Below are positions 1 through 64,000 of a stretch of 64,000 bases of DNA, one piece after another. Both the position numbers and the translations under genes were made by a program. The stretch's first letter is position 1. The number at the start of each line of letters is the position of its first letter. Below the pieces are notes generated by a model. The model was not told where the DNA came from. It ran no database searches and saw only the letters and a program-made list of their open reading frames with translations. This stretch comes from Bacteroidales bacterium UBA2939 (GTDB lineage Bacteria > Bacteroidota > Bacteroidia > Bacteroidales > P3): positions 10,503 through 74,502 of the forward strand of contig DECD01000024.1 of the NCBI GenBank assembly GCA_002349055.1, given 5' to 3'.

Positions 1-3000
1 CTTTCTGGATGATGACCTCGTTGGGTGTGTGTACGCGGACGAAGTAGATGCCGGTGACGAAGCTGGTCATGTCGACCACCACCTTCTTGCGTCCTGCGGC
101 GTCGTAGTCCTGCAACTTGCGGCCCTCGTTGTCGTAGACCTCCACGTGCGACATCTCGTCGGTCTCCACGTTGACCACGCTGGTGGTGGGGTTGGGATAG
201 ACCTTGACGGTGGTGACGGTCTCGACGATGGGTTGGTCGGGATCGCCGGTGAAGGTGAGGGTGAGGGTGACGATGCTGTCGCAGCCGTAGACGGTGGTGA
301 GGGTGTCGGAGAAGACGAGCGAGACGTGACCTGCGCTGTCGAGCGTGAGGTTGAGGAGTTCGAGCTCAGAGGGCGAGATGGAGAAGCCGTAGCCGTCGTA
401 GCCGTCGGCTAGGAGTGCCGAGTCGAAGAGGGCCGTCTGGGTGCCGTAGTGGAGGCGTATGGTTGCTGTGAGGGTGCTGTCTATCATCTCGTCGTTATCG
501 ATGACGCGGGTCGTGATGACGGTGTCGCGGGTGTAGGTGACGCCGCCGAGGACCACCACCTCGCAGCCGTCGATGGTCTCGTGGGCATTGACGGGAATCA
601 TGTCGGGCTCGCCGAAGACGGGATAGCCGTTGTTGGTGCCCTCGAGGTCGCTGCGCCAAGTCTTGTAGTTGCCACCTTCGGCGTTATGCTCGCGTACCCA
701 TTTATTAAGCACACGCGTGAGGTTGCTGACGCCATAGACGGGTTCTTCGAGGGTCACCTGGTTGCCTTTGCCCCTGAACGAGGCGATGTCGCTCACGCTG
801 GCATTGTCGCTGACCATACCCACACCCTGTCGGGCATCGCCCTGGGCGTAGTAGTTCTTGTCGGCGCGCGAGTTGTTGCCCATCGAGGCGGCCACGCCGC
901 CTTCCTGGTCGCTGCCGTTCATGCTGCCGTAAACGTAGTTGTTTTCCAGCACGGTGTTCTCGGCATGACCCACAATACCACCCATGTTCTGTGAGCTACC
1001 CACATTGCGCATGTGGACGTAGTTGTTGGCGATATAGGTGTTGGTGCCGGAGCTCTTGCGACGGAAGAGGCCCTGTGCGGGTTCGCCGTCGGCTTCGCCC
1101 TGGATACCGCCGGAGATGTTGCCGTTGGTCTCGTTGTAGCCAATGATGTAGCTGTCGCGCACGACGTCGGCCACACCCTGTGCCACGGCGCCGCCGACAT
1201 AGACGGCGTCGCCCACCAGCTTGATATTAGCCACTTGGGCCTCGGCCACCTGGTCTTGTTTCGACTTGCCGATGAGGGTACCCACGGCGTAGTGCGTGGA
1301 GAGGATGGAGGTCACTTTCTCAGCGGGGTTGGGATTGGCGACATAGTCGACACCCACATCCTGAATCGTCGACTTCTGCGACGAGGCTGCCAGGGCGCTC
1401 ACGAAGTGGCCACCGCGGACGAAGATGTTGCGGATGTTGAGGCCGGTGACCTCGGCTCCGTCGAGGAACGAGAAGACGGCCACGTTCTCCATGTCGGGTT
1501 CGTTGAGGATGAAGTTCCTCACCGTCACGAAATCGTTCTCGTCAAGGGGCGTGGTAGAGGTCTCCTCCTTACCCACACAGACAAACCTGCCGCGGAAGCC
1601 ATACTGCAGCGTACCCACGGGACTCCAGAGGTAGTCCTTCATGTCGTAGTCCGTATCGTTGGCTTTCTTGTGGAGGTAGACGGTGTTGAAGCGGAAGGGA
1701 CGTGCCTGAGTGCCGTTCAAGCCGTTGACCACGGAGATGAACCAAGCCAGACCGTTCTCGTCGTAGATGTGTACGTCGTCGTTATAGGTGGTGACGTATC
1801 CAGCATTGTGGCCGACGTCTCCGTCGCGACCATCTCCGCTGGTGTATCCTTCCACGGTGGGACGGCCTGTATAGGAGGTGCCGGAAGCCAGTGCCGCACC
1901 AGCTTTGGCGCTGGTGTTGATATGGTCTTTCCAGTATTCGGTGGGACCATAGTAGGCTATCACGTCGTCGTCGTGGTTGGGCACCACATAGGTAGCGGGG
2001 TTGGTGGTGTAGGGGTTGAAGCTCCACATCAGGAACTTGCTGCCGCTCTCCTGCTCGGCGCGGGTCTTGAGCTTAATTACATCGCCCTCGCAGAAGCGCA
2101 GGTCGGTCAGCGCATGGCTGTGTGTCTCATCGATATACTGGTACAGGCTGTCGTCTGTAGGATCTCCTGTTCTGGCATCGATGGTGCCCACCGAAGGATC
2201 GGTGTAGACATAGGGAGTAATCTTGATACCCTTGAAGTAGCGGATAGCCTCGGCCTCGTCTTCTGTCTCCACCGATGTCCAGCCGTTGGTGGGCGTAGTG
2301 GTGAGTTGCAGCAGGGGCCGGTCGCCGCTCCCTGCGGGAACCTCGGGAATATCAGTGTACTCATTCACCTTACGGATGGTGATATTGAGATACTTGGTGA
2401 GGGAGCACTCGCCGGTGGCGTCGACAGCCGTCACCTTGACCTTGGCCAAACGTGAGCCTGCCGCGCGCGCCATCTCGACACGCGGGGTGAGGAAGGTGTC
2501 GATGATTGAAGACCAGTAGTGCGCGGTGTCGTGATCGGTGAGGGCTTTCTGTATCTCGGCATTGGTGTAGGGCGTGGTATGCTCGTCCATCAGGATGTCG
2601 TAGTTGTCGGCTGCACCGTCGTTGTCGTGCAGTTTCCAGGTATAGGTGTAGGGAGCGAAGCCGCCCTGAAGTCGATACACGATGGTGTCGCCACCCAGCG
2701 GGCAGGTGTTCGCCTTCTGGATGCCGTAGTGCAGCACATCCTGTCCCTTGTAGGCAGTACCGCCGGGACGAACCAGCGGCATGTCTTGCGATGCCAGCTG
2801 ATGTTTGAAGGTGGCGCAGCGGAAGAGGTAGAGGTTGTTGCTGCTGACGCTCTGGTTATAGAACACATTGAAGCCATCATCGCTCTGGAAGTTCTTGTTC
2901 TCATACGCGTTCTCCAAGACGACGAAGTCGTAGCTGTTATTGACGGCTATGCGTATGGTATCGCGGGTGGTGGGACCGGGGAACCACTTGCGGACGCCAA

Positions 3001-6000
3001 TTCTTGTCTTGGTGCCCAGCGCGCCGGTGATGCTGAAGACGTCGCTCTGGACGTCGTTGAGTTCCTTCTCCGCAGCGCTGCCCGAGGTGGGCTCAGTGCG
3101 GGTCAAGTACACATTGGCCTTCTTCCAGGTGGTGTAGACCAGCGTTGTATCGAGGGTGAAGCGCGACGGTACGCCCTCGATGGTTGCCATTTGCCACCAT
3201 TCAGCACCACTTGGGTCGTGAATAGCGGGAGTCATGAGGCGGTTGCGGGTGATGTCGACAGCGGTGTTCTTGTGCGACTCGGGCAGCACTATGTGGCCAC
3301 CGTCGACGTAGATGGCACCGTTGCCTGGGGCCTTGGCCACCGACACGGGATCCAAGTTGTCGTAGCCTGTGAGGGTGTGGGAGAAATTGTCGCGCACCAT
3401 CACGTCGCCCTTGAGGGTCAGCGTGCCGCCGCCGGTGACGCTGATGGCGCCCATATTTTCAGAACTGAGCGGCCAGCCTGTTGTGGCGTCGCGCTGCGAA
3501 GTCTCCGAGCCGTAGGCGTTCCAGTTGTGGCGCACCAGCGTACCCTCCGAGAGGGTCACCGCACCATTGTTCTTAATTGCAATGATGGGGCCGTAGGCGC
3601 GGTTGGTGTCGGGCTCGAAGTGGACTTTGCCTCCTGGGACGGTGTCATCATCCCATTTGTAGGTCTTCCCGCCGACGGTGATTTCATGCTTTTTATAGAA
3701 TCCGTTGTCACATGAATCGGGGTCGGAGGAAGTGCATACACGCTTGATATGGGCGCCGGCGCTGCCATGGAAGTCGATGTTTTTCGCCGTGAAGAGGTTG
3801 TCCTGACCGCTGACCACAATCATCGGGCCGCGGTAGACACCCACCTCGTCAGGCAGTTGGTGGTGGTGACCTTCATAGCGTATCACCTGTATTGGGGGGC
3901 CGTCGGCTCCCTGTATGTGGACGGGCCTCTCATTGATATTCACCTGGTCGATGATGGCAATGACGTCGCCCTCCTGATAGACGTTGCTACTCAGCGCATG
4001 CTGGAAGCTCTGCACATAGCAGTCGGGGCTCTTGCCAATGACCGTTGGGGCTTTAGCCACGCTGTCTGTGTTACCTGATTCTAATAACTGATGATAGTAA
4101 CTGGTGCCGTAGGTATAGGGGTGTACGGTATAGCTGCCGCGCGTCACCGATTCGGCCGAGGCCAGATAGATGGTGTCGCCGTGCGAGCGGCTCTTCACAT
4201 TGATAGTGAAGTTGTAATCGCCAGAGTTCTCACCCTTCTTCCACCTCATGCCCAGCACCACCTTGCCGAGATAGCCTTTGTCGTCGATGGCCGGGTAGAT
4301 GCGCGAGCCGTCGAAGAGCAGGGTGACGTTGAGGGCTGCCGAGCCACGGCCGTCGAGGATACCCAGACGCCGGCCGTTGGTTTCGCCACCGCTGGTCAGG
4401 TCAACCGCAGTGTTGCCGTCGGCGGCATATCTCTGCGCATCGGCACCGGCAGCACGTGCAAGACGGAAGATATTGATGTCGGCTTCGTCGATGGACGTCC
4501 AACCCAGGTTCTCGTTCAGGTCACCGGTGACGGCATCGTTGGGCACCAGGTGCATGCCAAACAGGTTGTTGACGTCATGCGGTGCGCTGGTGATGGTGCT
4601 GCCATTTTCAACCATGTAGAATGGGTCAAAATCATCATAATCTCCGGTATACGGCGAGCCGTCGCCGTTGGTAGGCTCCCATTTCACGCTGGTGATGTAG
4701 AGCTCGCGGTTCTCGTCGAGGGTGATGGGCAGGATGACGCGGCGGGTGAAGGTGTTGGTGACATCGTTGTTGAACATGGCCAGCACGCTGGTCTCCATGT
4801 CGCGGAAGCTCTCGATGATGGTGCTGATATAGACCTTCACCTTGACGGGTCCCACATAGTCATTATTCTCATCATACTCGTCGAGGGTGAATTCCACGGT
4901 GCCGAGGAAGGTGGAAGCGAAAGTGGGGCTGTAGGTAAGCAGCAGGTCCATGGAGGGCATGATGCGGTCACCCTCTGCCACCTTTGGCGAGCAGAAGTTG
5001 GCCGACGCATTGTAGTAGGAGTTGCCCGAGAGCACCACAGAACTCATTGCCTCAGTCACACCCATAATGGAGGGCATTACATAATGGCCGGCATCGGTTT
5101 TGAAATTCTCGCCCGGTTGCATTACGAGGCCGAAAGTGTTGTCGGGGTAGCTTAATATCAGGTCCCTACCTGTACTCAGACCGCCTTCTTCAAGGGACGC
5201 TTTCTTCCACGCACCTTTAGTCTTTACGTCGGTGCCAGCGCTATAGTCTGCTGCCAGCGTTTCGAAGTCGGTGGTAGTAGCCCAAGCCTCATCCACGAGG
5301 TTCGCCGTCGAGTTGGAACCCGAAATAATAATGCCGTCGTTGTTGAACTTGTAGTAGTGGCCTTCCGAGGTTGCGGGGAGCGTGATGGTGGCTTTTGCCA
5401 AGGCCAAGTTGGTGTCGTTGATTTTGACGTTCACATCCTCTGCCAACTGAGTGGGGTCGATATGCGCGCGGATGGCGGCCTCGCGGAGACGAACGCCGGT
5501 GCCGACCTTCCACTCGCGGTAGTTCAAGAATTCAAGTTCTTCACTGATAAAGTTCTCATAAGGTAGTTCGGCTTTATTGGATACATAACCTTCTGCACTT
5601 TCATCAAGCCAATTCATTGGGTAGCCATCACGTTTTGTAGTATATTTGTTTGTGCTTTTGCAGGGTGACACAAATCCTGCAAATCCACTATTCCAGTCAT
5701 AGCCCCATTCCAACCAAGACTGTACATGGGGGATTGTATCGGGATCATAATAAGCAGTGGAGAGAGCTGTAACTGAGGAACTATAGCCGTATGGAGTGGT
5801 CAGATAACAGAAGCCATAAACGTAACCTGGCGTATAGTAGTTCGGCATTATCGGGGTCTCGTCCAACTGAATCTTGAAATCGATACCGTTATTAAGCACT
5901 AACAAGGTGTGCTTTTTATCGGTATCAGTGGGGCTCACAACATGAGTAAAATCGCACATGGTGGAGGTATTGGCACAAGCATTGTCACTTGTCGCCACCT

Positions 6001-9000
6001 CGCGAAGGGGCTGAATAGGAACCAATTCGAGTTCACCCTCATCCAGGTCTTCTTCATAGTTATACAGGTTAGTTACAAAGCTCAACGGTTCATCATACTC
6101 AGCGACGTTGAAGCCACGGAAAGACATGGTGTCCGCGCGGAGGATGGTGTAAGGCTCGCTGATGTAGGCATCCGAGGCATCGGTGGCACCGAGGTAGTGT
6201 ACCGCCGTGTTGTGCGAGAAGAATTGACCTGTACGCTGTACCGACTCGAGTTCCTTGGTGGGACGACAATTACTGAGTTCGCCGTAGTTCCAGAGGTTGA
6301 TATCGCTCCTCACATCGCCGCCTTTTACCGAGGTGCCGCTGCCAAAGAGACTCTTCCTGACATTCATTGAGGGTAACAGGTTTGTCTCATCGGCACCAGT
6401 ATTATAACCCTTGCCGTCGATGCGAATCATACTTTCGCCACCCACGAAGCCGCTGGTGTTGAAGCTTGCCGAACCCGAACCGGCACCCCAGTTAGCACCG
6501 GCATAGACCGAATGATTAAGCATTGTAGGAGTCTCAACCAGAGTATCCGACAGGCTGCCCTCCTCGCCGGGCTTGAAGACCCAGTAGGCATTGTCTACGG
6601 TGCTCTTGGCTCCGCCGCTGCTGTAGGAGCGGCGATAGGCCACGCAGCTGTCGATGGCATCGGGGCCGACATTGACATACACAGAGCCGTAGGTGGTGCC
6701 GAGGTAACCGGCGCCGTAGAGGTTGCTCTCCACGATGCCACCCGTCATATTGATGATGGACGAGGGACGCAAGGTTGTCTCAGAACTTCCTACACCCGTA
6801 CATTCGCTGGCATAGCCGTCGTCGACGCTCTCCGAGCCACCATAGAGGCTCCTGTTGATTTTGCCGCCATCCATGTTTATCACCTTCACGCCGTAGACCA
6901 GCGCGTTTCCGTCCTCGCCGCCACGGCCGCTGGCGCCGCCGAAGACGTCGTTATTGAACACACCGCCGTGGATGTTGGAAATAATATAGGAGTAATCCAA
7001 GGGGTTGGTGTGGGCCTGGGCGGTGGTGAGCGAGATGTCGGGCACCTTGTGGCCGTTCACAAGCACATACTGGCGGTTCTCATCCTTCTGGTAGTTCCAT
7101 GTGGAGCCCAGCTTGCCGCCGCCGTAGAAGTTGCCATTCACCACGCCGTCGTTGATAGTGATGGTGATGAATTCGGTGTTGGGGCGGTGCAGGTGGCGTA
7201 TGATGGGATTGTTGGGGTCGGTCAAGTCGTCCTCGTAAATGCCGGAATTGTAATCGGAGATGGGGTAGTCGCCATTTCCGCCGCCGTAGATGTTGTTGAA
7301 GCGGCCGGAGTGGATATCGATGACGCTCTTATAGACATCGCCGGCGAAGTCGTTGCCGCCGAAGAGGTTGTTCACCAGGTTGACACCCTTGAAGTCGAGG
7401 TGTGCGGTGCCGTGGACATCGGAGCCCCAGCATCCGCCGAAGAGGCTCTCGAAGGGGGTATCCCAGCCATCGTAGGTGTTGATGTAGGTATTCATGACGT
7501 CGCCGCCGCGGCCGCCGCCGTAGGCTTTGGCGCTGCTCACCAGGTCGGCGTGGTAGAGGTGGACATGGGTGTTCTCCTCGACGTTGCCGTAGCGGGTACC
7601 TTGCAGGTTGTAGTTGTTGAGGTGCTCGTAGTCGCCCATGCCGCCGCCGTAGATGGCGCCATAGATGTTGAGCAGGCGGTCGTGACCCTTGACGGTGTCG
7701 TTGACGGTCACGCAGGTGGTGCGTGCGTCGGCCATGGAGCCGCCGCCGTAGACGCCGCCGTTGGTGGTACCCACGGAGCCACCCCAAAGGTTGACGCTCG
7801 TGCTATCCACGTCGGGACGTCCGGCGATGGTGATAAGCGCCTTCTCCAGCTCGGCCGAATCGGCAGGCGAAAGCTCATGACCGTCGAAGTAGGTGGGATT
7901 TGTCTCCACGTAGCCGAAGGGGTAAATCTTGAAGCGGTTGTCGCCAATTTCCACGAAGTCGTAACGGCCGTCGGATCCGCCGAAGAGGTTCTTCACCACG
8001 CCGCCGCTGACGTCGACACGCGTGCTGCCGTCGATGTTGCCGCTGATGTCGTTGCCGCCGAAGACATAGCGCACGCCGTCATCTGTGGTGTTGCGCACCT
8101 CGACGTAGGAGACGCCCTTGACGTCGCTCATGCGGCAGCCGCCGAAGAGGGTGTCGAGGATGGTGACATCCGCGCTGTTGAGTGCCACATGGGTCGAAAC
8201 GTTCTTCACCATGTCGCCATTGACGTCGGCGAAACTCCACGAGGCACCCATAGCACCGTTGTTGGCACCGCCGAAGACGGTGTTGACGACACCTTTCTTG
8301 AGCTGTATGTCGGGCACCACGTCGAGCATGTCGTCGACGTTGTTGCCGCCGAAGATGGTGTGGACGGTGTGGACATTGTTGCCGGTATTGTTGAGCAGCA
8401 CCAACACCGATTCCTCGACACCCACGCCGTTGCCGCCTCCGAAGACGGTGTCGATGCTACCGCCCGAGGTGTTGATGTCGATGAAGGTCGACGACTGTTT
8501 GGGCAAGGGGAGGTAGCCGTTGGGGTCGGGGCAGAAAGAGACCCAGCCGTACTCGGGGTGCTCGCCATCATAGTCGTAGGCGCCGTTGCCCGAGCCGTAG
8601 ACGCAGGTGATTTGGGGCGTGTCCTTGATGCGGAGGTAGGCCGAATAGGTGGCGCTCCAGGTGCCGTCGCCGTTGTCCTGGTTGAGGGGAGTGCCGTCGG
8701 AGGCCACCATATCCTCGTAGGCGGCCACCAGGGCTTGCTCGTGGGTCTTGCCTTCAGCTCTGTAGCTGTCGTAGTCGTTGGTGTTATAGTAGGCGCCGAA
8801 GTGGTTGATGGAGCCCGTGCAGTCGTTGCCTGCGAAGAAGGAGCCGTCGATTCTGATGTTGTTCTTCAGGGTGATGTAGGCCAGGCCGAAAATCTTCGAC
8901 TGGAAACCGCCGCCGAAGGCGTTACCCAGGATGCGGCCACCCGAGGCCAGGAAGTGGACGCTGCCGCGACGCTCGCCACCGATGGTGCTGAGGTCCAAGT

Positions 9001-12000
9001 TGGTCTCACCACGTACGCCGGAGGGGAGCAGCTTCCTGATTTTGTTGCCTGTGGGATTCTCGAAGCCCACGTTGGTGTGCACTCCGCCACCGACCGCCTG
9101 ACCCAGCACGAGGCCGCCGCGCATATAGAGGTTGACGCTGTTGTGCGTGGGGAGGAGCAATTCGACATAGTCGTCGTAGGGGTCGTAGGAGAAGGCATTG
9201 CCCTCTTCGGAGTAGGTGTCGTAGAGGGGCTGGTGGTCGTAGTGGCCCGAGCCGTCGTCGCAGTGGTAGTAGCCGTCGGAGCCGCCCACCACATCGCCCA
9301 CGACGAGCACATTGCTGTCGATGACCACATAGATGCCGCCGCCGGTCTCCGAACCCACATCGCCCGACACGTCGTTGCCGCCGGTGACATAGCCGTAGGT
9401 GCCGCCGGCGAGGTAGACGCCGCACGAGTTCTTGATGTTGCCCATGCGGCTGCCGCCGAAGACATAGTCGCAGACGATTTTAGAGTTTTGCAAAGCGGTG
9501 ACGATGGTACCCACCTTCTGCGGCAGTGTGGACTTGCCGTAGATGTCGGCCCAGCCGTTGGCGATGGGGTTGCCTGTCGAGGGGTCGAGATCGAAAGAGT
9601 GGTTGAGGAGACTCGCGTAGAGGGGGTCGGTGAAGGTGCCATCGTTGGTCATGTCGCCCTCGTTGCCGCCGCCGTAGACGCAGCTGATGCCACCCGAATG
9701 GAGCATGATGGTGGTGAGGTTGTTCATGTCGGCAGCGTTGTTACCGCCGAAGAGGCAGCGCACGTTGTACATGCCCTCCTCTGGGCTGAAATGGTCGGGG
9801 CCGTAGCCTTCGAAGAAGTCCTCGTTGGCGTCGAGGGCCGCCACGGGGTCGGTGAAGGTGCTGTTGTCGGGGTAGGTCTCGTTGGTGCAGATGAAGTGGC
9901 CGGTGTAGCCGTACTCGTTCTCGTCGCCGCGCGGGCAGTCGACCAGGCCGATGGGGGTCTTCACGGTGGCGTTGTTGCCGCCGAGGTAGACGGTGTCGAG
10001 GAGGCCGCCACGGATGGCGACGTTGGCGTGGGAGCCGTCGACGAGGTTGCCGCCGCCGAAGAGGTAGCGGATGCCGAAGTCGCGTCCGAAGCCGTTGAGG
10101 TAGGTGTCCTCGACCTCGGCGTCGGCATCGATGAGCTTGGTGTCGTAGACGTTGACGAAGACCGTCGAGGTGTTGGCCACCGAGCCGCCCACGTTGTTGC
10201 CGCCGAAGACGGAGAAGATGGTGCCGCCGTGGATGTCGATGGTGACGCCGTTCTCGGGGGTCTCGCCCTCGTTGGCGGTGACGCCGATGAAGGCGTTGCG
10301 GGCACCGCCGAAGAGGGTGTCGATGAGGATATAGTCGTTGTGCCAGTGTGTCGAGTCGCCATCACCACAGATGAAGTAGGTGGGATTGTCCTCGTTGTCA
10401 CGACCCTCGGGGACACCCACGGTGATGTGGGCGGTCTTGATGTAGGGGATGGTGCCGTCGCCGTCGTCGCCCGTCTCGGCCTGGTCCACCAGGTCGGGAT
10501 GACCGATGTAGTAGGGGGTGTAGGTGAACTCATGGCTGGTCACGAGGGGCAAACTGGTCCATAGGGTCTCGTCTTTGTTGATGCGGTCGGCGTTGTCATT
10601 GTCGCCTGTGAGGTAGCCGCTGGGCAGCGTGTTCCAGGGGTAGACCTTGCCGTTGAAGTAATAGGCGCTGTACATCAGCGAGGTGCTCTGCTTCTTCCAA
10701 TAGGGATTGTAGTGCGCGTCCGTGGCCTCGTCGTAACCGGCATTGATGCCCTGGTAGGTGTAGTAGCCGTTGCCGCCACCGTAGACGTTGCCTATGTGTA
10801 TGGGGTGTTCTCCGGAGGTGAACTCGGTGCCCAGCGTGATGTTGGCACCCGCGGTGCCCTGCACCCATCCGGCGATGTCGTTGCCACCGTAGAGGGTCGG
10901 GATACTGTCGGTGCTATGGACGGTGACGACGGTGCCGCCGGTGACGTTGGCCATGCGGCCGCCGCCGAAGACGGCGCCGCGCACCACGGGACCGTGGACA
11001 GGTTTAAGGTCGACATCGGGCTTGGTGTAGGTGAGTGCCAGCTCGGCGGTGTCGTACTGTTCCGAGCCGTTGCTGTACCTCACACGGAGGTAGATTTTCA
11101 CCGTGGTGGGGCTGCTGACGGGCGATTTAAAGGTGAGGATGGCCTTGCCGCGGTTGGCGGCGGGGTTCATGGGGTAGACGGTGTCGAGCTCGACATAGCG
11201 GAGGCTACGGTTGTCGATGGTGAAATAGATGCTGTCGACCGTGGCCTCTTCCGATATCTGGTTGGGCTTGCTGTCGTGCAGTTCGTCGCCATACAGGTAG
11301 AAGGAGTCTATCACTGCCACACCCGCCGAGCCGAAGACACCTTCCTCGGTGCGGTTGCGGTAGTTGAGGTGGATACCGCGACGGTATTTCTCCTCGAAGT
11401 AGTCGGTATAGGCCGGACGGACGGTCATGGGGACCTTGTCGCCGTTCTTGTAGTTCATCACCGCCGCCAGGTTGACGCTTACGCCGCCGCTCACATACTC
11501 CAGCGAGGAGACGGGGTTCGACTCGTCGTCGGTGATGGTGATACCCGTGTGGAGGGTTTTGAGTGTGGTGGGGTCGAAGGTGGCCTGGAGGCCGTAGGGG
11601 TTACCGTCGCCGTCGTTCTCGATGGCGAGGATGGCCTTGTCGTGGGGTGTCACGGTGACGGGCATGAAGAGGGCGCCGTTACCCACGGGGAAGTAGTTGA
11701 ATCCGTCGTACACTGTGTCGTAGTAGCGGAGGCGGCGGGCATTGCCGGAAGCGTCGCCCTCGGTGTAGCTGGTGTAGTAGATGTCCTCGGGGCGCTGGTA
11801 GCAGTGTTCCGAGAGGGTCCAGACGGGGGTGGCGAGTGTGTGTGCATCATTGTCGCGTTCGCGGGTTTGGAGCATAATCCAGTAGTAGCGGTTCTTCTTC
11901 ACACCGTCGATGGTGGGGGTTTCCCAGACGGCGGCACCGAAGTCCCAGTTGTACCAGTAGGTCGACTGGGTCATGGGGCGGTCTTTCTGCACGGCAATCA

Positions 12001-12475
12001 CCTTGAGGGGCTCACTGTCCTCCGACGAGCCGATGAGGTAGTAGTTGTAGGTGTTGCCCGAAATGTCGTCGTGCCATTCCTGGTAGTAGTAGCCGGTGGT
12101 GCCGGTGCGCTGCCACACGCAGTAGAGGGTGAAGTGGTCGGAAGAGGCGATTTTGGGGTTTGTGTAACCGTCGCGGAGGTCGAGGGCCAGATAGGTGTCG
12201 CCCTGGGCGGTGATGTTGGTCACATGTTCGTTGCCATGGGGGTGCACCTCGAGCCAGTTGCCCTTGGCGTCGGTGCGCGAAGCGTCGAACGCCACGGGGT
12301 CGCGCCAGTCCTCGTCGGGCTGGCTCTCCAGACCGTTCGACCACCAGAGGCGGCCGTTGGTCAGCGTATAGTATCCCTGTCCCTGTGCCACCATGCCGAG
12401 CAGCAGCAGCACCAACAGACCCGCATACCGCGCGTAGGCGGGTGTAATATATTTATATTTTGCAGTTTTCATCAT
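1..12475 (-). CDS. Giant secreted GGG-rung repeat protein with GLUG-like region and T9SS type-A C-terminal sorting domain. Partial: the last few C-terminal residues lie left of the window; >=4158 aa
   Basis: Absent from the supplied ORF track because it runs off the left edge. The reverse strand from 12475 reads ATGATGAAAACTGCA..., giving MMKTAKYKYITPAYARYAGLLVLLLLGMVAQGQG (Sec signal peptide). Position 12475 is in frame with the hand-translated last codons at 58-56 (12417 nt = 4139 codons apart). None of the minus-strand ORFs listed below 12490 uses this frame, so it must stay open to position 1. Hand-translated samples all read as protein: 10943-10990 PVVRGAVFGGGRMANV (first rung); about 905-1075 NVGSSQNMGGIVGHAENTVLENNYVYGS (GLUG-like); 2-420 ...YGCDSIVTLTLTFTGDPDQPIVETVTTVKVYPNPTTSVVNVE...GIYFVRVHTPNEVIIQK. 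The plus-strand ORFs here are G/A/V/D-rich antisense shadows. Confidence 0.85.
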   Translation of the reverse strand, partial: MMKTAKYKYITPAYARYAGLLVLLLLGMVAQGQGYYTLTNGRLWWSNGLESQPDEDWRDPVAFDASRTDAKGNWLEVHPHGNEHVTNITAQGDTYLALDLRDGYTNPKIASSDHFTLYCVWQRTGTTGYYYQEWHDDISGNTYNYYLIGSSEDSEPLKVIAVQKDRPMTQSTYWYNWDFGAAVWETPTIDGVKKNRYYWIMLQTRERDNDAHTLATPVWTLSEHCYQRPEDIYYTSYTEGDASGNARRLRYYDTVYDGFNYFPVGNGALFMPVTVTPHDKAILAIENDGDGNPYGLQATFDPTTLKTLHTGITITDDESNPVSSLEYVSGGVSVNLAAVMNYKNGDKVPMTVRPAYTDYFEEKYRRGIHLNYRNRTEEGVFGSAGVAVIDSFYLYGDELHDSKPNQISEEATVDSIYFTIDNRSLRYVELDTVYPMNPAANRGKAILTFKSPVSSPTTVKIYLRVRYSNGSEQYDTAELALTYTKPDVDLKPVHGPVVRGAVFGGGRMANVTGGTVVTVHSTDSIPTLYGGNDIAGWVQGTAGANITLGTEFTSGEHPIHIGNVYGGGNGYYTYQGINAGYDEATDAHYNPYWKKQSTSLMYSAYYFNGKVYPWNTLPSGYLTGDNDNADRINKDETLWTSLPLVTSHEFTYTPYYIGHPDLVDQAETGDDGDGTIPYIKTAHITVGVPEGRDNEDNPTYFICGDGDSTHWHNDYILIDTLFGGARNAFIGVTANEGETPENGVTIDIHGGTIFSVFGGNNVGGSVANTSTVFVNVYDTKLIDADAEVEDTYLNGFGRDFGIRYLFGGGNLVDGSHANVAIRGGLLDTVYLGGNNATVKTPIGLVDCPRGDENEYGYTGHFICTNETYPDNSTFTDPVAALDANEDFFEGYGPDHFSPEEGMYNVRCLFGGNNAADMNNLTTIMLHSGGISCVYGGGNEGDMTNDGTFTDPLYASLLNHSFDLDPSTGNPIANGWADIYGKSTLPQKVGTIVTALQNSKIVCDYVFGGSRMGNIKNSCGVYLAGGTYGYVTGGNDVSGDVGSETGGGIYVVIDSNVLVVGDVVGGSDGYYHCDDGSGHYDHQPLYDTYSEEGNAFSYDPYDDYVELLLPTHNSVNLYMRGGLVLGQAVGGGVHTNVGFENPTGNKIRKLLPSGVRGETNLDLSTIGGERRGSVHFLASGGRILGNAFGGGFQSKIFGLAYITLKNNIRIDGSFFAGNDCTGSINHFGAYYNTNDYDSYRAEGKTHEQALVAAYEDMVASDGTPLNQDNGDGTWSATYSAYLRIKDTPQITCVYGSGNGAYDYDGEHPEYGWVSFCPDPNGYLPLPKQSSTFIDINTSGGSIDTVFGGGNGVGVEESVLVLLNNTGNNVHTVHTIFGGNNVDDMLDVVPDIQLKKGVVNTVFGGANNGAMGASWSFADVNGDMVKNVSTHVALNSADVTILDTLFGGCRMSDVKGVSYVEVRNTTDDGVRYVFGGNDISGNIDGSTRVDVSGGVVKNLFGGSDGRYDFVEIGDNRFKIYPFGYVETNPTYFDGHELSPADSAELEKALITIAGRPDVDSTSVNLWGGSVGTTNGGVYGGGSMADARTTCVTVNDTVKGHDRLLNIYGAIYGGGMGDYEHLNNYNLQGTRYGNVEENTHVHLYHADLVSSAKAYGGGRGGDVMNTYINTYDGWDTPFESLFGGCWGSDVHGTAHLDFKGVNLVNNLFGGNDFAGDVYKSVIDIHSGRFNNIYGGGNGDYPISDYNSGIYEDDLTDPNNPIIRHLHRPNTEFITITINDGVVNGNFYGGGKLGSTWNYQKDENRQYVLVNGHKVPDISLTTAQAHTNPLDYSYIISNIHGGVFNNDVFGGASGRGGEDGNALVYGVKVINMDGGKINRSLYGGSESVDDGYASECTGVGSSETTLRPSSIINMTGGIVESNLYGAGYLGTTYGSVYVNVGPDAIDSCVAYRRSYSSGGAKSTVDNAYWVFKPGEEGSLSDTLVETPTMLNHSVYAGANWGAGSGSASFNTSGFVGGESMIRIDGKGYNTGADETNLLPSMNVRKSLFGSGTSVKGGDVRSDINLWNYGELSNCRPTKELESVQRTGQFFSHNTAVHYLGATDASDAYISEPYTILRADTMSFRGFNVAEYDEPLSFVTNLYNYEEDLDEGELELVPIQPLREVATSDNACANTSTMCDFTHVVSPTDTDKKHTLLVLNNGIDFKIQLDETPIMPNYYTPGYVYGFCYLTTPYGYSSSVTALSTAYYDPDTIPHVQSWLEWGYDWNSGFAGFVSPCKSTNKYTTKRDGYPMNWLDESAEGYVSNKAELPYENFISEELEFLNYREWKVGTGVRLREAAIRAHIDPTQLAEDVNVKINDTNLALAKATITLPATSEGHYYKFNNDGIIISGSNSTANLVDEAWATTTDFETLAADYSAGTDVKTKGAWKKASLEEGGLSTGRDLILSYPDNTFGLVMQPGENFKTDAGHYVMPSIMGVTEAMSSVVLSGNSYYNASANFCSPKVAEGDRIMPSMDLLLTYSPTFASTFLGTVEFTLDEYDENNDYVGPVKVKVYISTIIESFRDMETSVLAMFNNDVTNTFTRRVILPITLDENRELYITSVKWEPTNGDGSPYTGDYDDFDPFYMVENGSTITSAPHDVNNLFGMHLVPNDAVTGDLNENLGWTSIDEADINIFRLARAAGADAQRYAADGNTAVDLTSGGETNGRRLGILDGRGSAALNVTLLFDGSRIYPAIDDKGYLGKVVLGMRWKKGENSGDYNFTINVKSRSHGDTIYLASAESVTRGSYTVHPYTYGTSYYHQLLESGNTDSVAKAPTVIGKSPDCYVQSFQHALSSNVYQEGDVIAIIDQVNINERPVHIQGADGPPIQVIRYEGHHHQLPDEVGVYRGPMIVVSGQDNLFTAKNIDFHGSAGAHIKRVCTSSDPDSCDNGFYKKHEITVGGKTYKWDDDTVPGGKVHFEPDTNRAYGPIIAIKNNGAVTLSEGTLVRHNWNAYGSETSQRDATTGWPLSSENMGAISVTGGGTLTLKGDVMVRDNFSHTLTGYDNLDPVSVAKAPGNGAIYVDGGHIVLPESHKNTAVDITRNRLMTPAIHDPSGAEWWQMATIEGVPSRFTLDTTLVYTTWKKANVYLTRTEPTSGSAAEKELNDVQSDVFSITGALGTKTRIGVRKWFPGPTTRDTIRIAVNNSYDFVVLENAYENKNFQSDDGFNVFYNQSVSSNNLYLFRCATFKHQLASQDMPLVRPGGTAYKGQDVLHYGIQKANTCPLGGDTIVYRLQGGFAPYTYTWKLHDNDGAADNYDILMDEHTTPYTNAEIQKALTDHDTAHYWSSIIDTFLTPRVEMARAAGSRLAKVKVTAVDATGECSLTKYLNITIRKVNEYTDIPEVPAGSGDRPLLQLTTTPTNGWTSVETEDEAEAIRYFKGIKITPYVYTDPSVGTIDARTGDPTDDSLYQYIDETHSHALTDLRFCEGDVIKLKTRAEQESGSKFLMWSFNPYTTNPATYVVPNHDDDVIAYYGPTEYWKDHINTSAKAGAALASGTSYTGRPTVEGYTSGDGRDGDVGHNAGYVTTYNDDVHIYDENGLAWFISVVNGLNGTQARPFRFNTVYLHKKANDTDYDMKDYLWSPVGTLQYGFRGRFVCVGKEETSTTPLDENDFVTVRNFILNEPDMENVAVFSFLDGAEVTGLNIRNIFVRGGHFVSALAASSQKSTIQDVGVDYVANPNPAEKVTSILSTHYAVGTLIGKSKQDQVAEAQVANIKLVGDAVYVGGAVAQGVADVVRDSYIIGYNETNGNISGGIQGEADGEPAQGLFRRKSSGTNTYIANNYVHMRNVGSSQNMGGIVGHAENTVLENNYVYGSMNGSDQEGGVAASMGNNSRADKNYYAQGDARQGVGMVSDNASVSDIASFRGKGNQVTLEEPVYGVSNLTRVLNKWVREHNAEGGNYKTWRSDLEGTNNGYPVFGEPDMIPVNAHETIDGCEVVVLGGVTYTRDTVITTRVIDNDEMIDSTLTATIRLHYGTQTALFDSALLADGYDGYGFSISPSELELLNLTLDSAGHVSLVFSDTLTTVYGCDSIVTLTLTFTGDPDQPIVETVTTVKVYPNPTTSVVNVETDEMSHVEVYDNEGRKLQDYDAAGRKKVVVDMTSFVTGIYFVRVHTPNEVIIQK
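2..208 (-). other. T9SS type-A C-terminal sorting domain (Por_Secre_tail-like) of the left-edge giant protein
   Basis: Hand translation gives VKVYPNPTTSVVNVETDEMSHVEVYDNEGRKLQDYDAAGRKKVVVDMTSFVTGIYFVRVHTPNEVIIQK. It carries the YPNP and GIYFV motifs typical of TIGR04183-type CTDs. The final strand is cut by the window edge. Confidence 0.75.
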
Positions 12476-12564
12476 AATCTCAACAATTAATCAAAGTGGC
12501 CATCGTTACTCAGCAGTTTGATACACAACGCGGTGCATCAAACGGCGAGACGATGTCCATGGTG

Positions 12565-12572
12565 CAAAGATA
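12565..12572 (-). promoter_or_regulatory. Bacteroides-type -7 promoter box TATCTTTG upstream of the left-edge giant gene
   Basis: The minus strand reads TGTATCTTTGCACC, matching TAnnTTTG, 90-97 nt upstream of ATG 12475. Confidence 0.45.
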
Positions 12573-12683
12573 CAATTTTTTTTCGACACTTCAAATTTTA
12601 TTGAAAGATAATCCCTAACGGGATCATTCGCCTCAAGACCCTCCGAACGCCGTACCAAGACCGTATCATCTCCTACGGTGGTA

Positions 12684-12730
12684 GGAGTTGATACGGAGTT
12701 GGTACGGAGTTGAGTCGGAGTTGATACGGA
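12684..12730 (-). repeat. 11-bp tandem array x4.3 (minus-strand reading GTATCAACTCC GACTCAACTCC GTACCAACTCC GTATCAACTCC)
   Basis: Read directly. It lies 209-255 nt upstream of ATG 12475. Confidence 0.9.
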
Positions 12731-12770
12731 CATGGTGTTAAGAATCATTCAGTTACAAATGGTCGTTTTT

Positions 12771-15700
12771 TTATTGTACACGATGGACGGCGGCGCCGAT
12801 TTTACTAGGTTGGTAACCAGGTTTTTGGCACACAGCTTTGACCGTTACATCTTGTGAGGAGGAAACATTGAAGGAGGCGGTGTTGCTCGGCACGTAGGTG
12901 CCGTGGCTGGTGGCACCGAGCATGTTGGTCACGGGGGTGGATTCGTCGGTGGTGTAGGTGATGGTGGAGCCTTCGGGGGCGGTGATGGTGCAATGGACAC
13001 CGTCGAAGGTAATCACAGGAGCATCAACCTGGAGGGAGGTGACGTTGGAGTTGAAGCATCCACGCTGCTCGGCAATGGCCTTGACGACATCGGTGGCACC
13101 GATGGTGAAGGATGATCCTGGATTCTCTACCGTTGTACCCCACAGGAAGTTAGTGGCACTTACGGTAGTGGTAGGATCATCACCGTTGAGGGTGTAGTAG
13201 ATACGCGCGCCCTTGCAGCCGTCGAAGGTGACGTTGTCGCCGTCGATGGAGATGAGGGGCATCGGGGCCTTGTCGAAGGCGGCGATGGAGGGCATCATAG
13301 TGCTGTCGATGCCGCCCTCGGAGGGGATGTAGGCGATGCACTGGACGATGTCGCCCCAGCCGAAGCAGAAGTCGTCGTTGGCATCGGTGTAGAGGGTTTC
13401 GTTGGTGGCGGGGACGGGAGGCGTGGAGCCGTCGGTGGTGTAGCTGAAGCGCACGTTGGGCGTGGCGCAGGAGAAGCTACCCTTAATCTTGTCTGAGGCG
13501 GCACAGTCGTCGTCGAGGTAGGCTATGAATTCGGGCGGGAGGACCTGTTCCTGGAAGCCCATCTGGATTTCGGTGTTGCCGTCGACGATACCTGCGGAGC
13601 CGCCGCCGTAGACGTTGGACTTGATGTCGGACTGGCCGAAGACGCCGATGTAGGTCTCGCCGCTGACGCGTGCCGTGGTACCGAGGCCACCGCCGAAGAT
13701 GTTGCCGGTGTGGAAGGAGCCGATGCTATCGTCACTATCGAAACCGATGACGGAGCTGCGCACCATGACGAGGGTGTTGCCTCGGATGGGGGCTGCGGAG
13801 CCGCCGCCGTAGAGGTTGCCGAAGACGCGCGCGCTACGGTCGTAACCGTAGCCGTCGGGGAAGCCGCCGACGATGACACGGGGGTAGGAGGTGACGGTAG
13901 CTGTGGAACCGAGGCCGCCACCGAAGACATTCCGGATTTGGACGTAGGCGGAGTCATCCATATTGGTGGTAGGTTCACCACTTTCGCGGCTGTAGTAGCG
14001 GTTGTTCATGATGTTGACCAGAGGCGATCCGCGGAAGGGGTCGTCGGGCGTGTAGGCAGCATTGCGGCCGCCGCCGTAGACGTTCACGAGGTTGAGGCCG
14101 TCGGGGCAGGAGTAGTCGGGGTCGATGTCGACATTGACGGTGATGGTACCGGAGATGTTGCCGTTGACATCGGAGCCACCGTAGAGGTTTTCGACGGAGC
14201 CGCCGTGGAGGTTGACGATGACGTCGCCATAGATGTTGGCGGGCGTGTCATCGGTGCCCTGGCAGCCGCCGAAGAGGTGCATAACCCTGCCGCCTTCGAC
14301 GTTGAGGGTCAGCGTGACAGGATTCTCGGGGGTGCCGAGATTGGCCTTGCTGCCGCCAGCATAGAAGGTATTGAAGGAGGAGCCGCACTTGAGGGTAATC
14401 TCGCCGTTGCCGCCGGGGGCGTTGTTGCCGCCGCCGAAAGCTTCCTTGATAAGCAAGGGGCAGTCGCCCTCGTCGTCGACAGTGAGTTTGGTGAGTCCTA
14501 TGTTGCCCAAGGTGTTGGAGCCGCCGAAGACCTGGGTGTAGATACCGCCGTGGATCTCGGTGGTGGCGGTGCCCACGACATTGGCCGCCACACCGCCGGA
14601 GCCGTTGCCGCCGCCGAAGATGCGGTCGAGGTGACCACCTTCGACGATGACGTGGTTGTTCTGTGTGGCTGCCGCGTTGCCGCCGCCGTAGACATCCTTC
14701 ACGGTGTTCTCGTCGCAATCGTGGATATACACGAGGGTGGTGCCGGTGGAGGTGTTGAGGGGCACGTGGTTGGCCTTGTTGCCACCGCCGAAGACCTCCT
14801 TGATGGCATAGCGTTTGGCAGCCACAAGACTTTCATTAGCTTCACCTTGAAGAGCCTGCAAATCGTTAGCGTCGAGAACATTCACATCTTCAGCCACGGC
14901 CTTGAGGCCGGAGGGGTACTGGTCACCCACGACCACCGTAACATTAGTACCCGAGCGATCGTAGACAAGCGGGTCGGTGTCGGTATGTGCGGTGCTGTAG
15001 ATGTGGACGTTGGTGTTGCCGAAGGGGGTGCCGGAATAGTTGTTGGCGCCGAAGACGCTTCCGTGGATGGTGGGGCCGAGGGCGGGGTTGTCGTACTGGC
15101 TGGTGGAGCCGACATTGACGTAGGTATTTCCGTTGGCGGTCTGGCCAGGTTTCTCGTCGCCGACAGAGGCCATGGAGCCGCCGCCGTAGACGTCGCCGTT
15201 GACGGTGCCGCCGAGGAGGTCGACGGTGGTGTTGCCGTAGACGCGGCCGGCCAGAACGTCGGCCGTCCAGTTCAGCGAGAGGGCTGTACGGGCAGCGGTG
15301 GAGTCGTTGCCGTAGGTGTCGGCCGCTTCGTCGGAGCCGTAGCCGGCGCCGTAGACGTCGCCGAAATAGTAGCCACCGCTACCGATGGTACCCACTGCAG
15401 TGCCTATGGTGCCACCGTTGATGGTGACATGGGTGTTGCCGGTGACGATACCCTGCTCGCCGCCGCCGTAGACGCAAGAGAGGATGTTGCCGCCGTCGAT
15501 GGTGACGGTAGACTGACGCGAACGGGCCATGGAGACCCAGTGGGGATAGGTGATGTCGACATCGCCCTGGCTGGCGCCGTAGACGTTGCCAGTGCAAGTG
15601 TGGAGGATGGTGCCGTCGGTGTTGTACATAGTCCAGGCGCCGGGGTTCTCGTTGCCCGTACGCTCATTGAGAGCCGCGTGTGTGGGCTTGTCGTAGGTGA

Positions 15701-18700
15701 ACTCTGCGGCGAGGCCGATGGTGGGAGCCGCGCCGAGGGTGTCCTTGATGTGGACGGTGGAGGTGCCGGTATGGGGCACGAAGACGCCGTTGTCGTTCCA
15801 CCAGCCAATGCCGGCCATCTCGCCGCCGCCGAAGACGGAGCCGCGGACGGTGGCGCCACCGACGATGTAGACGCGGGAGTTCATGACACGGCCGGCATAG
15901 ATGTCTTCGTAGTTGTCGATGTCGCCCTTGCCGGAGCCGAGGACGTCGCCGACGCTCCAGTCGCACTTGAGGAGGTTGACGTCGCTGGCGTCGCCGATGG
16001 TGCCGCCGAGGACGCGGACTGTAGCCATGCCGTGGTTGACGGAGTCGTAGATGCCAGTCTCGATATCCTTGAGGAAGGAGGTGATGCCACCGTCGACGTC
16101 GACACCAGTGAGAGCCAGACGGCCGCCGCCGAAGATGGAGCCGTGGATGGTGCCGGCCTCCACAACGACCTTGGTGTTGCCACCCACGCGGCCGGAGGTC
16201 TTGTTGATACGGTATTCGTCATGGTCGTCGATGTCGCTGTCCCCGTCGGTGTCAATCTTGTCGCCGGAGCCACGGCCGCCGCCGAAGACGTTGCCGTCGA
16301 AGGCCCAATAGCCGGGATTGCCGTGCTCATCGACCGCAGCCACGCCCTCGTCGCCAATGACAGCGGCGCCTTTGACGAGGACGTTGGTGTTGCCGGTGAC
16401 GTGGCCGTCGCGGGCGCCGCCATAGACGTCGCCGTGGATTTGGCCACCCTCGATGGTAACGTAGGTGTTCTCGACATCGCAGTAGTTCTTGTAGCTGTCG
16501 CCCGGGATACCGCGGCCGGCACCGTAGAGGTCGCCGCCGACGTTACCGCCGAGCATTTTGACGCGGGTGTCTTTCTTGACGGTGCCCAGCTCGCCGCCGC
16601 CGAAGACGGAGCCGAAGACGTGAGCATTATCGCGGACGGTGACGAAGGTCCACCAGTCGGTGGCGAAGTCGGTGGGATTGGCCTCTTGGAGACCGCGTGA
16701 GGCGCCGTAGACGCACGAGCCGTAGCTGGTCCAGTCGAAGGTGACGCTGCCAGCGGGGTAGTAGCCCTCGGCACTGGGGTCGTCGCCGGAGGCCGGATAG
16801 TTGTAGGTATAGCTGCCGCCGGCGAAGTCGGCAGCAGAGCCTATGACACCGCCGCGGATGTCGACGATGGTCTTGGTGGTTTCGGGTTGCGGGACGGGGT
16901 TGCCCGGGAGGACGAGAGGTCCGATGGAAGCCAGGGCGCCGCCGCCGTAGACATTGCGGTGGATGGTGCCACCCTTGATATAGACATAGGTGGAACAGGT
17001 GACGGAGCCGGAGGAGCTGGCGTAGGTCTCGGTGACAGCGCCAGAGACCTCTTTCTTGGTGTACTTGCCGATACCGGAGCCTGCGCCGTAGACGTTGCCG
17101 CGGGCCACCCAGTGGGCATCGTCGGTCATGTCGCGGCCGGCGCGGATGTCGGCCTCGGAGGGCACGCCGACGAGGTCCTTGGCATCACCGGGGTTGGTGT
17201 AGGTGACGCCTATCTCGCCGCGGTAGACTTTGACGTCGGTCTCGACGCGGACGTGGCCGTCCTGGCCGCCGCCGTAGACGGAGCCGAAGAGGCGCGGGCC
17301 AGCAGCGTCGACTGCCGAGGTGGAGTCGCCGATGACGACGTGGGCGTGGTTGACATAGCCCGAGAAGAAGGCCGGGGCATAGGCGTGACGGGGCGAGAGC
17401 GTGGGGCTGACACTAGGTGCCGCCTCACCGCGGCAGCCGCCGAAGACGTTGCCGAGGGGCAGGTCGTCCTTGAAGCTGTCCTTGGGTTTGGAGGGATTGA
17501 GGATACCCACGATGCCGCCGGTGACGGTGACGTAGGTGTGGCCGGTGTGGGCGAGGGAGTCGCGGAGGTAGAAGTTGTCGCTGGTCCAGCGCTCGCCGTA
17601 GCCTGCCTCACGGTAGTCGCCGGGGCCGCCGGCATAGTTGCCGACGCCCACGGAGGCCATGTTGCCGCCGCCGTAGATGTTGCGGATGACGCGGCCGCCG
17701 GTCATGGTGACGTGGGTATTGCGGTAGACACGGCCAGCGGTGAGGGAGTAGATGTAGGCTATGGAGTCGTCGTCCTTGTGCCAGTATTGGCCTTGGCTGA
17801 CGTCGCCATCGGTGATATGGCGGAGGGTAGTCTGATAGGTACCCTTACCCTTGCCGCCGCCGTAGATGGAGTGACCCACGATACCCGACTGGAGAGTGAC
17901 ATTGGTGCCGCGGATGACGTGTCCGTTCTCGGCGCCGCCGTAGACGGAACCGGCGATGAGGGGCGTGAAGTGGTCATTCTTGGGGTTGACACCCAAGAGA
18001 CCCGGGGTACTGCTGCCGTTGCCGTAGTAGGTGGCTTCGGTGAAGCCCTCGGGGACAGGAATATTGATAGTAACGATGGTGGTGTCGACGTTGGCGAAGG
18101 GTGCCATGTCGGCGGGGTCGCCTGCTTCGCCGCGCGAGGCGCCGAAGATGTCGCCGTTGTCCTTGCCGGAGTATCCGATGCGGGCGTTGCCCGAGACATT
18201 GATGGTGGCCTTGCCGGTACCCGGGCGATAGTGGAACTCGACGGGCCAGGAGAGAGCGAAGTGGGTATTGGGGTCGGCGTTGTGGTAAGTGAAGGCACCT
18301 TGCCTGCGGCCGATGTTAGCAATAGAGCCACCGCCGTAGATGGCGCGTTCGACATAGCCGCCGGTCATAGTGACGTTGGTGTTGCCATAGACGACGCCAG
18401 CACGGGGGTTGTATTTCTCCTTATTGCCGTCGTTGACATCGACATACTTGTCGGTACCGCAGCCGCCGCCGTAGACGTTGCCGCAGAAGGAGAGGTAGGC
18501 GAGGGTGGCATCCAGTTCGGCCTGGAGGGTTGCCTTCGTGGCCTCGTCGACAGCTGCCTCGATGAGGTCCTCGAGTTTCTTGGCGCGGTTGTAGGTCTTA
18601 GCACCCACGATGCTCTCGGTGTTCGATCCACTTCTGTCGCCGTGGTCGCCTATGGAGCCGCTGTAAATGTTGACATTAGCGTCGCCGTAGCCGTGGCCGT

Positions 18701-21700
18701 TCTCGCCGCCGCCGTAGACGGAGCCGTTGATGAGCGGGTTGGGGGTGACGGAGTCGGTAATGGTGCCGGAGGTGCCGATGGTGACGAAGGTTGCGTTGGT
18801 GTAGGCGATGGAGTCGTAGATGGAGCCCGGAGCGCCAATCTCGCCTCGCGAGGCACCGAAGACCATGCCGTTGTTGTGGCCCGAGGTGCCGATGGTGCCA
18901 CCGGTGACGGTGACGTGGCAGTTGCCTGAAGACACGTCGCTGCCGGCATGATTAGTCGGGCAGCTGAACACACTGGAGAGGGAGGCGGTGAGGGGGAAGA
19001 CATCACCCTTTTCGAGGATGATAGAGCCGCTGGTATAGTCGTGGGAAGCAATCCAATAGTCGCCGACAGAGGCATTGGCGCCGCCGCCGTAGACATGGTG
19101 GAGAATCTGCACATCGGAGGCCGAAGCCGCGTTGATAAGGACGTTGGTATTGCCGTAGACGAGGCCCGAGCGTACGGAGAGGGAGTCGGTGACGGCGAGG
19201 GAGTCGGCGAAGGAGCGTGGTGTATTGTAGTACGTTCTAATGACAGAGCGGTCGTTGCGGCGGTAGGCGATGTCTGTGTGGCCGGTGCCGCTAGCTCGCT
19301 GGGCGTTGGTGATATATTTACCGTCGCGGGTGAGGTAGGCTTCGTAGCGGTCCTCACCGCAGCCGCCGCCGAAGACATTGCCCTCGAGGGAGCCGTAGTT
19401 CCGGTCGCCGGCGGTGCCTATCTTGCCCTTGGTGATGCGGACGTCGGTGGAGTTGTTGACGTGGCCGTTGTAGCCGCCGCCGTAGACGTTGCCGGTGATG
19501 TAGTTGGTGGACGAAGGAGCATCGGTGTAGTTAATTCGGACGACAGCGTTGGTGACACAGGTGGCGGAGTCCCAGCAGTTGCCGTACATAATGCCGACAC
19601 CCGCGCGACCGCGGCCGGCGCCGAAGACATTGCCATAGAGGTTCTGCGAGGAGTCGGTGGCATCAATGACGATGCCGATGAGGCCGCCGGTAACGTCGAC
19701 CCAAGAGCGGCCTTCAGGGCTGGTGAGGGTGGGGGTGGTGTTCACATAGCCCACCCCGGTCTGACGACCGACGGAGGCCAGAGAGCCGCCGCCGAAGACG
19801 TTGTGGTGGACGTGGCCACCGGAGATGACGACATGGGTGGCGTTCTTAACCCATCCCGTGGTGAGGTTGGGCAAATTGTTTTGGTCGAGGTCGACACCAC
19901 GGCCGCCGCCGTAGACGTTACCCACGTAGTCGTTAATCCAGCGGTTATCGTCCTTGCGTTTACCGTTACCAATCTCGCAGGAGCCGGAGATGGTGACGAG
20001 AGTGGAGTCGAGGACACGGCCGTTCTCGCCGCCGCCGAAGACGCATCCGCGCACCTGGGCACTGCCGTCCACGGTGACGTTAGTAATGTTGACGAAGGCC
20101 ATGGTATTGTAGAAGCCATCGCTCCTTGCCACACCACGTGCGCCACCGAAGACACGACCGTTGTTGCGGCCATTGGTGCCGATGCGGGTGTTGGTGCCGG
20201 AGATATTGACGAAGGTCTTTCCGGTACCCGCGACAGCAATCATATTGGCGATTTCGGGGCCATTGGTATAGTCGCCCACGGAGGCCATGGAGCCGCCGCC
20301 GTAGACGGAGTGATAGACGATGCCGCCAGAGATTTCGACCTTAGCGTTGCCGAAGACACGTCCGGCGAAGCGGCTGAGGCCGTGGTCGACATCATGTTCA
20401 TCGATGTTATGGTCGACACCGCGGCCGCCGGCATAGACATTGCCGAGGAAGGTGTGGTGGCCTGTGGTCATACGGCCCCAGTGGTCGGTGAGGGTGTCAG
20501 CTGCGTCGATGCCGGAGTAGTAGTCGACACCGTTGACGGTGGCGTCGACAGTGGCAGGCAGTGGGACGCCCATGGCGGTATAGGTCTCGGCCGTCTTGCC
20601 GCCGATGACGCCGTTGGTCATCTTGACGTGGGCGTTTTGGGAGACGTGGCCGTTGGAGCCGCCGCCGAAGACAGCCCCGCGGATGTCGGCCACACTTCTA
20701 ACTCCCTCTATGGTGGTGTCGCCGATGAAGACGAAGGTGTTGTGGGCGTAGGCCATGTGGTAGTATTCGTCGTCGCTTCCCGTGCCCGCCATACCGCGGC
20801 CGGAGCCGAAGACGTAGCCATCGTTGTGGCCTGTGTTACCGATGCGGCCGCCGAGGATGCGCACATGGGCGAGGCCGGTGCCAGTGACGGGGTCGCCCTT
20901 CTTATAGGCGCGGGTAATGGCAGCGGTAGCAGAGTTCATATCGTCGTCGAAGGAGTAGGTTCCGGAGATGGGGTTGCCCATGATGTCGTGGGCACCACCT
21001 ACGATGTCGTGGATGGTGTCGCCGACGGAGGCCAGGGAGCCGCCGCCGAAGACGTCGTGGTGGATGATGCCGCCGGTGACCTCGACATAGGTGTTGCCGA
21101 AGACGCGGCCGGCTGTGAGGCTGTGGTGGTGCTGGGCGTCGGACTCATCGATACCGCGTCCACCGCCGTAGACATTGCCGGTGTAGATGTTGGCACCCAC
21201 ACCTTCGGAGGTTTCGGCATGCTCGGCAGCGGTGAGTTCGGTGCCGATTTCGCCGTCCTTAATCTTGACGGAGGTATTTCTCCAGACGTGGCCGTTCTCG
21301 GCGCCGCCGAAGACGGAGCCATAGACGCGGGCGGTGCCACCAATGGTGACATTAGCGTCGCCCACATAATTATAATAGGCATAGCTGTAGGTGTAACCTC
21401 CAATCGTGGACTTACCGGCGTAGCCGTAGCCCGCGCCGTAGACATTGCCGAAGGCATCGTTTTCGGTGGCGTGGTCGTTAGGGTCGGCGCCGATGAAGCC
21501 ACCCGTGATGGTGACGTGGGTGTTGCCGTGGGTCATAGTGTAGCCGCCACCCGGAGCAGGGCCGAAGGTACCCACAGAGGCCAGCTCACCTCCGCCGTAG
21601 ACATTCTTCTTCACCGTACCGTCAGTGATGTTGACATAGGTGTCCACCGAGACATTGGCTGCGATGGAGTCGCCGGTGTAGCCCTTGCCGGCGCCGTAGA

Positions 21701-24700
21701 TGTTGCCCTCGATGACGCTGTTGGCGTTCTGCATGTTGACATAGGCGGTGCCGTAGACTTCAGCCAGCTCGCCGCCGCCGTAGACATTACCGGAGGTAGG
21801 CGGAAGGCTGTCGTAGGTGTCGTTATAGTTGCGCACGGTGGAACCCTTTACCCAAGCGGTATGGCCCGCCACGTTGTCGCCGATGTTGACCTGCGGGTTG
21901 GAGGTGCAGCGACCCAAGTCAGCAGCATCGCGCGAACTCGTACCATCCGCCGCATTGATGGTGCTCTTGTCACCCTTGCCGCCGCCGAAGACGTTGCCGG
22001 TAATGCCGTTGGGGATGTGCTTGACATTGATCACAGGCGAGGTGATGGTGGCGTCGGCAGGCGTGTAGGTGGCAACGTTGGAGCCGCCGTAGAGGTTGGT
22101 GAGGTTGAGGGGGCACTCAACATTCTCGTCGTCGAGGACGTTGACGGTAATGACGCCGCCGATGTTGCCTTTGGCGTTGCTGCCGCCGAAGGCATTGGCA
22201 ATGGTGCCGCCATAGAGGTTGAGGGTGACGTTACCGGAAATGTCGGAAGCCACAGACTGGTCGCCAGCCACGTTCGGGTCGTCGAGCCTGCCGCGCGAGC
22301 CGCCGTAGACGTAGTTGTAGGTGCCACCATAGATGTTAAGGGTGACGTTGCCGGTGATGCTGGCGAGGTTGGCGCCGCCATAGATTTCGTCGAAGTGGTA
22401 GTCGCCGCAGGCGATGGTTATCTCGCCGCCGGAGCCGGGGGCATGGTTGCCGCCGCCATAGATGACACCGATGAGGTTTTCGCAAGAGGGCCCTGCGTCG
22501 GCGCGGTCGTTGTCGAGGTTGAGGGCAACGGTGCCGATGTTACCTCTGGTGTTGGAGCCACCGAAGACGGTGTCGATGAGGCCGCCGTGGATGTCGGTGC
22601 GGGCGGTGCCGCTGACGTTGGCTGCCGACGTTTCGCCGTTGCCGCCACCGAAGAGGCGGTGGATGCGGCCGCCGTCGATGATGATGTGGTTGTTCTTGGT
22701 GTTTGCCGCGTTGCCGCCGCCATAGAGGTCGCAAATGGTGTTCTCCTCGCAGTAGTGGACATAGACGTTGGTGGTGCCGTTGGCGGCATAGGGGGTATGA
22801 GCGGCCAGGTTGCCACCGCCGTAGACCGCCTGGAGGGCGTAGGTCTGGGAGAGGGCGTTGGTGGCCAGCTCTTCATTGTTGGTGATGCCAGTGGGATAGA
22901 GGTTGTGTGCGGCGTCAGCGCCGTGGGCGGTACGATAGATATGTACGGAGGTGTTGCCGTAGGGGGTACCCGCGACGTTGTTGGCGCCAAAGACCATGCC
23001 AGTACCGCTGAAGGTGGCGCCGGTGCCGGTGGGGCCAGCTTCGCCGATATTGACGTTGGTGTTGCCGCGGCTGCCGGTTTGTTCGTAGCCGACGGAGGCC
23101 ATTTCGCCGCCTCCGAAGACCTCGCCGAGGAGGGTGCCGCCGGTGACATTGACGAAGGTGTTGCCGTAGACGCGACCAGCGAGGACCGCGGGAGTGGCGT
23201 CGGCCTGGGCACGCTTGCCAGTGGCATAGTCGGTGGTGGCAGCAGTCACTGAGTCGTTGTCGTCCAATGTGTTGTCGAGGCTGCCGTAGCCGCCGCCGTA
23301 GACGGAGCCGAAGTAGTAGGCGTCGCCGCCGGTATGGCCAGAAGTGGTGGTATATGCGGGTACGAGGGTGCCGATGGTGCCGCCGGTGACGTTGACGGTG
23401 GTGTTCTGCGAGACAGAACCCATCTCGCCGCCGCCGTAGACGGAGCTCTTGATGATACCACCGGAGATATTGACGGTGGTCTGCTTGGCACGTCCGAGGG
23501 AAGGCCAGCGGGGGTTGTGGGTGCTGCCGTCCATGGCGACGATACGTCCCATGGAGCCACCGTAGACGTTGCCGCCCTTGGTATGGAGCAGTCGGTTACC
23601 AGCGTTGCTCTCCTGATAGGAGGTGTTGCGGAGGTCACCGTTGGAGGCCTTCTGGGCATCGGAGGGGTAGGTATACTCGGCGTTGTTGCCGATGGTGCCG
23701 CCGGAGATGTTGACGGTGATGTGGCCGTGGGTGTTACCGCCGGCATTGGGGCGCAGTTGGCCGTAGTTGGGGTCGGAGACTGGCACGAGGTAGGTACCCA
23801 CGGAGGCCAGACGGCCGCCGCCATAGACGGAGCCGAGCATGGTGCCGCCGGTGATGTTGACCTCGATGTTGCCACCCACAACACCTGCCGTGAGGGCCTC
23901 GCCGGAGAATCCGCGGCCGCCGCCGAAGATGTTGCCGTCGACGTAGGAGGTGCCGAGGGTACCGATCTTGGTGGCCGAGCCTGCTATGGCTTGGGCGTTG
24001 GAGCCCTCGCTGCCGGAGATGTTGACTGTGGCGTTGCCGAGGACGTGGCCGTCCTCGCCGCCGCCGAAGACGGAGCCGTAGACCCAGCCGCCTGAGACGG
24101 TGACGGTGGCATTGCGCACGTTGGTCCATTCGTTGAAGAAGATACGTGCGTCGCCCTTACCAGCGCCGAAGAGGTAGCAGGTGACGGGGTGTGCCGCAAT
24201 CTGGTCGAGGGTGCGGGGCACGCCGAGGGTGCCGCCAGTCATGGTAATCACGGCGTCGCCAAGGACGTCGGTGACCTCGTTACCGCCGTAGGCGGAGGTG
24301 AGGATGTGGCCGCCCTTGATTTCGACGAGGGTATTGCCCTCGACGCGACCGGAGGAGCGGATCCAGATGGCGCTGTCCTTGGTGCCAGTGTGGTCTTTGC
24401 CGAGGTAGGGGAAGAAGCCGGAGCCGCCGCCGAAGACCTGGCCGTAGAAGGTGTGGCCGTCGTGACCCGTTTGGTCGCCGCCATCGGCCGAGACACCTGT
24501 GGCATAATAGCCACTGGTAGCATATTTGTCGTAGACGTTATAGGGGCTGGTGTAGGGCCAGGCGTGGCACTCGAAGAGGCTGGAGCTGGTCTCCCACTGG
24601 GAGGCGGTGTAGAGCGCATCGAGGTCGCGAGCTTCGTCGGTAGCCTGCGAGTTATCCCAACCGGCGCCAATCTGGCAGTTCTCGTCGATGACGACGTGGG

Positions 24701-27700
24701 TGTTGCCCTTGACGTGTCCAGCCTCGGCACCGCCGTAGACGCAGCCCTTGACGAGAGCGGTGCCGTTGATGGTGACGAGGGTGTTGTTGACGTAGTTGAG
24801 GTGCGGGATGAGGGGGTTGCCGGTGTCCGTCGTGGTATCGGCCACGACGCCCTTGCCGCCGCCGAAGACATGGCCGAAGTCGGTGGGCATCTTGAGTGGA
24901 TGGGGGCCGACCTTACCGGCGGAGACGGTGACGGTGGTGAGACCTGTATTGGCAGCGCAGGCTGTGACGGCCTGTGTGGAGGGGTTGCGGGTGTAGCTAC
25001 CCACGGAGGCCATCTCGCCGCCGCCGTAGATATTGCCGTTGACGCGGGCATCGGCACCGTTCATGAGCACAATGGGGTTGGAGGTGACGAGACCTGCGTT
25101 GACGTTGGTCGCGCTACCCTTGCCGCCGCCGTAGATGGATCCGTTGATGGTACCCTTGGTGAAGGTGACCGTGGGCGAGGTGTTGGGATAGAGTGCCGCC
25201 GTAGCGGTAGGAGCATAGGCAGCCAGGTTGCCACCGCCGTAGACATTGCCCACTTTCATGGTGCAGGGCGAAGAGGAGCCGTTGGGGTCGCTGTCGCCTT
25301 GTGCATTGACGGTCACCGCGATGGTGCCGAGGATGTTGCCGCTGGTATTGTTGCCACCGAAGACATTGCCGATGGTGCCACCATAGATATTGGTTACGGC
25401 GTTGCCGCTGACCATAGTGAAGTTGGTTGCCACGCCGATGCCGTTACCACCGCCATAGACGTTGCCGATGCTGTCGCCACCATAGATGGAGACATTGGTT
25501 CCGGCGACCGTGGCCTGGTTGCCACCGCCGTAGACATCGCCGATGCTGACGTTGGAGCAGTTGTGGACCTTGACGGTGGGAGTGCTGCCGTAAGCCGCCT
25601 GGTTGCCGCCGCCGAAGAGGGAACCTATGGCAAAGCCCGAGAACGGCTGGGCGTCGGTGCCATAGACATCGACATTGACCGTCCGCTGCGGAGCACCGTT
25701 GACGTTGTTACAGCCGTAGACAGCACCCGTCACGGTGCCACCGTTGACGGTGACCTGGACAGGGGCGTTGACGTTGGCCGCAATACTGGCATTGCCTAGG
25801 CCACCGCCGTAGACGTTACCCGTGATGGTACCGTTGTTGAGGACGAGCTTGGTGTGGCAGGTGTCGGCGCGACTTGCGGTATTGACCGCTGCCAGGGCGC
25901 CGCCGCCGTAGACATCGCCAGTGATGGAGGGGCCTGCGGAGCCGTCGCCGATGATGACATCAGTACTGTTGGTCACTGCGGCGCGGTTACCGCCACCATA
26001 GATAGAACCTGTCTTAGCGCGTGTACCTTTTTTCTGAACGTTGACAGTGGTTCTGCCTGTCACCTGCGCTTGGTCGCCACCGCCATAGATGGTACCTTCG
26101 ACGGTGACCTTGCCACCGGCTGCGTTACCGATATTCACCACGGGGTTGCCGGTAACGGTGGCACCAGCACCCTGACCACCACCGAAGACATTGCCACCGT
26201 TGCCATTCTTCTTGGTAACGGAACCACTGTTGATAGTCACTACAGGAGTGGCAGGCTTGTTACCCACATGAGCAAGGGTTGTCTTGGGGGTGTAGGCCGC
26301 ATCGTGGCCACCACCATAGATATTGTGTACCACAAGGGGACACTCGGAGTTGACGGAGTCCACAATAATGTTTATTATGCCCTCCACGGTGCCATTGACA
26401 TCGCAACCACCATAGACATTGTCGAAAGTGCCGCCTCGCAGGATGATGGTAACATTGCCACCCTGTCCTACAGAGTCAGGAACACCTTCGCCCGTGGGTT
26501 TCTTGGCATTAGTGAAAGCTCTTACATCGGCCGGCGTGGTTGCAGTTCCCTTTGAACCACCGTACACGTTGGTGGCTGTTGCACCTGCCAGAATAAGTGT
26601 AATATTTCCATAATAATCGTTCTCCTTACTTCCTCCATAAATATTTCTATAGGTACCATAAGCACAGGTCGTTTGCGTAGTCTTACTACCGACAACCACC
26701 GTACTCGTCGAGCCACAATATAGCTCATCGGCAATTGCAGAGCCACACTTGCTGGGATCCTCACTAATATGAGGTGCGCCTCCCGTAATATTGCCATGCG
26801 CATTGGAGCCACCTACCACAGAATGTTCCCATTTACCACTGTAAAGGAAGGTAACAGTGCCATTGACATCGGCATCGACACCCGACTCACCATTACCGCC
26901 ACCCCAACCATAATCGAAGTGTCCACCGTCGACGGTGAGTACTACGCTGGGAGTAGCAGCGGCATTACCGCCACCGAAAACTCGACGCACAGTGTTGTCA
27001 CAACCGTAGATACGAGTAGTAATGGTTTTGCCATTATTAGGGAAGTCAGCCAAGTTACCACCGCCAAAAACTTGATCAATGGCAAATTGGTCGCCAGAGA
27101 CCACATTCCTAGCCGTGTGGGCTGTACCATAGATATTTACATTGACGTTGTCCATCGGCGAACCATACATATTATTTCCACCGAAGATGCAACCACCTTT
27201 ATATCCATAGGTATTGAACGTAGCATAGCCGTTATAGTCACCTCCGTTGTTCTCTCCAATATTGACAGTGACCACTCCGTTGACCTGAGCTGCATACAAG
27301 TTATCTGCATCGCCTAAACCACCACCGTAGACATCGCCGGTGATGGAACCCGAGAGGACGTTAACCGTGGTGGTATTGCTGTTGTTGGTGTTGACATTAC
27401 CGAGGGCGCCGCCACCATAGAGGTCGCAATAGAGGGTTGCACCGTCGAGGGTGACGCTAACATTGCCACTGACCAATGTGTTTTGACCGTAGCCGCCACC
27501 GAAAACGCCTGTTGCGCGTATGCCATCGGAACCTACAGTACCGTTGACGAGGGAAACAGAGCTGTTGCCCGACACCGTGCCTTTGGCGTTGCATCCGCCA
27601 TAGACACCTGTAGAGATGGTGCCGCCATTGATGGTGATTTCGCTGCTGCCCACATTGGCCGCTTTGTCCTCGGCCACATTGCCCTTACCGCCACCATAAA

Positions 27701-30700
27701 CATTGGCGATGGTACCGCCGGAGACTGTCACTTCGGTAGCACCGGTATAGGAAGCCAGGTTGCCACCGCCGTAGACATCGGCAAGGGTGCCACCGGTAAT
27801 GGTGACGCTGACATCGCCCGAAGGGGCGCCGTTGATATTGTTGCATCCGAAGACATCTCCATCGATGGTGCCATTGTTGACCGTGACGGCCACATCGCCT
27901 GCCACATTGGCTGCATGGGAACCGTCGCCGAGACCGCCACCGTAGACGTTGCCATTCACGGTGCCGTCGTCGATGGTGACGGTGGAGCCTGCTGCAGCGC
28001 CGGTGAGGCTAGCCAGGGCGCCGCCGCCGTAGACATCGACGCCTATCTGGCTGTGGCTGTTCTGCACCAGGACAGTGGTAGCTCCCACGACATTGGCCTC
28101 GCGGCCACCGCCATAGACGCTACCGGTAATCTTGGCATAATGGCCAGAGACCTCGTCGCCGATGATGACGACGGGGTTGGCCGTGACGACAGCCGTGGAA
28201 CCGAGGCCGCCGCCATAGACGCTGCCAAGGATGCTGTTGCTGCTCTTGATATGCTGGACATTCACCAGGGGCGAGGCCGAAGAGGCGCTGCTGGGAGTGT
28301 ATTCGGCTTGGTTGCCACCACCGTAGAGGTTGGTGAGAGCCAAAGAGCAGGTGCCTTCCTGGTCGAGGACGTTGACGGTGATGATGCCACCGACATTACC
28401 CTTGGCGTCGCTGCCGCCGAAGGCGTCGGTGATGGTGCCGCCGTAGAGGTTGAGGGTCACATCGCCGCTGATGGAGGCGTCGACCGTCTCGTCCACGCCG
28501 CCTGTGGCGGGATCGTCTCTCACGCCCTTGGAGCCAGCATAGACCTCATCGAAGGTGCCACCGTAGACATTGAGAGTGGTACTACCGGTGATGGAGGCCA
28601 TGTTGCAGCCGCCATAAATCTTGCTGATGGTGCTCACGCCGCACTGGATGTCGGTTTCGAGGTTGCCGGCGATGGCGGCGCGGTTGGAGCCGGCGAAGAA
28701 GACACCGATGGTCTCAGAGCAGGAGCTGGTGTGGGTGAGGGTGGTGTTGAGGGGTCCGTTGATGGAGCCGAGGATGTTGGAGCCGCCGAAGAGGGAGTCA
28801 ATGATACCGGCGTTGACGGTGAGGTCGGTACCGCCGGCGCCGATGTCGGCTGCCGCCACCTCGCCGTTACCGCCGCCGAAGATGCGTGCATAGCGGCCAC
28901 CATCGATGGTGGTACGCACGCCGTGTGCCGCTGCAGCGTCGCCGCCACCGAAGAGGTCTTCGATGGTGTTGTCGCAACCATAGACATGGACGATGGCGCG
29001 CTTGGTGGAACTCTGCGAGCCGTTTTCGGGCGCATAGCCGGCCTCGTGGCCGCCGCCGAAGACATTGGCCAGGGCGAAGGTGGGCTCACCGCTGCCATTG
29101 TTGGTGGTGTAGGAGGCCGCATTGGTGGTGTTGTGTGCCGTGGCGTAGATATTGACATTGGCATTGCCGTGCGGCGTGCCCGCGATATTGTTGGAGCCGT
29201 AGACGTTGCCGAGGATGGTGGCGCTGCCGGTGAGGGTGGCAGGATTGCCGCCGTCGGTGGCACCGATATTGACGGTAGTGTTGCCCTTGTCGGTGGCGCT
29301 GGCGTAGCGTTCGTAGCCCACGGAGGCCATCTCGCCGCCACCGTAGATATCGCCCCGGACGGTGCCAGCGGTGATGTCGATCTGGGTGTTGCCATAGACG
29401 CGTCCGGCGAGGACGTCGGCTGTCCAGGGCAGCTCCACATTGATACGGGCCTCGGTGGAGTCGTTGGCCACAGCGCGGCTGTCGCTGCTGCCGTAGCCGC
29501 CGCCGTAGACGGAGCCGAAGTAGTAGCCGCCGCTACCGATGGTGCCCACCTCGGTACCGATGGTGCCGCCGGTGATGGTGATGGTGGTGTTCTCGGCCAC
29601 CGAGCCCATCTCACCGCCGCCATAGACATTACTCTTTATGGTGCCGCCGCTGATGGTCAGCGTGGTTGATTTGGCGCGACCCATGGTAGGCCACAGGGGG
29701 TTGACGCTGCTGCCGTCCATGCCGACGATGCGTCCCATGGAGCCGGCAAAAACGTTGCCGCCCTTGGTGTGGCGCAAACAATTCTTGTGGGTACCATCGG
29801 TGAAGAACTCGGTCTTGGGGATATTGGCCTTGGCCGAAGCCGCGGCCTCGTCGGTAGCATCGGGAGCGATATAGACATATTCGCTGGTGTTGCCGATGGT
29901 GCCGCCGGAGATGTTGACGGTGATGTGGCCGTGGGTGTTGAGACCCTCATCGGGCTGCATCTTGCCGTAGTTGGGGTTGTCGGTTTGGGTGCCGGGAACT
30001 TTGGGGGGCACGAGGTAGGTGCCCACGGAGGCCAGACGGCCGCCGCCGTAGATAGAACCGAGCATGGTGCCGTCGGAGATGTTGACCTCGATGTTGCCCG
30101 AGACGACACCTGCCGTGAGGGCTTCGCCGCTGAATCCGCGGCCGCCGCCGAAGATGTTGCCGTCGACGTAGGAGGTGCCGAGGGTGCCAATCTTGGTGGA
30201 GGCGCCGCTGACGTTCACCACGACATCGCCCGTCACGTGGCCGTCCTCGCCGCCGCCGAAGATGGAGCCGTAGATCCAGCCGCCGGTGATGTTCACCTCG
30301 ACGCTGGAGATGTTGGTCCAGGTGTTGAATAAGGTACGCTGGTCGCCCTTACCGGCACCGAAGAGGTAGCAAGTGACGGGGTGGCCGTCGATTTGTGCGA
30401 GGGTGCGGGGCACGCCGAGGGTGCCGCCGCTGAAGTTCACGATGCTGCTACCCTTCACGTCGGTCTGTTCGTTGCCGCCGTAGAGGCTGGTGAGGATATG
30501 GCCGCCACTGACATCGACACGAGTGTTGCCGTAGACAACACCTGCCGACTCGAGCCATTTGCCCGGGGCGTAGGGGAAGTAGCCCGAGCCGCCGCCGAAG
30601 ACATTGCCATAGAAGGTGTGGCCGTCGGAGGCCACGCGGCGACCGCCCTTGGTCGAGGAGCCGTCCTCGTATTCTTCCTCATGGCCCGATGCAGTGCTGG

Positions 30701-33671
30701 CGTACATATCGTAGGGAGCCCACGGTGAGGCGTAGGCCCAGCTGTTGCATTCGAAGAGCGAGGGGTGGTCGGCATAGACCCATTCGGCATCGGTGTAGGC
30801 ACAGTTGAGGTCGCGCTGGGCATCGGTAGCCTGAGAGGCATCCCATCCGCAGCCTATCTGGCCGCCCTGAATCTTGACCCAGGTGTCGTGGAGCACGTGG
30901 CCGTTCTGGCTACCGCCATAGACGGAACCCTTGATGAAAGGACCACTGTGGTCGGACTCCTTGCCGATGATGACCTCGGTGTTGTTGACATAGTTGAGGA
31001 GGGGGATATTGGCGTTGGTGGCGGGGTCGCCCACGATGCCCTTACCGGCGCCGAACACCATGCCGCTGTCCATGGGCATGACGAGGGTGCGGGGGCCTAC
31101 CTTACCGGCAGCGATTTCGACGGTGGTCTTGCCGGTGTTGGCGTCACAGACGAGGTCGTCGCCGGAGGTGCTATACTTACCCACGCGAGCCATCTCGCCG
31201 CCGCCGTAGATATTACCTTTGACCCAGAACTTCTTGTCGTCAGCCGTAGCTGTCGTCCACGGTACCGTTTCCACCGACGGGTTAGTGGTATGATTCGTGA
31301 TCCAAGTCGCGTAGTCGACTTTCTGGTCGGCACCCATCACAATCTTGGGATTGGAGGTGACGAGACCTGCGTTGATTGCCGAAAAGAGGTCGTCGACCGA
31401 ATTGCCGCGGCCGCCACCAAAGACATCGTGGTTCACATGGCCTTTCACCAGGTTGATGATGGGCGTGGTGGCTGTGGAATCTAACGGACGGTAGGGGGAC
31501 AAGTTGCTGCCGCCATAGACATAGTCGACATCCAGCGCGCAGGTACCCGTTTCGGTGGAATCGATGATGATGATGATTTTGCCTTCCACGTTACCGTTCT
31601 GGTCACATCCGCCGAAAACGTTCTCAATCTTACCGCCCTTCAGGATTACCGTAATATTGCCACCGGTGCCTTGCAGTTCGGGATGAGCCTTCATATAGAC
31701 GAGGTCTTCCGGCGTGAACCTGGGGTGATCCGATGCGAGATCGGCTGCCACCTGTTCTTCCGTGGGATATTTTCTGATGTTGGCTGCGTAGTCGCCAGCT
31801 CCCAGGGAGCCGCCGAAGACGCTACCGAAGGTGCCACCTTCGATGGTGAGGGTGACGTTGCCATAGACAGTACCCAGACGGCAACCGCCATAGAGGCCCA
31901 GATACTTATCGTTGGCGGCGCAGGTCATCACCTGGTTGATTTCGGCAATGACGTCGGTATAGTTACCGCCGCAGAAGTGGTAGTCGATATCCACCTTGCC
32001 ATCATTACAAGAGCCGCCACCTTCCACGATGGTGATATTGGCGTCGCCACCGGTGACAGTACCCTGGCGGTTACAACCGCCGAAGATGACACCCACACGA
32101 CCTGACGCAAATTTGAGGTAGACCTTACCTTTTCCAATGTTGGAGGCTTTGATGACACCGTTGCCACCGCCGAAGACCTCTTGATATCGGCCACCATCGA
32201 TGACGGTGTTCACGCCCACGGCATCGGCAGCATTGCCACCGCCGAAGACCTCTTTGATGGTATTGTCGCAACCGTAGACATGAGTATAGATTTTCTTTTG
32301 CGAATCTACAAAATTATTCTCCGGCTGGTAATGAGCGTTGTGTCCGCCACCGAAGACACTGTCGAGGGCATAGGTGCGGTTGATGGAGACATCGCTCACA
32401 GCGTCATGCGTTCTGCGGAACGTCTTATAGACATGTACATAGACATTGTCCTCGGGTGTACCGTTGACGTTGTTGCAGCCGTAGACAGAGCCACGGATTT
32501 GTGCGGAACCTTCGTAGGTGCCGCTGTTGTTGCGGCCGATGTTGACCGTCACCTGGCCATGGACCAGGGCAGCCACATTGCTGTGGCCCTCGCCCAAGAG
32601 CGTCGTGTCGCCCAGGCCACCGCCATAGACTTCGCCATAGATGGTACCGGCCATTGCATTGACCGTCGTGGTCTTGCTGGCCGTATTGACTTTTTTAGCA
32701 TTGATGGAGCCGCTGTTGACATTGCCGAGGGCCGAACCACCATAGATATTACCATAGATGAGGGGTTTCTGCACGGCTTCGCTCACGATGACGCTGTCGA
32801 GTGTCACCACCACGCTGCCGTCGACACGGGTAGGCTGGCCGTAGCCGCCGCCGAAGATGCCGTGGGCCTTATTGGTCATAGAGGTGCCCACCTGGCCGCC
32901 GGTGAGGGTCACCAGGGCGTCGCCGGTCACGGTACCCGAGGTGTTGCAACCTCCGTAGATACCCCTGACCACCATGGCGGTGCCCGAGAGGGCGACGTCG
33001 GTGCCGCCGGTGCCAGCCTCGTTGCCGCCACCATAGACGACATATACCTGTCCACCGCTGACGTTCACGTCGGGTGTGCCGCCGTAGGCAGCCACGTTGC
33101 CGCCGCCGAAGACATAGTTGGCGTTGCCGCTGGTGATGTTGACCTGGACGCTGTTCTGGGGAGCGCCGTTGAGGTTGTTGCAGCCGAAGACGCTGTCGGC
33201 TATGCCACCGTTGAGGGTCACCGTCACATTGCCATAGACAAGAGCAGCAATGTCGCTCGTAGCACCATTCACGCCATTCTTCTGGCCGAGGCCACCGCCA
33301 TAGACGGAACCTTGGGCAGTACCGTTGGTGAGGGTCACCGTGGTGGTGTTGGAACTGCTGGTTCCCACGTTGGCCAAAGCGCCACCGCCGTAGACACTGC
33401 CGGTGTTTTTCACAAGCTTATTGTTCTCGTCGCGGAGACCCACTTGGGCGTTCGCCTGGTTGATGAGCACAGCGCTGTTGCCCGACACATTGGCATTGTT
33501 GCCGCCGCCGAAGATGTTGCCACCCACGGTGACATTCGTCTTCGCCGCTCTGGAGGATTCCTGGGCCGAGGCGACCGAAAAATGAACGTTGAGGATTGAA
33601 ATCAATGCCACGCAAACCAGTCGCGTCAGCCAGATGTTTCGGTTCATATTATGGTGTAGTTGTTGTTTCAT
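12771..33671 (-). CDS. Giant (6966 aa) secreted GGG-rung repeat protein with no recognisable T9SS sorting domain
   Basis: Complete 20901-nt ORF in the track. N-terminal signal peptide ...LVCVALISILNVHFSVASAQ. Nearly the whole length is short rungs with [VIL][FY]GG[GSA] (GNIFGGGNNANVSG, SVYGGGALANVG...). These are organised into higher-order modules repeated 2-8 times. The C-terminus is three Ig-like modules. No PNP / GIY-type CTD motifs are present. The plus-strand ORFs across it are antisense shadows. Confidence 0.9.
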   Translation of the reverse strand: MKQQLHHNMNRNIWLTRLVCVALISILNVHFSVASAQESSRAAKTNVTVGGNIFGGGNNANVSGNSAVLINQANAQVGLRDENNKLVKNTGSVYGGGALANVGTSSSNTTTVTLTNGTAQGSVYGGGLGQKNGVNGATSDIAALVYGNVTVTLNGGIADSVFGCNNLNGAPQNSVQVNITSGNANYVFGGGNVAAYGGTPDVNVSGGQVYVVYGGGNEAGTGGTDVALSGTAMVVRGIYGGCNTSGTVTGDALVTLTGGQVGTSMTNKAHGIFGGGYGQPTRVDGSVVVTLDSVIVSEAVQKPLIYGNIYGGSALGNVNSGSINAKKVNTASKTTTVNAMAGTIYGEVYGGGLGDTTLLGEGHSNVAALVHGQVTVNIGRNNSGTYEGSAQIRGSVYGCNNVNGTPEDNVYVHVYKTFRRTHDAVSDVSINRTYALDSVFGGGHNAHYQPENNFVDSQKKIYTHVYGCDNTIKEVFGGGNAADAVGVNTVIDGGRYQEVFGGGNGVIKASNIGKGKVYLKFASGRVGVIFGGCNRQGTVTGGDANITIVEGGGSCNDGKVDIDYHFCGGNYTDVIAEINQVMTCAANDKYLGLYGGCRLGTVYGNVTLTIEGGTFGSVFGGSLGAGDYAANIRKYPTEEQVAADLASDHPRFTPEDLVYMKAHPELQGTGGNITVILKGGKIENVFGGCDQNGNVEGKIIIIIDSTETGTCALDVDYVYGGSNLSPYRPLDSTATTPIINLVKGHVNHDVFGGGRGNSVDDLFSAINAGLVTSNPKIVMGADQKVDYATWITNHTTNPSVETVPWTTATADDKKFWVKGNIYGGGEMARVGKYSTSGDDLVCDANTGKTTVEIAAGKVGPRTLVMPMDSGMVFGAGKGIVGDPATNANIPLLNYVNNTEVIIGKESDHSGPFIKGSVYGGSQNGHVLHDTWVKIQGGQIGCGWDASQATDAQRDLNCAYTDAEWVYADHPSLFECNSWAYASPWAPYDMYASTASGHEEEYEDGSSTKGGRRVASDGHTFYGNVFGGGSGYFPYAPGKWLESAGVVYGNTRVDVSGGHILTSLYGGNEQTDVKGSSIVNFSGGTLGVPRTLAQIDGHPVTCYLFGAGKGDQRTLFNTWTNISSVEVNITGGWIYGSIFGGGEDGHVTGDVVVNVSGASTKIGTLGTSYVDGNIFGGGRGFSGEALTAGVVSGNIEVNISDGTMLGSIYGGGRLASVGTYLVPPKVPGTQTDNPNYGKMQPDEGLNTHGHITVNISGGTIGNTSEYVYIAPDATDEAAASAKANIPKTEFFTDGTHKNCLRHTKGGNVFAGSMGRIVGMDGSSVNPLWPTMGRAKSTTLTISGGTIKSNVYGGGEMGSVAENTTITITGGTIGTEVGTIGSGGYYFGSVYGGGYGSSDSRAVANDSTEARINVELPWTADVLAGRVYGNTQIDITAGTVRGDIYGGGEMASVGYERYASATDKGNTTVNIGATDGGNPATLTGSATILGNVYGSNNIAGTPHGNANVNIYATAHNTTNAASYTTNNGSGEPTFALANVFGGGHEAGYAPENGSQSSTKRAIVHVYGCDNTIEDLFGGGDAAAAHGVRTTIDGGRYARIFGGGNGEVAAADIGAGGTDLTVNAGIIDSLFGGSNILGSINGPLNTTLTHTSSCSETIGVFFAGSNRAAIAGNLETDIQCGVSTISKIYGGCNMASITGSTTLNVYGGTFDEVYAGSKGVRDDPATGGVDETVDASISGDVTLNLYGGTITDAFGGSDAKGNVGGIITVNVLDQEGTCSLALTNLYGGGNQAEYTPSSASSASPLVNVQHIKSSNSILGSVYGGGLGSTAVVTANPVVIIGDEVSGHYAKITGSVYGGGREANVVGATTVLVQNSHSQIGVDVYGGGALASLTGAAAGSTVTIDDGTVNGNVYGGGLGDGSHAANVAGDVAVTVNNGTIDGDVFGCNNINGAPSGDVSVTITGGTLADVYGGGNLASYTGATEVTVSGGTIANVYGGGKGNVAEDKAANVGSSEITINGGTISTGVYGGCNAKGTVSGNSSVSLVNGTVGSDGIRATGVFGGGYGQNTLVSGNVSVTLDGATLYCDLYGGGALGNVNTNNSNTTTVNVLSGSITGDVYGGGLGDADNLYAAQVNGVVTVNIGENNGGDYNGYATFNTYGYKGGCIFGGNNMYGSPMDNVNVNIYGTAHTARNVVSGDQFAIDQVFGGGNLADFPNNGKTITTRIYGCDNTVRRVFGGGNAAATPSVVLTVDGGHFDYGWGGGNGESGVDADVNGTVTFLYSGKWEHSVVGGSNAHGNITGGAPHISEDPSKCGSAIADELYCGSTSTVVVGSKTTQTTCAYGTYRNIYGGSKENDYYGNITLILAGATATNVYGGSKGTATTPADVRAFTNAKKPTGEGVPDSVGQGGNVTIILRGGTFDNVYGGCDVNGTVEGIINIIVDSVNSECPLVVHNIYGGGHDAAYTPKTTLAHVGNKPATPVVTINSGSVTKKNGNGGNVFGGGQGAGATVTGNPVVNIGNAAGGKVTVEGTIYGGGDQAQVTGRTTVNVQKKGTRAKTGSIYGGGNRAAVTNSTDVIIGDGSAGPSITGDVYGGGALAAVNTASRADTCHTKLVLNNGTITGNVYGGGLGNASIAANVNAPVQVTVNGGTVTGAVYGCNNVNGAPQRTVNVDVYGTDAQPFSGFAIGSLFGGGNQAAYGSTPTVKVHNCSNVSIGDVYGGGNQATVAGTNVSIYGGDSIGNVYGGGNGIGVATNFTMVSGNAVTNIYGGTIGNVFGGNNTSGNILGTIAVTVNAQGDSDPNGSSSPCTMKVGNVYGGGNLAAYAPTATAALYPNTSPTVTFTKGTINGSIYGGGKGSATNVNAGLVTSNPIVLMNGADARVNGNIYGGGEMASVGSYTRNPSTQAVTACAANTGLTTVTVSAGKVGPHPLKMPTDFGHVFGGGKGVVADTTTDTGNPLIPHLNYVNNTLVTINGTALVKGCVYGGAEAGHVKGNTHVVIDENCQIGAGWDNSQATDEARDLDALYTASQWETSSSLFECHAWPYTSPYNVYDKYATSGYYATGVSADGGDQTGHDGHTFYGQVFGGGSGFFPYLGKDHTGTKDSAIWIRSSGRVEGNTLVEIKGGHILTSAYGGNEVTDVLGDAVITMTGGTLGVPRTLDQIAAHPVTCYLFGAGKGDARIFFNEWTNVRNATVTVSGGWVYGSVFGGGEDGHVLGNATVNISGSEGSNAQAIAGSATKIGTLGTSYVDGNIFGGGRGFSGEALTAGVVGGNIEVNITGGTMLGSVYGGGRLASVGTYLVPVSDPNYGQLRPNAGGNTHGHITVNISGGTIGNNAEYTYPSDAQKASNGDLRNTSYQESNAGNRLLHTKGGNVYGGSMGRIVAMDGSTHNPRWPSLGRAKQTTVNISGGIIKSSVYGGGEMGSVSQNTTVNVTGGTIGTLVPAYTTTSGHTGGDAYYFGSVYGGGYGSLDNTLDDNDSVTAATTDYATGKRAQADATPAVLAGRVYGNTFVNVTGGTLLGEVFGGGEMASVGYEQTGSRGNTNVNIGEAGPTGTGATFSGTGMVFGANNVAGTPYGNTSVHIYRTAHGADAAHNLYPTGITNNEELATNALSQTYALQAVYGGGNLAAHTPYAANGTTNVYVHYCEENTICDLYGGGNAANTKNNHIIIDGGRIHRLFGGGNGETSAANVSGTARTDIHGGLIDTVFGGSNTRGNIGTVALNLDNDRADAGPSCENLIGVIYGGGNHAPGSGGEITIACGDYHFDEIYGGANLASITGNVTLNIYGGTYNYVYGGSRGRLDDPNVAGDQSVASDISGNVTLNLYGGTIANAFGGSNAKGNIGGVITVNVLDDENVECPLNLTNLYGGSNVATYTPADATITSPVINVKHIPNGITGNVFGGGKGDKSTINAADGTSSRDAADLGRCTSNPQVNIGDNVAGHTAWVKGSTVRNYNDTYDSLPPTSGNVYGGGELAEVYGTAYVNMQNANSVIEGNIYGAGKGYTGDSIAANVSVDTYVNITDGTVKKNVYGGGELASVGTFGPAPGGGYTMTHGNTHVTITGGFIGADPNDHATENDAFGNVYGAGYGYAGKSTIGGYTYSYAYYNYVGDANVTIGGTARVYGSVFGGAENGHVWRNTSVKIKDGEIGTELTAAEHAETSEGVGANIYTGNVYGGGRGIDESDAQHHHSLTAGRVFGNTYVEVTGGIIHHDVFGGGSLASVGDTIHDIVGGAHDIMGNPISGTYSFDDDMNSATAAITRAYKKGDPVTGTGLAHVRILGGRIGNTGHNDGYVFGSGRGMAGTGSDDEYYHMAYAHNTFVFIGDTTIEGVRSVADIRGAVFGGGSNGHVSQNAHVKMTNGVIGGKTAETYTAMGVPLPATVDATVNGVDYYSGIDAADTLTDHWGRMTTGHHTFLGNVYAGGRGVDHNIDEHDVDHGLSRFAGRVFGNAKVEISGGIVYHSVYGGGSMASVGDYTNGPEIANMIAVAGTGKTFVNISGTNTRIGTNGRNNGRVFGGARGVARSDGFYNTMAFVNITNVTVDGSAQVRGCVFGGGENGRVLDSTLVTISGSCEIGNGKRKDDNRWINDYVGNVYGGGRGVDLDQNNLPNLTTGWVKNATHVVISGGHVHHNVFGGGSLASVGRQTGVGYVNTTPTLTSPEGRSWVDVTGGLIGIVIDATDSSQNLYGNVFGAGRGRAGVGIMYGNCWDSATCVTNAVVRINYTDAPSSTNYITGNVYGGGYNGHVNNSTDVRITKGKIGTAGDRNYGSLEGNVFGGGCGEDRYEAYLTRDGKYITNAQRASGTGHTDIAYRRNDRSVIRTYYNTPRSFADSLAVTDSLSVRSGLVYGNTNVLINAASASDVQILHHVYGGGANASVGDYWIASHDYTSGSIILEKGDVFPLTASLSSVFSCPTNHAGSDVSSGNCHVTVTGGTIGTSGHNNGMVFGASRGEIGAPGSIYDSIAYTNATFVTIGTSGTITDSVTPNPLINGSVYGGGENGHGYGDANVNIYSGSIGDHGDRSGSNTESIVGAKTYNRAKKLEDLIEAAVDEATKATLQAELDATLAYLSFCGNVYGGGCGTDKYVDVNDGNKEKYNPRAGVVYGNTNVTMTGGYVERAIYGGGSIANIGRRQGAFTYHNADPNTHFALSWPVEFHYRPGTGKATINVSGNARIGYSGKDNGDIFGASRGEAGDPADMAPFANVDTTIVTINIPVPEGFTEATYYGNGSSTPGLLGVNPKNDHFTPLIAGSVYGGAENGHVIRGTNVTLQSGIVGHSIYGGGKGKGTYQTTLRHITDGDVSQGQYWHKDDDSIAYIYSLTAGRVYRNTHVTMTGGRVIRNIYGGGNMASVGVGNYAGGPGDYREAGYGERWTSDNFYLRDSLAHTGHTYVTVTGGIVGILNPSKPKDSFKDDLPLGNVFGGCRGEAAPSVSPTLSPRHAYAPAFFSGYVNHAHVVIGDSTSAVDAAGPRLFGSVYGGGQDGHVRVETDVKVYRGEIGVTYTNPGDAKDLVGVPSEADIRAGRDMTDDAHWVARGNVYGAGSGIGKYTKKEVSGAVTETYASSSGSVTCSTYVYIKGGTIHRNVYGGGALASIGPLVLPGNPVPQPETTKTIVDIRGGVIGSAADFAGGSYTYNYPASGDDPSAEGYYPAGSVTFDWTSYGSCVYGASRGLQEANPTDFATDWWTFVTVRDNAHVFGSVFGGGELGTVKKDTRVKMLGGNVGGDLYGAGRGIPGDSYKNYCDVENTYVTIEGGQIHGDVYGGARDGHVTGNTNVLVKGAAVIGDEGVAAVDEHGNPGYWAFDGNVFGGGRGSGDKIDTDGDSDIDDHDEYRINKTSGRVGGNTKVVVEAGTIHGSIFGGGRLALTGVDVDGGITSFLKDIETGIYDSVNHGMATVRVLGGTIGDASDVNLLKCDWSVGDVLGSGKGDIDNYEDIYAGRVMNSRVYIVGGATVRGSVFGGGEMAGIGWWNDNGVFVPHTGTSTVHIKDTLGAAPTIGLAAEFTYDKPTHAALNERTGNENPGAWTMYNTDGTILHTCTGNVYGASQGDVDITYPHWVSMARSRQSTVTIDGGNILSCVYGGGEQGIVTGNTHVTINGGTIGTAVGTIGSGGYYFGDVYGAGYGSDEAADTYGNDSTAARTALSLNWTADVLAGRVYGNTTVDLLGGTVNGDVYGGGSMASVGDEKPGQTANGNTYVNVGSTSQYDNPALGPTIHGSVFGANNYSGTPFGNTNVHIYSTAHTDTDPLVYDRSGTNVTVVVGDQYPSGLKAVAEDVNVLDANDLQALQGEANESLVAAKRYAIKEVFGGGNKANHVPLNTSTGTTLVYIHDCDENTVKDVYGGGNAAATQNNHVIVEGGHLDRIFGGGNGSGGVAANVVGTATTEIHGGIYTQVFGGSNTLGNIGLTKLTVDDEGDCPLLIKEAFGGGNNAPGGNGEITLKCGSSFNTFYAGGSKANLGTPENPVTLTLNVEGGRVMHLFGGCQGTDDTPANIYGDVIVNLHGGSVENLYGGSDVNGNISGTITVNVDIDPDYSCPDGLNLVNVYGGGRNAAYTPDDPFRGSPLVNIMNNRYYSRESGEPTTNMDDSAYVQIRNVFGGGLGSTATVTSYPRVIVGGFPDGYGYDRSARVFGNLYGGGSAAPIRGNTLVMVRSSVIGFDSDDSIGSFHTGNIFGGGLGTTARVSGETYIGVFGQSDIKSNVYGGGSAGIVDGNTEIQMGFQEQVLPPEFIAYLDDDCAASDKIKGSFSCATPNVRFSYTTDGSTPPVPATNETLYTDANDDFCFGWGDIVQCIAYIPSEGGIDSTMMPSIAAFDKAPMPLISIDGDNVTFDGCKGARIYYTLNGDDPTTTVSATNFLWGTTVENPGSSFTIGATDVVKAIAEQRGCFNSNVTSLQVDAPVITFDGVHCTITAPEGSTITYTTDESTPVTNMLGATSHGTYVPSNTASFNVSSSQDVTVKAVCQKPGYQPSKIGAAVHRVQ
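12774..13490 (-). other. Three tandem ~80-aa Ig-like C-terminal modules (CHB_HEX_C / Fn3_assoc-like by motif) of the 6966-aa protein
   Basis: Track translation shows VRFSYTTDGSTPPV..., GARIYYTLNGDDPTT...VVKAIAEQRG and STITYTTDESTPVT...VTVKAVCQKPGYQPS. The x[IF]xYT[LT][DN]Gs.P ... V.A.a pattern recurs three times. This is motif-level resemblance only; no HMM was run. Confidence 0.5.
23685..24240 (-). repeat. Intragenic long-range direct repeat, copy 2 (partner at 29889-30430)
   Basis: A 51-bp perfect match (GTTGCCGATGGTGCCGCCGGAGATGTTGACGGTGATGTGGCCGTGGGTGTT) occurs at 23685 and 29889. It is followed by about 195 bp at roughly 90% identity by eye, then further conserved blocks. Confidence 0.8.
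29889..30430 (-). repeat. Intragenic long-range direct repeat, copy 1 (partner at 23685-24240)
   Basis: Same evidence as copy 2. The offset is 6204 nt (2068 codons) at the 51-mer and 6225 nt (2075 codons) after a 21-bp indel. Both offsets are in frame. Confidence 0.8.
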
Positions 33672-33743
33672 CTTTCTGGATTTTCTGATTGTTCGGATTC
33701 TTCGGAGTGTTCAGAGTATTCAGAGTGTTCAGAATATGCGGAT
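33672..33743. repeat. 9-bp periodic tandem array (8 units, core TTC[TGA]GA) filling the whole 71-bp spacer between the 877-aa and 6966-aa genes
   Basis: CTTTCTGGA TTTTCTGAT TGTTCGGAT TCTTCGGAG TGTTCAGAG TATTCAGAG TGTTCAGAA TATGCGGAT. Confidence 0.9.
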
Positions 33744-36376
33744 TATTCGTCTTGGATAGTTACTGAGGAGTTGCCGTTGACAGCGCCGTTGTTGCCGCCG
33801 CCGTAGACATTGCCGGTGATGGAGGCTCCCTGACGGAGGAAGACCGCGGGGTTGCCGGTGACGGTGGCTGTGGAGCCGTAGCCACCGCCGAAGACGTTGC
33901 CGCTGACGACACCGGTGCCTGTGATGGTCACCACGGGGTAGTCGGGCGTTCCCACGGGGGCGGAGTAGGCAGCATTGTTGCCACCACCATAGACATCATG
34001 GTTGATGGTGCCAGCCGTGACATTCACCGCCACGGTGCTCTGGGGAGCGCCGTTGGCGTTGTTGCAGCCGAAGACATTCTCCACGGTGCCGCCATTGACA
34101 TTCACCTGCACAGCTCCGTTGACCTGAGCTGCGTGGGAGCCGTCGCCGAGGCCACCGCCGTAGAGGTCGCCGTGAATGGTGCCCTTATTGAGGGTTACCA
34201 CGGTGCTCTTGTCTGCAGCGTTGATATTGCCCTTAGCCGAGCCGCCATAGACGTCGCCATAGATGGCGGGCTCGTTGGCTATGCTGGAAGAGCCGATGGT
34301 GACGGTGACGTCGTCGGAGGTGGCGGTGCTGAGGCCATAGCCGCCACCGTAGACACCGTCTTCATAGTTGTCATCGTCGGTGCCTATGGTGCCGCCATTG
34401 ATGGCGACGGTGATGGCGCCGCCGACGGTGCCGTTGGTGTTGCAACCGCCGTAGAGACCGCCGGTGATGGTGCTGGTGGTCGAGGCGCCGTTGTTGACAT
34501 AGACCGACACATCGCCGGTGACGCCGCCAGAGGAGACGTCGTTGCCGCCGCCGTAGACTTTTTCCACCGTGCCGCCGTTCATACGCACGGAGGAGCTGCC
34601 CACATTGGCCTGGTTGCCACCGCCGAAGAGGCGGGTGGCGGTGCCGTTGATGACATCGACTGTGGCGAGGCCCGAGACGGGAGCCACGTTACCGCCGCCG
34701 AAGACGTCGGTGGCGTGGCTTACGTCCAGCGCGAACTGCACGGTGGCACTGCCGGCGACAGCAGCAGCGTTGCCACCGCCGTAGACATTGCCCACGACAT
34801 AGGGATGGGGATAACTGGTCAGGAGCGACATGGTGTCGCCGCCCGGTGTGCGGTTGGCCGCTGCGCCGATGATTACTCTGGGATTGGAGGTCACGGTAGC
34901 GGTGCCACCCTTGGCGCCACCATAGACGCTGCCCCGGATGCCCAGGATTTCGGTAGGACCATCCTGCACGGCATCGGCATGCGCCACATGGATGATATTG
35001 ACGCGGGGCGAAGTGGGATTGACCTGCGCACCGCTGACGGTGATTTTGTTGGGAGTATAGGCCGTCTCATTGCCGCCGCCATAGATATTGGTGATATCGA
35101 GCTTGCAGGAGCCCTCGAGGTCGAAGACGTTGACGGTGATGAGGCCCGTGATGTTGCCATTGATATTGGAGCCGCCGAAAGCATCGGTGATGGTACCACC
35201 ATATATATTAAGGTTGACGTTGCCGGTGATATTGGCCGCTTTCTCGGCCGTACCTTTCGAGCCGCCGTAGACCGCCTCGAAGGTGCCGCCGTAGACGTTG
35301 AGGGTGACGTCGCCGTTGATGATTTCGGCCTTGTTGGAGCCGCCGTAGAGTTCGTCGACATAATCCACGCCGCATCCCACGGTGAGTTCCACGTTGCCGT
35401 GGGTCGCGGCCTCATTGGAGCCGCCGAAGAGCGAGATGATGTATTCTTCCTGATCGTCGCTACAAGGACCGGTCTTCAAGACGGTGAGACTCTTGATACC
35501 GCCAAGGATGTCACCCGCGGTGTTGGAGCCAGCGAAAGCAGCGGTGAAGTAGCCACCCTCGATGGTGGAGGTGGCGTTGCCGTAGATGTTGGCCGCGCGG
35601 TAGGGGTTGGTATTTTCGTCCCACGCCGCCGCGGGGTTGGTGAGGGTATGACCGTCGCCGCCGCCGAAGAGGGTGTCGATGCGGCCACCCTCGATGGTGA
35701 CATAGACGTTGGCCTTGATGGTGTCGGAGCCCGACACGCTACCTACGTCGGCAGCGCGGCCGCCGCCGTAGACCATCTTGACGGTGTTTTCGCAGTTGTG
35801 GATAAAGACTGTGGTGGAGTAACGGTTGGTCACCGCCGGCACGTAGGCCGCCTCGTTGCCGCCCCCGTAGACGGCCTGGATGGCGAAAGTGGTGTTTGTA
35901 TGCCAATCCGAAGCACTGGGAGAGACAGTGGTCTTGAACGTTTCGAAGTCGGCGAAGGTGCCCACCAGGTTGTTGGGAGTTCCGGAAGTGTGGGCGGTCT
36001 GCCAGATGTCGACCTTGACGTTGTTGCGGGGAGTGCCTGCGATATTATTGCAGCCGAAGACATAGCCTCTGATGGTGGCGCTGCCGCTGATGTCGCCTGT
36101 GCCCTCTTCTTTCTGTCCGATATAGACGTGCACGCCGCCTTTGACGAGGGGTTCGACGAGTGGGTCTGCCTGACCGCGGCCGCCGCCGTAGACGCTACCC
36201 GTCACGGTGCCGGAGAGGATATATACCCTGGTGGAGTCGGAGGCGTTGGTGCCCACGTCGGCCAGGTTGCCGCCGCCGTAGACGTCGCCGTCGACAGTGA
36301 CATGCTGGGCCGTTGCCGTGCCGCCCATAAGCAGCATTGCCAGCATCAAAGCCATTCTTGTTGTTTTTCGGTTCAT
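33743..36376 (-). CDS. 877-aa secreted GGG-rung repeat protein, a single-module relative of the 6966-aa protein
   Basis: Complete ORF. Signal peptide MNRKTTRMALMLAMLLMGGTATAQ. The mature protein starts directly with rungs (HVTVDGDVYGGGNLADVG). It contains one copy of the Cys-bearing module found five times in the 6966-aa protein (CNNIAGTPRNNVKVDIWQTAHT ... HNCENTVKMVYGGG ... GSCKLDITNIYGGGNETAYTP). It ends in rungs (GNVYGGGNNGAVNGNSSVTIQDE). Confidence 0.9.
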   Translation of the reverse strand: MNRKTTRMALMLAMLLMGGTATAQHVTVDGDVYGGGNLADVGTNASDSTRVYILSGTVTGSVYGGGRGQADPLVEPLVKGGVHVYIGQKEEGTGDISGSATIRGYVFGCNNIAGTPRNNVKVDIWQTAHTSGTPNNLVGTFADFETFKTTVSPSASDWHTNTTFAIQAVYGGGNEAAYVPAVTNRYSTTVFIHNCENTVKMVYGGGRAADVGSVSGSDTIKANVYVTIEGGRIDTLFGGGDGHTLTNPAAAWDENTNPYRAANIYGNATSTIEGGYFTAAFAGSNTAGDILGGIKSLTVLKTGPCSDDQEEYIISLFGGSNEAATHGNVELTVGCGVDYVDELYGGSNKAEIINGDVTLNVYGGTFEAVYGGSKGTAEKAANITGNVNLNIYGGTITDAFGGSNINGNITGLITVNVFDLEGSCKLDITNIYGGGNETAYTPNKITVSGAQVNPTSPRVNIIHVAHADAVQDGPTEILGIRGSVYGGAKGGTATVTSNPRVIIGAAANRTPGGDTMSLLTSYPHPYVVGNVYGGGNAAAVAGSATVQFALDVSHATDVFGGGNVAPVSGLATVDVINGTATRLFGGGNQANVGSSSVRMNGGTVEKVYGGGNDVSSGGVTGDVSVYVNNGASTTSTITGGLYGGCNTNGTVGGAITVAINGGTIGTDDDNYEDGVYGGGYGLSTATSDDVTVTIGSSSIANEPAIYGDVYGGSAKGNINAADKSTVVTLNKGTIHGDLYGGGLGDGSHAAQVNGAVQVNVNGGTVENVFGCNNANGAPQSTVAVNVTAGTINHDVYGGGNNAAYSAPVGTPDYPVVTITGTGVVSGNVFGGGYGSTATVTGNPAVFLRQGASITGNVYGGGNNGAVNGNSSVTIQDE

Positions 36377-36390
36377 ATCTTGTTGTGTTT

Positions 36391-36445
36391 TATTCTGAGT
36401 GTTCTGAGTATTCTGAATTTTCTGAATAATCTGAATATTCTGATT
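36391..36445. repeat. 9-bp periodic tandem array (6 units, TnTTCTGAn) in the 69-bp spacer between the 1119-aa and 877-aa genes
   Basis: TATTCTGAG TGTTCTGAG TATTCTGAA TTTTCTGAA TAATCTGAA TATTCTGAT. Confidence 0.9.
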
Positions 36446-39400
36446 TTATTGTATCGTTACTGTGGTGGCGCCGGAGACGGTGCCTCTGTTGCCGCCGGCG
36501 AAGACGTTGCCACGCACGTAGGTGTTACCTTGGAGGAGGACCGAGGTGGTGGCGTTGGCAGGGGTGGTGTTGTAGACCGTGCTCTCGTCGCCGCCGCCAT
36601 AGACGTTACCCGTGGTGGCATCGCCCTGAGTGCCTATCTCGCTGTCACCCTTGATGGTGAGGGTCACGGTGCCGGAGACAGAGCCGAGGTTGGTCTTGCT
36701 GAGGTCGATGTCGGTTGTGACCTTCCCTTCTGCAAACGCAGGATCGAGGCTACCATTTGATGGGAAAGTTCCATTTTTCCACTGGAATGTGGTGGTGCCG
36801 GAAAACACGCCAGGCTCGAATATACCCGCAGCACTGTTGAAATTGGGATTTATCGTGAATCCTTCATTTCTTACTTCAAGCGTAGGCACCGATGCAGAGT
36901 AACCAGCTCCAAACACATTACCTTTTACTGTGCAGCCGTCAAGTTCAGAAGTTACATTGCCCACTACCTTACCCAGGCTACCGCCGCCATAAAAATTGTT
37001 CTCAATGGTGCATCCTTTCAGATTTGACTCCACGTCGTTGCATTGCGCCAGCGAGAAGGAGGCATACTTGATATAGAAGCGGGCACCCGTCTTACCAGAA
37101 CTCCAAATGAAGAACTCGTAATCGAAGTCGGTAGCCACACCAGGACCTTTCTGTCCGTATTTGGTATCAGGGGCATAGGTTGACGTTCCGTCGTAATATT
37201 TACCACGCTCGTTTTGGTGAGAGCCTGGTTTTGTCGGGCAGTAGTAGTATTTCTGCAAATCGTTGAAGTTGTAGTTTATTGCATCGAAATACTTCTTTCT
37301 GGTATAGGACAATCCACCGAAACCGGCACCGAAAAACTTTCCAAAAACACATCCTTCAGCGTTGGTAGTGACCTTTTTCCCTTGTTGCATATTTCCGAAC
37401 TTGGGACCACCGCAGTAGGTGGTCACGTGGCTGTTGTAGATGTCGACGGTGACGTGGCCAGTGATGGGTTTGGCATCGTTGGTGCCGCCGCCGTAGAAGT
37501 TATCGATATCGGCATTGTATATCTGCCACCGCACATTGCCGTTGATTGCTTCCTGCGATGCTCCTGCCACCTCGTGGAAGTAGCCGCCGCTGATGTAACA
37601 TTCGGCGTTGTCATTTCTTACTATAGCATTGGCATTGTAGGTGCCGGTGAGGTAAAATCCGGGGTATTCGCCTCCCGTCACCGACACTGGCACATGGGGT
37701 GTCGACTGGCTACCATCACCATGGGTGCCCATGCCAAATTCATAAATCCACACATTTCCACCTACATGGATATAGTAAACCTTTCCATTAACCTGGTCCC
37801 TCTGAGTAGACACAAACTGGTCGAAGACGCCGCCGAGCAGGATGAGCGGAGCATCTACCTTACCGGAATTATTATTGTTGTCGGAACTGCCCGTATTCTC
37901 GTACTCAAACTGTGGGAAATAAAGCAATGCGGTATTGGTAATTTCGAACCAACCTTTGGTTTTATAGATGGTCATATTGCAAATGAGACTGGCACCATTG
38001 GGTCTCTGGGCCTGAGAGGTGCCGATAACATTGATGAAGTCGTAACGGATAGGCGACACATTCAATCGACCTATATGGTGGTAGATGAGGCTGTAGTCGG
38101 GTTCGTGGTCGTTGTCCGCGTCCACCGACATCATAGTGAAGGGCTTGGTGCCATTCGACGGCACACCGTTCAGGTGGAAGTTTCCGACCAGAACGACCGC
38201 ATTGTCATAGACTGTTGTCCCCGAACCAATACCGGTGATGCTGGTTCTTATTTTTTGACCGTTGAATTGGGTGGTGTTGTCAACAGCCTGGGTACCTGTC
38301 TGGGTGACGTTCTGTTTGCCACCGTAGTCTTTGTTGTACACCACATCGTAGTTAGGGTCGGCAACATATATCGCGTTGCCCCAGTAGGGCTCGATGGTGA
38401 TGGAGGTGACGCCGTAGGGCACGTCGAAGTAGGCCCCTTGCGAGAAGACGCGGTGGCTGACACTGTAGAGGTCCTTGTTCGAACTCTTGCGGTCGGCGTA
38501 GTTGTGGTTGGGGTAGTCGGTGATGCCCGAAGTGGGGTAGTTGGCCGATGTGTAGGGGTCGCCAGCGATGGGGGTGATGGCTGTAATCTTCCAGCCGGTG
38601 ACCGCCTTGTTGCCGGTGTAGTTGCCGGAGCCCACGTCGTTGTAGTAGGGCAGCTGCACCTTGTCGTAGTTGTAGTTGAAGCGGTCGAAATCTTTGTCGG
38701 TGCGGGTAAGGGTGAGGCTGCTGGTGGTGATGCTGGCACCCGAAGGGGCATTGCTCCCCACCCCACTGATGGTCACCGCCAATGTCCGGCCCAACTTGCC
38801 GCCATGATTTCTTCCCACGGTGGCGCTGTCGGGGGCGTTGTCGGTGTCGGGGTTGATGATGGAAGGATAGGTTCCTTGGGCTTTCAGTATGGGATAGGGT
38901 TTGGGATTGGCATTGGTGCGGTCGGCGGTTTCGAGCACCCACTTGGCCATATCACCCGGCGCAACGGTGGTAGTAGCAGTTGAGGCATAGATGGCAGCCA
39001 GCTTCTTGTTGCTGTTGAGCAGCAGGCGATAGAACTCGAAACGGTTCAGGTATTTCTCCTCCACGGCCAGCACGCTATTGTAATTATCCTTGGTGAGATG
39101 ACTGGAGGGCAATTGGTCGTAAGCGTAATAGTTGAATGTATTCAAGCCATCTATCACGTTAGCAATATTTTTGCCTCCATAGACGGGAGATTTGGTAGTG
39201 CCGTCGGTGATGTCGCCGTAGAACATGCAGTTCATCACCATGGTACGAATGTCAGATGCTGTGGAGGCGTAATTGTTGTAGCCCACAATACCACCGACAT
39301 TGGTGCCGCCGGTGATGTTGGCGTAGGAGTAGCAGTTGACGACGCGGGCGGTGCCGCCTAGGGAACCCACGAGGCCGCCAGTGTAGGCGGTGCCCTTCAC

Positions 39401-39805
39401 CGTACCGTCCAGGATGCCGCAGTTGTAGATGCGGGAGGCACCGACAGCGTTGGCGGCGATGGCACCTGCATTGCCTGTGACATTGATAGAAGTGGTACTG
39501 ATAATGACATTCTTGATGACGGCATCCTCGATATAGGTGAAGAGCGGCTTGTCCCAAGTGCCTGTGATGGTTGCCAATTGGCCATCGATGATGCCTTTGA
39601 AGGGGTTGTCGGCAGTGGAGCCGATGCCACCTGACGGTGTGCCTGTTGTGGAGAAATCGCCGGCGAGGACATAATTACCTGTCTGGCTGGTGATATCAGA
39701 GAGATCATGTATCGTCGTCTGGCTCCATGAGGCTGTGGGCAAGAGGGCTGCCAGCAGCAACATCAAGAATCTTGATTTTTGGTTATATTTAACGTTAATT
39801 GCCAT
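36446..39805 (-). CDS. 1119-aa secreted protein: N-terminal GLUG-motif domain, central non-repeat region, C-terminal GGG rungs
   Basis: Complete ORF. Signal peptide ...LLLAALLPTASWSQ. GLUG-like repeats TGGLVGSLGGTARVVNCYSYANITGGTNVGGIVGYNN. It is a paralog of the next gene upstream (shared MVMNCMFYG, LNSNKKL, KWVL, YPILK, GWKIT and EPDY blocks). It ends GNVFAGGNRGTVSGATTVTIQ. Confidence 0.9.
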   Translation of the reverse strand: MAINVKYNQKSRFLMLLLAALLPTASWSQTTIHDLSDITSQTGNYVLAGDFSTTGTPSGGIGSTADNPFKGIIDGQLATITGTWDKPLFTYIEDAVIKNVIISTTSINVTGNAGAIAANAVGASRIYNCGILDGTVKGTAYTGGLVGSLGGTARVVNCYSYANITGGTNVGGIVGYNNYASTASDIRTMVMNCMFYGDITDGTTKSPVYGGKNIANVIDGLNTFNYYAYDQLPSSHLTKDNYNSVLAVEEKYLNRFEFYRLLLNSNKKLAAIYASTATTTVAPGDMAKWVLETADRTNANPKPYPILKAQGTYPSIINPDTDNAPDSATVGRNHGGKLGRTLAVTISGVGSNAPSGASITTSSLTLTRTDKDFDRFNYNYDKVQLPYYNDVGSGNYTGNKAVTGWKITAITPIAGDPYTSANYPTSGITDYPNHNYADRKSSNKDLYSVSHRVFSQGAYFDVPYGVTSITIEPYWGNAIYVADPNYDVVYNKDYGGKQNVTQTGTQAVDNTTQFNGQKIRTSITGIGSGTTVYDNAVVLVGNFHLNGVPSNGTKPFTMMSVDADNDHEPDYSLIYHHIGRLNVSPIRYDFINVIGTSQAQRPNGASLICNMTIYKTKGWFEITNTALLYFPQFEYENTGSSDNNNNSGKVDAPLILLGGVFDQFVSTQRDQVNGKVYYIHVGGNVWIYEFGMGTHGDGSQSTPHVPVSVTGGEYPGFYLTGTYNANAIVRNDNAECYISGGYFHEVAGASQEAINGNVRWQIYNADIDNFYGGGTNDAKPITGHVTVDIYNSHVTTYCGGPKFGNMQQGKKVTTNAEGCVFGKFFGAGFGGLSYTRKKYFDAINYNFNDLQKYYYCPTKPGSHQNERGKYYDGTSTYAPDTKYGQKGPGVATDFDYEFFIWSSGKTGARFYIKYASFSLAQCNDVESNLKGCTIENNFYGGGSLGKVVGNVTSELDGCTVKGNVFGAGYSASVPTLEVRNEGFTINPNFNSAAGIFEPGVFSGTTTFQWKNGTFPSNGSLDPAFAEGKVTTDIDLSKTNLGSVSGTVTLTIKGDSEIGTQGDATTGNVYGGGDESTVYNTTPANATTSVLLQGNTYVRGNVFAGGNRGTVSGATTVTIQ

Positions 39806-39835
39806 TAATTGTCCGTTAATTATTCGTTAATTATT
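39793..39835. repeat. About 11-bp periodic array x4 with core GTTAATT, straddling the start codon of the 1119-aa gene
   Basis: CGTTAATTGCC ATTAATTGTC CGTTAATTATT CGTTAATTATT. ATG 39805-39803 lies at the unit 1/2 junction. Confidence 0.8.
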
Positions 39836-39861
39836 CTTTCTTTGTTCTTTTGCTTGTTTTA

Positions 39862-39909
39862 TTCTCCTGCTCGCCATGCTCACGAAATCTATAAATCTTA
39901 TAAATTTTC
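39862..39909. repeat. Copy 1 of a 48/52-bp direct repeat in the spacer between the two GLUG paralogs
   Basis: TTCTCCTGCTCGC-CATG-CTCACGAAATCTATAAATCTTATAAATTTTC. It shares 13-bp and 31-bp identical blocks with copy 2. Confidence 0.85.
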
Positions 39910-39921
39910 TTTTTCCTCAAT

Positions 39922-39929
39922 CAAAACTA
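39922..39929 (-). promoter_or_regulatory. Candidate -7 box TAGTTTTG upstream of the 1119-aa gene
   Basis: Matches TAnnTTTG on the minus strand, about 117 nt upstream of ATG 39805. I saw no such box in the two downstream 69-71 bp spacers. This suggests the 1119-, 877- and 6966-aa genes are co-transcribed. Confidence 0.3.
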
Positions 39930-40033
39930 AAAAAACTATCAAAATTTCTTGCTACCTGATTTTTTTCTCCGACAGATTGTAAAAGATTTTAAAAGAATTC
40001 ATCACTCATCATTCCTCACTCATCACTTTCTTT

Positions 40034-40085
40034 TTCTCCTGCTCGCGCTCCGCGCTCACGAAATCTATAAATCTTATAAATTTTC
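40034..40085. repeat. Copy 2 of the 48/52-bp direct repeat
   Basis: TTCTCCTGCTCGC-GCTCCGCG-CTCACGAAATCTATAAATCTTATAAATTTTC. Confidence 0.85.
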
Positions 40086-40152
40086 CCGCTACGCGGATTG
40101 CCTCTCAATTCCTAATTTCTAATTCCTAATTCATCATTCCTAGCTACCTGCT

Positions 40153-40185
40153 AATTTTCATTTTTCAATTTTCAATTTTCAATTT
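40153..40185 (-). repeat. Heptamer tandem array (TTGAAAA)n, about 4 units, in sense orientation to the 1173-aa gene, starting 7 nt after its stop
   Basis: The minus strand reads TGA CTATTA AATTGAAAATTGAAAATTGAAAAATGAAAATT. Confidence 0.9.
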
Positions 40186-40190
40186 AATAG

Positions 40191-43100
40191 TCACTCCCCG
40201 CTCCCTATCGTTACTGTGGTGGCGCCGGAGACGCTGCCGTTGTTGCCGCCGCCGAAGACGTTGCCGAGAACATGGGCGCCGTCCTGTAGCTTGACGGTAG
40301 TGTTGCCGTTGACCTTACTGGCATCGCCTCCACCAAATACATTACCGTCAACCTGACTAGTGCCATTAATAGTCAACGCGGTATTATTGTCGACTTCACC
40401 AAGACCCGTAAGGGAAATAGGTGTATAACACTTATATTCACTATCTGCGTTGCTCCAATACGTCGGAGCATTGGTAGAGGCTGTATTGTTATTTTTGTCG
40501 TTCGTCCAACGATAATAACGATCTTCGCCATTGTCCTGGACATAATCCAAATAACCTTGCTCATCAATAAGACCAGCTTTATTACGGGTCGGAACATGTA
40601 CGCTATTAACATCGTGCATTCTGAATCGGGGAATTTCTGCTGAATAACCTCCGCCGAAAACAGAGCCTTTCACATGAGTATTAGTCAGTGTTGATATGAC
40701 ATCGCCATCGACAGTCCCCAGGTTACCCCCACCATAGAAATCGTGTTCAATGGTGCAGTTCGTCAAGGTGTTTGTGACAGTACCCGTGATGGTGGTTCCG
40801 AACTGAGCCCATTGAATGAATGTTCGCGCCACACAGTTTGCATTTAGTCCGTTAGAAGAATTGAATACCTCAAATTCAAACATGTCATGGTAGCCTTTGT
40901 CTGCGTTGTATTGCTTGGTCTTATTTGAAACAGTATTCAATGGGTTAAACACCGTGAATTTGTATGTACCATCCTTCCAGTTAGAAGGCCAACTAATATC
41001 ATTATCAAACATCTGTTCACGATAGTAACTGGTTCCGCCATTGCCGCCACCAAAGAACTTATTAAAGATGGTATTATCTGCTGTTGTCATAACAGTTTTT
41101 CTGGTGCCGCCACTAGGTTTCGTCATCTCGCCAACCATTGGTCCTCCACAGAAAATGCCATAGACGATACTGTTATTGATAGTAACATCAATATTGCCTG
41201 TTACGGGTTTAGCGCCATTCATGCCGCCCCCATAGAATTTTTCTATGATGGCATGGTCAATCTTAAACGTGACATTACCATTCACCTGTTCATAGCCGGC
41301 TCCTGCCACAGTACCGAATCGCCCGCCATTGATATAACAATGGGGGTTGTCTGCTCTGACTGCTAAACCAGGTTGGTATATACCAGAAAGATACAATTCT
41401 GGAAAGTCTCCACCAATCACATTGACAGCACAGTGACGTACAGTAGCATTTGCCGTATTGTTAGAAGCATGATGGCCCGGGGTGAAACGCTTGATGCGAA
41501 AGTGACCGCCCAGAAGGAAATAACTTACTTTATCTTTATTACCATTACAGTAGCGAACCACTATTTGCTCAAAATGACCACCATTAAGGATGATAGGAGA
41601 CTCAACTCTACCAACATCGCCATCATATTCAAACTGCGTGGTATGCATGAACGAAGTTTCTGTGATTTCAAAATGCCCTTGCGGAATAAAGACACCTATG
41701 GCATATGCATTTTGATTCGTTTTAATGGCCAGTCCTAACTCAGGAACTGGCAGAAAATCGAAACGGACAGGATGAATAGCAGGTCGGTCTGTTTTTTGAC
41801 GGAACTGTAATTCCAGGCAATAGTCAGGCTCGTTATCCATATCCTCATCAATACTCATGATGGTAAAAGGACGGCTATTGTTGGCGTTTTTGTCACGTCC
41901 AACACTTTCACTTCGATTCTTGACTTGAACATTACCAACAAGAACAATTGCTTGGTCATAAACCGTTAGAGAGGCACTTTTGGTTAATTTGCCAATAGCT
42001 TCTTGAAGCGTGGTTTGAACGGCTTGACCTTGGAATGTACTTGGCAAAGTGCCAGCGGGTGAAAAGGCTGTTCCATATTCTGCTCCAGAGCTTCCATCTG
42101 CTCCTTGGGCCACGTTCACACGATCCAAACTATGCTCCTTGTTATGCAGATATACAGCTTTGCCCCAGTATGCTTCTATGGTAATGGCAGTCACTCCTTC
42201 CGGCACATAGTAATAACCACCCTGCGCAAAGACACGCCCACTCTTGCTGTAGAGATCTTTATTGGTGCAATTGCGGTCGGCAAAGTTGAAGCCATCTTCC
42301 CAAGCAGTGGTTGATGTAACATCTGGTGTTACGGCAGCAGCAGATACTCCACCGCTTGAGGCAAAAGAATAACCTTTGAAGGTACCGGGGGTGCCTTCAG
42401 ATATACTCGTAATTTTCCAACCTGTCACAACATAATCCTTGTAGTTACCGCCATATCTATCGTCCCACTGGGTTGCAGCATCTGCTGTCGGGTCCCCAAA
42501 CAACTCATTGTAATAGGGCAATTGTATCTTAGCATAGCAATAATCATGGTTCAATGTATCCATATCCATTACAACGACAGACGATAAAGTCGTAGATGTT
42601 GCACCAGTGCCAGCATGTTTGACACCAGCATTGACTGTAACACTGATAGTGCCCAGTTTTTTACCTTGATAAGGCTCGGCCGTTGCCCTACTGACCTTTT
42701 GATTTGTCTTTGGGTTCCATACATATTCGGGATCAGGATTGATAACAGAAGGATACATGCCCCATTCCTTTAAAATGGGATAAGGAGCAATTGATGGATC
42801 GAGCACCCACTTGGCTATTCCTACGGTTTCCACATCCGCATCAGTCGGAGCGGTTCCTGATGTTCCGCTAATCCACCAAGTGCATAGTTTCTTATTGCTG
42901 TTCAATATGCTGCGGTAATACTCAAAGCGAGTCAGATACTCTTCGTCGGCGGGTAAGGTGCAAAAATAGGCAGCAAAATTGGCGTATGAATCATCAAAAG
43001 TAACATCTTCTCCATCGCGATAATAATTATAATTATTTACACCACTTGTACCTGCATTGCTTATTATATTTCCACCATAGACTGGTTTCATAGTTGATGC

Positions 43101-43712
43101 ACCAGTTATGTTGCCGTAGAACATGCAGTTCATTACCATCGTTTTGAGGTTAGACATTGTTGTGGCAACATTGTTATAACCTACAAGTCCGGCTGCAACG
43201 GTGCCTCCGGTAATATTGGCGTAACTGTAACAATTAATGACACGCGCCGTGCCAGCGAGCAGGCCCACGAGGCCGCCGACATTGCCGGTGCCGCCGACGG
43301 AGCCGGAGAGGATGCCGACGTTGTAGATGCGGGCAGCACCACTGGCAGTGCCAGCGATGGCGCCCACATCTGTTCCGCTCGTGATGTTGACATCCTCCAG
43401 CACCAAGTTCTTCACCGTGCCGGTGAGGGTGGTGAAGAGGGGGGCCGAGAGGCCGGAGATGCGGTAGGGCATGTGGGTGGTGGGGTCGATATTGGCCTCC
43501 AGGATGCCGTTGAAAGTGGAGACGCCGGGGGTGCCGACGGAGATGTCCTGCGTGATGACGTAGTGGCCGTCGGGATTGGTTATCGAACTCAACGAGGTGA
43601 TATTCGTCTGCCCCCAAATCACTCCCGGAAACAGGAGTGCGGGCAGCAACAAAAAAATACGCAAAAGGGTCGCGTGTACGTGAAAAATGTTATATAATTT
43701 TTTAAATTTCAT
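40191..43712 (-). CDS. 1173-aa secreted protein, GLUG-motif paralog of the 1119-aa protein
   Basis: Complete ORF. Signal peptide ...FLLLPALLFPGVIWGQ. GLUG-like repeats VGGLVGLLAGTARVINCYSYANITGGTVAAGLVGYNN. It ends GNVFGGGNNGSVSGATTVTIGSGE. There is a sharp GC shift inside the gene (see findings). Confidence 0.9.
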   Translation of the reverse strand: MKFKKLYNIFHVHATLLRIFLLLPALLFPGVIWGQTNITSLSSITNPDGHYVITQDISVGTPGVSTFNGILEANIDPTTHMPYRISGLSAPLFTTLTGTVKNLVLEDVNITSGTDVGAIAGTASGAARIYNVGILSGSVGGTGNVGGLVGLLAGTARVINCYSYANITGGTVAAGLVGYNNVATTMSNLKTMVMNCMFYGNITGASTMKPVYGGNIISNAGTSGVNNYNYYRDGEDVTFDDSYANFAAYFCTLPADEEYLTRFEYYRSILNSNKKLCTWWISGTSGTAPTDADVETVGIAKWVLDPSIAPYPILKEWGMYPSVINPDPEYVWNPKTNQKVSRATAEPYQGKKLGTISVTVNAGVKHAGTGATSTTLSSVVVMDMDTLNHDYCYAKIQLPYYNELFGDPTADAATQWDDRYGGNYKDYVVTGWKITSISEGTPGTFKGYSFASSGGVSAAAVTPDVTSTTAWEDGFNFADRNCTNKDLYSKSGRVFAQGGYYYVPEGVTAITIEAYWGKAVYLHNKEHSLDRVNVAQGADGSSGAEYGTAFSPAGTLPSTFQGQAVQTTLQEAIGKLTKSASLTVYDQAIVLVGNVQVKNRSESVGRDKNANNSRPFTIMSIDEDMDNEPDYCLELQFRQKTDRPAIHPVRFDFLPVPELGLAIKTNQNAYAIGVFIPQGHFEITETSFMHTTQFEYDGDVGRVESPIILNGGHFEQIVVRYCNGNKDKVSYFLLGGHFRIKRFTPGHHASNNTANATVRHCAVNVIGGDFPELYLSGIYQPGLAVRADNPHCYINGGRFGTVAGAGYEQVNGNVTFKIDHAIIEKFYGGGMNGAKPVTGNIDVTINNSIVYGIFCGGPMVGEMTKPSGGTRKTVMTTADNTIFNKFFGGGNGGTSYYREQMFDNDISWPSNWKDGTYKFTVFNPLNTVSNKTKQYNADKGYHDMFEFEVFNSSNGLNANCVARTFIQWAQFGTTITGTVTNTLTNCTIEHDFYGGGNLGTVDGDVISTLTNTHVKGSVFGGGYSAEIPRFRMHDVNSVHVPTRNKAGLIDEQGYLDYVQDNGEDRYYRWTNDKNNNTASTNAPTYWSNADSEYKCYTPISLTGLGEVDNNTALTINGTSQVDGNVFGGGDASKVNGNTTVKLQDGAHVLGNVFGGGNNGSVSGATTVTIGSGE

Positions 43713-43792
43713 TGCTTCCTGTTTTTTTAGTTATACGACAAAACACAATCGCTCAAGCATTTGTGGAGTGCATGGCCATTGTGGTCGGTAGT

Positions 43793-43800
43793 GCAAATAT
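43793..43800 (-). promoter_or_regulatory. -7 box TATATTTG upstream of the 1173-aa gene
   Basis: The minus strand reads AAATTTGTATATTTGCAC, 81-88 nt upstream of ATG 43712. Confidence 0.5.
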
Positions 43801-43812
43801 ACAAATTTTTTT

Positions 43813-43846
43813 TTGAAATTGAAAATTGAAAGTTGAAAATTGAAAA
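43813..43846 (+). repeat. Heptamer tandem array, 5 units (TTGAAA TTGAAAA TTGAAAG TTGAAAA TTGAAAA)
   Basis: Read directly. It lies 13 nt from the -7 box of the 1173-aa gene, on the opposite strand. Confidence 0.9.
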
Positions 43847-43869
43847 TTTCGATGCCCTCCGTACCCTCT

Positions 43870-43902
43870 CTATGAATACGCTATGAATACGCTATGAATA
43901 CT
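43870..43902 (+). repeat. 11-bp tandem array x3 (CTATGAATACG CTATGAATACG CTATGAATACT)
   Basis: Read directly. Confidence 0.9.
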
Positions 43903-43944
43903 CTGACAACGCATCTGTTAAATTTAACTTAAAATCGTCTAATA

Positions 43945-43972
43945 CGCTGTTAAAAAAATCGCTGTTAAAAAT
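43945..43972 (+). repeat. 13-15-bp direct duplication (CGCTGTTAAAAAAAT CGCTGTTAAAAAT)
   Basis: Read directly. Confidence 0.8.
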
Positions 43973-43980
43973 CTTCTCCC

Positions 43981-44023
43981 TATCAACTCCGTGTCAACTC
44001 CGTGTCAACTCCGTGTCAACTCT
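43981..44023 (+). repeat. 11-bp tandem array x4 of the same family (TATCAACTCC GTGTCAACTCC GTGTCAACTCC GTGTCAACTCT)
   Basis: Read directly. It lies 307-349 nt upstream of the tnaA ATG. The CAACTC core is invariant in all eight units of the two arrays. Confidence 0.9.
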
Positions 44024-44093
44024 CACTCGGTAACACACTTTTTTTAACATTTTCCCTTTCCTGCTTTCTCATTTCTCATTTTCAAAAATTTTG

Positions 44094-44101
44094 TATATTT
44101 G
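44094..44101 (+). promoter_or_regulatory. -7 box TATATTTG preceding a 25-codon sORF and hairpin upstream of tnaA
   Basis: TTGTATATTTGCAGCC on the plus strand, 229 nt upstream of the tnaA ATG. Confidence 0.4.
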
Positions 44102-44147
44102 CAGCCGTGATATGACTACATCCAATCCTCATATGACCCTCCATAAA

Positions 44148-44170
44148 CTCTTCTTAAATATCAAGAAGAG
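44148..44170 (+). other. Perfect 8-bp hairpin (CTCTTCTT-AAATATC-AAGAAGAG) inside the tnaA leader region
   Basis: The inverted repeat was read directly from the sequence and is followed by GACGTTTATTTTA. The stem is AT-rich, so stability is modest. Confidence 0.35.
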
Positions 44171-44185
44171 AGACGTTTATTTTAG

Positions 44186-44216
44186 TTGAAAGTTGAAAGT
44201 TGAAAGTTGAAAGTTG
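44186..44216 (+). repeat. Heptamer tandem array (TTGAAAG) x4.4
   Basis: Read directly. The first unit supplies the TGA stop (44187-44189) of the 25-codon sORF. Confidence 0.9.
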
Positions 44217-44274
44217 CTACGCAATTCTTTCTTTTTTCAATCTCGAAAGAGCCATTTTTGGCTTCGATTTCGCA

Positions 44275-44282
44275 TATTTTTG
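44275..44282 (+). promoter_or_regulatory. -7 box TATTTTTG, proximal tnaA promoter candidate
   Basis: CGCATATTTTTGCAG, 48 nt upstream of ATG 44330. Confidence 0.5.
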
Positions 44283-44329
44283 CAGATTTATGAATTTTTA
44301 ACATATTAACAATTAAAAAATAAAAAATT

Positions 44330-45706
44330 ATGGAACTTCCCTTTGCAGAAGCTTGGAAAATCAAGATGGTTGAACCCATCAAGAAGAGCACCCGCGAGCA
44401 ACGCGAGAAGTGGCTCAACGAGGCTCACCAGAATGTGTTCATGCTGAAGAGCGACTACGTCTACATCGACCTGCTGACCGACAGCGGCACCGGCGCCATG
44501 AGCGACCGCCAGTGGGGCGCGATGATGATGGGCGACGAGAGCTACGGCGGCGCCCGCTCGTTCTTCCACATGAAGGACACCATCACCGAAATCACCGGTT
44601 TTGAGTATGTTATCCCCACCCACCAGGGTCGTGCCGCCGAGAACGTGCTGTTCAGCTACCTGGTGAAGCCCGGCATGATTATCCCCGGCAACGCCCACTT
44701 CGACACCACCAAGGGTCACATCGAGAGCCGCAAGGCTTTCGCCATCGACGTGACCGTCAAGGAGGCTTACGACACCCAGCTCGAGGTGCCTTTCAAAGGC
44801 AATGTCGACCTGGAGAAGCTTGAGAAGATACTGAAAGAGAACAAGGGCAATGTGCCCTTCATGGTGCTCACCGTGACCAATAACACCGTGGGCGGACAGC
44901 CCGTCTCGATGCAGAATATCCGCGAGACCTGCGAGCTCTGCCACAAATACGGTGTGCCCGTGAACATCGACAGCGCCCGCTTCATCGAGAACGCCTACTT
45001 CATCAAGACCCGCGAGAAAGGCTACGAGAACAAGACCCTCGCCGAAATTTGCAAGGAGATGTTCGGCTATGCCGACAGCATGACCATGAGCGCCAAGAAG
45101 GACGGCCTCGTGAACATGGGCGGCTTCATCGCCACCAACAAGCAGGACTGGTACGAGGGTGCCAAGATGTTCTGCATCCCCTTCGAGGGCTTCCTGACCT
45201 ACGGCGGTATGAACGGCCGCGATATGGACGCTCTGGCTGTCGGTCTGAAAGAAAACCTTGAGTTCGAGATGGTTGAGACCCGTATCAAACAGGTCCACTA
45301 CCTCGCCGCCAAATTGGATGAATACGGCATCCCCTACCAGCGTCCCGCCGGTGGCCACGCCATCTTCGTCGACGCCGACAAGGTGCTGACCAACATCCCG
45401 AAGGAGGAGTTCCCCGCCCAGACGCTGACCTGCGAGCTGTACCTCGAGGCCGGTATCCGCGCCTGCGAGATTGGCTATGTGCTGGCCGACCGCGACCCCG
45501 TGACCCGCGAGAACCGCTTCGGTGGCAACGACTTCGTGCGCCTCTGCATCCCGCGCCGCGTGTACACCAACAACCACATGGACGTCATCGCCGCCGCCCT
45601 GAAGAATGTCTACGACCGTCGCGACAGCATCAAACGCGGTTTGGAGATTACCTGGGAAGCCGAGCTGATGAGACACTTTACCTGCCAGTTTAAACGACTG
45701 GGTTAA
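44330..45706 (+). CDS. tnaA: Tryptophanase (beta-eliminating lyase family; tyrosine phenol-lyase not formally excluded)
   Basis: 458 aa. Family blocks IDLLTDSGTGAMS, IPTHQGRAAE, GGQPVSM, DSARFIENAYFIK and the PLP-lysine motif MSAKKDGLVNMGG. The C-terminal RLCIPRRVYTNNHMD block is as in TnaA/TPL. Confidence 0.85.
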   Translation: MELPFAEAWKIKMVEPIKKSTREQREKWLNEAHQNVFMLKSDYVYIDLLTDSGTGAMSDRQWGAMMMGDESYGGARSFFHMKDTITEITGFEYVIPTHQGRAAENVLFSYLVKPGMIIPGNAHFDTTKGHIESRKAFAIDVTVKEAYDTQLEVPFKGNVDLEKLEKILKENKGNVPFMVLTVTNNTVGGQPVSMQNIRETCELCHKYGVPVNIDSARFIENAYFIKTREKGYENKTLAEICKEMFGYADSMTMSAKKDGLVNMGGFIATNKQDWYEGAKMFCIPFEGFLTYGGMNGRDMDALAVGLKENLEFEMVETRIKQVHYLAAKLDEYGIPYQRPAGGHAIFVDADKVLTNIPKEEFPAQTLTCELYLEAGIRACEIGYVLADRDPVTRENRFGGNDFVRLCIPRRVYTNNHMDVIAAALKNVYDRRDSIKRGLEITWEAELMRHFTCQFKRLG

Positions 45707-45707
45707 A

Positions 45708-45735
45708 TTGAAAGTTGAAAATTGAAAATTGAAAA
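45708..45735 (+). repeat. Heptamer tandem array x4, starting 1 nt after the tnaA stop codon
   Basis: GGT TAA A TTGAAAG TTGAAAA TTGAAAA TTGAAAA TTTTT. Confidence 0.9.
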
Positions 45736-45769
45736 TTTTTAATTTAGAACTTTCTAAACTCATTCACAA

Positions 45770-45777
45770 TAAATTTG
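45770..45777 (+). promoter_or_regulatory. -7 box TAAATTTG upstream of the 3057-aa type-B cargo gene
   Basis: CAATAAATTTGCAC, 25 nt upstream of ATG 45802. It overlaps the TTG start used by the ORF track. Confidence 0.5.
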
Positions 45778-45801
45778 CACGATGCGCGTTATCTCAAGAT
45801 A

Positions 45802-48800
45802 ATGCGCATCGTGCGTTCTATAATAATAGGGTTGTTGATGGGCGTCGGCTTGATGGCGGAGGCTCAGGAGGGGTGCACCCCGAAGGTGCTTCCTTGGAGC
45901 GAGTCGTTTGACTCCTACGGGGTTGGGGCCGCGTTGATGCCTCCATGCTGGAGCGGCAGCCACAACTACGACATAGGGGCCGTGCCCCATGTGGACAGTG
46001 CCGTCCATTACGACGGCACGGCGTCGCTGATGCTCTATTCGGGCACCCTGACGGGCAGCCACTACAGCATGGCCATCGGCCCGGAGATTGACGCCGACCT
46101 CACGTCGGGGGTGTACGCCCGCTTCCAGTTCTATGCCCTCAGCACCTCGGTGGCCCTCGAGGTGGGTGTCTGCAACGACACCAACCGCTACACCCGCAAC
46201 TTCGTACCCCTTGACACCGTGCATGTTGACCAAGGACGGCATTGGAAGGAAGTGGTGATAGACCTGAGCCGCTACAGCGGCACGGGGCGGCGGCTGGCCT
46301 TCCGCTTGCAGCGGACATTGCAAGCCGACGTGTGCAACTGCTATGTCGACAACCTGCGCGTGGAGGGCTGCGGCACCACTGTGCCCGAGGTCTACCACAT
46401 CACGCACAACAGCCTGACGGTGGATTGGGAGCGCTTCGGCATCGGAGCCATCCTGCTGGAATACAACGACATGGCGATAGATGATGCCGTGGCACCCCTG
46501 ACACTCACGGGTCTCACGCCATTGACAGAATACACCCTCAGCACGGGATGTGCCGACGGAACCCGTCAGGCGGTGACCGTCAGTACATTGGCGGCTCCAA
46601 GCCTGCAACCCACCTACTACCGCGCGCAACTGACCCTGGAAGGCGACAGCACGCCCGAGGTGCTGCCGCTGCCGCTGGAAAGCATTGACATAGGACAACT
46701 TACGATAGCCTTGCGCTACCGAGGCAACTCCTCGACACGCCTACAGGTGGGTGTGATGGAGTATGCCCTTGAGGCAGAGACCTTCACGGCGTTGGACACC
46801 CTGACTCCCGGCAGCGGGTGGCAGCGGGCGACAGTACCTCTGGCCCCCTATACCGGCACCGGACGCTACCTGGCCCTGATGGCCACAGGCGAACACTCTG
46901 TGGAAATTGCCGACCTCCGCGTGGCGCGCTGCCTGATTGACAGCGTGCGGCTCTACGACCTGACAGACGCCTCGGTCGCCGTGGCGTGGGACACCCTCAC
47001 CGTCGGCGTGGGCGGCGGGGTGACCATTGAATATGGCGTTCCGGGCTTTGCCGCCGGCAGCGGCACCACGGTCACGCCTACCACCAATCCATTCATCCTC
47101 ACAGGATTGCTTCCATCGACAGAATATGACTTGCTGGTGATGCCCAGCTGCGGCGACGAGCCGTCGGCCTTCGACCGCCACCGCATCACCACCTTCTCGC
47201 ACGAGGTGTCGGCCCCCTACTGCATGTCGTTCGAGATGGGCGGCACGCTGCCCCAGGGATGGGTCTGCGGGCAGGGGAGCGTAGCCATCGGCAGCAACGC
47301 CTACGAGGGCAGCCACGGGTTGCACCTGGCGGCGCACTCGCTGGTGGCGATGCCCCGCATAGCCACCGACACAGGTGCCACGGTGGTGGTGGAGTGCTAC
47401 AGCTATGGCACTGGGACTCTGGAGCTAGGCTTCATGGAGAACCCCTTCGGCACCTTCACCCCCTTCGACACCCTGACGGGTGGCAGCGGCTGGCGGCGAC
47501 AGCTGACGACGACCGTCGTCCCGGAAGGGCAGCTCCTGGCGCTGCGCAGCAACACGGCATGGGATATCGACGCCCTGGCGGTGCATGGCGACGCGGTGAC
47601 CTCCCTCTCGGTCGACTCCATCGGAAAGACCTCGGCGCTAGTGAGTTGGCAGACCCTGCTGGGCGACAGCGTGGAGATAGAATATGCCGCCGTCCCCTCG
47701 GCCACCGCCGACTTCACCCCCGGGACGGGCATCGCCCTACAAGGGAAAGACAGCCTGACCCTCGACGGGCTGACCCCCGGAACTTTCTATGCCGTCCACC
47801 TGCGTCCCGTTGGCGACGGCCAAGGCTGCCTCTACCAGAGCTGCCACCTGCAAACCGCCGCGGGCCCCACGGCCGTCCCCTACTGCGAAAACTTCGACAA
47901 CCTCAGCGCCCTCCCCACAGGGTGGCGTCGGAAATCGGACTACGGCGAGTACCCCATTGTCAGCACCGAGCGCAACCACTCGCCGAGCAAGGGCCTGCGC
48001 TTCTCGGCCACCGCCACTGCCAAGACCGTGGCGCTGCTGCCCGACTTCGTCAGCGAAAGCGAGCACCTGACGATGGCTTTCTGGACCAATGTCACACTCA
48101 ACCCCCAAGGAGCGATGCTGTTGGTGGGCCACCTGAGGAACATCACCGACATAAATTCCTTCGTCCCGAGCGACACCATAACATTCTCGCAGACAGAGCG
48201 ATGGGAGCACCATGTGGTAGACCTGGGCACCGCTCATGAGCAGACGGCATTGATGCTGGTGGGTGGCAGCAGCGGCGAGACACGCGTGTTCATCGACGAC
48301 CTTTGTGTGGAGTCTTGCCTCGCCGACGAGATAAGGGTCTCGTCGGTAGACAGCTCGTCGCTGTCGGTGTACTGGAACAGCCGAGGGGTAGCCGCGATGG
48401 ACATCACCCTCAGCGGCAACGGAGAGAACGTGAGGGACACCTTCAGTTTGTCGCCCGCCATCCTCACGGACATCGAACCCAACACCTCTTACACGCTGGT
48501 CTTCCGTGCGTTGTGCGACTGTGGCGACAACGGAGGCGCTCATCTTGTGGGATACGGCTCCGATGGAGAAGTCGCGCAAGACCAAATCACCTCAATCACC
48601 ACACAAACAATGCCGGCATACGTCAACGCTCCCTTCTGCACCAGTTTCGAGCAAGAAAACACCGGCATGTTCCCCTACAACTGGGGGCGGTCGCGAACCT
48701 CTGTGAGGGTCAGCGACAGAAACTACCATGACGGCAGCCACAGCCTTCTTGTGGAGGACAGCTGCTACCTGATGCTGCCGCCCATGCGCAATATACCGAC

Positions 48801-51800
48801 GCTGACGGCGAGCCTCTACGCTTACGCCACCAGCGAGGCGGGCCTCGGCGAAGGGGTCATCGTGCTGGGCGTGATGCGTTATCGCGACACGCTAGCGAGT
48901 TTCACTGCCGTCGACACCCTGACCCTGACGCGCCCCGGCGAATGGCAGCGATTGTGGGGCGACCTGGCAGGATATGACGGGAATGGCAGGTTCATCACAC
49001 TGAAAATCAAAGCCAACGGCTCCTGCACCTTCTTCCTCGACGACCTCTCCATTGCCGCCAGCGCCATTGGTGAGGCCACGGTGGACGACACCGGATTGGT
49101 GAGCTGGGAAGGGCTGCATGCCCCGACGATGGTGGCCATTGAATACGGCACCCAAGGCTTCCCTCGCGGTAACGGCCAGCAGGACACCGTTGCGGCACAG
49201 CCTTACCCATTGCCGAACCTCGTTGCCGGAGAGAACTACGACATCTACCTCACCCCCATTACAGACACCACGCCGAGCTGCATGGCGACCCAGCTCACCC
49301 TGGGAGCCCTGGCCACGACCCCCTACTGCGAGCAATTTGAGTCGGCCCCCCTGTCGGGCATGCCCATGGGGTGGTCGATGGGACGCACCTACGGCGGCAC
49401 CCCCGCCATCGCCGCCGGGAACAACCGCAGCCTCCAGCTGCGCGGCCATGCCGCCGCCACCAACCGCAGCATTGCCGTACTCCCATTGTTGCAAATATCT
49501 GATACCATGCAGCTTAATATAAGCCTGCGTGCCAGCAATGCCAATGCCCGTCTGGTGGTGGGACATATCGGCGAGAATGCCGACCCCAACACTTTTGTCG
49601 CCACAGACACCCTTGAAGCCAATACCCTTTGGCGTCGCGTGGCGGTCCTCGTCGACCCGCCCCAGGGCCGGCGGCTGGCGGTGAGCTGCTTTTCCATCAA
49701 CCAGAACGACGCGCAGGTGTGGATTGACAGCCTTGCGGTCACCCGCGGCCTCTCCCCCACCCTGGCCATCACCAGCGCCCGCACACTCACCTTTAGCGGA
49801 GCCAACGGATTCTATGAATACGGCCCTGCCGGTTTCATGCAGGGAGGCGGCACCCTTGTCCACGTCACAACAGACACGCTGGAAATCAGCGGACTTACGC
49901 CAGAAAGCAGTTATTGGTTCTACAGCCGTGAGGACAGCCTCACGCTGACCTGCATGCCCCCCGCCAAGATACGCATGCCCGCCGAAGCAGCCCTGCCCTA
50001 CTGTCAGGGTGACACTACCTTCGAGCGCCTCCAGCTGCCCGAGATGGCCATTGACAGCATCCGTCACCTATACCTCTACCTCACCACCGGCGAGGCCGGG
50101 AGGATTGTTGTCGGGGTGATGGAGCACGACGGCGACTGGGAGCACCTGACGGCGGTGGACACCCTTGAGGCGGAAGGTGGCATAAGACAGCTACATACCA
50201 TACTATTAGACACTTATACGGGCAGCGGCCGTTTCGTCGGGCTGCTGTCTCCCACGGGGAGTGTCGCCGTGGAGCGCCTCACCGCCACTGGATGCCCATG
50301 GGTCACCTTCGAGGAAGGGAATGACAACAGCGTCATCATTGTCGGCAACGGCCAGGCAGAATACGGCCCCGAAGGGTTTGCTCCCGGCAGCGGCACCGCC
50401 GTCACGGTGACCGACAGCCTGACCCTCCCCTTGGCCGACACGCAACGCTATGATTTCTACCCACTTTGCGGCAGCGAGACCCCCTGCTACGCCCCTATGC
50501 GCTGGCAGAGCACGATGACCGTGGCGCTGCCCTATTGTGTCGCTTTCGGCGACAGCCTTCCCAACGGCTGGACAACCCGCAGCAATGCACTAGACGACAA
50601 TGCTGTAAGCGTCGGCGACAGCACCTTGACGCTCCATGCCGCCCCTCGCCGCGAGGTCGTTGTCAGGCTCCCCGTCATGCAGGAGCACGACGTGGTGACG
50701 GAGATGGACGTAAAGGTCTCAAGCACTGACGCCAAGCTGCTGTTGGGCGGCGACACCGTGGAGGCTATTCCCGGGGAGTGGCGGCATGTGAGGATGCGCA
50801 CCCTCCATGAGGGGCGGCCGACCCTCCGCGCCGTGGGCGACGGCACGGTAGAGATTAGGAAGCTCCATGTGGAGCGCTGTTCGCTCCCGCTCAGTGTCAC
50901 CGTGGGACAACCCGGTGGCCGTGGTGTGGAGATTGGATGGGACACGACGGGTGTGAGCGGTCCCTTCTTCATCGAATACCGCTTGACGGGAAGTGACAAC
51001 GGCATCATTATGAGGGCCGAAGAGCCTCCGCTGGCCCTTCAGCTGCTTCCCGACACCAGCTATCAACTCTATCTGCGTTGCGACTCCATCGGTTCCTCCT
51101 GCCGCGAACCTCTCACTATCTCCACCCTCTCCGACCCCATAACCCTGCCCTACTGCACCGCCTTCAATCTCACCGACCACCTCCATGCCCCCGAAGGGTG
51201 GTATCTGGCGAGTGACGACGAGCACAGTTACTTCGTAATGCCACAGTTCGACACCACGTTGCAATCCCTCAACATACTGATTCTCGCCAAGATGCAGTAC
51301 GGCGGACAGACGTTGACCCTGGGCAGTATGGCCGATGCCGGCAATCCCGAAACCTTTGACTCGCTGGTCACCTTCGTTGCCGACGGCGACGGCGTGAACC
51401 GCTTCTTCCACTCGCTGTCGCACTACTACGGCAACGGCCGTTTCCTAGCGCTGCGGCCCAACGGCGAAGGATGGGTGCATGTGGAGCACCTCTCGGTGGA
51501 CACCTGCGCCGCCTATAACATCGCCATCACCGAGAACGAGAGCAACCACCTCGTCATTGAATGGGAGCAGCAAGGCGCGCCGACCGTCAGCGTGGAATAT
51601 GGCCCCATCGGGTTCGTCCCCGGCCAGGGCACCCTGCTAACGGCCGACACCTCGCCGCTGCGCATCGACAGCCTGGTCCCCCTGACAGACTATGCTTTCA
51701 TTGTCAGCAGCTTGTGCAGTGAGACCTCGTGTCGCGTGGCAGTCACCGACACCTTCCTCACCTTCACCCCCAAAGGTGGCACCGGCTGTATCGACTACAC

Positions 51801-54800
51801 CGACCTCCATGCCAGCTATGTCATCTGCAACTATGGCAGTTACGACAATCCCACGGCGTATACCGGCGTGATAGACAAAGGTTTTTTGAGTGCCGCTTCG
51901 CGCCACACCGTGCACTTCGACACCACGGAGCGCGACCCGCGCACCGGCAACCTGCTGCGCACCGTGCCGCCAGGCGAGCAGGCTTCGGTACGACTGGGCA
52001 ACTGGTCGACCAACATCAACCCGCAGGCAGAGAGCATCACCTACGCCCTCGCTGTCGACACCAACGACTTCAACCTCTTGGTATTACGCTATGCCGCCGT
52101 GTTGCAGGACCCCGAGCACTCACCCGCCCTGCAACCCCGTTTCCGACTGCAAATCCTGAATCAGAGCTACGACATCATCAACGAATGCAGCTCGGCCGAC
52201 TTTATCGCCAATCCGAACCTCAACTGGAACATCGCCGCCAACGAGGTGTTGTGGAAAGACTGGACCACGGTGGGTGTCGACCTCAGTACCTACGCCGGCC
52301 AGACCATCTTCATCCGCCTGATTACCAACGACTGCGGCGAGGGGTCGCATTTCGGCTATGCCTATTTCACCCTCGGGTGCTCGACCAAGCGCATGCGCAC
52401 AGAGGGCTGTAGCGAGGTGCCCAACAACCGCTTCACCGTACCGTCGGGCTTCCACTACCGCTGGTATACCAACCTCGACACCACCACCCTCTCCGACTCG
52501 GCCAGCATCTGGGTGCCTTCGGACAACAGCAAGATTTACTACTGCAACCTCTCCTTCATCGACAACCCGGCTTGCAGCTTTACCATGAGCGCCTTTGCCG
52601 GTGCCCGCTTCCCGCTGGCCATCATCGACACCTCGCTTTCCCTTGCCGACTGCGCGTTCGACCTCACTCTCATCGACCACAGCACCATCTCGGGCGACGG
52701 TATCACCCCCATAGGCACAGGCGAGAGTTGCGAGACGACCCTCTGGCTTCTGCCCGACAGCACCACCTCGGACGCCACAAGTCTCACCCTCCACATTACC
52801 GACACCGGCAGCTACGATATAGGGTTAGTGGCAGGCATCGCCGACGACCAGTGTCTCGACACCGTCCGTCAAACCATCCATATCGCCTATCCCTATCCCG
52901 CCGTCACCCTCGAGGGTCGCGACGAACGCTGTTTCGACGACCCAGCCGAGGTGCTTGCGCTGTCCCATGCCGCCCTCTCCGACTGGGAGGGGCATCTCCT
53001 TGAGCTTACGCCACTTGCCGACACCACCGTCATCGTTTCGGCCACCGACTCCAACGGCTGTGAGCAGACTTTCAGTCATACCCTTGTCGTACACCCCATT
53101 TTCTTTATTGAAGACAGCGCCGCCGTCTGTTCCTCCAACCTGTCCTACACCTGGCGCGACACCACCCTGACCTTCACCTTTGCCGACACCGCCCTTTCGG
53201 CCACGCTGCACCGGCAGACCGCCCATGGTTGTGACAGCACCATGACTCTCGCCCTAACCCTCTGGCCCTCATACGACATACACCATACCGACACCCTCTG
53301 CGACAACCAGACCCTCGACTTCTTCGACACCGTGCTCAACACCACCGGCGACTATCTGCATTCCGACACCACCATGCTTGGGTGCGACAGCCTGGTAACC
53401 ATGCACTTGAACGTGATGCCCACCTATCTCGTCCCCGACTCACTCGTGGCTTGCGACTCGCTTCGTTGGCAGGACGGGACACTCTATACCGCCGACACCA
53501 CCGGCGCTCTCCATCTCCTGTCCACCATGCACGGCTGCGACAGCACCATGGAGCTCCACCTCACGATACACCCCAGCTACCATCAACATTATATGGACAG
53601 CGTCTGCAACTCGATGGGCACCTACGTATGGCTCGACACCCTGCTGACTCTCGACCCCTCTGTCGCCGACCTCACGGCTACACTTTCCCGCCAGACCATC
53701 CACCAGTGCGACAGCATCCACACCTTGGGGCTCACCCTCATGCCCACCTACGACATCCACCACCACGACACCCTCTGCCACGATCGCCAGCTACCCTTCT
53801 TCGACACCCTCCTCGCCACCACCGGCGACTACCTGCACACGGACAGCACCGCCTTTGGCTGCGACAGTCTGGTAACCATGCACTTGGAGATTATTCCGCG
53901 ATTTTTCGGCAACGACAGCCTTGTTGCCTGCGACTCGCTGACATGGATTAACCACGTCACCTACTACCGCGACACCGCCGAGGTGTCTGACACCCTCCTC
54001 ACCCTGCGCGGATGCGACAGCGTGAGGACGCTCTACTTGACGGTGAACCATTCGTATAGTGATTTGGTTATCGACACCTTCTGCCAAGGAACAGAATATC
54101 AATTCCGTGAACATATCCTCAGTGAGGGTGGCCATTATGCCGACACCCTGCAAACCCTCAAGGGGTGCGACAGCGTGCTGGCCATCGACCTCACACGGCT
54201 TGCCACTCCTCAGATTTCCATCACCCACGGATACGACTGCGACTCGCTCTACCACCACCTCGAGGCGCACTCGGACGTGCCTTATATCCTGTGGTCCTCA
54301 GACCCTTATGACTCATTACTCGACGGGCATGAGGGCGACTTCTTCATTGATGCCAAACCGAAGTCGCGCACCGTATACACCCTCTATGCCGACTATGCCG
54401 ATGTCCCGCATTGTCCCGTAACCACCTCAGTCACACTGGCTCCCGCCGTCAAACCCCTTGCGAAGATGCGCGTCAGTCCTTCGGCCCTTGTGCTGCCAGC
54501 CACGGAGTTCGACGCTTACGACATAAGTGCTGAATATCAGGAGCGTGCATGGTATATCAACGACCTGTTGCAGTCGGAGACCTCGCGTCACCTGCAAGGC
54601 AATGTCCCCACCGACAGAGATACGGCAAAGATAACCCTTATTGTTGACGACGGCTACTGCACCGACACAGCCATCACCCTCATCCCGCTGCTTTTCGACA
54701 ACTTTGTAGCTCCCAACGCCTTCACCCCCGACCGCGAGGACAACAACCTCTTCTTCTTCCGTGGCACCGGCATCCTCGAGGTTGAAATCCGCATCTACAA

Positions 54801-54975
54801 CCGCCGTGGCATGCTGGTGTTCTATTCCACCGACTTCAACCAACCATGGGACGGCCGCAATATCGACGGAACTCCATGCTCTACAGGAAATTATATCTGG
54901 CATCTGCGGTACACCGCCGTCACCCATCCCCACTCCTTCCGCGAGGAGACCGGCTCGGTTCTCCTCATCCGATAA
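45802..54975 (+). CDS. 3057-aa modular cell-surface protein with T9SS type-B (gliding-motility-associated) C-terminal domain
   Basis: The track ORF starts at TTG 45775. ATG 45802 (MRIVRSIIIGLLMGVGLMAEAQ, signal peptide) lies just downstream of a TAAATTTG box, so I prefer it. About nine repeats of a beta-sandwich module begin [PA][YF]C..F....LP.GW (choice-of-anchor-J/MAM-like by motif) and alternate with FN3-like segments. About eight Cys-containing ~65-aa repeats follow (GCDS...L.L.v.P.Y), then a CHU_C-type CTD. Confidence 0.9.
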   Translation: MRIVRSIIIGLLMGVGLMAEAQEGCTPKVLPWSESFDSYGVGAALMPPCWSGSHNYDIGAVPHVDSAVHYDGTASLMLYSGTLTGSHYSMAIGPEIDADLTSGVYARFQFYALSTSVALEVGVCNDTNRYTRNFVPLDTVHVDQGRHWKEVVIDLSRYSGTGRRLAFRLQRTLQADVCNCYVDNLRVEGCGTTVPEVYHITHNSLTVDWERFGIGAILLEYNDMAIDDAVAPLTLTGLTPLTEYTLSTGCADGTRQAVTVSTLAAPSLQPTYYRAQLTLEGDSTPEVLPLPLESIDIGQLTIALRYRGNSSTRLQVGVMEYALEAETFTALDTLTPGSGWQRATVPLAPYTGTGRYLALMATGEHSVEIADLRVARCLIDSVRLYDLTDASVAVAWDTLTVGVGGGVTIEYGVPGFAAGSGTTVTPTTNPFILTGLLPSTEYDLLVMPSCGDEPSAFDRHRITTFSHEVSAPYCMSFEMGGTLPQGWVCGQGSVAIGSNAYEGSHGLHLAAHSLVAMPRIATDTGATVVVECYSYGTGTLELGFMENPFGTFTPFDTLTGGSGWRRQLTTTVVPEGQLLALRSNTAWDIDALAVHGDAVTSLSVDSIGKTSALVSWQTLLGDSVEIEYAAVPSATADFTPGTGIALQGKDSLTLDGLTPGTFYAVHLRPVGDGQGCLYQSCHLQTAAGPTAVPYCENFDNLSALPTGWRRKSDYGEYPIVSTERNHSPSKGLRFSATATAKTVALLPDFVSESEHLTMAFWTNVTLNPQGAMLLVGHLRNITDINSFVPSDTITFSQTERWEHHVVDLGTAHEQTALMLVGGSSGETRVFIDDLCVESCLADEIRVSSVDSSSLSVYWNSRGVAAMDITLSGNGENVRDTFSLSPAILTDIEPNTSYTLVFRALCDCGDNGGAHLVGYGSDGEVAQDQITSITTQTMPAYVNAPFCTSFEQENTGMFPYNWGRSRTSVRVSDRNYHDGSHSLLVEDSCYLMLPPMRNIPTLTASLYAYATSEAGLGEGVIVLGVMRYRDTLASFTAVDTLTLTRPGEWQRLWGDLAGYDGNGRFITLKIKANGSCTFFLDDLSIAASAIGEATVDDTGLVSWEGLHAPTMVAIEYGTQGFPRGNGQQDTVAAQPYPLPNLVAGENYDIYLTPITDTTPSCMATQLTLGALATTPYCEQFESAPLSGMPMGWSMGRTYGGTPAIAAGNNRSLQLRGHAAATNRSIAVLPLLQISDTMQLNISLRASNANARLVVGHIGENADPNTFVATDTLEANTLWRRVAVLVDPPQGRRLAVSCFSINQNDAQVWIDSLAVTRGLSPTLAITSARTLTFSGANGFYEYGPAGFMQGGGTLVHVTTDTLEISGLTPESSYWFYSREDSLTLTCMPPAKIRMPAEAALPYCQGDTTFERLQLPEMAIDSIRHLYLYLTTGEAGRIVVGVMEHDGDWEHLTAVDTLEAEGGIRQLHTILLDTYTGSGRFVGLLSPTGSVAVERLTATGCPWVTFEEGNDNSVIIVGNGQAEYGPEGFAPGSGTAVTVTDSLTLPLADTQRYDFYPLCGSETPCYAPMRWQSTMTVALPYCVAFGDSLPNGWTTRSNALDDNAVSVGDSTLTLHAAPRREVVVRLPVMQEHDVVTEMDVKVSSTDAKLLLGGDTVEAIPGEWRHVRMRTLHEGRPTLRAVGDGTVEIRKLHVERCSLPLSVTVGQPGGRGVEIGWDTTGVSGPFFIEYRLTGSDNGIIMRAEEPPLALQLLPDTSYQLYLRCDSIGSSCREPLTISTLSDPITLPYCTAFNLTDHLHAPEGWYLASDDEHSYFVMPQFDTTLQSLNILILAKMQYGGQTLTLGSMADAGNPETFDSLVTFVADGDGVNRFFHSLSHYYGNGRFLALRPNGEGWVHVEHLSVDTCAAYNIAITENESNHLVIEWEQQGAPTVSVEYGPIGFVPGQGTLLTADTSPLRIDSLVPLTDYAFIVSSLCSETSCRVAVTDTFLTFTPKGGTGCIDYTDLHASYVICNYGSYDNPTAYTGVIDKGFLSAASRHTVHFDTTERDPRTGNLLRTVPPGEQASVRLGNWSTNINPQAESITYALAVDTNDFNLLVLRYAAVLQDPEHSPALQPRFRLQILNQSYDIINECSSADFIANPNLNWNIAANEVLWKDWTTVGVDLSTYAGQTIFIRLITNDCGEGSHFGYAYFTLGCSTKRMRTEGCSEVPNNRFTVPSGFHYRWYTNLDTTTLSDSASIWVPSDNSKIYYCNLSFIDNPACSFTMSAFAGARFPLAIIDTSLSLADCAFDLTLIDHSTISGDGITPIGTGESCETTLWLLPDSTTSDATSLTLHITDTGSYDIGLVAGIADDQCLDTVRQTIHIAYPYPAVTLEGRDERCFDDPAEVLALSHAALSDWEGHLLELTPLADTTVIVSATDSNGCEQTFSHTLVVHPIFFIEDSAAVCSSNLSYTWRDTTLTFTFADTALSATLHRQTAHGCDSTMTLALTLWPSYDIHHTDTLCDNQTLDFFDTVLNTTGDYLHSDTTMLGCDSLVTMHLNVMPTYLVPDSLVACDSLRWQDGTLYTADTTGALHLLSTMHGCDSTMELHLTIHPSYHQHYMDSVCNSMGTYVWLDTLLTLDPSVADLTATLSRQTIHQCDSIHTLGLTLMPTYDIHHHDTLCHDRQLPFFDTLLATTGDYLHTDSTAFGCDSLVTMHLEIIPRFFGNDSLVACDSLTWINHVTYYRDTAEVSDTLLTLRGCDSVRTLYLTVNHSYSDLVIDTFCQGTEYQFREHILSEGGHYADTLQTLKGCDSVLAIDLTRLATPQISITHGYDCDSLYHHLEAHSDVPYILWSSDPYDSLLDGHEGDFFIDAKPKSRTVYTLYADYADVPHCPVTTSVTLAPAVKPLAKMRVSPSALVLPATEFDAYDISAEYQERAWYINDLLQSETSRHLQGNVPTDRDTAKITLIVDDGYCTDTAITLIPLLFDNFVAPNAFTPDREDNNLFFFRGTGILEVEIRIYNRRGMLVFYSTDFNQPWDGRNIDGTPCSTGNYIWHLRYTAVTHPHSFREETGSVLLIR
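54703..54972 (+). other. T9SS type-B C-terminal sorting domain (gliding motility-associated C-terminal domain, CHU_C-like)
   Basis: FVAPNAFTPDREDNNLFFFRGTGILEVEIRIYNRRGMLVFYSTDFNQPWDGRNIDGTPCSTGNYIWHLRY... This matches the PNAFTP...IYNRWG..VF....WDG.....G.Y.Y pattern of TIGR04131 / PF13585. Confidence 0.8.
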
Positions 54976-55003
54976 AAAAAGAGGCCACCATTTCGGTGAC
55001 CTC
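54974..55003 (-). terminator. Intrinsic terminator candidate for hpf; the hairpin is shared with the convergent 3057-aa gene
   Basis: The minus strand reads GAGGTCACC-GAAAT-GGTGGCCTC followed by TTTTTTT. The stem is 9 bp with one mismatch. The T-tract overlaps the TAA stop (54973-54975) of the plus-strand gene. Confidence 0.6.
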
Positions 55004-55027
55004 GTGTGTGGATTACAAAAAGCTTTA

Positions 55028-55315
55028 TTAGGCGTTCTTGTATTTCTCAATCTGCACTTTGAGGGTGTCGACGCCGTCGGCGACAGCCTGCTCGAAAGTG
55101 TCGGCCTGCTTGGTGACAAAGAGGTCTTTGCCAGGCACATAGAGACGAATTTCGGCAATCTTATTATTATCGCTCTCAGGCTTGTCGACCTTGAGGGTCA
55201 CCTCACACTTGACAGCGTTGTCGATCATGCGGTCGAGTTTGTCAACCTTGTCGTTGATGAATTTCTCGAGTTTCTCGTCGGCGCGGAATTTCACCGAATT
55301 GATGATAGTGTTCAT
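55028..55315 (-). CDS. hpf: Ribosome hibernation promoting factor / RaiA family (short form)
   Basis: 95 aa. MNTIINSVKFRADEKLEKFINDKVDKLDR...IAEIRLYVPGKDLFVTKQADTFEQAVADGVDTLKVQIEKYK is typical of the HPF/YfiA fold. GGAGG lies 5 nt upstream of the ATG. Confidence 0.9.
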   Translation of the reverse strand: MNTIINSVKFRADEKLEKFINDKVDKLDRMIDNAVKCEVTLKVDKPESDNNKIAEIRLYVPGKDLFVTKQADTFEQAVADGVDTLKVQIEKYKNA

Positions 55316-55320
55316 AATAT

Positions 55321-55325
55321 CCTCC
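55321..55325 (-). promoter_or_regulatory. Shine-Dalgarno-like GGAGG in front of hpf
   Basis: The minus strand reads AAAAAGGAGGATATTATG, with a 5-nt spacer to the start codon. Confidence 0.5.
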
Positions 55326-55353
55326 TTTTTTATATATTAATAGGTTGTTACTT

Positions 55354-56256
55354 TTAAGTCTTTTTCTGTCCTGCGCGGGGGTGGGCGTGGGAGTAGACCT
55401 CTTTGAGGTGCTGGCGGGTGACGTGGGTGTAGACCTCGGTGGTGGCGAGGTCGGCATGGCCGAGCAACTCTTTGATGGCCTGGATATTGCCTCCTTCGTT
55501 CAGGATATGGGTGGCGAAGCTATGGCGGAACACGTGGGGGCTGATGCGGTCGGCATTGGAGAGTTGCGGCATGTATTTTTTCACCGTCAGGTAGATGTCG
55601 TTGGTGGTAATCTGACCTCCTTTGCGCCCCACAAAGAGCCATTCGCTTGCTCCTTTTTCCTGCTCCTTTAACGCAATATATTCCGAAATATTGTGTGCAA
55701 GTTCGGATTCTATCGGTATAATTCTCTCTTTATTCCTCTTTCCCAGCACTTTGATGGTCAAAGAAGAAAAATCGACCGACTGAATTTTCAGTCCGGCCAG
55801 CTCGGAACGGCGGATGCCGGTCTCATAGAGCATGCGCAGCATAAGCTTGTCGCGCTGGCCGATGAAGTCGTCAGGGAAGAGCCCTTCGTCATAGAGATGT
55901 TCCAGCTCGCCCTCCTTGAAAAACACAGGCAGACGCTTGGGTTGCCGCGGAGCAGACACCTTGGCCATGATGTCGGAGTCGAAGAGGTTGTGGCGACGCA
56001 GGTAGAGGAAGAAGCTGCTCAACGACGAGAGGCGCCGCTTGACGGTGCCTGGGTTCTCGCCGCGGTCCATGTGTTCCATCTGCCAGGCGCGCACCTCGCG
56101 GGCGGAAATCTCGCCGAGGTCTGTTATCTGCTGAAGTTCAAGCCACTGGGAGAAGTCCTGCAAGTCGGCGATGTAATTGCGCACTGTACCCGCCGCCATA
56201 CGGCGCTCATTGGCGATATAGCTATGGAATTGTTCTATGGCCTCGTTTATCTTCAT
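55354..56256 (-). CDS. xerC: XerC/XerD-type tyrosine recombinase
   Basis: Catalytic motifs GIRRSELAGL, HVFRHSFATHIL and LGHADLATTEVYTHV. The track ORF extends to 56289. The internal ATG at 56256 (MKINEAIEQFHSYIANERR...) fits usual Xer N-termini. The 33-nt extension contains a TATTTTTG box (56265-56272). Confidence 0.8.
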   Translation of the reverse strand: MKINEAIEQFHSYIANERRMAAGTVRNYIADLQDFSQWLELQQITDLGEISAREVRAWQMEHMDRGENPGTVKRRLSSLSSFFLYLRRHNLFDSDIMAKVSAPRQPKRLPVFFKEGELEHLYDEGLFPDDFIGQRDKLMLRMLYETGIRRSELAGLKIQSVDFSSLTIKVLGKRNKERIIPIESELAHNISEYIALKEQEKGASEWLFVGRKGGQITTNDIYLTVKKYMPQLSNADRISPHVFRHSFATHILNEGGNIQAIKELLGHADLATTEVYTHVTRQHLKEVYSHAHPRAGQKKT

Positions 56257-56384
56257 TGATTTTGCAAAAATACATAAATATTCAGACATAACATAAAAAA
56301 ACGGCGAATTTCACGAATTACACGAAGCTACGCAGTCATTACCATACAGATTATTAGCAAATTACTCTAAGCTACGCAAGCAAG

Positions 56385-56417
56385 ATGAAAAGAAAGGCTG
56401 CTTTGTCGGCAGCCTTT
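56385..56417 (-). terminator. Intrinsic terminator candidate downstream of the small lipoprotein gene
   Basis: Perfect 9-bp stem AAAGGCTGC / GCAGCCTTT (56393-56401 / 56409-56417) with a 7-nt loop. CTTTTC follows on the minus strand. Confidence 0.5.
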
Positions 56418-56437
56418 TCTCAATTACAACAGGTTGA

Positions 56438-56707
56438 TTATTCGCACTTGTAGGAGTCGCCGCCGGCGAGGAACTCCTTCATCTTGACCTCGTCGTTCTC
56501 GTATTTCTCGTAGGCCACTTCGAGCATTTCACCCCATTCCTCGATGCAAGCTTCGGCCTCGGCGGACTTGGTGTCATCCTTAGCCAGCTGCTGGCATTCG
56601 CAGGCTTTCTTGGCAATCTTCTTCCCTTCGGAAGCAGGCCCGCCGGAGCAACCGGCCATCACTGCGACAAAGGTCATTGCGCTCACAAATAAAAGAATCT
56701 TTTTCAT
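56438..56707 (-). CDS. Small (89 aa) Cys-containing lipoprotein of unknown function
   Basis: MKKILLFVSAMTFVAVMAGC has a lipobox (AGC). The mature part is charged and helical-looking with 4 further Cys. It has its own TAATTTTG box upstream and a hairpin downstream. Confidence 0.65.
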   Translation of the reverse strand: MKKILLFVSAMTFVAVMAGCSGGPASEGKKIAKKACECQQLAKDDTKSAEAEACIEEWGEMLEVAYEKYENDEVKMKEFLAGGDSYKCE

Positions 56708-56730
56708 CTTGTTTGGTTTTTAAATTTTTG

Positions 56731-56738
56731 CAAAATTA
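56731..56738 (-). promoter_or_regulatory. -7 box TAATTTTG upstream of the small lipoprotein gene
   Basis: The minus strand reads TTGTAATTTTGCAAAAA, 24-31 nt upstream of ATG 56707. Confidence 0.45.
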
Positions 56739-56859
56739 CAAAACTTTTTCCGACCTTGCAAATTTTTTTCAAATGGAAAAGATTTCGGAACGGCGACACA
56801 ATAAAAAAGAGATTTTTGAGTTACCACATATAAATATATAAAAATAAACACTATACGAC

Positions 56860-58629
56860 ATGGATATCAATACCCTTAACATCGATGAAAGCGCCAAGCT
56901 GAACGTGAAATCTTGGCTCGAAGGAGAATACGATGAGGCCACCAAGCAGGCCATCCGCGACATGATGAGCAACCCCACCGAACTGAACGAGAGCTTCTAC
57001 CGTCACCTGGAGTTCGGCACCGGCGGTCTGCGCGGCATCATGGGCGTGGGCACCAACCGCATGAACAAATACACGGTGGCTATGGCCACCCAAGGACTGG
57101 CCAACTATGTGAGAAAAGTCGAAGAGTCGAAAGGTCAAAAAGTCGAAGAGTTGCGGGCTGCTGTGAGCCACGACAGCCGCAATCACAGCCGCGAGTTTGC
57201 CGAAATCACGGCCAACGTGCTTGCCGCCAACGGTTTCAAGGTCTACCTCTTCGACGGCATGCGTCCCACGCCGGAGCTGAGTTTCGCCGTGCGCCACTTC
57301 AAATGCCATACCGGCGTGATGGTCACCGCCAGCCACAACCCCAAAGAGTATAACGGCTACAAAGCCTATTGGAGCGACGGCTGCCAGCTGACCGCACCGC
57401 ACGACGAGGCCGTTATCGAGGAAGTACTGAAAATCAAGAGCGTGGGAGACGTAAAGATGACGGGAGGCGAGAAGAACATCACCATCATTGGCGAGGATGT
57501 CGACAAGGTGTACCTCGAGCGCGTGGAGAAGAACGCCCTCAACCCCGAGGTCATCAAGAAACACCACGACGTGAAGATTGTCTATACCCCGCTGCATGGC
57601 ACCGGCATCGTGCTCATACCCCGCATGCTGAAGCAGTTGGGATTCACCAACGTCAACATCGTTGAGGCGCAGGCCGTTCCCGACGGCAATTTCCCCACCA
57701 CCCCGAGCCCCAATCCCGAGGAGAAACCCGCCATGAAGATGGCTGTGGACCTGGCCAAAGAGATTGACGCCGACATCGTCTTCGCCTCCGACCCCGACGC
57801 CGACCGCGTGGGTGTGGCCGTGAAGCGTCCCGACGGCGAGTGGATGCTCCTCAACGGCAACCAGACAATGAGCGTACTCTTCTACTATATCGTCAAGCAG
57901 TGGCAGGAGAAGAAGATGCTCACCGGCAACGAGTTCATGGTGAAGACCATCGTCACCAGCGAGCTGCCCGCCGACATCGCCACTCGTGCCGGCATCAAGA
58001 TTTACGACGTGCTCACCGGCTTCAAGTTCATCGGTGCCAAAATACGTGAACTTGAAGGCATTGAGACCTTCATCGCCGGTGGTGAAGAGAGCTATGGCTA
58101 CATGATTGGCGACTTCGTGCGCGACAAGGATGCCGTGGCTGCCTGCTCGATGATTGCCGAGATTGCCGCCTGGGCGCTGGAGCAAGGCAAGACCTTCTTC
58201 GATGTGCTCGTCGACATCTACAAGGAATACGGTTTCTACAAGGAGGGTCTCGTCAGCGTCGTCCGCAAGGGCAAGAGCGGCGCCGAGGAGATTCAGCAGA
58301 TGATGCGCGACTACCGCAGCAACCCGCCTGCCGAAATCGATGGCGAGAAGGTGGTGTGCATCAAAGACTATCAGACCCACGAGAGCCGCACGGAAGTGGA
58401 AAGTGGAAAGTGGAAAGTGGAAAAGCTAACGCTGCCGACTTCCAACGTGCTGCAATTCTTCACCGACAAGGGCAACAAAATCACCGTCCGTCCCAGCGGC
58501 ACCGAACCCAAGATCAAGTTCTACTTCGGTGTCAAGGGCGAGCTCTGCTGCAAGGACTGCTTCGACAAGACCAACGCCGCCCTCGACGGCAAGATTGAGA
58601 GTATCAAGAAAAGTATGAAGCTGGTGTAA
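56860..58629 (+). CDS. alpha-D-phosphohexomutase (phosphoglucomutase/phosphomannomutase family, about 580-aa PgcA-like type)
   Basis: 589 aa. Active-site serine loop GVMVTASHNPKEYNGYK, metal loop ASDPDADR, sugar loop GGEESYGY, phosphate loop RPSGTEPKIKFY. Confidence 0.9.
   Translation: MDINTLNIDESAKLNVKSWLEGEYDEATKQAIRDMMSNPTELNESFYRHLEFGTGGLRGIMGVGTNRMNKYTVAMATQGLANYVRKVEESKGQKVEELRAAVSHDSRNHSREFAEITANVLAANGFKVYLFDGMRPTPELSFAVRHFKCHTGVMVTASHNPKEYNGYKAYWSDGCQLTAPHDEAVIEEVLKIKSVGDVKMTGGEKNITIIGEDVDKVYLERVEKNALNPEVIKKHHDVKIVYTPLHGTGIVLIPRMLKQLGFTNVNIVEAQAVPDGNFPTTPSPNPEEKPAMKMAVDLAKEIDADIVFASDPDADRVGVAVKRPDGEWMLLNGNQTMSVLFYYIVKQWQEKKMLTGNEFMVKTIVTSELPADIATRAGIKIYDVLTGFKFIGAKIRELEGIETFIAGGEESYGYMIGDFVRDKDAVAACSMIAEIAAWALEQGKTFFDVLVDIYKEYGFYKEGLVSVVRKGKSGAEEIQQMMRDYRSNPPAEIDGEKVVCIKDYQTHESRTEVESGKWKVEKLTLPTSNVLQFFTDKGNKITVRPSGTEPKIKFYFGVKGELCCKDCFDKTNAALDGKIESIKKSMKLV
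58396..58423 (+). repeat. Heptamer tandem array (GTGGAAA) x4, read in frame inside the phosphohexomutase gene
   Basis: GTGGAAAGTGGAAAGTGGAAAGTGGAAA encodes VESGKWKVE. Confidence 0.85.
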
Positions 58630-58653
58630 AGTGACTAAGTAACTGAGTGACTG
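58630..58653 (+). repeat. 8-bp tandem array x3 (AGTGACTA AGTAACTG AGTGACTG), directly after the phosphohexomutase stop codon
   Basis: Read directly. It starts at the first nucleotide after TAA 58627-58629. Confidence 0.85.
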
Positions 58654-58665
58654 GGTATACAGGAT

Positions 58666-59280
58666 ATGAATCTGCCATCGAAGATACTGGAGGAGGCAGT
58701 GGAGCAGCTAGCGAGCCTGCCGGGCGTGGGTAAGCGGTCGGCGCTGCGTTATGCGCTGTTCCTCATGAACGAGGAGGAGGCTAAGGTGCGCGATCTCAGC
58801 GAGGCCCTGCTGCGGCTGAAAACCCACCTGCACCACTGCCGTCACTGCCACAACGTCAGCGACACCGAGATATGCCCCATCTGCTCATCCGAAAAGAGGC
58901 AGAGGGGCATTGTCTGTGTGGTGGAGAACGTGCAGGACGTGATGGCCGTGGAGAACACGCAGCAGTACCGCGGCCTGTACCATGTGCTCGGCGGCGTCAT
59001 CTCGCCCATCGACGGCATCGGCGTTCATGATTTGGAGATTGACTCGCTCATCAAGCGCGTGCAGAGCGGCGACCCCGCACCCGTCGAGGAGGTCATCCTG
59101 GCCTTGCCCACCACCATGGAGGGCGACACCACCAACTACTACATCAACAAGCAGCTGCAGCCCTTGGGGGTGAAGGTCACCACGTTGGCACGCGGCGTCG
59201 CCGTGGGCGACAGCCTGGAGTACGCCGACGAGATTACCCTCGGCCGCAGCATCATGCACAGAATACCGTTTGAAAGTTGA
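58666..59280 (+). CDS. recR: Recombination protein RecR
   Basis: 204 aa. HhH LASLPGVGKRSALRYA, C4 zinc finger CRHCHNVSDTEICPIC, Toprim VVENVQDVMAVE. The stop codon TGA 59278-59280 lies inside a heptamer repeat array. Confidence 0.95.
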   Translation: MNLPSKILEEAVEQLASLPGVGKRSALRYALFLMNEEEAKVRDLSEALLRLKTHLHHCRHCHNVSDTEICPICSSEKRQRGIVCVVENVQDVMAVENTQQYRGLYHVLGGVISPIDGIGVHDLEIDSLIKRVQSGDPAPVEEVILALPTTMEGDTTNYYINKQLQPLGVKVTTLARGVAVGDSLEYADEITLGRSIMHRIPFES

Positions 59281-59304
59281 AAATTGAGAATTGAAAATTG
59301 AAAG
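59270..59304 (+). repeat. Heptamer tandem array x5 spanning the recR stop codon and the TTG start of the GH3 lipoprotein gene
   Basis: TTGAAAG TTGAAAA TTGAGAA TTGAAAA TTGAAAG. The recR TGA is in unit 2 and the GH3 TTG is the start of unit 5. Confidence 0.9.
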
Positions 59305-60458
59305 TTTTATTTATTATCACAACTTTTCTGGGGCTTTTGGCCTGCGGTCAGAGTAATCAGAATATTCAGAATAATCAGAGTACTCCGAATACTCAGAGTA
59401 TTCAGAATAATCAGAATGATTCGATTTCTCTTGATGAGGCTATCGGCGAAATGTTGCTGGTGGGCTTCCGCGGCACCGAGATTGACAGCACACACCATAT
59501 CTGGCGCGACATCCTCGACTATCACGTGGGCGGCGTCATCCTTTTCGACTACGACGCCCCCACGGGCACCCGTGGCCGCAACATCAAGAGTGCCGCCCAG
59601 GTGAAAGCCCTTTGCACCCAGTTGCACACCCTCTCCCCCACCCTGCTCATCGGTATCGACCAAGAGGGCGGCAGCGTCAGCCGTCTCAGCACACGCTACG
59701 GCTTCCCCAACATCATGTCGGCGCAGAAAAGCGCCACCCTGGGGCCCGACACCGTGCGCCATTATGCACGACTCACCGCCGAGATGCTCCACAACCTCGG
59801 CATCAACCTCAATTTTGCCCCCGTGGCCGACGTCAATGTCAACCCCTCGTGCCCCGTCATCGGCGGCATGGGACGCTCGTTCTCGGCCAACGACTCTCTG
59901 GTGACCGCCTGCTGCGCCATCTGGATGGAGGAGCAACGGAAACAAGGCGTGGCGAGTTGTCTCAAGCACTTCCCCGGACATGGCAGTGCCAAGGGCGATA
60001 CCCACAAAGGGCTCGTCGATGTCACCAAGACCTGGCAACGCCGCGAGTTGACCCCCTATCGTGAAATCGGCGGTACTGACATGGTGATGACTGCCCACGT
60101 TATCAACCGCCAACTCGACCCGTCGGGTTTGCCAGCCTCCCTTTCTCCGCGCATCACCTCCTTCCTACGCGACAGTCTGGGATTCAATGGAGTAATCATC
60201 ACCGACGACCTCGCCATGGGCGCCATTGCGGGACAGTACAGCCTCGAAAAGACCATCCGCATGGCCCTCGAGGCCGGTGCTGACCTCCTCTGCCTCAGTA
60301 ACAACGGCGGCCACGGCTACGACCCTGATATCGTCCCCAAGGTGGTGAAAATCATCAAAAAACTCGTTGCCGATGGCACCGTCAACCTCGACCGTATCCA
60401 GCAATCAGCCCTCCGCGTCCGCAAACTGAAGGAAAGCCCCTCTACCTCAGACCGTTGA
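59298..60458 (+). CDS. Glycoside hydrolase family 3 N-terminal-domain lipoprotein (NagZ-like beta-N-acetylhexosaminidase)
   Basis: GH3 blocks GIDQEGGSVSRL, KHFPGHGSAKGDTH and ITDDLAMGAI. Lipoprotein signal MKVLFIITTFLGLLAC. The only start that preserves the signal peptide is TTG 59298, because an in-frame TGA sits at 59292. A Q/N-rich linker after the lipobox Cys is encoded by 9-bp tandem repeats. Confidence 0.8.
   Translation: MKVLFIITTFLGLLACGQSNQNIQNNQSTPNTQSIQNNQNDSISLDEAIGEMLLVGFRGTEIDSTHHIWRDILDYHVGGVILFDYDAPTGTRGRNIKSAAQVKALCTQLHTLSPTLLIGIDQEGGSVSRLSTRYGFPNIMSAQKSATLGPDTVRHYARLTAEMLHNLGINLNFAPVADVNVNPSCPVIGGMGRSFSANDSLVTACCAIWMEEQRKQGVASCLKHFPGHGSAKGDTHKGLVDVTKTWQRRELTPYREIGGTDMVMTAHVINRQLDPSGLPASLSPRITSFLRDSLGFNGVIITDDLAMGAIAGQYSLEKTIRMALEAGADLLCLSNNGGHGYDPDIVPKVVKIIKKLVADGTVNLDRIQQSALRVRKLKESPSTSDR
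59349..59420 (+). repeat. 9-bp tandem array (8 units, CAGAATAnT type) encoding the Q/N-rich tether of the GH3 lipoprotein
   Basis: CAGAGTAAT CAGAATATT CAGAATAAT CAGAGTACT CCGAATACT CAGAGTATT CAGAATAAT CAGAATGAT encodes QSNQNIQNNQSTPNTQSIQNNQND. Confidence 0.9.
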
Positions 60459-60489
60459 TAAAAAACTTGGCAAATTTAAAATAAAAGTG

Positions 60490-60497
60490 TATATTTG
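60490..60497 (+). promoter_or_regulatory. -7 box TATATTTG upstream of recA
   Basis: AGTGTATATTTGCACC, 45 nt upstream of ATG 60543. Confidence 0.55.
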
Positions 60498-60542
60498 CAC
60501 CTAGTGAAACAATAAAATAAAATAACTAAATACTTGAACATT

Positions 60543-61577
60543 ATGGCAAAAGAAGTGAACGATGCCGATGCCCTGAAGCAAGAAAAACTAAAAATCCTCC
60601 AAAGCACCCTCGACAAGATAGAGAAGAGCTACGGCAAGGGTTCCATCATGAAGCTGGGCGACCGTCCCGACGAGCAACTCGACGTCATCTCCACCGGCAG
60701 CATCAGCCTTGATATGGCCTTGGGTGTCGGCGGATTCCCCCGCGGCCGCGTCATCGAAATCTACGGCCCCGAGAGCTCTGGTAAGACCACCCTGGCCATC
60801 CACGCCATTGCCGAATGCCAGAAAGCCGGCGGCATCGCCGCCTTCATCGACGCCGAGCACGCCTTCGACAGCTTCTATGCAAAAAAACTTGGTGTCGACA
60901 TCAACAACCTCCTCGTCTCGCAACCCGACAACGGCGAGCAGGCCCTCGAGATTGCCGACAACCTCATCCGCTCTGGTGCCATCGACATCATTGTCATCGA
61001 CTCCGTGGCCGCCCTCACCCCCAAGGCCGAAATCGACGGCGACATGGGCGACAGCAAGGTGGGCCTCCAGGCACGCCTCATGAGCCAGGCCATGCGCAAG
61101 CTCACCGCCACCATCAGCAAGACCAACTGCTGTTGCATCTTCATCAATCAGTTGCGCGAGAAGATAGGCGTCCTCTTCGGCAACCCCGAGACCACCACTG
61201 GCGGCAACGCCCTGAAATTCTACGCCTCCGTGCGTATCGACATCCGCCGCACCCAGGCCATCAAGGACGGTGACCAGAACATCGGCAACCGCGTGAAGGT
61301 GCGCGTAGTGAAGAACAAGGTGGCCCCTCCCTTCCGCCAGTGCGAGTTCGACCTCATGTTCGGCGAGGGCATCTCCAAGCTGGGCGAGATTATCGACCTC
61401 GGCGTCGACCTCGACATCATCCACAAGAGCGGCTCGTGGTTCAGCTACGGCGAGAGCAAGCTGGCCCAAGGCCGCGAAGCCCTCAAGCAGCTGCTGCGCG
61501 ACAACCCCGAGCTCACCGACGAGCTGGAAGGCAAAATCCGCACCGCCCTCAAGGAAAAACAAGACGCAGAACTCTAA
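60543..61577 (+). CDS. recA: Recombinase RecA
   Basis: Walker [10 protein letters not shown] and typical RecA blocks ([27 protein letters not shown]). The track ORF starts at TTG 60534. ATG 60543 (MAKEVND...) is the likelier start and lies 45 nt after a TATATTTG box. Confidence 0.95.
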
Positions 61578-61580
61578 CCT

Positions 61581-63764
61581 ATGTACGTCATCGACGAAGC
61601 ACGCGAAGAGCGCGACATACAGGCCAAATACGACGAACTTATCGAAGCCTGCCGTGTGTTGAAACCCCTCTCACCCGACGAGGAGAGCAACATCTTCCGT
61701 GCTTTCCAGATGGCCAAGAGGGCACACGCCGGCACACGCCGCAAGAGCGGAGAGCCTTACATCTTCCACCCCCTGGCGGTGGCCCTCATCGCCGTCAAGG
61801 AGGTAGGCCTCGGTCCCACGGCCGTCATCGCGGCCCTGCTGCACGACGTGGTTGAGGACACCGAAATCACCCTCGACGAGCTCCGTATGGTCTTCGGCGA
61901 CCGCGTGGCCAAGATTGTTGACGGCGTCACCAAGATAGAGGACGTCATGGTTCTCCAGCAGTCGGAAAGCAAGCAGGCCGAGAACTACCGCAAGATACTG
62001 CTCTCGATGTGCAACGACGCCTACGTCATCTTCCTCAAACTCTGCGACCGACTGCACAACATGCGCACTCTCGGTTCGATGAAGGACACCAAGAAGCTCA
62101 TCATCGCCTCCGAAACCTCCTACCTCTACATTCCCTTGGCCCACCGACTCGGCCTCTACACCATCAAGACCGAGCTCGAAGAGCTGGTGATGAAATATAC
62201 CAACCCCGAGAAATACGAGGAGATTTCGGCCAAGATTGCTGCCACCGCCGACAAAGGGGCCAAGCTCCATGAGTGCCTCGTCGACCCCGTGCGCCAGATG
62301 CTCGACCAAGCCGGCTACCAATACTCCCTCAAGACCCGCGTCAAGTCGGTATTCAGCTGCTGGAAAAAGATTGAGAACAAGCATGTCTCTTTCGAGGAAA
62401 TCTTCGACCTCTACGCCATGCGCATCATCCTCAACGGCGTGCCACGCGACAAGGAAAAGGAGGAGTGCTTCAAGGTCTACGCCCTCATCTCCCAAAAATT
62501 CGACCCCAACCCCACACGCTTCCGCGACTGGATTACCCACCCCAAGAACAACGGCTACGAAAGCCTTCAGACCACCGTTATGACCCCCATCGGCACCTGG
62601 GTCGAAATCCAGATACGCACCGAGCGCATGGACACCATCGCCGAGAAGGGTATGGCCGCCCACTTCCTCTACAAGGAGGCGCACCCCGAGGAAAACATCG
62701 AGCACAACCCCGTCGAGGAATGGCTCCAGCAGATTCGCACCTCGCTCGAACAGAGCGACAAGAGCGCTCTCGACCTCGTCGAAGAGTTCAAGGAGAGCCT
62801 CTATACCAAAGAGATATACATCTTCACCCCGCGTGGACGCACCGTCACCCTACCCTCGCGCAGCACGGTGCTCGACTTCGCCTATGCCATCCATACCGAC
62901 CTCGGCCACCACTGCATCGGCGCCAAGCTCAACGCCCGCGTGGTGAGCCGCAACGAGCGTCTCCACACCGGCGACCAGGTGCAGATTCTCACCACCGCCA
63001 ACACCCTCCCCACCGAGGAATGGCTCACCGAATGCCAGACTCCCCACGCCAAGGAGGCCATCAAGGACTTTCTCCGCGCCCACAAGAAAGAATATGTCGA
63101 GGAGGGCCGTCGCAAATACAAAGAATACCTGAGCAAGAACCACATCAGAAACAACTCCCAGAACTGGGGACAGCTCAAGCGATTCCTCAACAACGCCTCC
63201 GACATCGACGTGCTCTACGACATCGCCGTCGGCAACGTCACTGAGCGCCAGGTGGCCGAATGCTTCGGAAAAGCCCATCGCGAGCCCAACCTCATCTTCA
63301 TCGACCAATACAAGAAACTCGCCACCCCCTTCCTCCTTGACAAGGAGTATGAGAACCTGCCCACCGAGACCGCCACATGCTGCAAACCCGTGCAGGGCGA
63401 CCAGGTGGTGGGCATCGTCCAGGAGGGCAAAATCAAGGTCCACCGCACCAACTGCCGCGAAGCCATGAAGGAGATGGCCAACCACGAGAACCACATCATC
63501 CGCGCCAAGTGGCGTCCGGGCGAACAGCTCTCGCTCCTCACCGGCATCTCGCTCACCGCCATCGACCGCAAAGGCCTCCTCCAGGAAATCACACACCACA
63601 TCTCCGACGAACTCGACCTCAACATGCGCGCCATCACCCTCGAGACCTCCGAGGGTGTCGTCCGCGGCATCATCATGCTCTATGTCAACGACGTGGAGAA
63701 ACTCAACGGCCTCATCGAAAAACTCAAATCCATCGACGAAATTGAAGACGTACACCGGATATAA
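61581..63764 (+). CDS. rel: Bifunctional (p)ppGpp synthetase/hydrolase, RelA/SpoT homolog
   Basis: 727 aa. HD hydrolase motif HPLAVA...LHDVVEDT, synthetase block DLYAMRIIL...YESLQTTV...EIQIRT, TGS (IYIFTPRGRTVTLP...AYAIHTDLG) and a C-terminal ACT-like segment. It starts 3 nt after the recA stop. Confidence 0.9.
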   Translation: MYVIDEAREERDIQAKYDELIEACRVLKPLSPDEESNIFRAFQMAKRAHAGTRRKSGEPYIFHPLAVALIAVKEVGLGPTAVIAALLHDVVEDTEITLDELRMVFGDRVAKIVDGVTKIEDVMVLQQSESKQAENYRKILLSMCNDAYVIFLKLCDRLHNMRTLGSMKDTKKLIIASETSYLYIPLAHRLGLYTIKTELEELVMKYTNPEKYEEISAKIAATADKGAKLHECLVDPVRQMLDQAGYQYSLKTRVKSVFSCWKKIENKHVSFEEIFDLYAMRIILNGVPRDKEKEECFKVYALISQKFDPNPTRFRDWITHPKNNGYESLQTTVMTPIGTWVEIQIRTERMDTIAEKGMAAHFLYKEAHPEENIEHNPVEEWLQQIRTSLEQSDKSALDLVEEFKESLYTKEIYIFTPRGRTVTLPSRSTVLDFAYAIHTDLGHHCIGAKLNARVVSRNERLHTGDQVQILTTANTLPTEEWLTECQTPHAKEAIKDFLRAHKKEYVEEGRRKYKEYLSKNHIRNNSQNWGQLKRFLNNASDIDVLYDIAVGNVTERQVAECFGKAHREPNLIFIDQYKKLATPFLLDKEYENLPTETATCCKPVQGDQVVGIVQEGKIKVHRTNCREAMKEMANHENHIIRAKWRPGEQLSLLTGISLTAIDRKGLLQEITHHISDELDLNMRAITLETSEGVVRGIIMLYVNDVEKLNGLIEKLKSIDEIEDVHRI

Positions 63765-63792
63765 TTGAAAATTGAGAATTGAAAATTGAAAT
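63765..63792 (+). repeat. Heptamer tandem array x4, starting immediately after the rel stop codon
   Basis: ATA TAA TTGAAAA TTGAGAA TTGAAAA TTGAAAT. Confidence 0.9.
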
Positions 63793-63793
63793 T

Positions 63794-63813
63794 CCCCATA
63801 GGGGTTTTCTTTT
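63794..63813 (+). terminator. Weak terminator candidate after rel
   Basis: CCCC-ATA-GGGG followed by TTTTCTTTT. The stem is only 4 bp, so this is low confidence. Confidence 0.3.
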
Positions 63814-63819
63814 AAATAT

Positions 63820-64000
63820 ATGGACGAAAAGACTCTCGAATCTTTTAAACGTTTAAGCAATATTTTAGACACCCTGCGGAAAGAATGCCCGTGGGACAAA
63901 GTGCAGACAATGAAGTCCCTCCGCTACCTCACCATCGAGGAGGTCCACGAACTGAGCGAAGCCATCATACAAATTGAAAATTTAAAATTGAAAATTGAAA
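63820..64000 (+). CDS. mazG: MazG-family nucleoside triphosphate pyrophosphohydrolase, 5' end only (runs off the right edge)
   Basis: Hand translation gives MDEKTLESFKRLSNILDTLRKECPWDKVQTMKSLRYLTIEEVHELSEAI..., which has the MazG signature CPWD..QT and the EE..E helix. It is not in the ORF track because it is truncated. The last 27 nt are heptamer repeats read in frame. Confidence 0.7.
   Translation, partial: MDEKTLESFKRLSNILDTLRKECPWDKVQTMKSLRYLTIEEVHELSEAIIQIENLKLKIE
63974..64000 (+). repeat. Heptamer tandem array (at least 3.9 units, cut by the window edge), read in frame inside mazG
   Basis: TTGAAAA TTTAAAA TTGAAAA TTGAAA encodes IENLKLKIE. Confidence 0.85.

Follow-up and report, generated by a model that had tools for sequence, protein, structure and literature searches.

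The window analysed here, a 64,000-nucleotide stretch from a rumen Bacteroidales bacterium, contains an array of five co-directional minus-strand genes whose products are Sec-exported giants (1173, 1119, 877, 6966 and at least 4158 aa long); four of these genes, next to one another, encode beta-solenoid proteins that lack a known outer-membrane export signal. The earlier note's statement that only one of the five carries a T9SS signal holds: the left-edge giant (at least 4158 aa; 2-12475, minus strand; translation and HMM matches) alone has a type-A sorting domain (2-202, minus strand; its match to Pfam Por_Secre_tail scores 36.5 bits, above the cut-off of 27). This protein begins with a globular domain (GYYTLTNGRLWW...); modules belonging to the same solenoid family occupy approximately residues 480-2050, and a GLUG-like region is also present. 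Its orthologues hold the same operon position in loci L040, L060, L064 and L071 and occupy other positions in L026 and, on the opposite strand, in L039; a fragment in L047 retains the sorting domain. Divergently transcribed from the array is a sixth giant of 3066 aa (45775-54975, plus strand), in which a domain search found fn3 together with a T9SS signal of type B (CHU_C), showing that the organism uses T9SS.

We examined the termini of the remaining four proteins by translation, HMM searches and AlphaFold2 modelling. The 1173-aa protein (40191-43712, minus strand) has a signal peptide cleaved between ...GVIWG and Q, a GLUG/Peptidase_M26_N-like head (Pfam PF05342, 38.6 bits) and then an irregular solenoid ending in ...GNVFGGGNNGSVSGATTVTIGSGE at the stop codon, a bare canonical final rung (40194-40265, minus strand; C-end HMM 71.8 bits, residues 1108-1170), with no sorting-domain family match at E ≤ 10. 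Its paralogue, the 1119-aa protein (36446-39805, minus strand; 75% identical to L005 2076-5522), likewise ends in a bare canonical rung (...GNVFAGGNRGTVSGATTVTIQ and stop; 36449-36511, minus strand; C-end HMM 46.6 bits, residues 1046-1119), and family HMM searches found no sorting domain. The 877-aa protein (33743-36376, minus strand; 777 homologues) is one solenoid segment of a few super-repeats; its signal peptide (36308-36376, minus strand; cleaved between ...TATA and Q) is followed by the mature N-terminus Q-HVTVDGDVYGGGNLADVG, the canonical rung that opens the solenoid lying at 36251-36307 and the one that closes it (...GNVYGGGNNGAVNGNSSVTIQDE and stop; C-end HMM 62.3 bits) at 33746-33814, both on the minus strand. 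The 1119- and 877-aa genes share a frame with one stop codon between them, and a 9-bp tandem repeat (5.9 copies; 36391-36443, minus strand) nearly fills their 69-bp leader; a 9-bp tandem repeat of approximately 7 copies (33673-33737, minus strand) likewise makes up the 71-bp leader that separates the 877-aa gene from the 6966-aa gene. Reading the intergenic DNA in all frames revealed no hidden sorting domain.

The 6966-aa protein (12771-33671, minus strand) is cleaved between ...SVASA and Q to give the mature N-terminus QESSRAAK-TNVTVGGNIFGGGNNANVSGNSAVLI, whose first canonical rung follows a 9-residue overhang (33462-33539, minus strand; N-start HMM 103 bits, residues 46-183). Approximately 80 more VYGGGN-type rungs come after it, and the last canonical rung (13560-13721, minus strand) is followed by a linker and C-terminal Ig-like domains (Pfam CHB_HEX_C_1 and Fn3_assoc; 12774-13543, minus strand), where a domain search found no T9SS signal.

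Translation thus reproduced every peptide on which the earlier note had based its matching final rungs in the 877-, 1119- and 1173-aa proteins, all of which stop 0-4 residues past that rung, and confirmed that the mature 877- and 6966-aa proteins start on a rung just after signal-peptide cleavage. The terminal consensus pair is nearly the same (G.A.V.GNVYGGGN.G.V.G.T.V.I and A.V.V.GNVYGGGN.A.VGG..TV.I). Over 27 aligned positions, final rungs from 87 non-redundant relatives hold 74.6 bits and first rungs 74.4 bits (n = 32, a small sample that inflates the value by ~12 bits), against 39.9 bits for internal rungs (n = 1588, of which the selection motif by itself accounts for ~23 bits). The two terminal rungs are therefore mutually similar beyond chance and far more conserved than internal ones. 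The ends are also bare, as had been claimed: the AlphaFold2 model of the 877-aa protein (all-beta solenoid, pLDDT 82, pTM 0.83) runs in strand conformation almost to its end, the last strand covering residues 871-874 of 877, and neither end is capped by a helix or hairpin, and the sensitive search for divergent sorting domains that the note had proposed returned none, with zero Pfam or NCBIfam matches at E ≤ 1-10 and noise-level scores (≤3 bits) from a custom type-A HMM.

The earlier note suggested that these ends are docking sites through which one beta-helix continues into the next, so that CTD-less partners would be exported or anchored by piggy-backing. As a general rule, piggy-back export is weakened, since among 13 arrays seen end to end a rung-start partner is absent in 11 and a sorting-domain gene occurs in only 2. 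Within the window, moreover, no rung-to-rung chain can reach the anchor, because the sorting-domain protein starts globular and the 6966-aa protein ends Ig-like.

End-to-end docking itself may occur and is geometrically plausible. At an internal junction of the 6966-aa protein (residues ~2521-2580; 25932-26111, minus strand), the C-end signature directly precedes the N-start signature—a final-type rung, then the loop KKGTRAKT, then a first-type rung (...VEGTIYGGGDQAQVTGRTTVNVQKK-GTRAKT-GSIYGGGNRAAVTNSTDVIIGDG...VYGGGALA...)—and AlphaFold2 predicts residues 2400-2790 as one continuous solenoid (pLDDT 79, pTM 0.85) with regular strands at the junction (pLDDT 78-88), so that helix continuation across such a rung pair is structurally possible. 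This junction is the covalent counterpart of the proposed trans docking, and in L008, L009 and L010 the 877-aa counterpart forms the N-terminal module of one giant fusion protein. Against docking, the window encodes two rung starts to match three bare C-ends, many relatives extend beyond the same rung, either by a Pro/Gly/Ser tail (up to ~30 aa) or by entire Ig-like domains, and the bare final rung also closes singletons and partnerless arrays.

Throughout the family, a large unannotated group of 3326 clusters from rumen or gut Bacteroidales, this bare rung is the default C-terminus: it closes approximately 75% of members (63 of the 79 solenoid ORFs from related loci and 109 of the 150 giant representatives), compared with a sorting domain in ~3%. 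The earlier interpretation is thus partly supported, in the uncapped, similar ends and the structural possibility of continuation. The rungs at the two ends are the same element, which marks the conserved boundary of a ~240-aa super-repeat. At a second internal junction (residues 1847-1870; 28062-28133, minus strand; C-end and N-start HMMs), a single rung both closes a C-end signature (1807-1870) and opens an N-start signature (1847-1952, 85 bits). Together, the signatures adjoining inside the 6966-aa protein and the 877-aa fusion elsewhere indicate that similar protein ends reflect repeat-module boundaries, and that the four giants start or stop at the same rung because it bounds the repeat module from which they are built.

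The look-alike ends of the giant proteins encoded in this window probably mark module boundaries in an unannotated family of Sec-exported, modular beta-solenoids. Six-frame analysis placed the five co-directional genes, whose products we name by length, on the minus strand: the 1173-aa gene at 43712-40191, the 1119-aa gene at 39805-36446, the 877-aa gene at 36376-33743, the 6966-aa gene at 33671-12771 and, with its last codon at the window edge, the gene for a left-edge giant of at least 4158 aa (the left giant) at 12475-2. The gaps between them measure, in order, 385, 69, 71 and 295 bp, and a scan of the minus strand detected no terminator-like site in the short gaps (the sigma-70 promoter consensus used by that scan does not apply to Bacteroidota). 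Each of the five products has a signal peptide of its own, with a basic n-region and a hydrophobic core, that ends in A/G-x-A/G followed by Gln at the cut. The 1173- and 1119-aa proteins additionally carry GLUG/M26_N-like N-terminal heads, with PF05342 (GLUG/Peptidase_M26_N) matching the former at 38.6 bits (cut-off 27.7) over profile positions 181-247 only and the latter at 15.4 bits, below the cut-off; Pfam identified no peptidase domain in either head. In the 6966-aa protein, a 9-residue overhang precedes the first rung, a rung being one turn of the beta-solenoid.

Several further features of the region were recorded. Upstream of the five genes lie a tryptophanase-like gene and a divergent gene for a 3066-aa protein (45775-54975, plus strand) with an fn3 domain and a CHU_C type-B T9SS signal (35.3 bits); no PorP/SprF-like gene adjoins it, an integrase gene (55354-56289) comes after it, and an ORF in a related locus (L062, 3-4115) has a similar end domain. 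The 1119- and 877-aa genes share a reading frame with one stop codon between them (36376-36448), and the in-frame translation of this spacer is Q/N-rich because of 9-bp repeats. The leaders at 36391-36443 (between the 1119- and 877-aa genes) and at 33673-33737 (between the 877- and 6966-aa genes) are built almost wholly from a 9-bp unit repeated 6-7 times in tandem; the unit reads about CAGAAYAYT / CTGAAYACT on the minus strand and gives 4 pattern matches vs. 0 expected by chance. None of the 76 related loci contains it, and family genes in L064, L048 and L073 are preceded by short tandem repeats of other kinds (7, 9 and 11 bp); such tandem-repeat leaders may be regulatory or copy-number-variable. 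G+C content is 0.58-0.65 over the Gly/Ala-rich solenoid genes (12000-40000) vs. 0.44-0.47 over the 1173-aa gene and its upstream region (40000-45000), and the long open frames opposite the genes (e.g., 33998-36760, plus strand, 920 aa) are spurious shadow ORFs produced by the solenoid-gene composition.

No outer-membrane export or sorting domain of the known types searched for is present in four of the five proteins, and the same holds across the family. Searches with Pfam and NCBIfam, neither of which has a model covering the repeat, found no T9SS family in the 877-, 1119- or 1173-aa proteins (whole proteins at E<=1, last 150 aa at E<=10). A type-A sorting-domain HMM that we built from 15 sorting domains of related loci and cross-checked with TIGR04183 gave no bare-rung terminus more than 3 bits, which is what unrelated proteins score; a narrower HMM from 5 seeds had missed the divergent sorting domains of giants encoded upstream in related loci. 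The type-B models TIGR04131 and PF13585 (CHU_C) matched neither these three proteins nor the last 600 aa of the 6966-aa protein, whose C-terminus consists of CHB_HEX_C_1/Fn3_assoc Ig-like domains. The sole type-A match among the five is Por_Secre_tail (PF18962) in the left giant, at 36.5 bits; since the left giant carries this domain and the 3066-aa protein carries CHU_C, the organism uses the T9SS.

These results bear out an earlier note on this DNA, which had assigned a T9SS signal to the left giant only: HMM searches of the other four proteins were negative, the divergent sorting domains for which it had suggested TIGR04183 and TIGR04131 did not appear at E<=10 over the last 150 aa of the 877-, 1119- and 1173-aa proteins, and every terminal peptide it quoted was reproduced exactly by translation. 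A sorting domain hidden behind a frameshift was considered and rejected, as the intergenic DNA holds none. We likewise rejected, on motif grounds, a minimal sorting domain hidden in the last rung, which we judge unlikely. The short sorting domains of Prevotella intermedia span 43-55 aa with motifs B, D (GxY/GxN plus Ile) and E, in which a Lys/Arg near the C-terminus is absolutely conserved (PMC11969387). The last strands of the 877-, 1119- and 1173-aa proteins (SSVTIQDE, ATTVTIQ and ATTVTIGSGE, respectively) contain no basic residue, and a short domain of the P. intermedia type, tested by motif only, is absent from the window proteins in that the basic motif-E residue is missing.

Structure prediction from a 24-row alignment gave an all-beta solenoid for the 877-aa protein (AlphaFold2 pLDDT 82, pTM 0.83), with first strands starting at residue 27 and the last strand occupying residues 871-874 of 877. 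In this predicted model, DSSP assigned only strands within residues 25-60 and 844-877, with no capping helix, hairpin or irregular cap. The C-ends of the 877-, 1119- and 1173-aa proteins had been described as free of sorting and capping domains, a description that stands on Pfam, NCBIfam, our own HMM and, for the 877-aa protein, AlphaFold2. A Foldseek search of the PDB returned no significant neighbour for the model (best E 0.4), so the fold-family assignment stops at "beta-solenoid"; the non-significant neighbours are beta-helix adhesins, RTX proteins and Ag43.

The repeat unit of the solenoid measures ~24-29 aa, includes xVYGGGN, and is arranged in super-repeats of roughly 240 aa. As visible in alignment A2, each super-repeat runs from a canonical rung—the conserved GNVYGGGN-type turn also found at protein ends—through a VYGGGALA rung, a VYGGGLG rung, a VFGCNN.NG.P rung, VYGGGN.AAY, P.V.I and G.TA.VTGNP to the next canonical rung, and it follows from this order that super-repeat boundaries are where the polypeptides start and stop. 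No other element is as well conserved as the boundary rung, V.GNVYGGGN.G.V.G.T.V.I: over 27 aligned positions we measured 74.6 bits of information in final rungs (n=87) and 74.4 bits in first rungs (n=32), vs. 39.9 bits in internal rungs (n=1588). First-rung and last-rung consensus sequences are nearly identical, and the mutual similarity of first and last rungs claimed in the earlier note is thereby confirmed.

Final-type and first-type rungs also meet within single polypeptides. Since repeats blurred the junctions when the 877-aa protein was aligned by BLAST with the 6966-aa protein and with the giant of locus L009, we used terminal-signature HMMs for the C-end (64 aa) and the N-start (123 aa). 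Within the 6966-aa protein, these HMMs showed the two signatures sharing one rung at residues 1807-1952 and, at residues 2484-2670, a final-type rung joined through the loop KKGTRAKT to a first-type rung, the loop echoing the RAAKT of the mature 6966-aa N-terminus. Residues 2400-2790 were predicted to form one rigid solenoid (AlphaFold2 pLDDT 79, pTM 0.85, junction pLDDT 78-88). Fused counterparts of the 877-aa protein were found in three related loci (L008, L009 and L010), where, together with its signal peptide, it forms the N-terminal module of one giant; the fused counterpart is 42% identical over residues 4-875, and what is the "last" rung of the 877-aa protein continues there into further rungs. 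The cis junctions, as modelled, and the fused orthologues show that the solenoid can legitimately continue from a final rung into a first rung.

The split layout—two head genes, a gene for a protein of ~890 aa, and a giant—is kept in RUG11969 (82% identity) and RUG429 (43%), and is therefore no assembly accident; it is also kept in independent metagenome assemblies. In locus L005, from RUG11969, the orthologues of both head proteins (2076-5522 and 5898-9209) have a last rung shortened by 15-18 aa: the QGNTYVRGNVFAGGNRGT turn is gone and the last strand, VSGATTVTIGSGE, is intact. The shortening reflects either a real in-frame recombination between rungs, which would indicate tolerance of change, or a repeat collapse in the MAG.

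Homologues of the 877-aa protein number 777, nearly all of them unnamed and from Bacteroidales metagenomes, and a scan of species-representative genomes located homologues in rumen and gut MAGs labelled Bacteroidales, Prevotella and Bacteroidaceae, the closest relative in that scan being RUG11969. A profile of the C-terminal 120 aa matched 3326 clusters at 50% identity (E<=1e-3), 1009 of them at 1e-30; the best 150 of the 3326 measure 1600-7950 aa, and each of these giants matches the profile in 20-70 stretches. The family is unlikely to be an assembly artefact of repetitive DNA because it is present in hundreds of independent assemblies.

Bare-rung endings prevail throughout these relatives. 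Among the best 120 of the 777 homologues, 64 have the last xVYGGGN starting 19-30 residues before the end. Across the 76 related loci, a bare rung ends 63 of the 79 solenoid ORFs with a visible C-terminus, and in the other 16 a linker and Ig-like domains (Flg_new_2 or CHB_HEX_C) come after the rung. Bare-rung ends were likewise found in 109 of the best 150 giants, with other endings in 38, among them Ig-like or BACON-like domains and a tail that is rich in Pro/Gln and closes with a conserved peptide. A type-A sorting domain ends 4 of the 150 (3 found by HMM and 1 by eye within the 38), lying 1700-2100 aa past the last rung in a placement that resembles the left giant, and ~97% of family giants, as judged from these 150 representatives, have neither a type-A nor a type-B sorting domain. 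We also observed a sub-family (homologues P0059-P0120 and ~17 of P0121-P0270) with a Pro/Gln-rich low-complexity tail past the last rung and a conserved end peptide, ...N(A/V)ATE(S/A)xQxR(S/T)(V/I)TxxR, such as ESGFTRTVTPVRR; the window proteins do not have this peptide, which may serve at the C-terminus as a sorting or anchoring signal in its own right.

The residues that follow the last strand number 0-8 in about 90% of members and are polar, acidic or Pro. Of 111 non-redundant members, 90 close with E (35), P (31), Q (15) or D (9), a bias that extends to members ending in Ig-like domains (...IQP, ...QQP), whereas the products of neighbouring genes mostly close with K or R. Richardson and Richardson in 2002 and Bryan et al. 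in 2011 are said to have described capped beta-solenoids and negative design against edge aggregation. The same question arises here, namely how open ends are kept from runaway stacking; unlike capped beta-solenoids, the modelled protein has no helix, hairpin or irregular cap at either end, and the features found in that place are short acidic/Pro tails and a probable pyroglutamate. The tails, together with the N-terminal pyroglutamate, may represent a minimal negative design that replaces caps.

Under the module-boundary reading that we favour, a polypeptide would begin at a boundary rung, directly after the signal-peptidase cut between Ala and Gln, and would end at a boundary rung plus 0-8 polar, acidic or Pro residues, with gene fusion or fission occurring at boundary rungs, as suggested by an 877-aa protein that is free-standing here and a fused N-terminal module elsewhere. 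Adjacent gene products would then have look-alike, uncapped ends because each polypeptide begins and ends at a super-repeat boundary. The boundary rung is best explained as the unit at which genes begin, end, fuse and split, and the similarity of the ends is accounted for without docking or piggybacking. Boundary ancestry explains the look-alike ends but not the extra conservation of the boundary rung, which could have a functional cause, for instance docking, folding nucleation or recognition.

We also analyzed the genomic neighbourhoods of the family. N-termini fall into recurrent classes, comprising the rung start (877- and 6966-aa proteins), the GLUG/M26_N head (1119- and 1173-aa proteins), several other globular heads, and the GYYTLTNGRLWW head of the left giant. 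The typical layout is one or two rung-ended head proteins of 1100-1700 aa and then a rung-start giant, and at least 30 loci have rung-ended head-domain proteins encoded directly upstream of rung-start giants. Linkage to giants with sorting domains recurs. In L040, L060, L064 and L071 the 3' position is likewise taken by an orthologue of the left giant, and a fragment in L047 retains the sorting domain. A second, unrelated giant family lies upstream of the solenoid giants in nine loci, at 0-30 bp in L031, L041, L056 and L063 and farther away in L022, L036, L061, L065 and L073. Its members have no solenoid rungs in their visible part and a divergent type-A end (...GIYIVNxxKIAVTK) that Pfam misses and that TIGR04183 scores above its cut-off of 23 in 2 of 5 members (29.5 and 25.4 bits). 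Beyond giants, no recurrent neighbour—no outer-membrane transporter or accessory gene—was found beside the arrays in the 76 loci.

The earlier note had read the matching termini as possible docking sites, a model in which the bare C-terminal rung of one protein would stack on the bare N-terminal rung of the next (1173- or 1119-aa to 877-aa to 6966-aa protein, the 877-aa protein possibly forming a head-to-tail polymer) into a continuous non-covalent solenoid, and the subunits without sorting domains would be exported or anchored by riding on a T9SS partner. We consider this unlikely, although a good deal of the evidence is compatible with it: the termini match the two halves of the cis junctions that are modelled as continuous solenoid, the overhangs are short, conservation of terminal rungs exceeds that of internal rungs by about 30 bits, the fusion of the 877-aa module to a giant in other genomes fits Rosetta-stone logic, the head-then-giant gene order recurs, and giants with a sorting domain are found repeatedly in the same operons. 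However, the bare end is the default of the family, found even in singletons; of the 13 arrays with both ends visible, 11 encode proteins that end in the rung and none that starts with it, and a sorting-domain gene on the same strand accompanies only 2, statistics that are biased to short arrays because 10-kb flanks hide the far ends of most giants. In many relatives the chain continues past the same rung, either as a tail that can reach about 30 aa or into Ig-like domains, the 6966-aa protein has its N-terminal overhang of 9 residues, and three donor ends face two acceptor ends in the window. Rung stacking also cannot reach the sorting domain, as the 6966-aa C-terminus is Ig-like and the N-terminus of the left giant is globular.

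To our knowledge, T9SS hitch-hiking has no precedent, and our literature search on such hitch-hiking or on cargo without a sorting domain found nothing relevant, which also argues against piggybacking. The analogue for such piggybacking is hitch-hiker export by the Tat system (HybO/HybC, PaoABC; PMC4273604), where a signal-less partner travels with a signal-bearing one; the membrane and the machine differ, and the T9SS reviews consulted describe no comparable case.

A fuller version, in which the first and last rungs are true interfaces, the 1173- and 1119-aa heads cap an 877-aa shaft running into the 6966-aa protein, and the T9SS-anchored giant holds the resulting non-covalent fibre, appears to us quite unlikely. 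Subunits without sorting domains would then be threaded lengthwise through the T9SS translocon or assembled outside. The operon order resembles the tip, tip, shaft, adaptor and anchor of fibres built subunit by subunit (type V pili of Bacteroidia with strand exchange, chaperone-usher pili, and curli with templated solenoid stacking of CsgA/CsgB), and complementary beta elements at the two termini could carry a single fold from one subunit into the next. Unlike such systems, the proteins have no lipoprotein signal and no Arg-protease site, and the loci have no usher or nucleator gene and no conserved non-giant neighbour. If true, rung stacking in trans would be a new fibre-assembly principle and the first case of T9SS hitch-hiking.

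It is improbable that the conserved C-terminal 60-120 aa (VFGCNN...AAY...VTGNP...final rung) constitute a new export signal, read by the T9SS or by another machine. T9SS signals beyond types A and B do exist, such as the ChiA-like type C, a C-terminal region of about 100 aa (cl41395; PMC10202324), and in P. intermedia three-strand short sorting domains are functional and the last 22 aa of Hbp35 are enough for secretion (PMC11969387). The strongest conservation of the protein does lie at the extreme C-terminus, the terminal match is the best of the 20-70 profile matches in about 30 of the best 150 giants, and many relatives have a last strand, TKVIVNG, that resembles motif E. But the first rung at the N-terminus is equally conserved with the same sequence, which a C-terminal signal leaves unexplained, and the same element recurs internally at super-repeat boundaries, while in about 20-25% of members it is not terminal, being followed by Ig-like domains or a long tail. 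The last strands in the window are without the basic residue of motif E in P. intermedia, family members close with E, P, Q or D and not with K or R, and sorting-domain HMM scores are at noise level.

Retention of the proteins without sorting domains in the periplasm or in the lumen of outer-membrane vesicles, with their uncapped ends partnerless, is very improbable. A Sec signal with no export signal of known kind, together with the many arrays that have no sorting-domain partner, is what such retention would predict; yet a solenoid of ~280 rungs would be roughly 130 nm long (estimated from ~24 aa and 0.48 nm per rung) and hard to fit into the periplasm, GLUG or lectin-like heads and Ig-like tails are an extracellular-adhesin architecture, and the operons are linked to T9SS-anchored giants. 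Finally, we give hardly any credence to the split genes being pieces of one decaying or mis-assembled giant gene with bare ends made by stop codons or repeat collapse: the single stop codon between the in-frame 1119- and 877-aa genes, the fused 877-aa orthologues in other genomes, the highly repetitive DNA and the in-frame loss inside the last rung in L005 would fit, but each gene encodes a complete signal peptide with an A-x-A site before Gln, the split layout recurs in RUG11969, RUG429 and independent metagenome assemblies, and hundreds of relatives stop at the same rung position.

Module boundaries therefore remain our preferred account of the ends, and the solenoid proteins would on this account resemble fibrillar adhesins, their carriers apparently being rumen or gut Bacteroidales. 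From their architecture alone, the proteins may be surface or extracellular fibre components that work with a T9SS-anchored partner. They are like the T9SS giant adhesins SprB and RemA of Flavobacterium johnsoniae, from the same phylum, in having a Sec signal with Gln at +1 and in being repetitive and several thousand residues long, and the left giant (type A) and the 3066-aa protein (type B) carry the signals of T9SS cargo; unlike T9SS adhesins, four of the five proteins and ~97% of family giants have no type A or B domain, and the rung falls outside Pfam and NCBIfam.

Long parallel solenoids with Gly-rich turns and adhesin-like character are also found in type V beta-helix passengers (Ag43, pertactin and Fap2, and the TpsA proteins EtpA and FHA) and in chlamydial Pmp repeats, and type V passengers are the top fold neighbours, though non-significant (Foldseek E >=0.4). 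Autotransporter passengers have conserved C-terminal "autochaperone" rungs, which the conserved terminal rungs in the window recall. Unlike autotransporters, however, the window proteins have no C-terminal 12-strand beta-barrel, the 877-aa model ending 3 residues past its last strand, and no autotransporter match in Pfam; unlike TpsA and Pmp proteins, they have no TPS/Haemagg_act or Pmp HMM match, and no conserved non-giant neighbour such as TpsB was found in the 76 loci. They further differ from RTX and other type 1 substrates, which have no Sec signal, a GGxGxD nonapeptide beta-roll and an uncleaved C-terminal signal, in having Sec signals and the ~24-29-aa xVYGGGN unit; the RTX structure is a fold neighbour at a non-significant E of 0.4.

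Collectively, the proteins form a new, unannotated family of a known general kind, the fibrillar-adhesin-like beta-solenoids, and its unusual feature is that the family as a whole is without a known export signal in a phylum that uses the T9SS. The definition by super-repeat and terminal rung gives annotators a handle on the family, which takes up about 43 kb of the 64-kb window, a sizeable share of coding capacity. Large secreted surface proteins of Bacteroidota are thought to be either T9SS substrates with a C-terminal sorting domain or lipoproteins. A family of at least 3300 clusters, with many members of 5000-8000 residues, in rumen and gut Bacteroidales that have the T9SS, breaks this rule, and points either to an unrecognised route of export or assembly (a new signal, hitch-hiking or rung stacking) or to very large solenoids that are kept in the envelope.

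Follow-up and report, generated by a model that had tools for sequence, protein, structure and literature searches.

The G-rich heptamers of Xanthomonas (GGGAATC) and Nostoc (GGGGAYT) occur as arrays with a mode of four units and up to 26, over-represented between co-directional ORFs and partly conserved in sister species, their lengths differing (Rehm et al. 2015, PMC4692102). Arrays on the 3' side of ORFs overlap the stop codon or are no more than 50 bp away from it, with the purine-rich strand as the coding strand; many form convergent inverted pairs, and the four-unit rule has been put down to G-quadruplex formation (PMC4692102). The TAACTGA direct repeats of Beggiatoaceae, cyanobacteria and some Bacteroidetes have stops in all three frames of the forward strand, which overlaps ORF ends only, and an open reverse strand that is found inside ORFs; they are patchy and lineage-specific with no obvious mobilising gene, and a translational role has been proposed, not shown (MacGregor 2015, PMC4679880). 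The cyanobacterial STRR (short tandemly repeated repetitive) heptamers, cited in PMC4692102, resemble the arrays described here in being intergenic tandem heptamers of several families per genome.

The 64,000-nucleotide stretch of a rumen Bacteroidales genome analyzed here (the window) carries A-rich heptamers of this type, with 17 matches to the heptamer array as against none in 100 shuffles. A whole-genome scan finds 64 TTGAAAA arrays by strict and 107 by tolerant matching, the largest among many array families; heptamer arrays of all units number 375, each of at least 2.8 copies, together with 8- to 11-mers. The traits of the Xanthomonas/Nostoc type, namely head-to-tail heptamers at many loci, a four-unit mode, proximity to stops with the same strand preference, and convergent pairs, are all found. 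Unlike that type, TTGAAAA, with its single G per unit, is incapable of G-quadruplex formation, many unit families coexist, arrays of more than five units are almost absent, and arrays are common inside ORFs, including those of housekeeping enzymes. Since A-rich arrays share these traits and yet cannot form quadruplexes, a mechanism or function more general than the G-quadruplex is pointed to. With TAACTGA the arrays share a closed forward strand and an open reverse strand tolerated in ORFs; the unit is a different one, however, accompanied by dozens of related and unrelated unit families, and whereas TAACTGA arrays end just upstream of starts, those here are stop-linked, with four copies dominant. 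The TTGAAAA blocks appear to be the same kind of element as GGGAATC in Xanthomonas, GGGGAYT and STRR in cyanobacteria and TAACTGA in Beggiatoa.

Copy number is tightly bounded. Runs of two, three, four, five and six or more TTGARAR units number 37, 20, 43, 1 and 0 in the genome, four-unit cores are present in 72 of the 107 TTGAAAA arrays, and the unit count is nearly always four or fewer across 7- to 11-mers. TTGAAAA arrays occur in 17 of 24 genomes of the genus, at 0-150 matches per genome, and outside the family a single match is found among 16 genomes. A sequence-only reading of the window had offered, among other possibilities, a genome-specific expanding microsatellite with a bias for gene ends; the repeat and its gene-end bias stand, but the heptamer arrays are genus-wide and multi-family, and capped at four units rather than freely expanding. 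That the unit count stays at four from locus to locus and from species to species argues against a phase-variable contingency repeat, in which copy-number differences between strains turn a gene on or off. Cyanobacterial STRR arrays tend to be longer, with a copy number that varies. Assembly collapse is an unlikely source of the four-unit cap, since copy number and not length is constant over periods 7-11; MAGs from separate studies are concordant and the ORFs remain in frame. Some arrays touch gaps or contig ends, where longer unassembled arrays are possible.

Concentration at stop codons, with orientation bias, had been suggested from the genes of the window and is borne out genome-wide. Relative to a same-strand stop, 23 of the 60 non-coding TTGAAAA arrays are placed between -20 and +10 nt, where random placement gives 3.0 +/- 1.7 and a maximum of 10 in 2000 trials, and sense outnumbers antisense at stops by 23:3 for all 107 arrays and 23:2 for the 60 non-coding ones (binomial p ~1e-4). 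The stop codon is inside the array itself in 10 of the 23 stop-abutting cases, the gap to the stop is 3 nt or less for 9 of the 16 arrays that begin past it, and the commonest junction contexts are TAA|AAA and TGA|AAA. In all, 23-26 TTGAAAA arrays abut stops and about 19 lie near a same-strand start, 14 of the latter at tight junctions where they also abut a stop; genes were called with our own codon-usage caller, whose stops are reliable and whose starts are less so. The density of single units as seeds is insufficient alone to account for this pattern, since single TTGARAR units lie at stops in 35 of 624 non-coding cases (5.6%) as against 38% for the arrays, an approximately seven-fold difference. 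Nor is a unit length not divisible by three the driver, because 8-mers and 9-mers are found next to stops equally often, and 11-mers hardly ever (3 of 156); as 11-mer arrays avoid stops, the free space there is not used alike by all periods.

The strand preference is to a large extent what selection on coding content would leave behind. The unit is 7 nt long and every unit of the purine-rich strand contains TGA, so that three units close all three frames, while the complement (TTTTCAA)n is open in all of them, as the sequence-only reading had correctly stated. Any 7-nt unit that includes a stop triplet has this geometry of necessity, and it has already been noted for the TAACTGA repeats (PMC4679880). 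The purine-rich strand is seen only from the last codon onwards. That reading had placed the arrays at stops, which holds for the 23 non-coding arrays counted above, but they are not confined there: 43 of the 107 lie antisense inside ORFs, and array families are also present in promoter regions. Sense arrays inside ORFs number only four, every one with variants that remove the in-frame stops. Hosts confirmed by Pfam are AroB, an amidohydrolase, MatE, a radical-SAM/HemN protein and PGM, to which Mfd is added on the basis of its sequence; the open-strand arrays are located in signal peptides and housekeeping-enzyme loops. Both in genes and between them the arrays replace or expand 20-40 nt of native sequence. 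The related GTGGAAA family, which has no stop triplet, behaves like the TTGAAAA family. Its array (GTGGAAA)x4 at 58394..58423 (+) lies in frame inside phosphoglucomutase, where about 36 nt of native sequence have become 45 nt, and is absent from 15 of 15 aligned orthologues. An 8-mer array of three AGTGACTR units (58630..58653, +) begins at the base following the TAA of the same gene, a site at which the nearest relative, G077, has a 4-nt spacer only.

At tnaA, AAA followed by TTGAAAG and three TTGAAAA units occupies 45705..45737 (+), beginning inside or just past the TAA (45704-45706), and a single A separates the stop from the first unit, as originally described. The closest relative lacks this array and carries 9-mer CTAG arrays instead, and the metagenome locus L227 has a homologous array of ATGAAAA units; depending on the species the tnaA 3' spacer holds 7-, 8- or 9-mer arrays. 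The contigs nearest to the tnaA locus are only about 92-93% identical in nucleotide sequence (one metagenome scan and two genome scans). Next, at 45738..45760 (+), comes TTTTTAATTTAGAACTTTC, part of the array in degenerate, inverted form, which can pair in the predicted fold with the 3' half of the array to give an AU-rich stem; its L227 analogue is an ATGAAAA-C-TTTTCAT palindrome. Further downstream a strong and conserved hairpin of 17-18 bp, GCACGATGCGCGTTATC-TCAA-GATAATGCGCATCGTGC, occupies 45777..45815 (+), with compensatory CG/AT changes in G077, L138 and L192, and the 131-nt stretch that holds it folds at -48.7 kcal/mol (z = -8.6). Upstream, a conserved 25-codon leader sORF (44112-44189, +) ends, as reported, at the TGA in the first unit of a (TTGAAAG)x4 array (44186..44216, +). 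In orthologous leaders the four units are constant and the unit is GTAAGAG, TTAAGAG, TTAAGAA or GTTTAAA according to the species, a pattern indicative of concerted evolution, since each species has a different unit. With position and unit number kept while the unit changes, selection could act on the array as such. A five-unit array that is not at a stop (43813..43848, +) lies in the divergent region between tnaA and the 1173-aa gene.

The other arrays at gene ends of the window were likewise described accurately in position. That of the 1173-aa gene, on the minus strand at 40153..40185, comprises (AAA), three TTGAAAA units and ATGAAAA, followed by an AGGAATT array; eight bases separate the TGA (40193-40191) from the first full unit at 40182, or 5 nt by the boundary of the repeat finder. 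The five-unit array at recR (59270..59304, +) contains the stop TGA (59278-59280) in its second unit and also includes the TTG (59298) at which the following lipoprotein gene starts; the ancestral junction is the ATGA overlap GAAGGATGAAAAC, and the net gain is 21 nt. The identical array is found only in G077/L005, TTAATAG arrays occupy the site in L003, L006 and L007, and among the eight closest relatives one has the recR array. Past rel, TTGAAAA TTGAGAA TTGAAAA TTGAAAT at 63765..63792 (+) directly follows the TAA (63762-63764), and is itself followed by CCCCATAGGGG with a U-rich run and then by a new mazG start. In 29 of 29 relatives rel and mazG overlap or abut without the array, one of them, L109, having only a degenerate array-like spacer; G077 lacks the array. 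A second in-frame TGA had been placed within 3-5 codons of the stop in all four genes; at recR the next comes after 6 codons.

The proposal that the arrays are back-stops for readthrough or frameshifted ribosomes survives in its geometry and shows no sign of selection for it: a search for suppressor or Sec tRNAs in the genome found none, the tRNA set being standard, most sister species lack an array at the orthologous stops, and the stop-free GTGGAAA family behaves in the same way. G077, the nearest species, shares 3 of the 7 arrays compared. At hundreds of sites in this rumen Bacteroidales genus, blocks of 7-11 nt units, nearly always in four copies, arise, become homogenised and disappear again rapidly, and since TTGAAAA is one family among hundreds of such blocks the stop device looks like a by-product. 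We conclude, with more confidence than doubt but by no means firmly, that the TTGAAAA blocks are a lineage-specific heptamer simple-sequence family whose strand is filtered by coding content. The all-frame stop geometry would then be a consequence of unit length and content together with purifying selection, rather than the reason that the arrays exist. The additional concentration at stops may come from an A-rich stop context that offers a seed or microhomology. The short spacers from stop to hairpin or from stop to start may also be under the weakest constraint, and a transcription-linked mutational bias is a possible source as well.

Pairing of arrays bears on whether they derive from a mobile element. 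REP/BIME and REPIN sequences, known from enterobacteria and pseudomonads, are short extragenic repeats found just past stops as singlets or as convergent doublets able to form hairpins, with palindromic units that are mobilised by RAYT transposases; the Rickettsia palindromic elements lie in frame in conserved proteins and are translated. The arrays here similarly concentrate past stops, singly or as convergent pairs. An inverted partner lies 0-90 nt downstream of 23 of the 107 arrays and upstream of 0-1, and convergent pairs in the genome number 11 as against 0-1 divergent. Several pairs share spacers, among them GGCTGACGCAGA and a near-identical 52-nt spacer at two loci; in-frame pairs lie inside mazG and one other gene, and another pair flanks part of a type IX secretion tail domain. 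In mazG the sense array at 63974..64000 (+), in which a TTTAAAA variant removes the sole in-frame TGA, belongs, as left arm, to a palindromic pair extending past the window (C31:74476-74552), and other species have palindromic heptamer pairs of other units in the same loop, a likeness to the Rickettsia elements, although sequence and size are unrelated and most arrays are single and of about 30 nt. All of this, together with the tnaA array and its degenerate inverted copy, would fit a hairpin-forming element of REPIN/MITE or Rickettsia type with (TTGAAAA)4 - spacer - (TTTTCAA)4 as the active unit and single arrays as decayed halves. Such an origin is nevertheless improbable. About three quarters of the arrays are solitary, lacking a complement in the vicinity; the unit is a tandem repeat and not an imperfect palindrome, an array alone having no fold of its own (-1.3 kcal/mol, z = +0.29), and of the 23 arrays at stops only 6 have a duplex energy as low as -12 kcal/mol or lower. 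The 94.7%-complete assembly yields no match to the RAYT/Y1 transposase PF01797, with positive search controls, and no reverse transcriptase, and no target-site duplications are seen at the arrays. Units that differ between species at one site also fit local homogenisation better than repeated insertion.

The position directly past stops could suggest a hairpin-less transcription terminator, or an RNA 3'-end or processing signal, as the AU-rich single-stranded sequence could suit endonucleases. A canonical hairpin with T-run within 160 nt is found for 2 of 24 array-bearing genes with a long gap as against 124 of 761 others, a difference that is not significant and comes from an insensitive scan; a second terminator scan found no excess of terminator-like sites over shuffles. 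The sequence-only reading had seen no hairpin terminators at these sites, which is incorrect: the array itself contains no GC-rich stem-loop with U run, but separate hairpins lie past tnaA (about 45777-45815) and past rel (CCCCATAGGGG with its U-rich run). Moreover for 39 of 98 stop-abutting heptamer arrays (about 40%) the next start is 40 nt away or closer, in a tight operon junction where termination would silence the next gene, and identical arrays are antisense inside ORFs and in promoter regions. A terminator or processing role thus seems very improbable.

More serious is the alternative that the arrays are selected cis-acting elements, each an unstructured, purine-rich, four-unit spacer of about 28 nt right past the stop that acts on the transcript or its translation. 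It might separate once-overlapping cistrons, provide an A-rich landing zone for the SD-less Bacteroidota ribosome at the next gene, keep the terminating ribosome off a downstream hairpin, or serve as an all-frame back-stop. The stop enrichment exceeds both random placement and seed density. For all heptamers at stops the purine-rich strand is the sense strand in 74 cases and the pyrimidine-rich strand in 11, and the bias holds with no near downstream gene (32:3 where the next gene is co-directional and far, 9:0 where it is convergent). A filter acting at tight junctions is therefore not enough, and neither is a coding filter alone, since in far and convergent contexts either orientation should be harmless. 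Arrays of differing units have arisen independently right past the tnaA stop in several lineages, the leader sORF array keeps its position and four units despite unit turnover, arrays replace the ancestral overlaps at recR and rel, with a new TTG start supplied at recR, and the placement rules recur in unrelated phyla (PMC4692102, PMC4679880). On the other hand gain and loss at orthologous stops are rapid, as the relatives compared at rel and recR attest, arrays of period 7-10 stand at the stops of only about 7% of genes, members of the same families turn up here and there in ORFs and promoter regions, and the genome search found no suppressor tRNA. We regard the cis-acting element as unlikely, yet worth keeping in view. 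A selected role in RNA or translation retains some standing, as the stop excess goes beyond random placement and seed density and is present also where the coding filter is irrelevant.

In its boldest and rather doubtful form, the four-unit arrays would be a selected "punctuation mark" past stops, with the terminating ribosome or the freshly ribosome-free transcript as its target and a convergent origin in Bacteroidales, Xanthomonas, cyanobacteria and Beggiatoa; cistron uncoupling, priming of re-initiation, and protection or positioning of downstream hairpins are possible effects. If this were true, the A-rich, G4-incapable arrays would show that the four-unit rule has another cause. The reading that we prefer, a simple-sequence family filtered by coding content, carries a warning: the all-frame stop geometry comes with the unit by itself, and selection on coding content yields the split between sense and antisense. 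In either case the repeat blocks rewrite genes: they undo overlaps, create stop and start codons, encode the cores of signal peptides, and extend enzymes by additional loops, as in AroB, phosphoglucomutase and, as assigned by its sequence, Mfd. They are thus relevant to the annotation of rumen metagenome-assembled genomes and to the tolerance of proteins for insertions.

The plus strand at 45701-45740 reads GGT, the tnaA stop TAA, a single A, one TTGAAAG unit, three TTGAAAA units and TTTTT, a repeat of period 7 and 4.7 copies (Tandem Repeats Finder). A three-unit pattern allowing up to 3 mismatches has 17 matches in the window vs 0 in 100 shuffles, and the arrays that the sequence-only reading placed at the stops of rel (from 63765), recR (59270-59304), the 1173-aa gene (40153-40185, minus strand) and the tnaA leader sORF (44186-44216) are present as described, with minor corrections. 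The assembly holding the window comprises 2.65 Mb in 54 contigs at 54% GC; its relatives are metagenome-assembled genomes of uncultured rumen Bacteroidales, some labelled Candidatus Limimorpha. A whole-genome scan yields 64 TTGAAAA arrays under strict and 107 under tolerant matching; within the genus, 17 of 24 genomes carry the family (0-150 matches per genome), with a single match across 16 genomes of other bacterial families. TTGAAAA is the largest of many families: a repeat search detects 375 heptamer arrays with 2.8 copies or more, other units including GTGGAAA, GGTGAAA, ATGAGAA, TTAGGAA and TTAAGAA, and 8-, 9-, 10- and 11-mer arrays are also numerous. Copy number (~4), not length, is constant across arrays, and TTGARAR runs of 2, 3, 4, 5 and 6 or more units number 37, 20, 43, 1 and 0, figures in which long arrays could be under-represented in a metagenome-derived assembly.

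The association of arrays with stop codons is real and general. With 2007 genes called by a codon-usage model (gene starts approximate), arrays starting within -20 to +10 nt of a same-strand stop were scored as stop-adjoining and those with midpoints outside genes as non-coding. Such a stop is adjoined by 23 of the 60 non-coding TTGAAAA arrays, against 3.0 +/- 1.7 expected from random placement (2000 trials, maximum 10), and only 2-3 arrays adjoin a stop in antisense, bearing out genome-wide the enrichment and orientation bias that the window had suggested. The sense bias spans all heptamer families, the 98 stop-adjoining arrays being purine-rich on the sense strand in 74 cases vs pyrimidine-rich in 11. 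In ten stop-adjoining TTGAAAA arrays the stop is a TGA within unit 1, 2 or 3; in the remainder TAA or TGA, never TAG, runs into the array's leading AAA.

These arrays had been read as an all-three-frame stop device at sites devoid of visible hairpin terminators. The frame-closing property stands, in that 76 of the 98 close all three frames; a dedicated role is opposed by the youth of the arrays at the named sites and by three further observations. First, 43 of the 107 TTGAAAA arrays lie within ORFs, all as TTTTCAA, open in every frame. Second, the tRNA set is standard, without a suppressor or Sec tRNA, and there is no special readthrough pressure. Third, although the array itself has no fold, a strong hairpin of 17-18 bp lies at ~45777-45815, between tnaA and the 3012-aa gene, and is conserved among relatives with compensatory CG/AT changes, so that the premise of missing hairpins fails. 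The sequence 3' of it, GTTYTATAATAAT, has no clean U run, and the hairpin is a candidate terminator or regulator.

Selection on coding content explains the absence of sense copies within genes; the 4 sense copies in ORFs carry exactly the variants that abolish in-frame stops, and each of them is one half of an inverted pair. Heptamer arrays of all families within ORFs number 154, and hosts that Pfam confirms to be genuine enzymes are 3-dehydroquinate synthase, an amidohydrolase, a MatE transporter, a radical-SAM/HemN protein and phosphoglucomutase; a 1177-residue host we take to be the repair-coupling factor Mfd, judged by reading its sequence rather than by a scan. About 17 antisense copies encode a signal-peptide hydrophobic core (IIFNFQFSIFNS, then AxAQ). 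A junction module of stop, (TTGAAAA)4, ~50-nt spacer with the next start codon and (TTTTCAA)4 recurs at C50:45703-45816, C10:73168-73274, C32:174632-174747, C8:90090-90192 and C50:38158-38274 (contigs of this genome), two loci having a near-identical 52-nt spacer in common. Its (TTTTCAA)4 encodes the signal-peptide core ...CASIIFNFQFSIFNSAxAQ, and its two arrays could form a 28-bp stem enclosing the start codon.

Heptamer repeats are known as GGGAATC in Xanthomonas and GGGGAYT in Nostoc, with 70-75 convergent pairs and a four-unit preference attributed to G-quadruplex formation (Rehm et al. 2015, PMC4692102). The TTGAAAA-type arrays obey the same placement rules but are incapable of quadruplexes. 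They obey the same strand rules as TAACTGA repeats, whose forward copies stop all three frames and can overlap ORF ends only, and whose reverse copies are found within ORFs (MacGregor 2015, PMC4679880). The present genome differs from both systems in its many unit families and in far commoner ORF invasion.

Comparison with relatives shows that the arrays at the named sites are young. At the recR junction most relatives read GAAGGATGAAAAC, in which the recR stop shares bases with the following ATG; the TTGAAAA array, which lengthens the junction by a net 21 nt, occurs only here and in the nearest relative genome (G077), and three other species have TTAATAG arrays at the site. In the 29 relatives compared, rel and mazG overlap or adjoin, and this genome alone has the intervening array, the small hairpin and the new start of mazG. 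At the tnaA 3' end most of ~156 loci have just a hairpin terminator; in several lineages differing 7-, 8- or 9-mer arrays begin directly after the stop, and a homologue of the array, in ATGAAAA units, is limited to a single metagenome contig (L227). Three of seven window arrays compared are common to the nearest species. Array-containing insertions have created new N-termini and start codons for the genes after recR (TTG 59298) and rel (ATG 63820), which in relatives begin within or right at the end of the upstream gene. Array sites also differ by species, G077 having at least 50 (GTGGAAA)4 arrays of its own and none at the phosphoglucomutase site occupied here.

At the stop of the leader sORF a four-unit array is kept across species, its four copies switching unit in concert (TTGAAAG, GTAAGAG, TTAAGAG, TTAAGAA or GTTTAAA). 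One mazG surface loop (C31:74476-74552, from window position 63974; compared with L085-L110 and G077) holds palindromic pairs of 4 units, a ~21-28 nt spacer and 4 inverted units, whose arms remain mutually complementary though the unit varies by species (TTGAAAA/TTCTCAA, GAAAGGC/GCCTTTC, ../CTCCGAC). The left arm, including a stop-removing TTTAAAA unit, is common to this genome and G077; the right arms have been homogenised differently. The phosphoglucomutase gene has exchanged 36 native nt for 45 nt of (GTGGAAA)4. Taken together, these three cases indicate that arrays change by local replacement and homogenisation. Classical transposition is opposed by the unit switching in place, the phosphoglucomutase replacement and the mazG arms; a genome search found neither a RAYT transposase nor a reverse transcriptase. 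Convergent pairs are common, an inverted partner lying downstream of 23 TTGAAAA arrays vs upstream of 0-1, but stop-adjoining arrays are mostly solitary. A ~27-nt module, GGCTGACGCAAAAAGTGTCTTTTTCA, stands in three tandem copies beside heptamer arrays (C32 ~120000-120058, C26:6200-6240), and its GGCTGACGCA core also separates the arms of the palindromic pairs in mazG and at C8:64221.

The leader sORF itself (25 codons, 44112-44189) encodes a peptide conserved in many rumen and hindgut Bacteroidales (loci L111-L268), in 36 distinct versions with an invariant core, ...FLNIKKRDV(Y/C)..., just 5' of the stop. It lacks the Trp codon found in E. coli TnaC and may act on tryptophanase expression by arrest or attenuation.

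Selection on coding content fails as the whole explanation of array placement on four counts. Arrays are concentrated at stops ~7-fold above single-copy units; starts at most 3 nt from the stop exceed a uniform spread across the stop-to-hairpin spacer; and the purine-on-sense bias persists where the next gene is co-directional but distant (32:3) and where it is convergent (9:0). The 11-mer arrays (159 genome-wide, AACTCC-NNNNN consensus families, ~3.7 copies; in the window at 43870-43901, 43983-44022, 12684-12730 and 39793-39836) have no orientation bias and occupy a niche different from that of the heptamers, avoiding the stop itself and the 70 nt 5' of starts and sitting only in the interior of intergenic regions, at a median distance of 181 nt from the downstream start. 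Behind the concentration at stops there may be a selected RNA or translation role, or a transcription-linked mutational bias. A seed or microhomology effect probably contributes, since the native context 3' of stops is A-rich (TAA|AAA and TGA|AAA are commonest; A 0.34 vs T 0.26 over +1 to +30) and resemblance to the unit was already present in two of the three known ancestral junctions.
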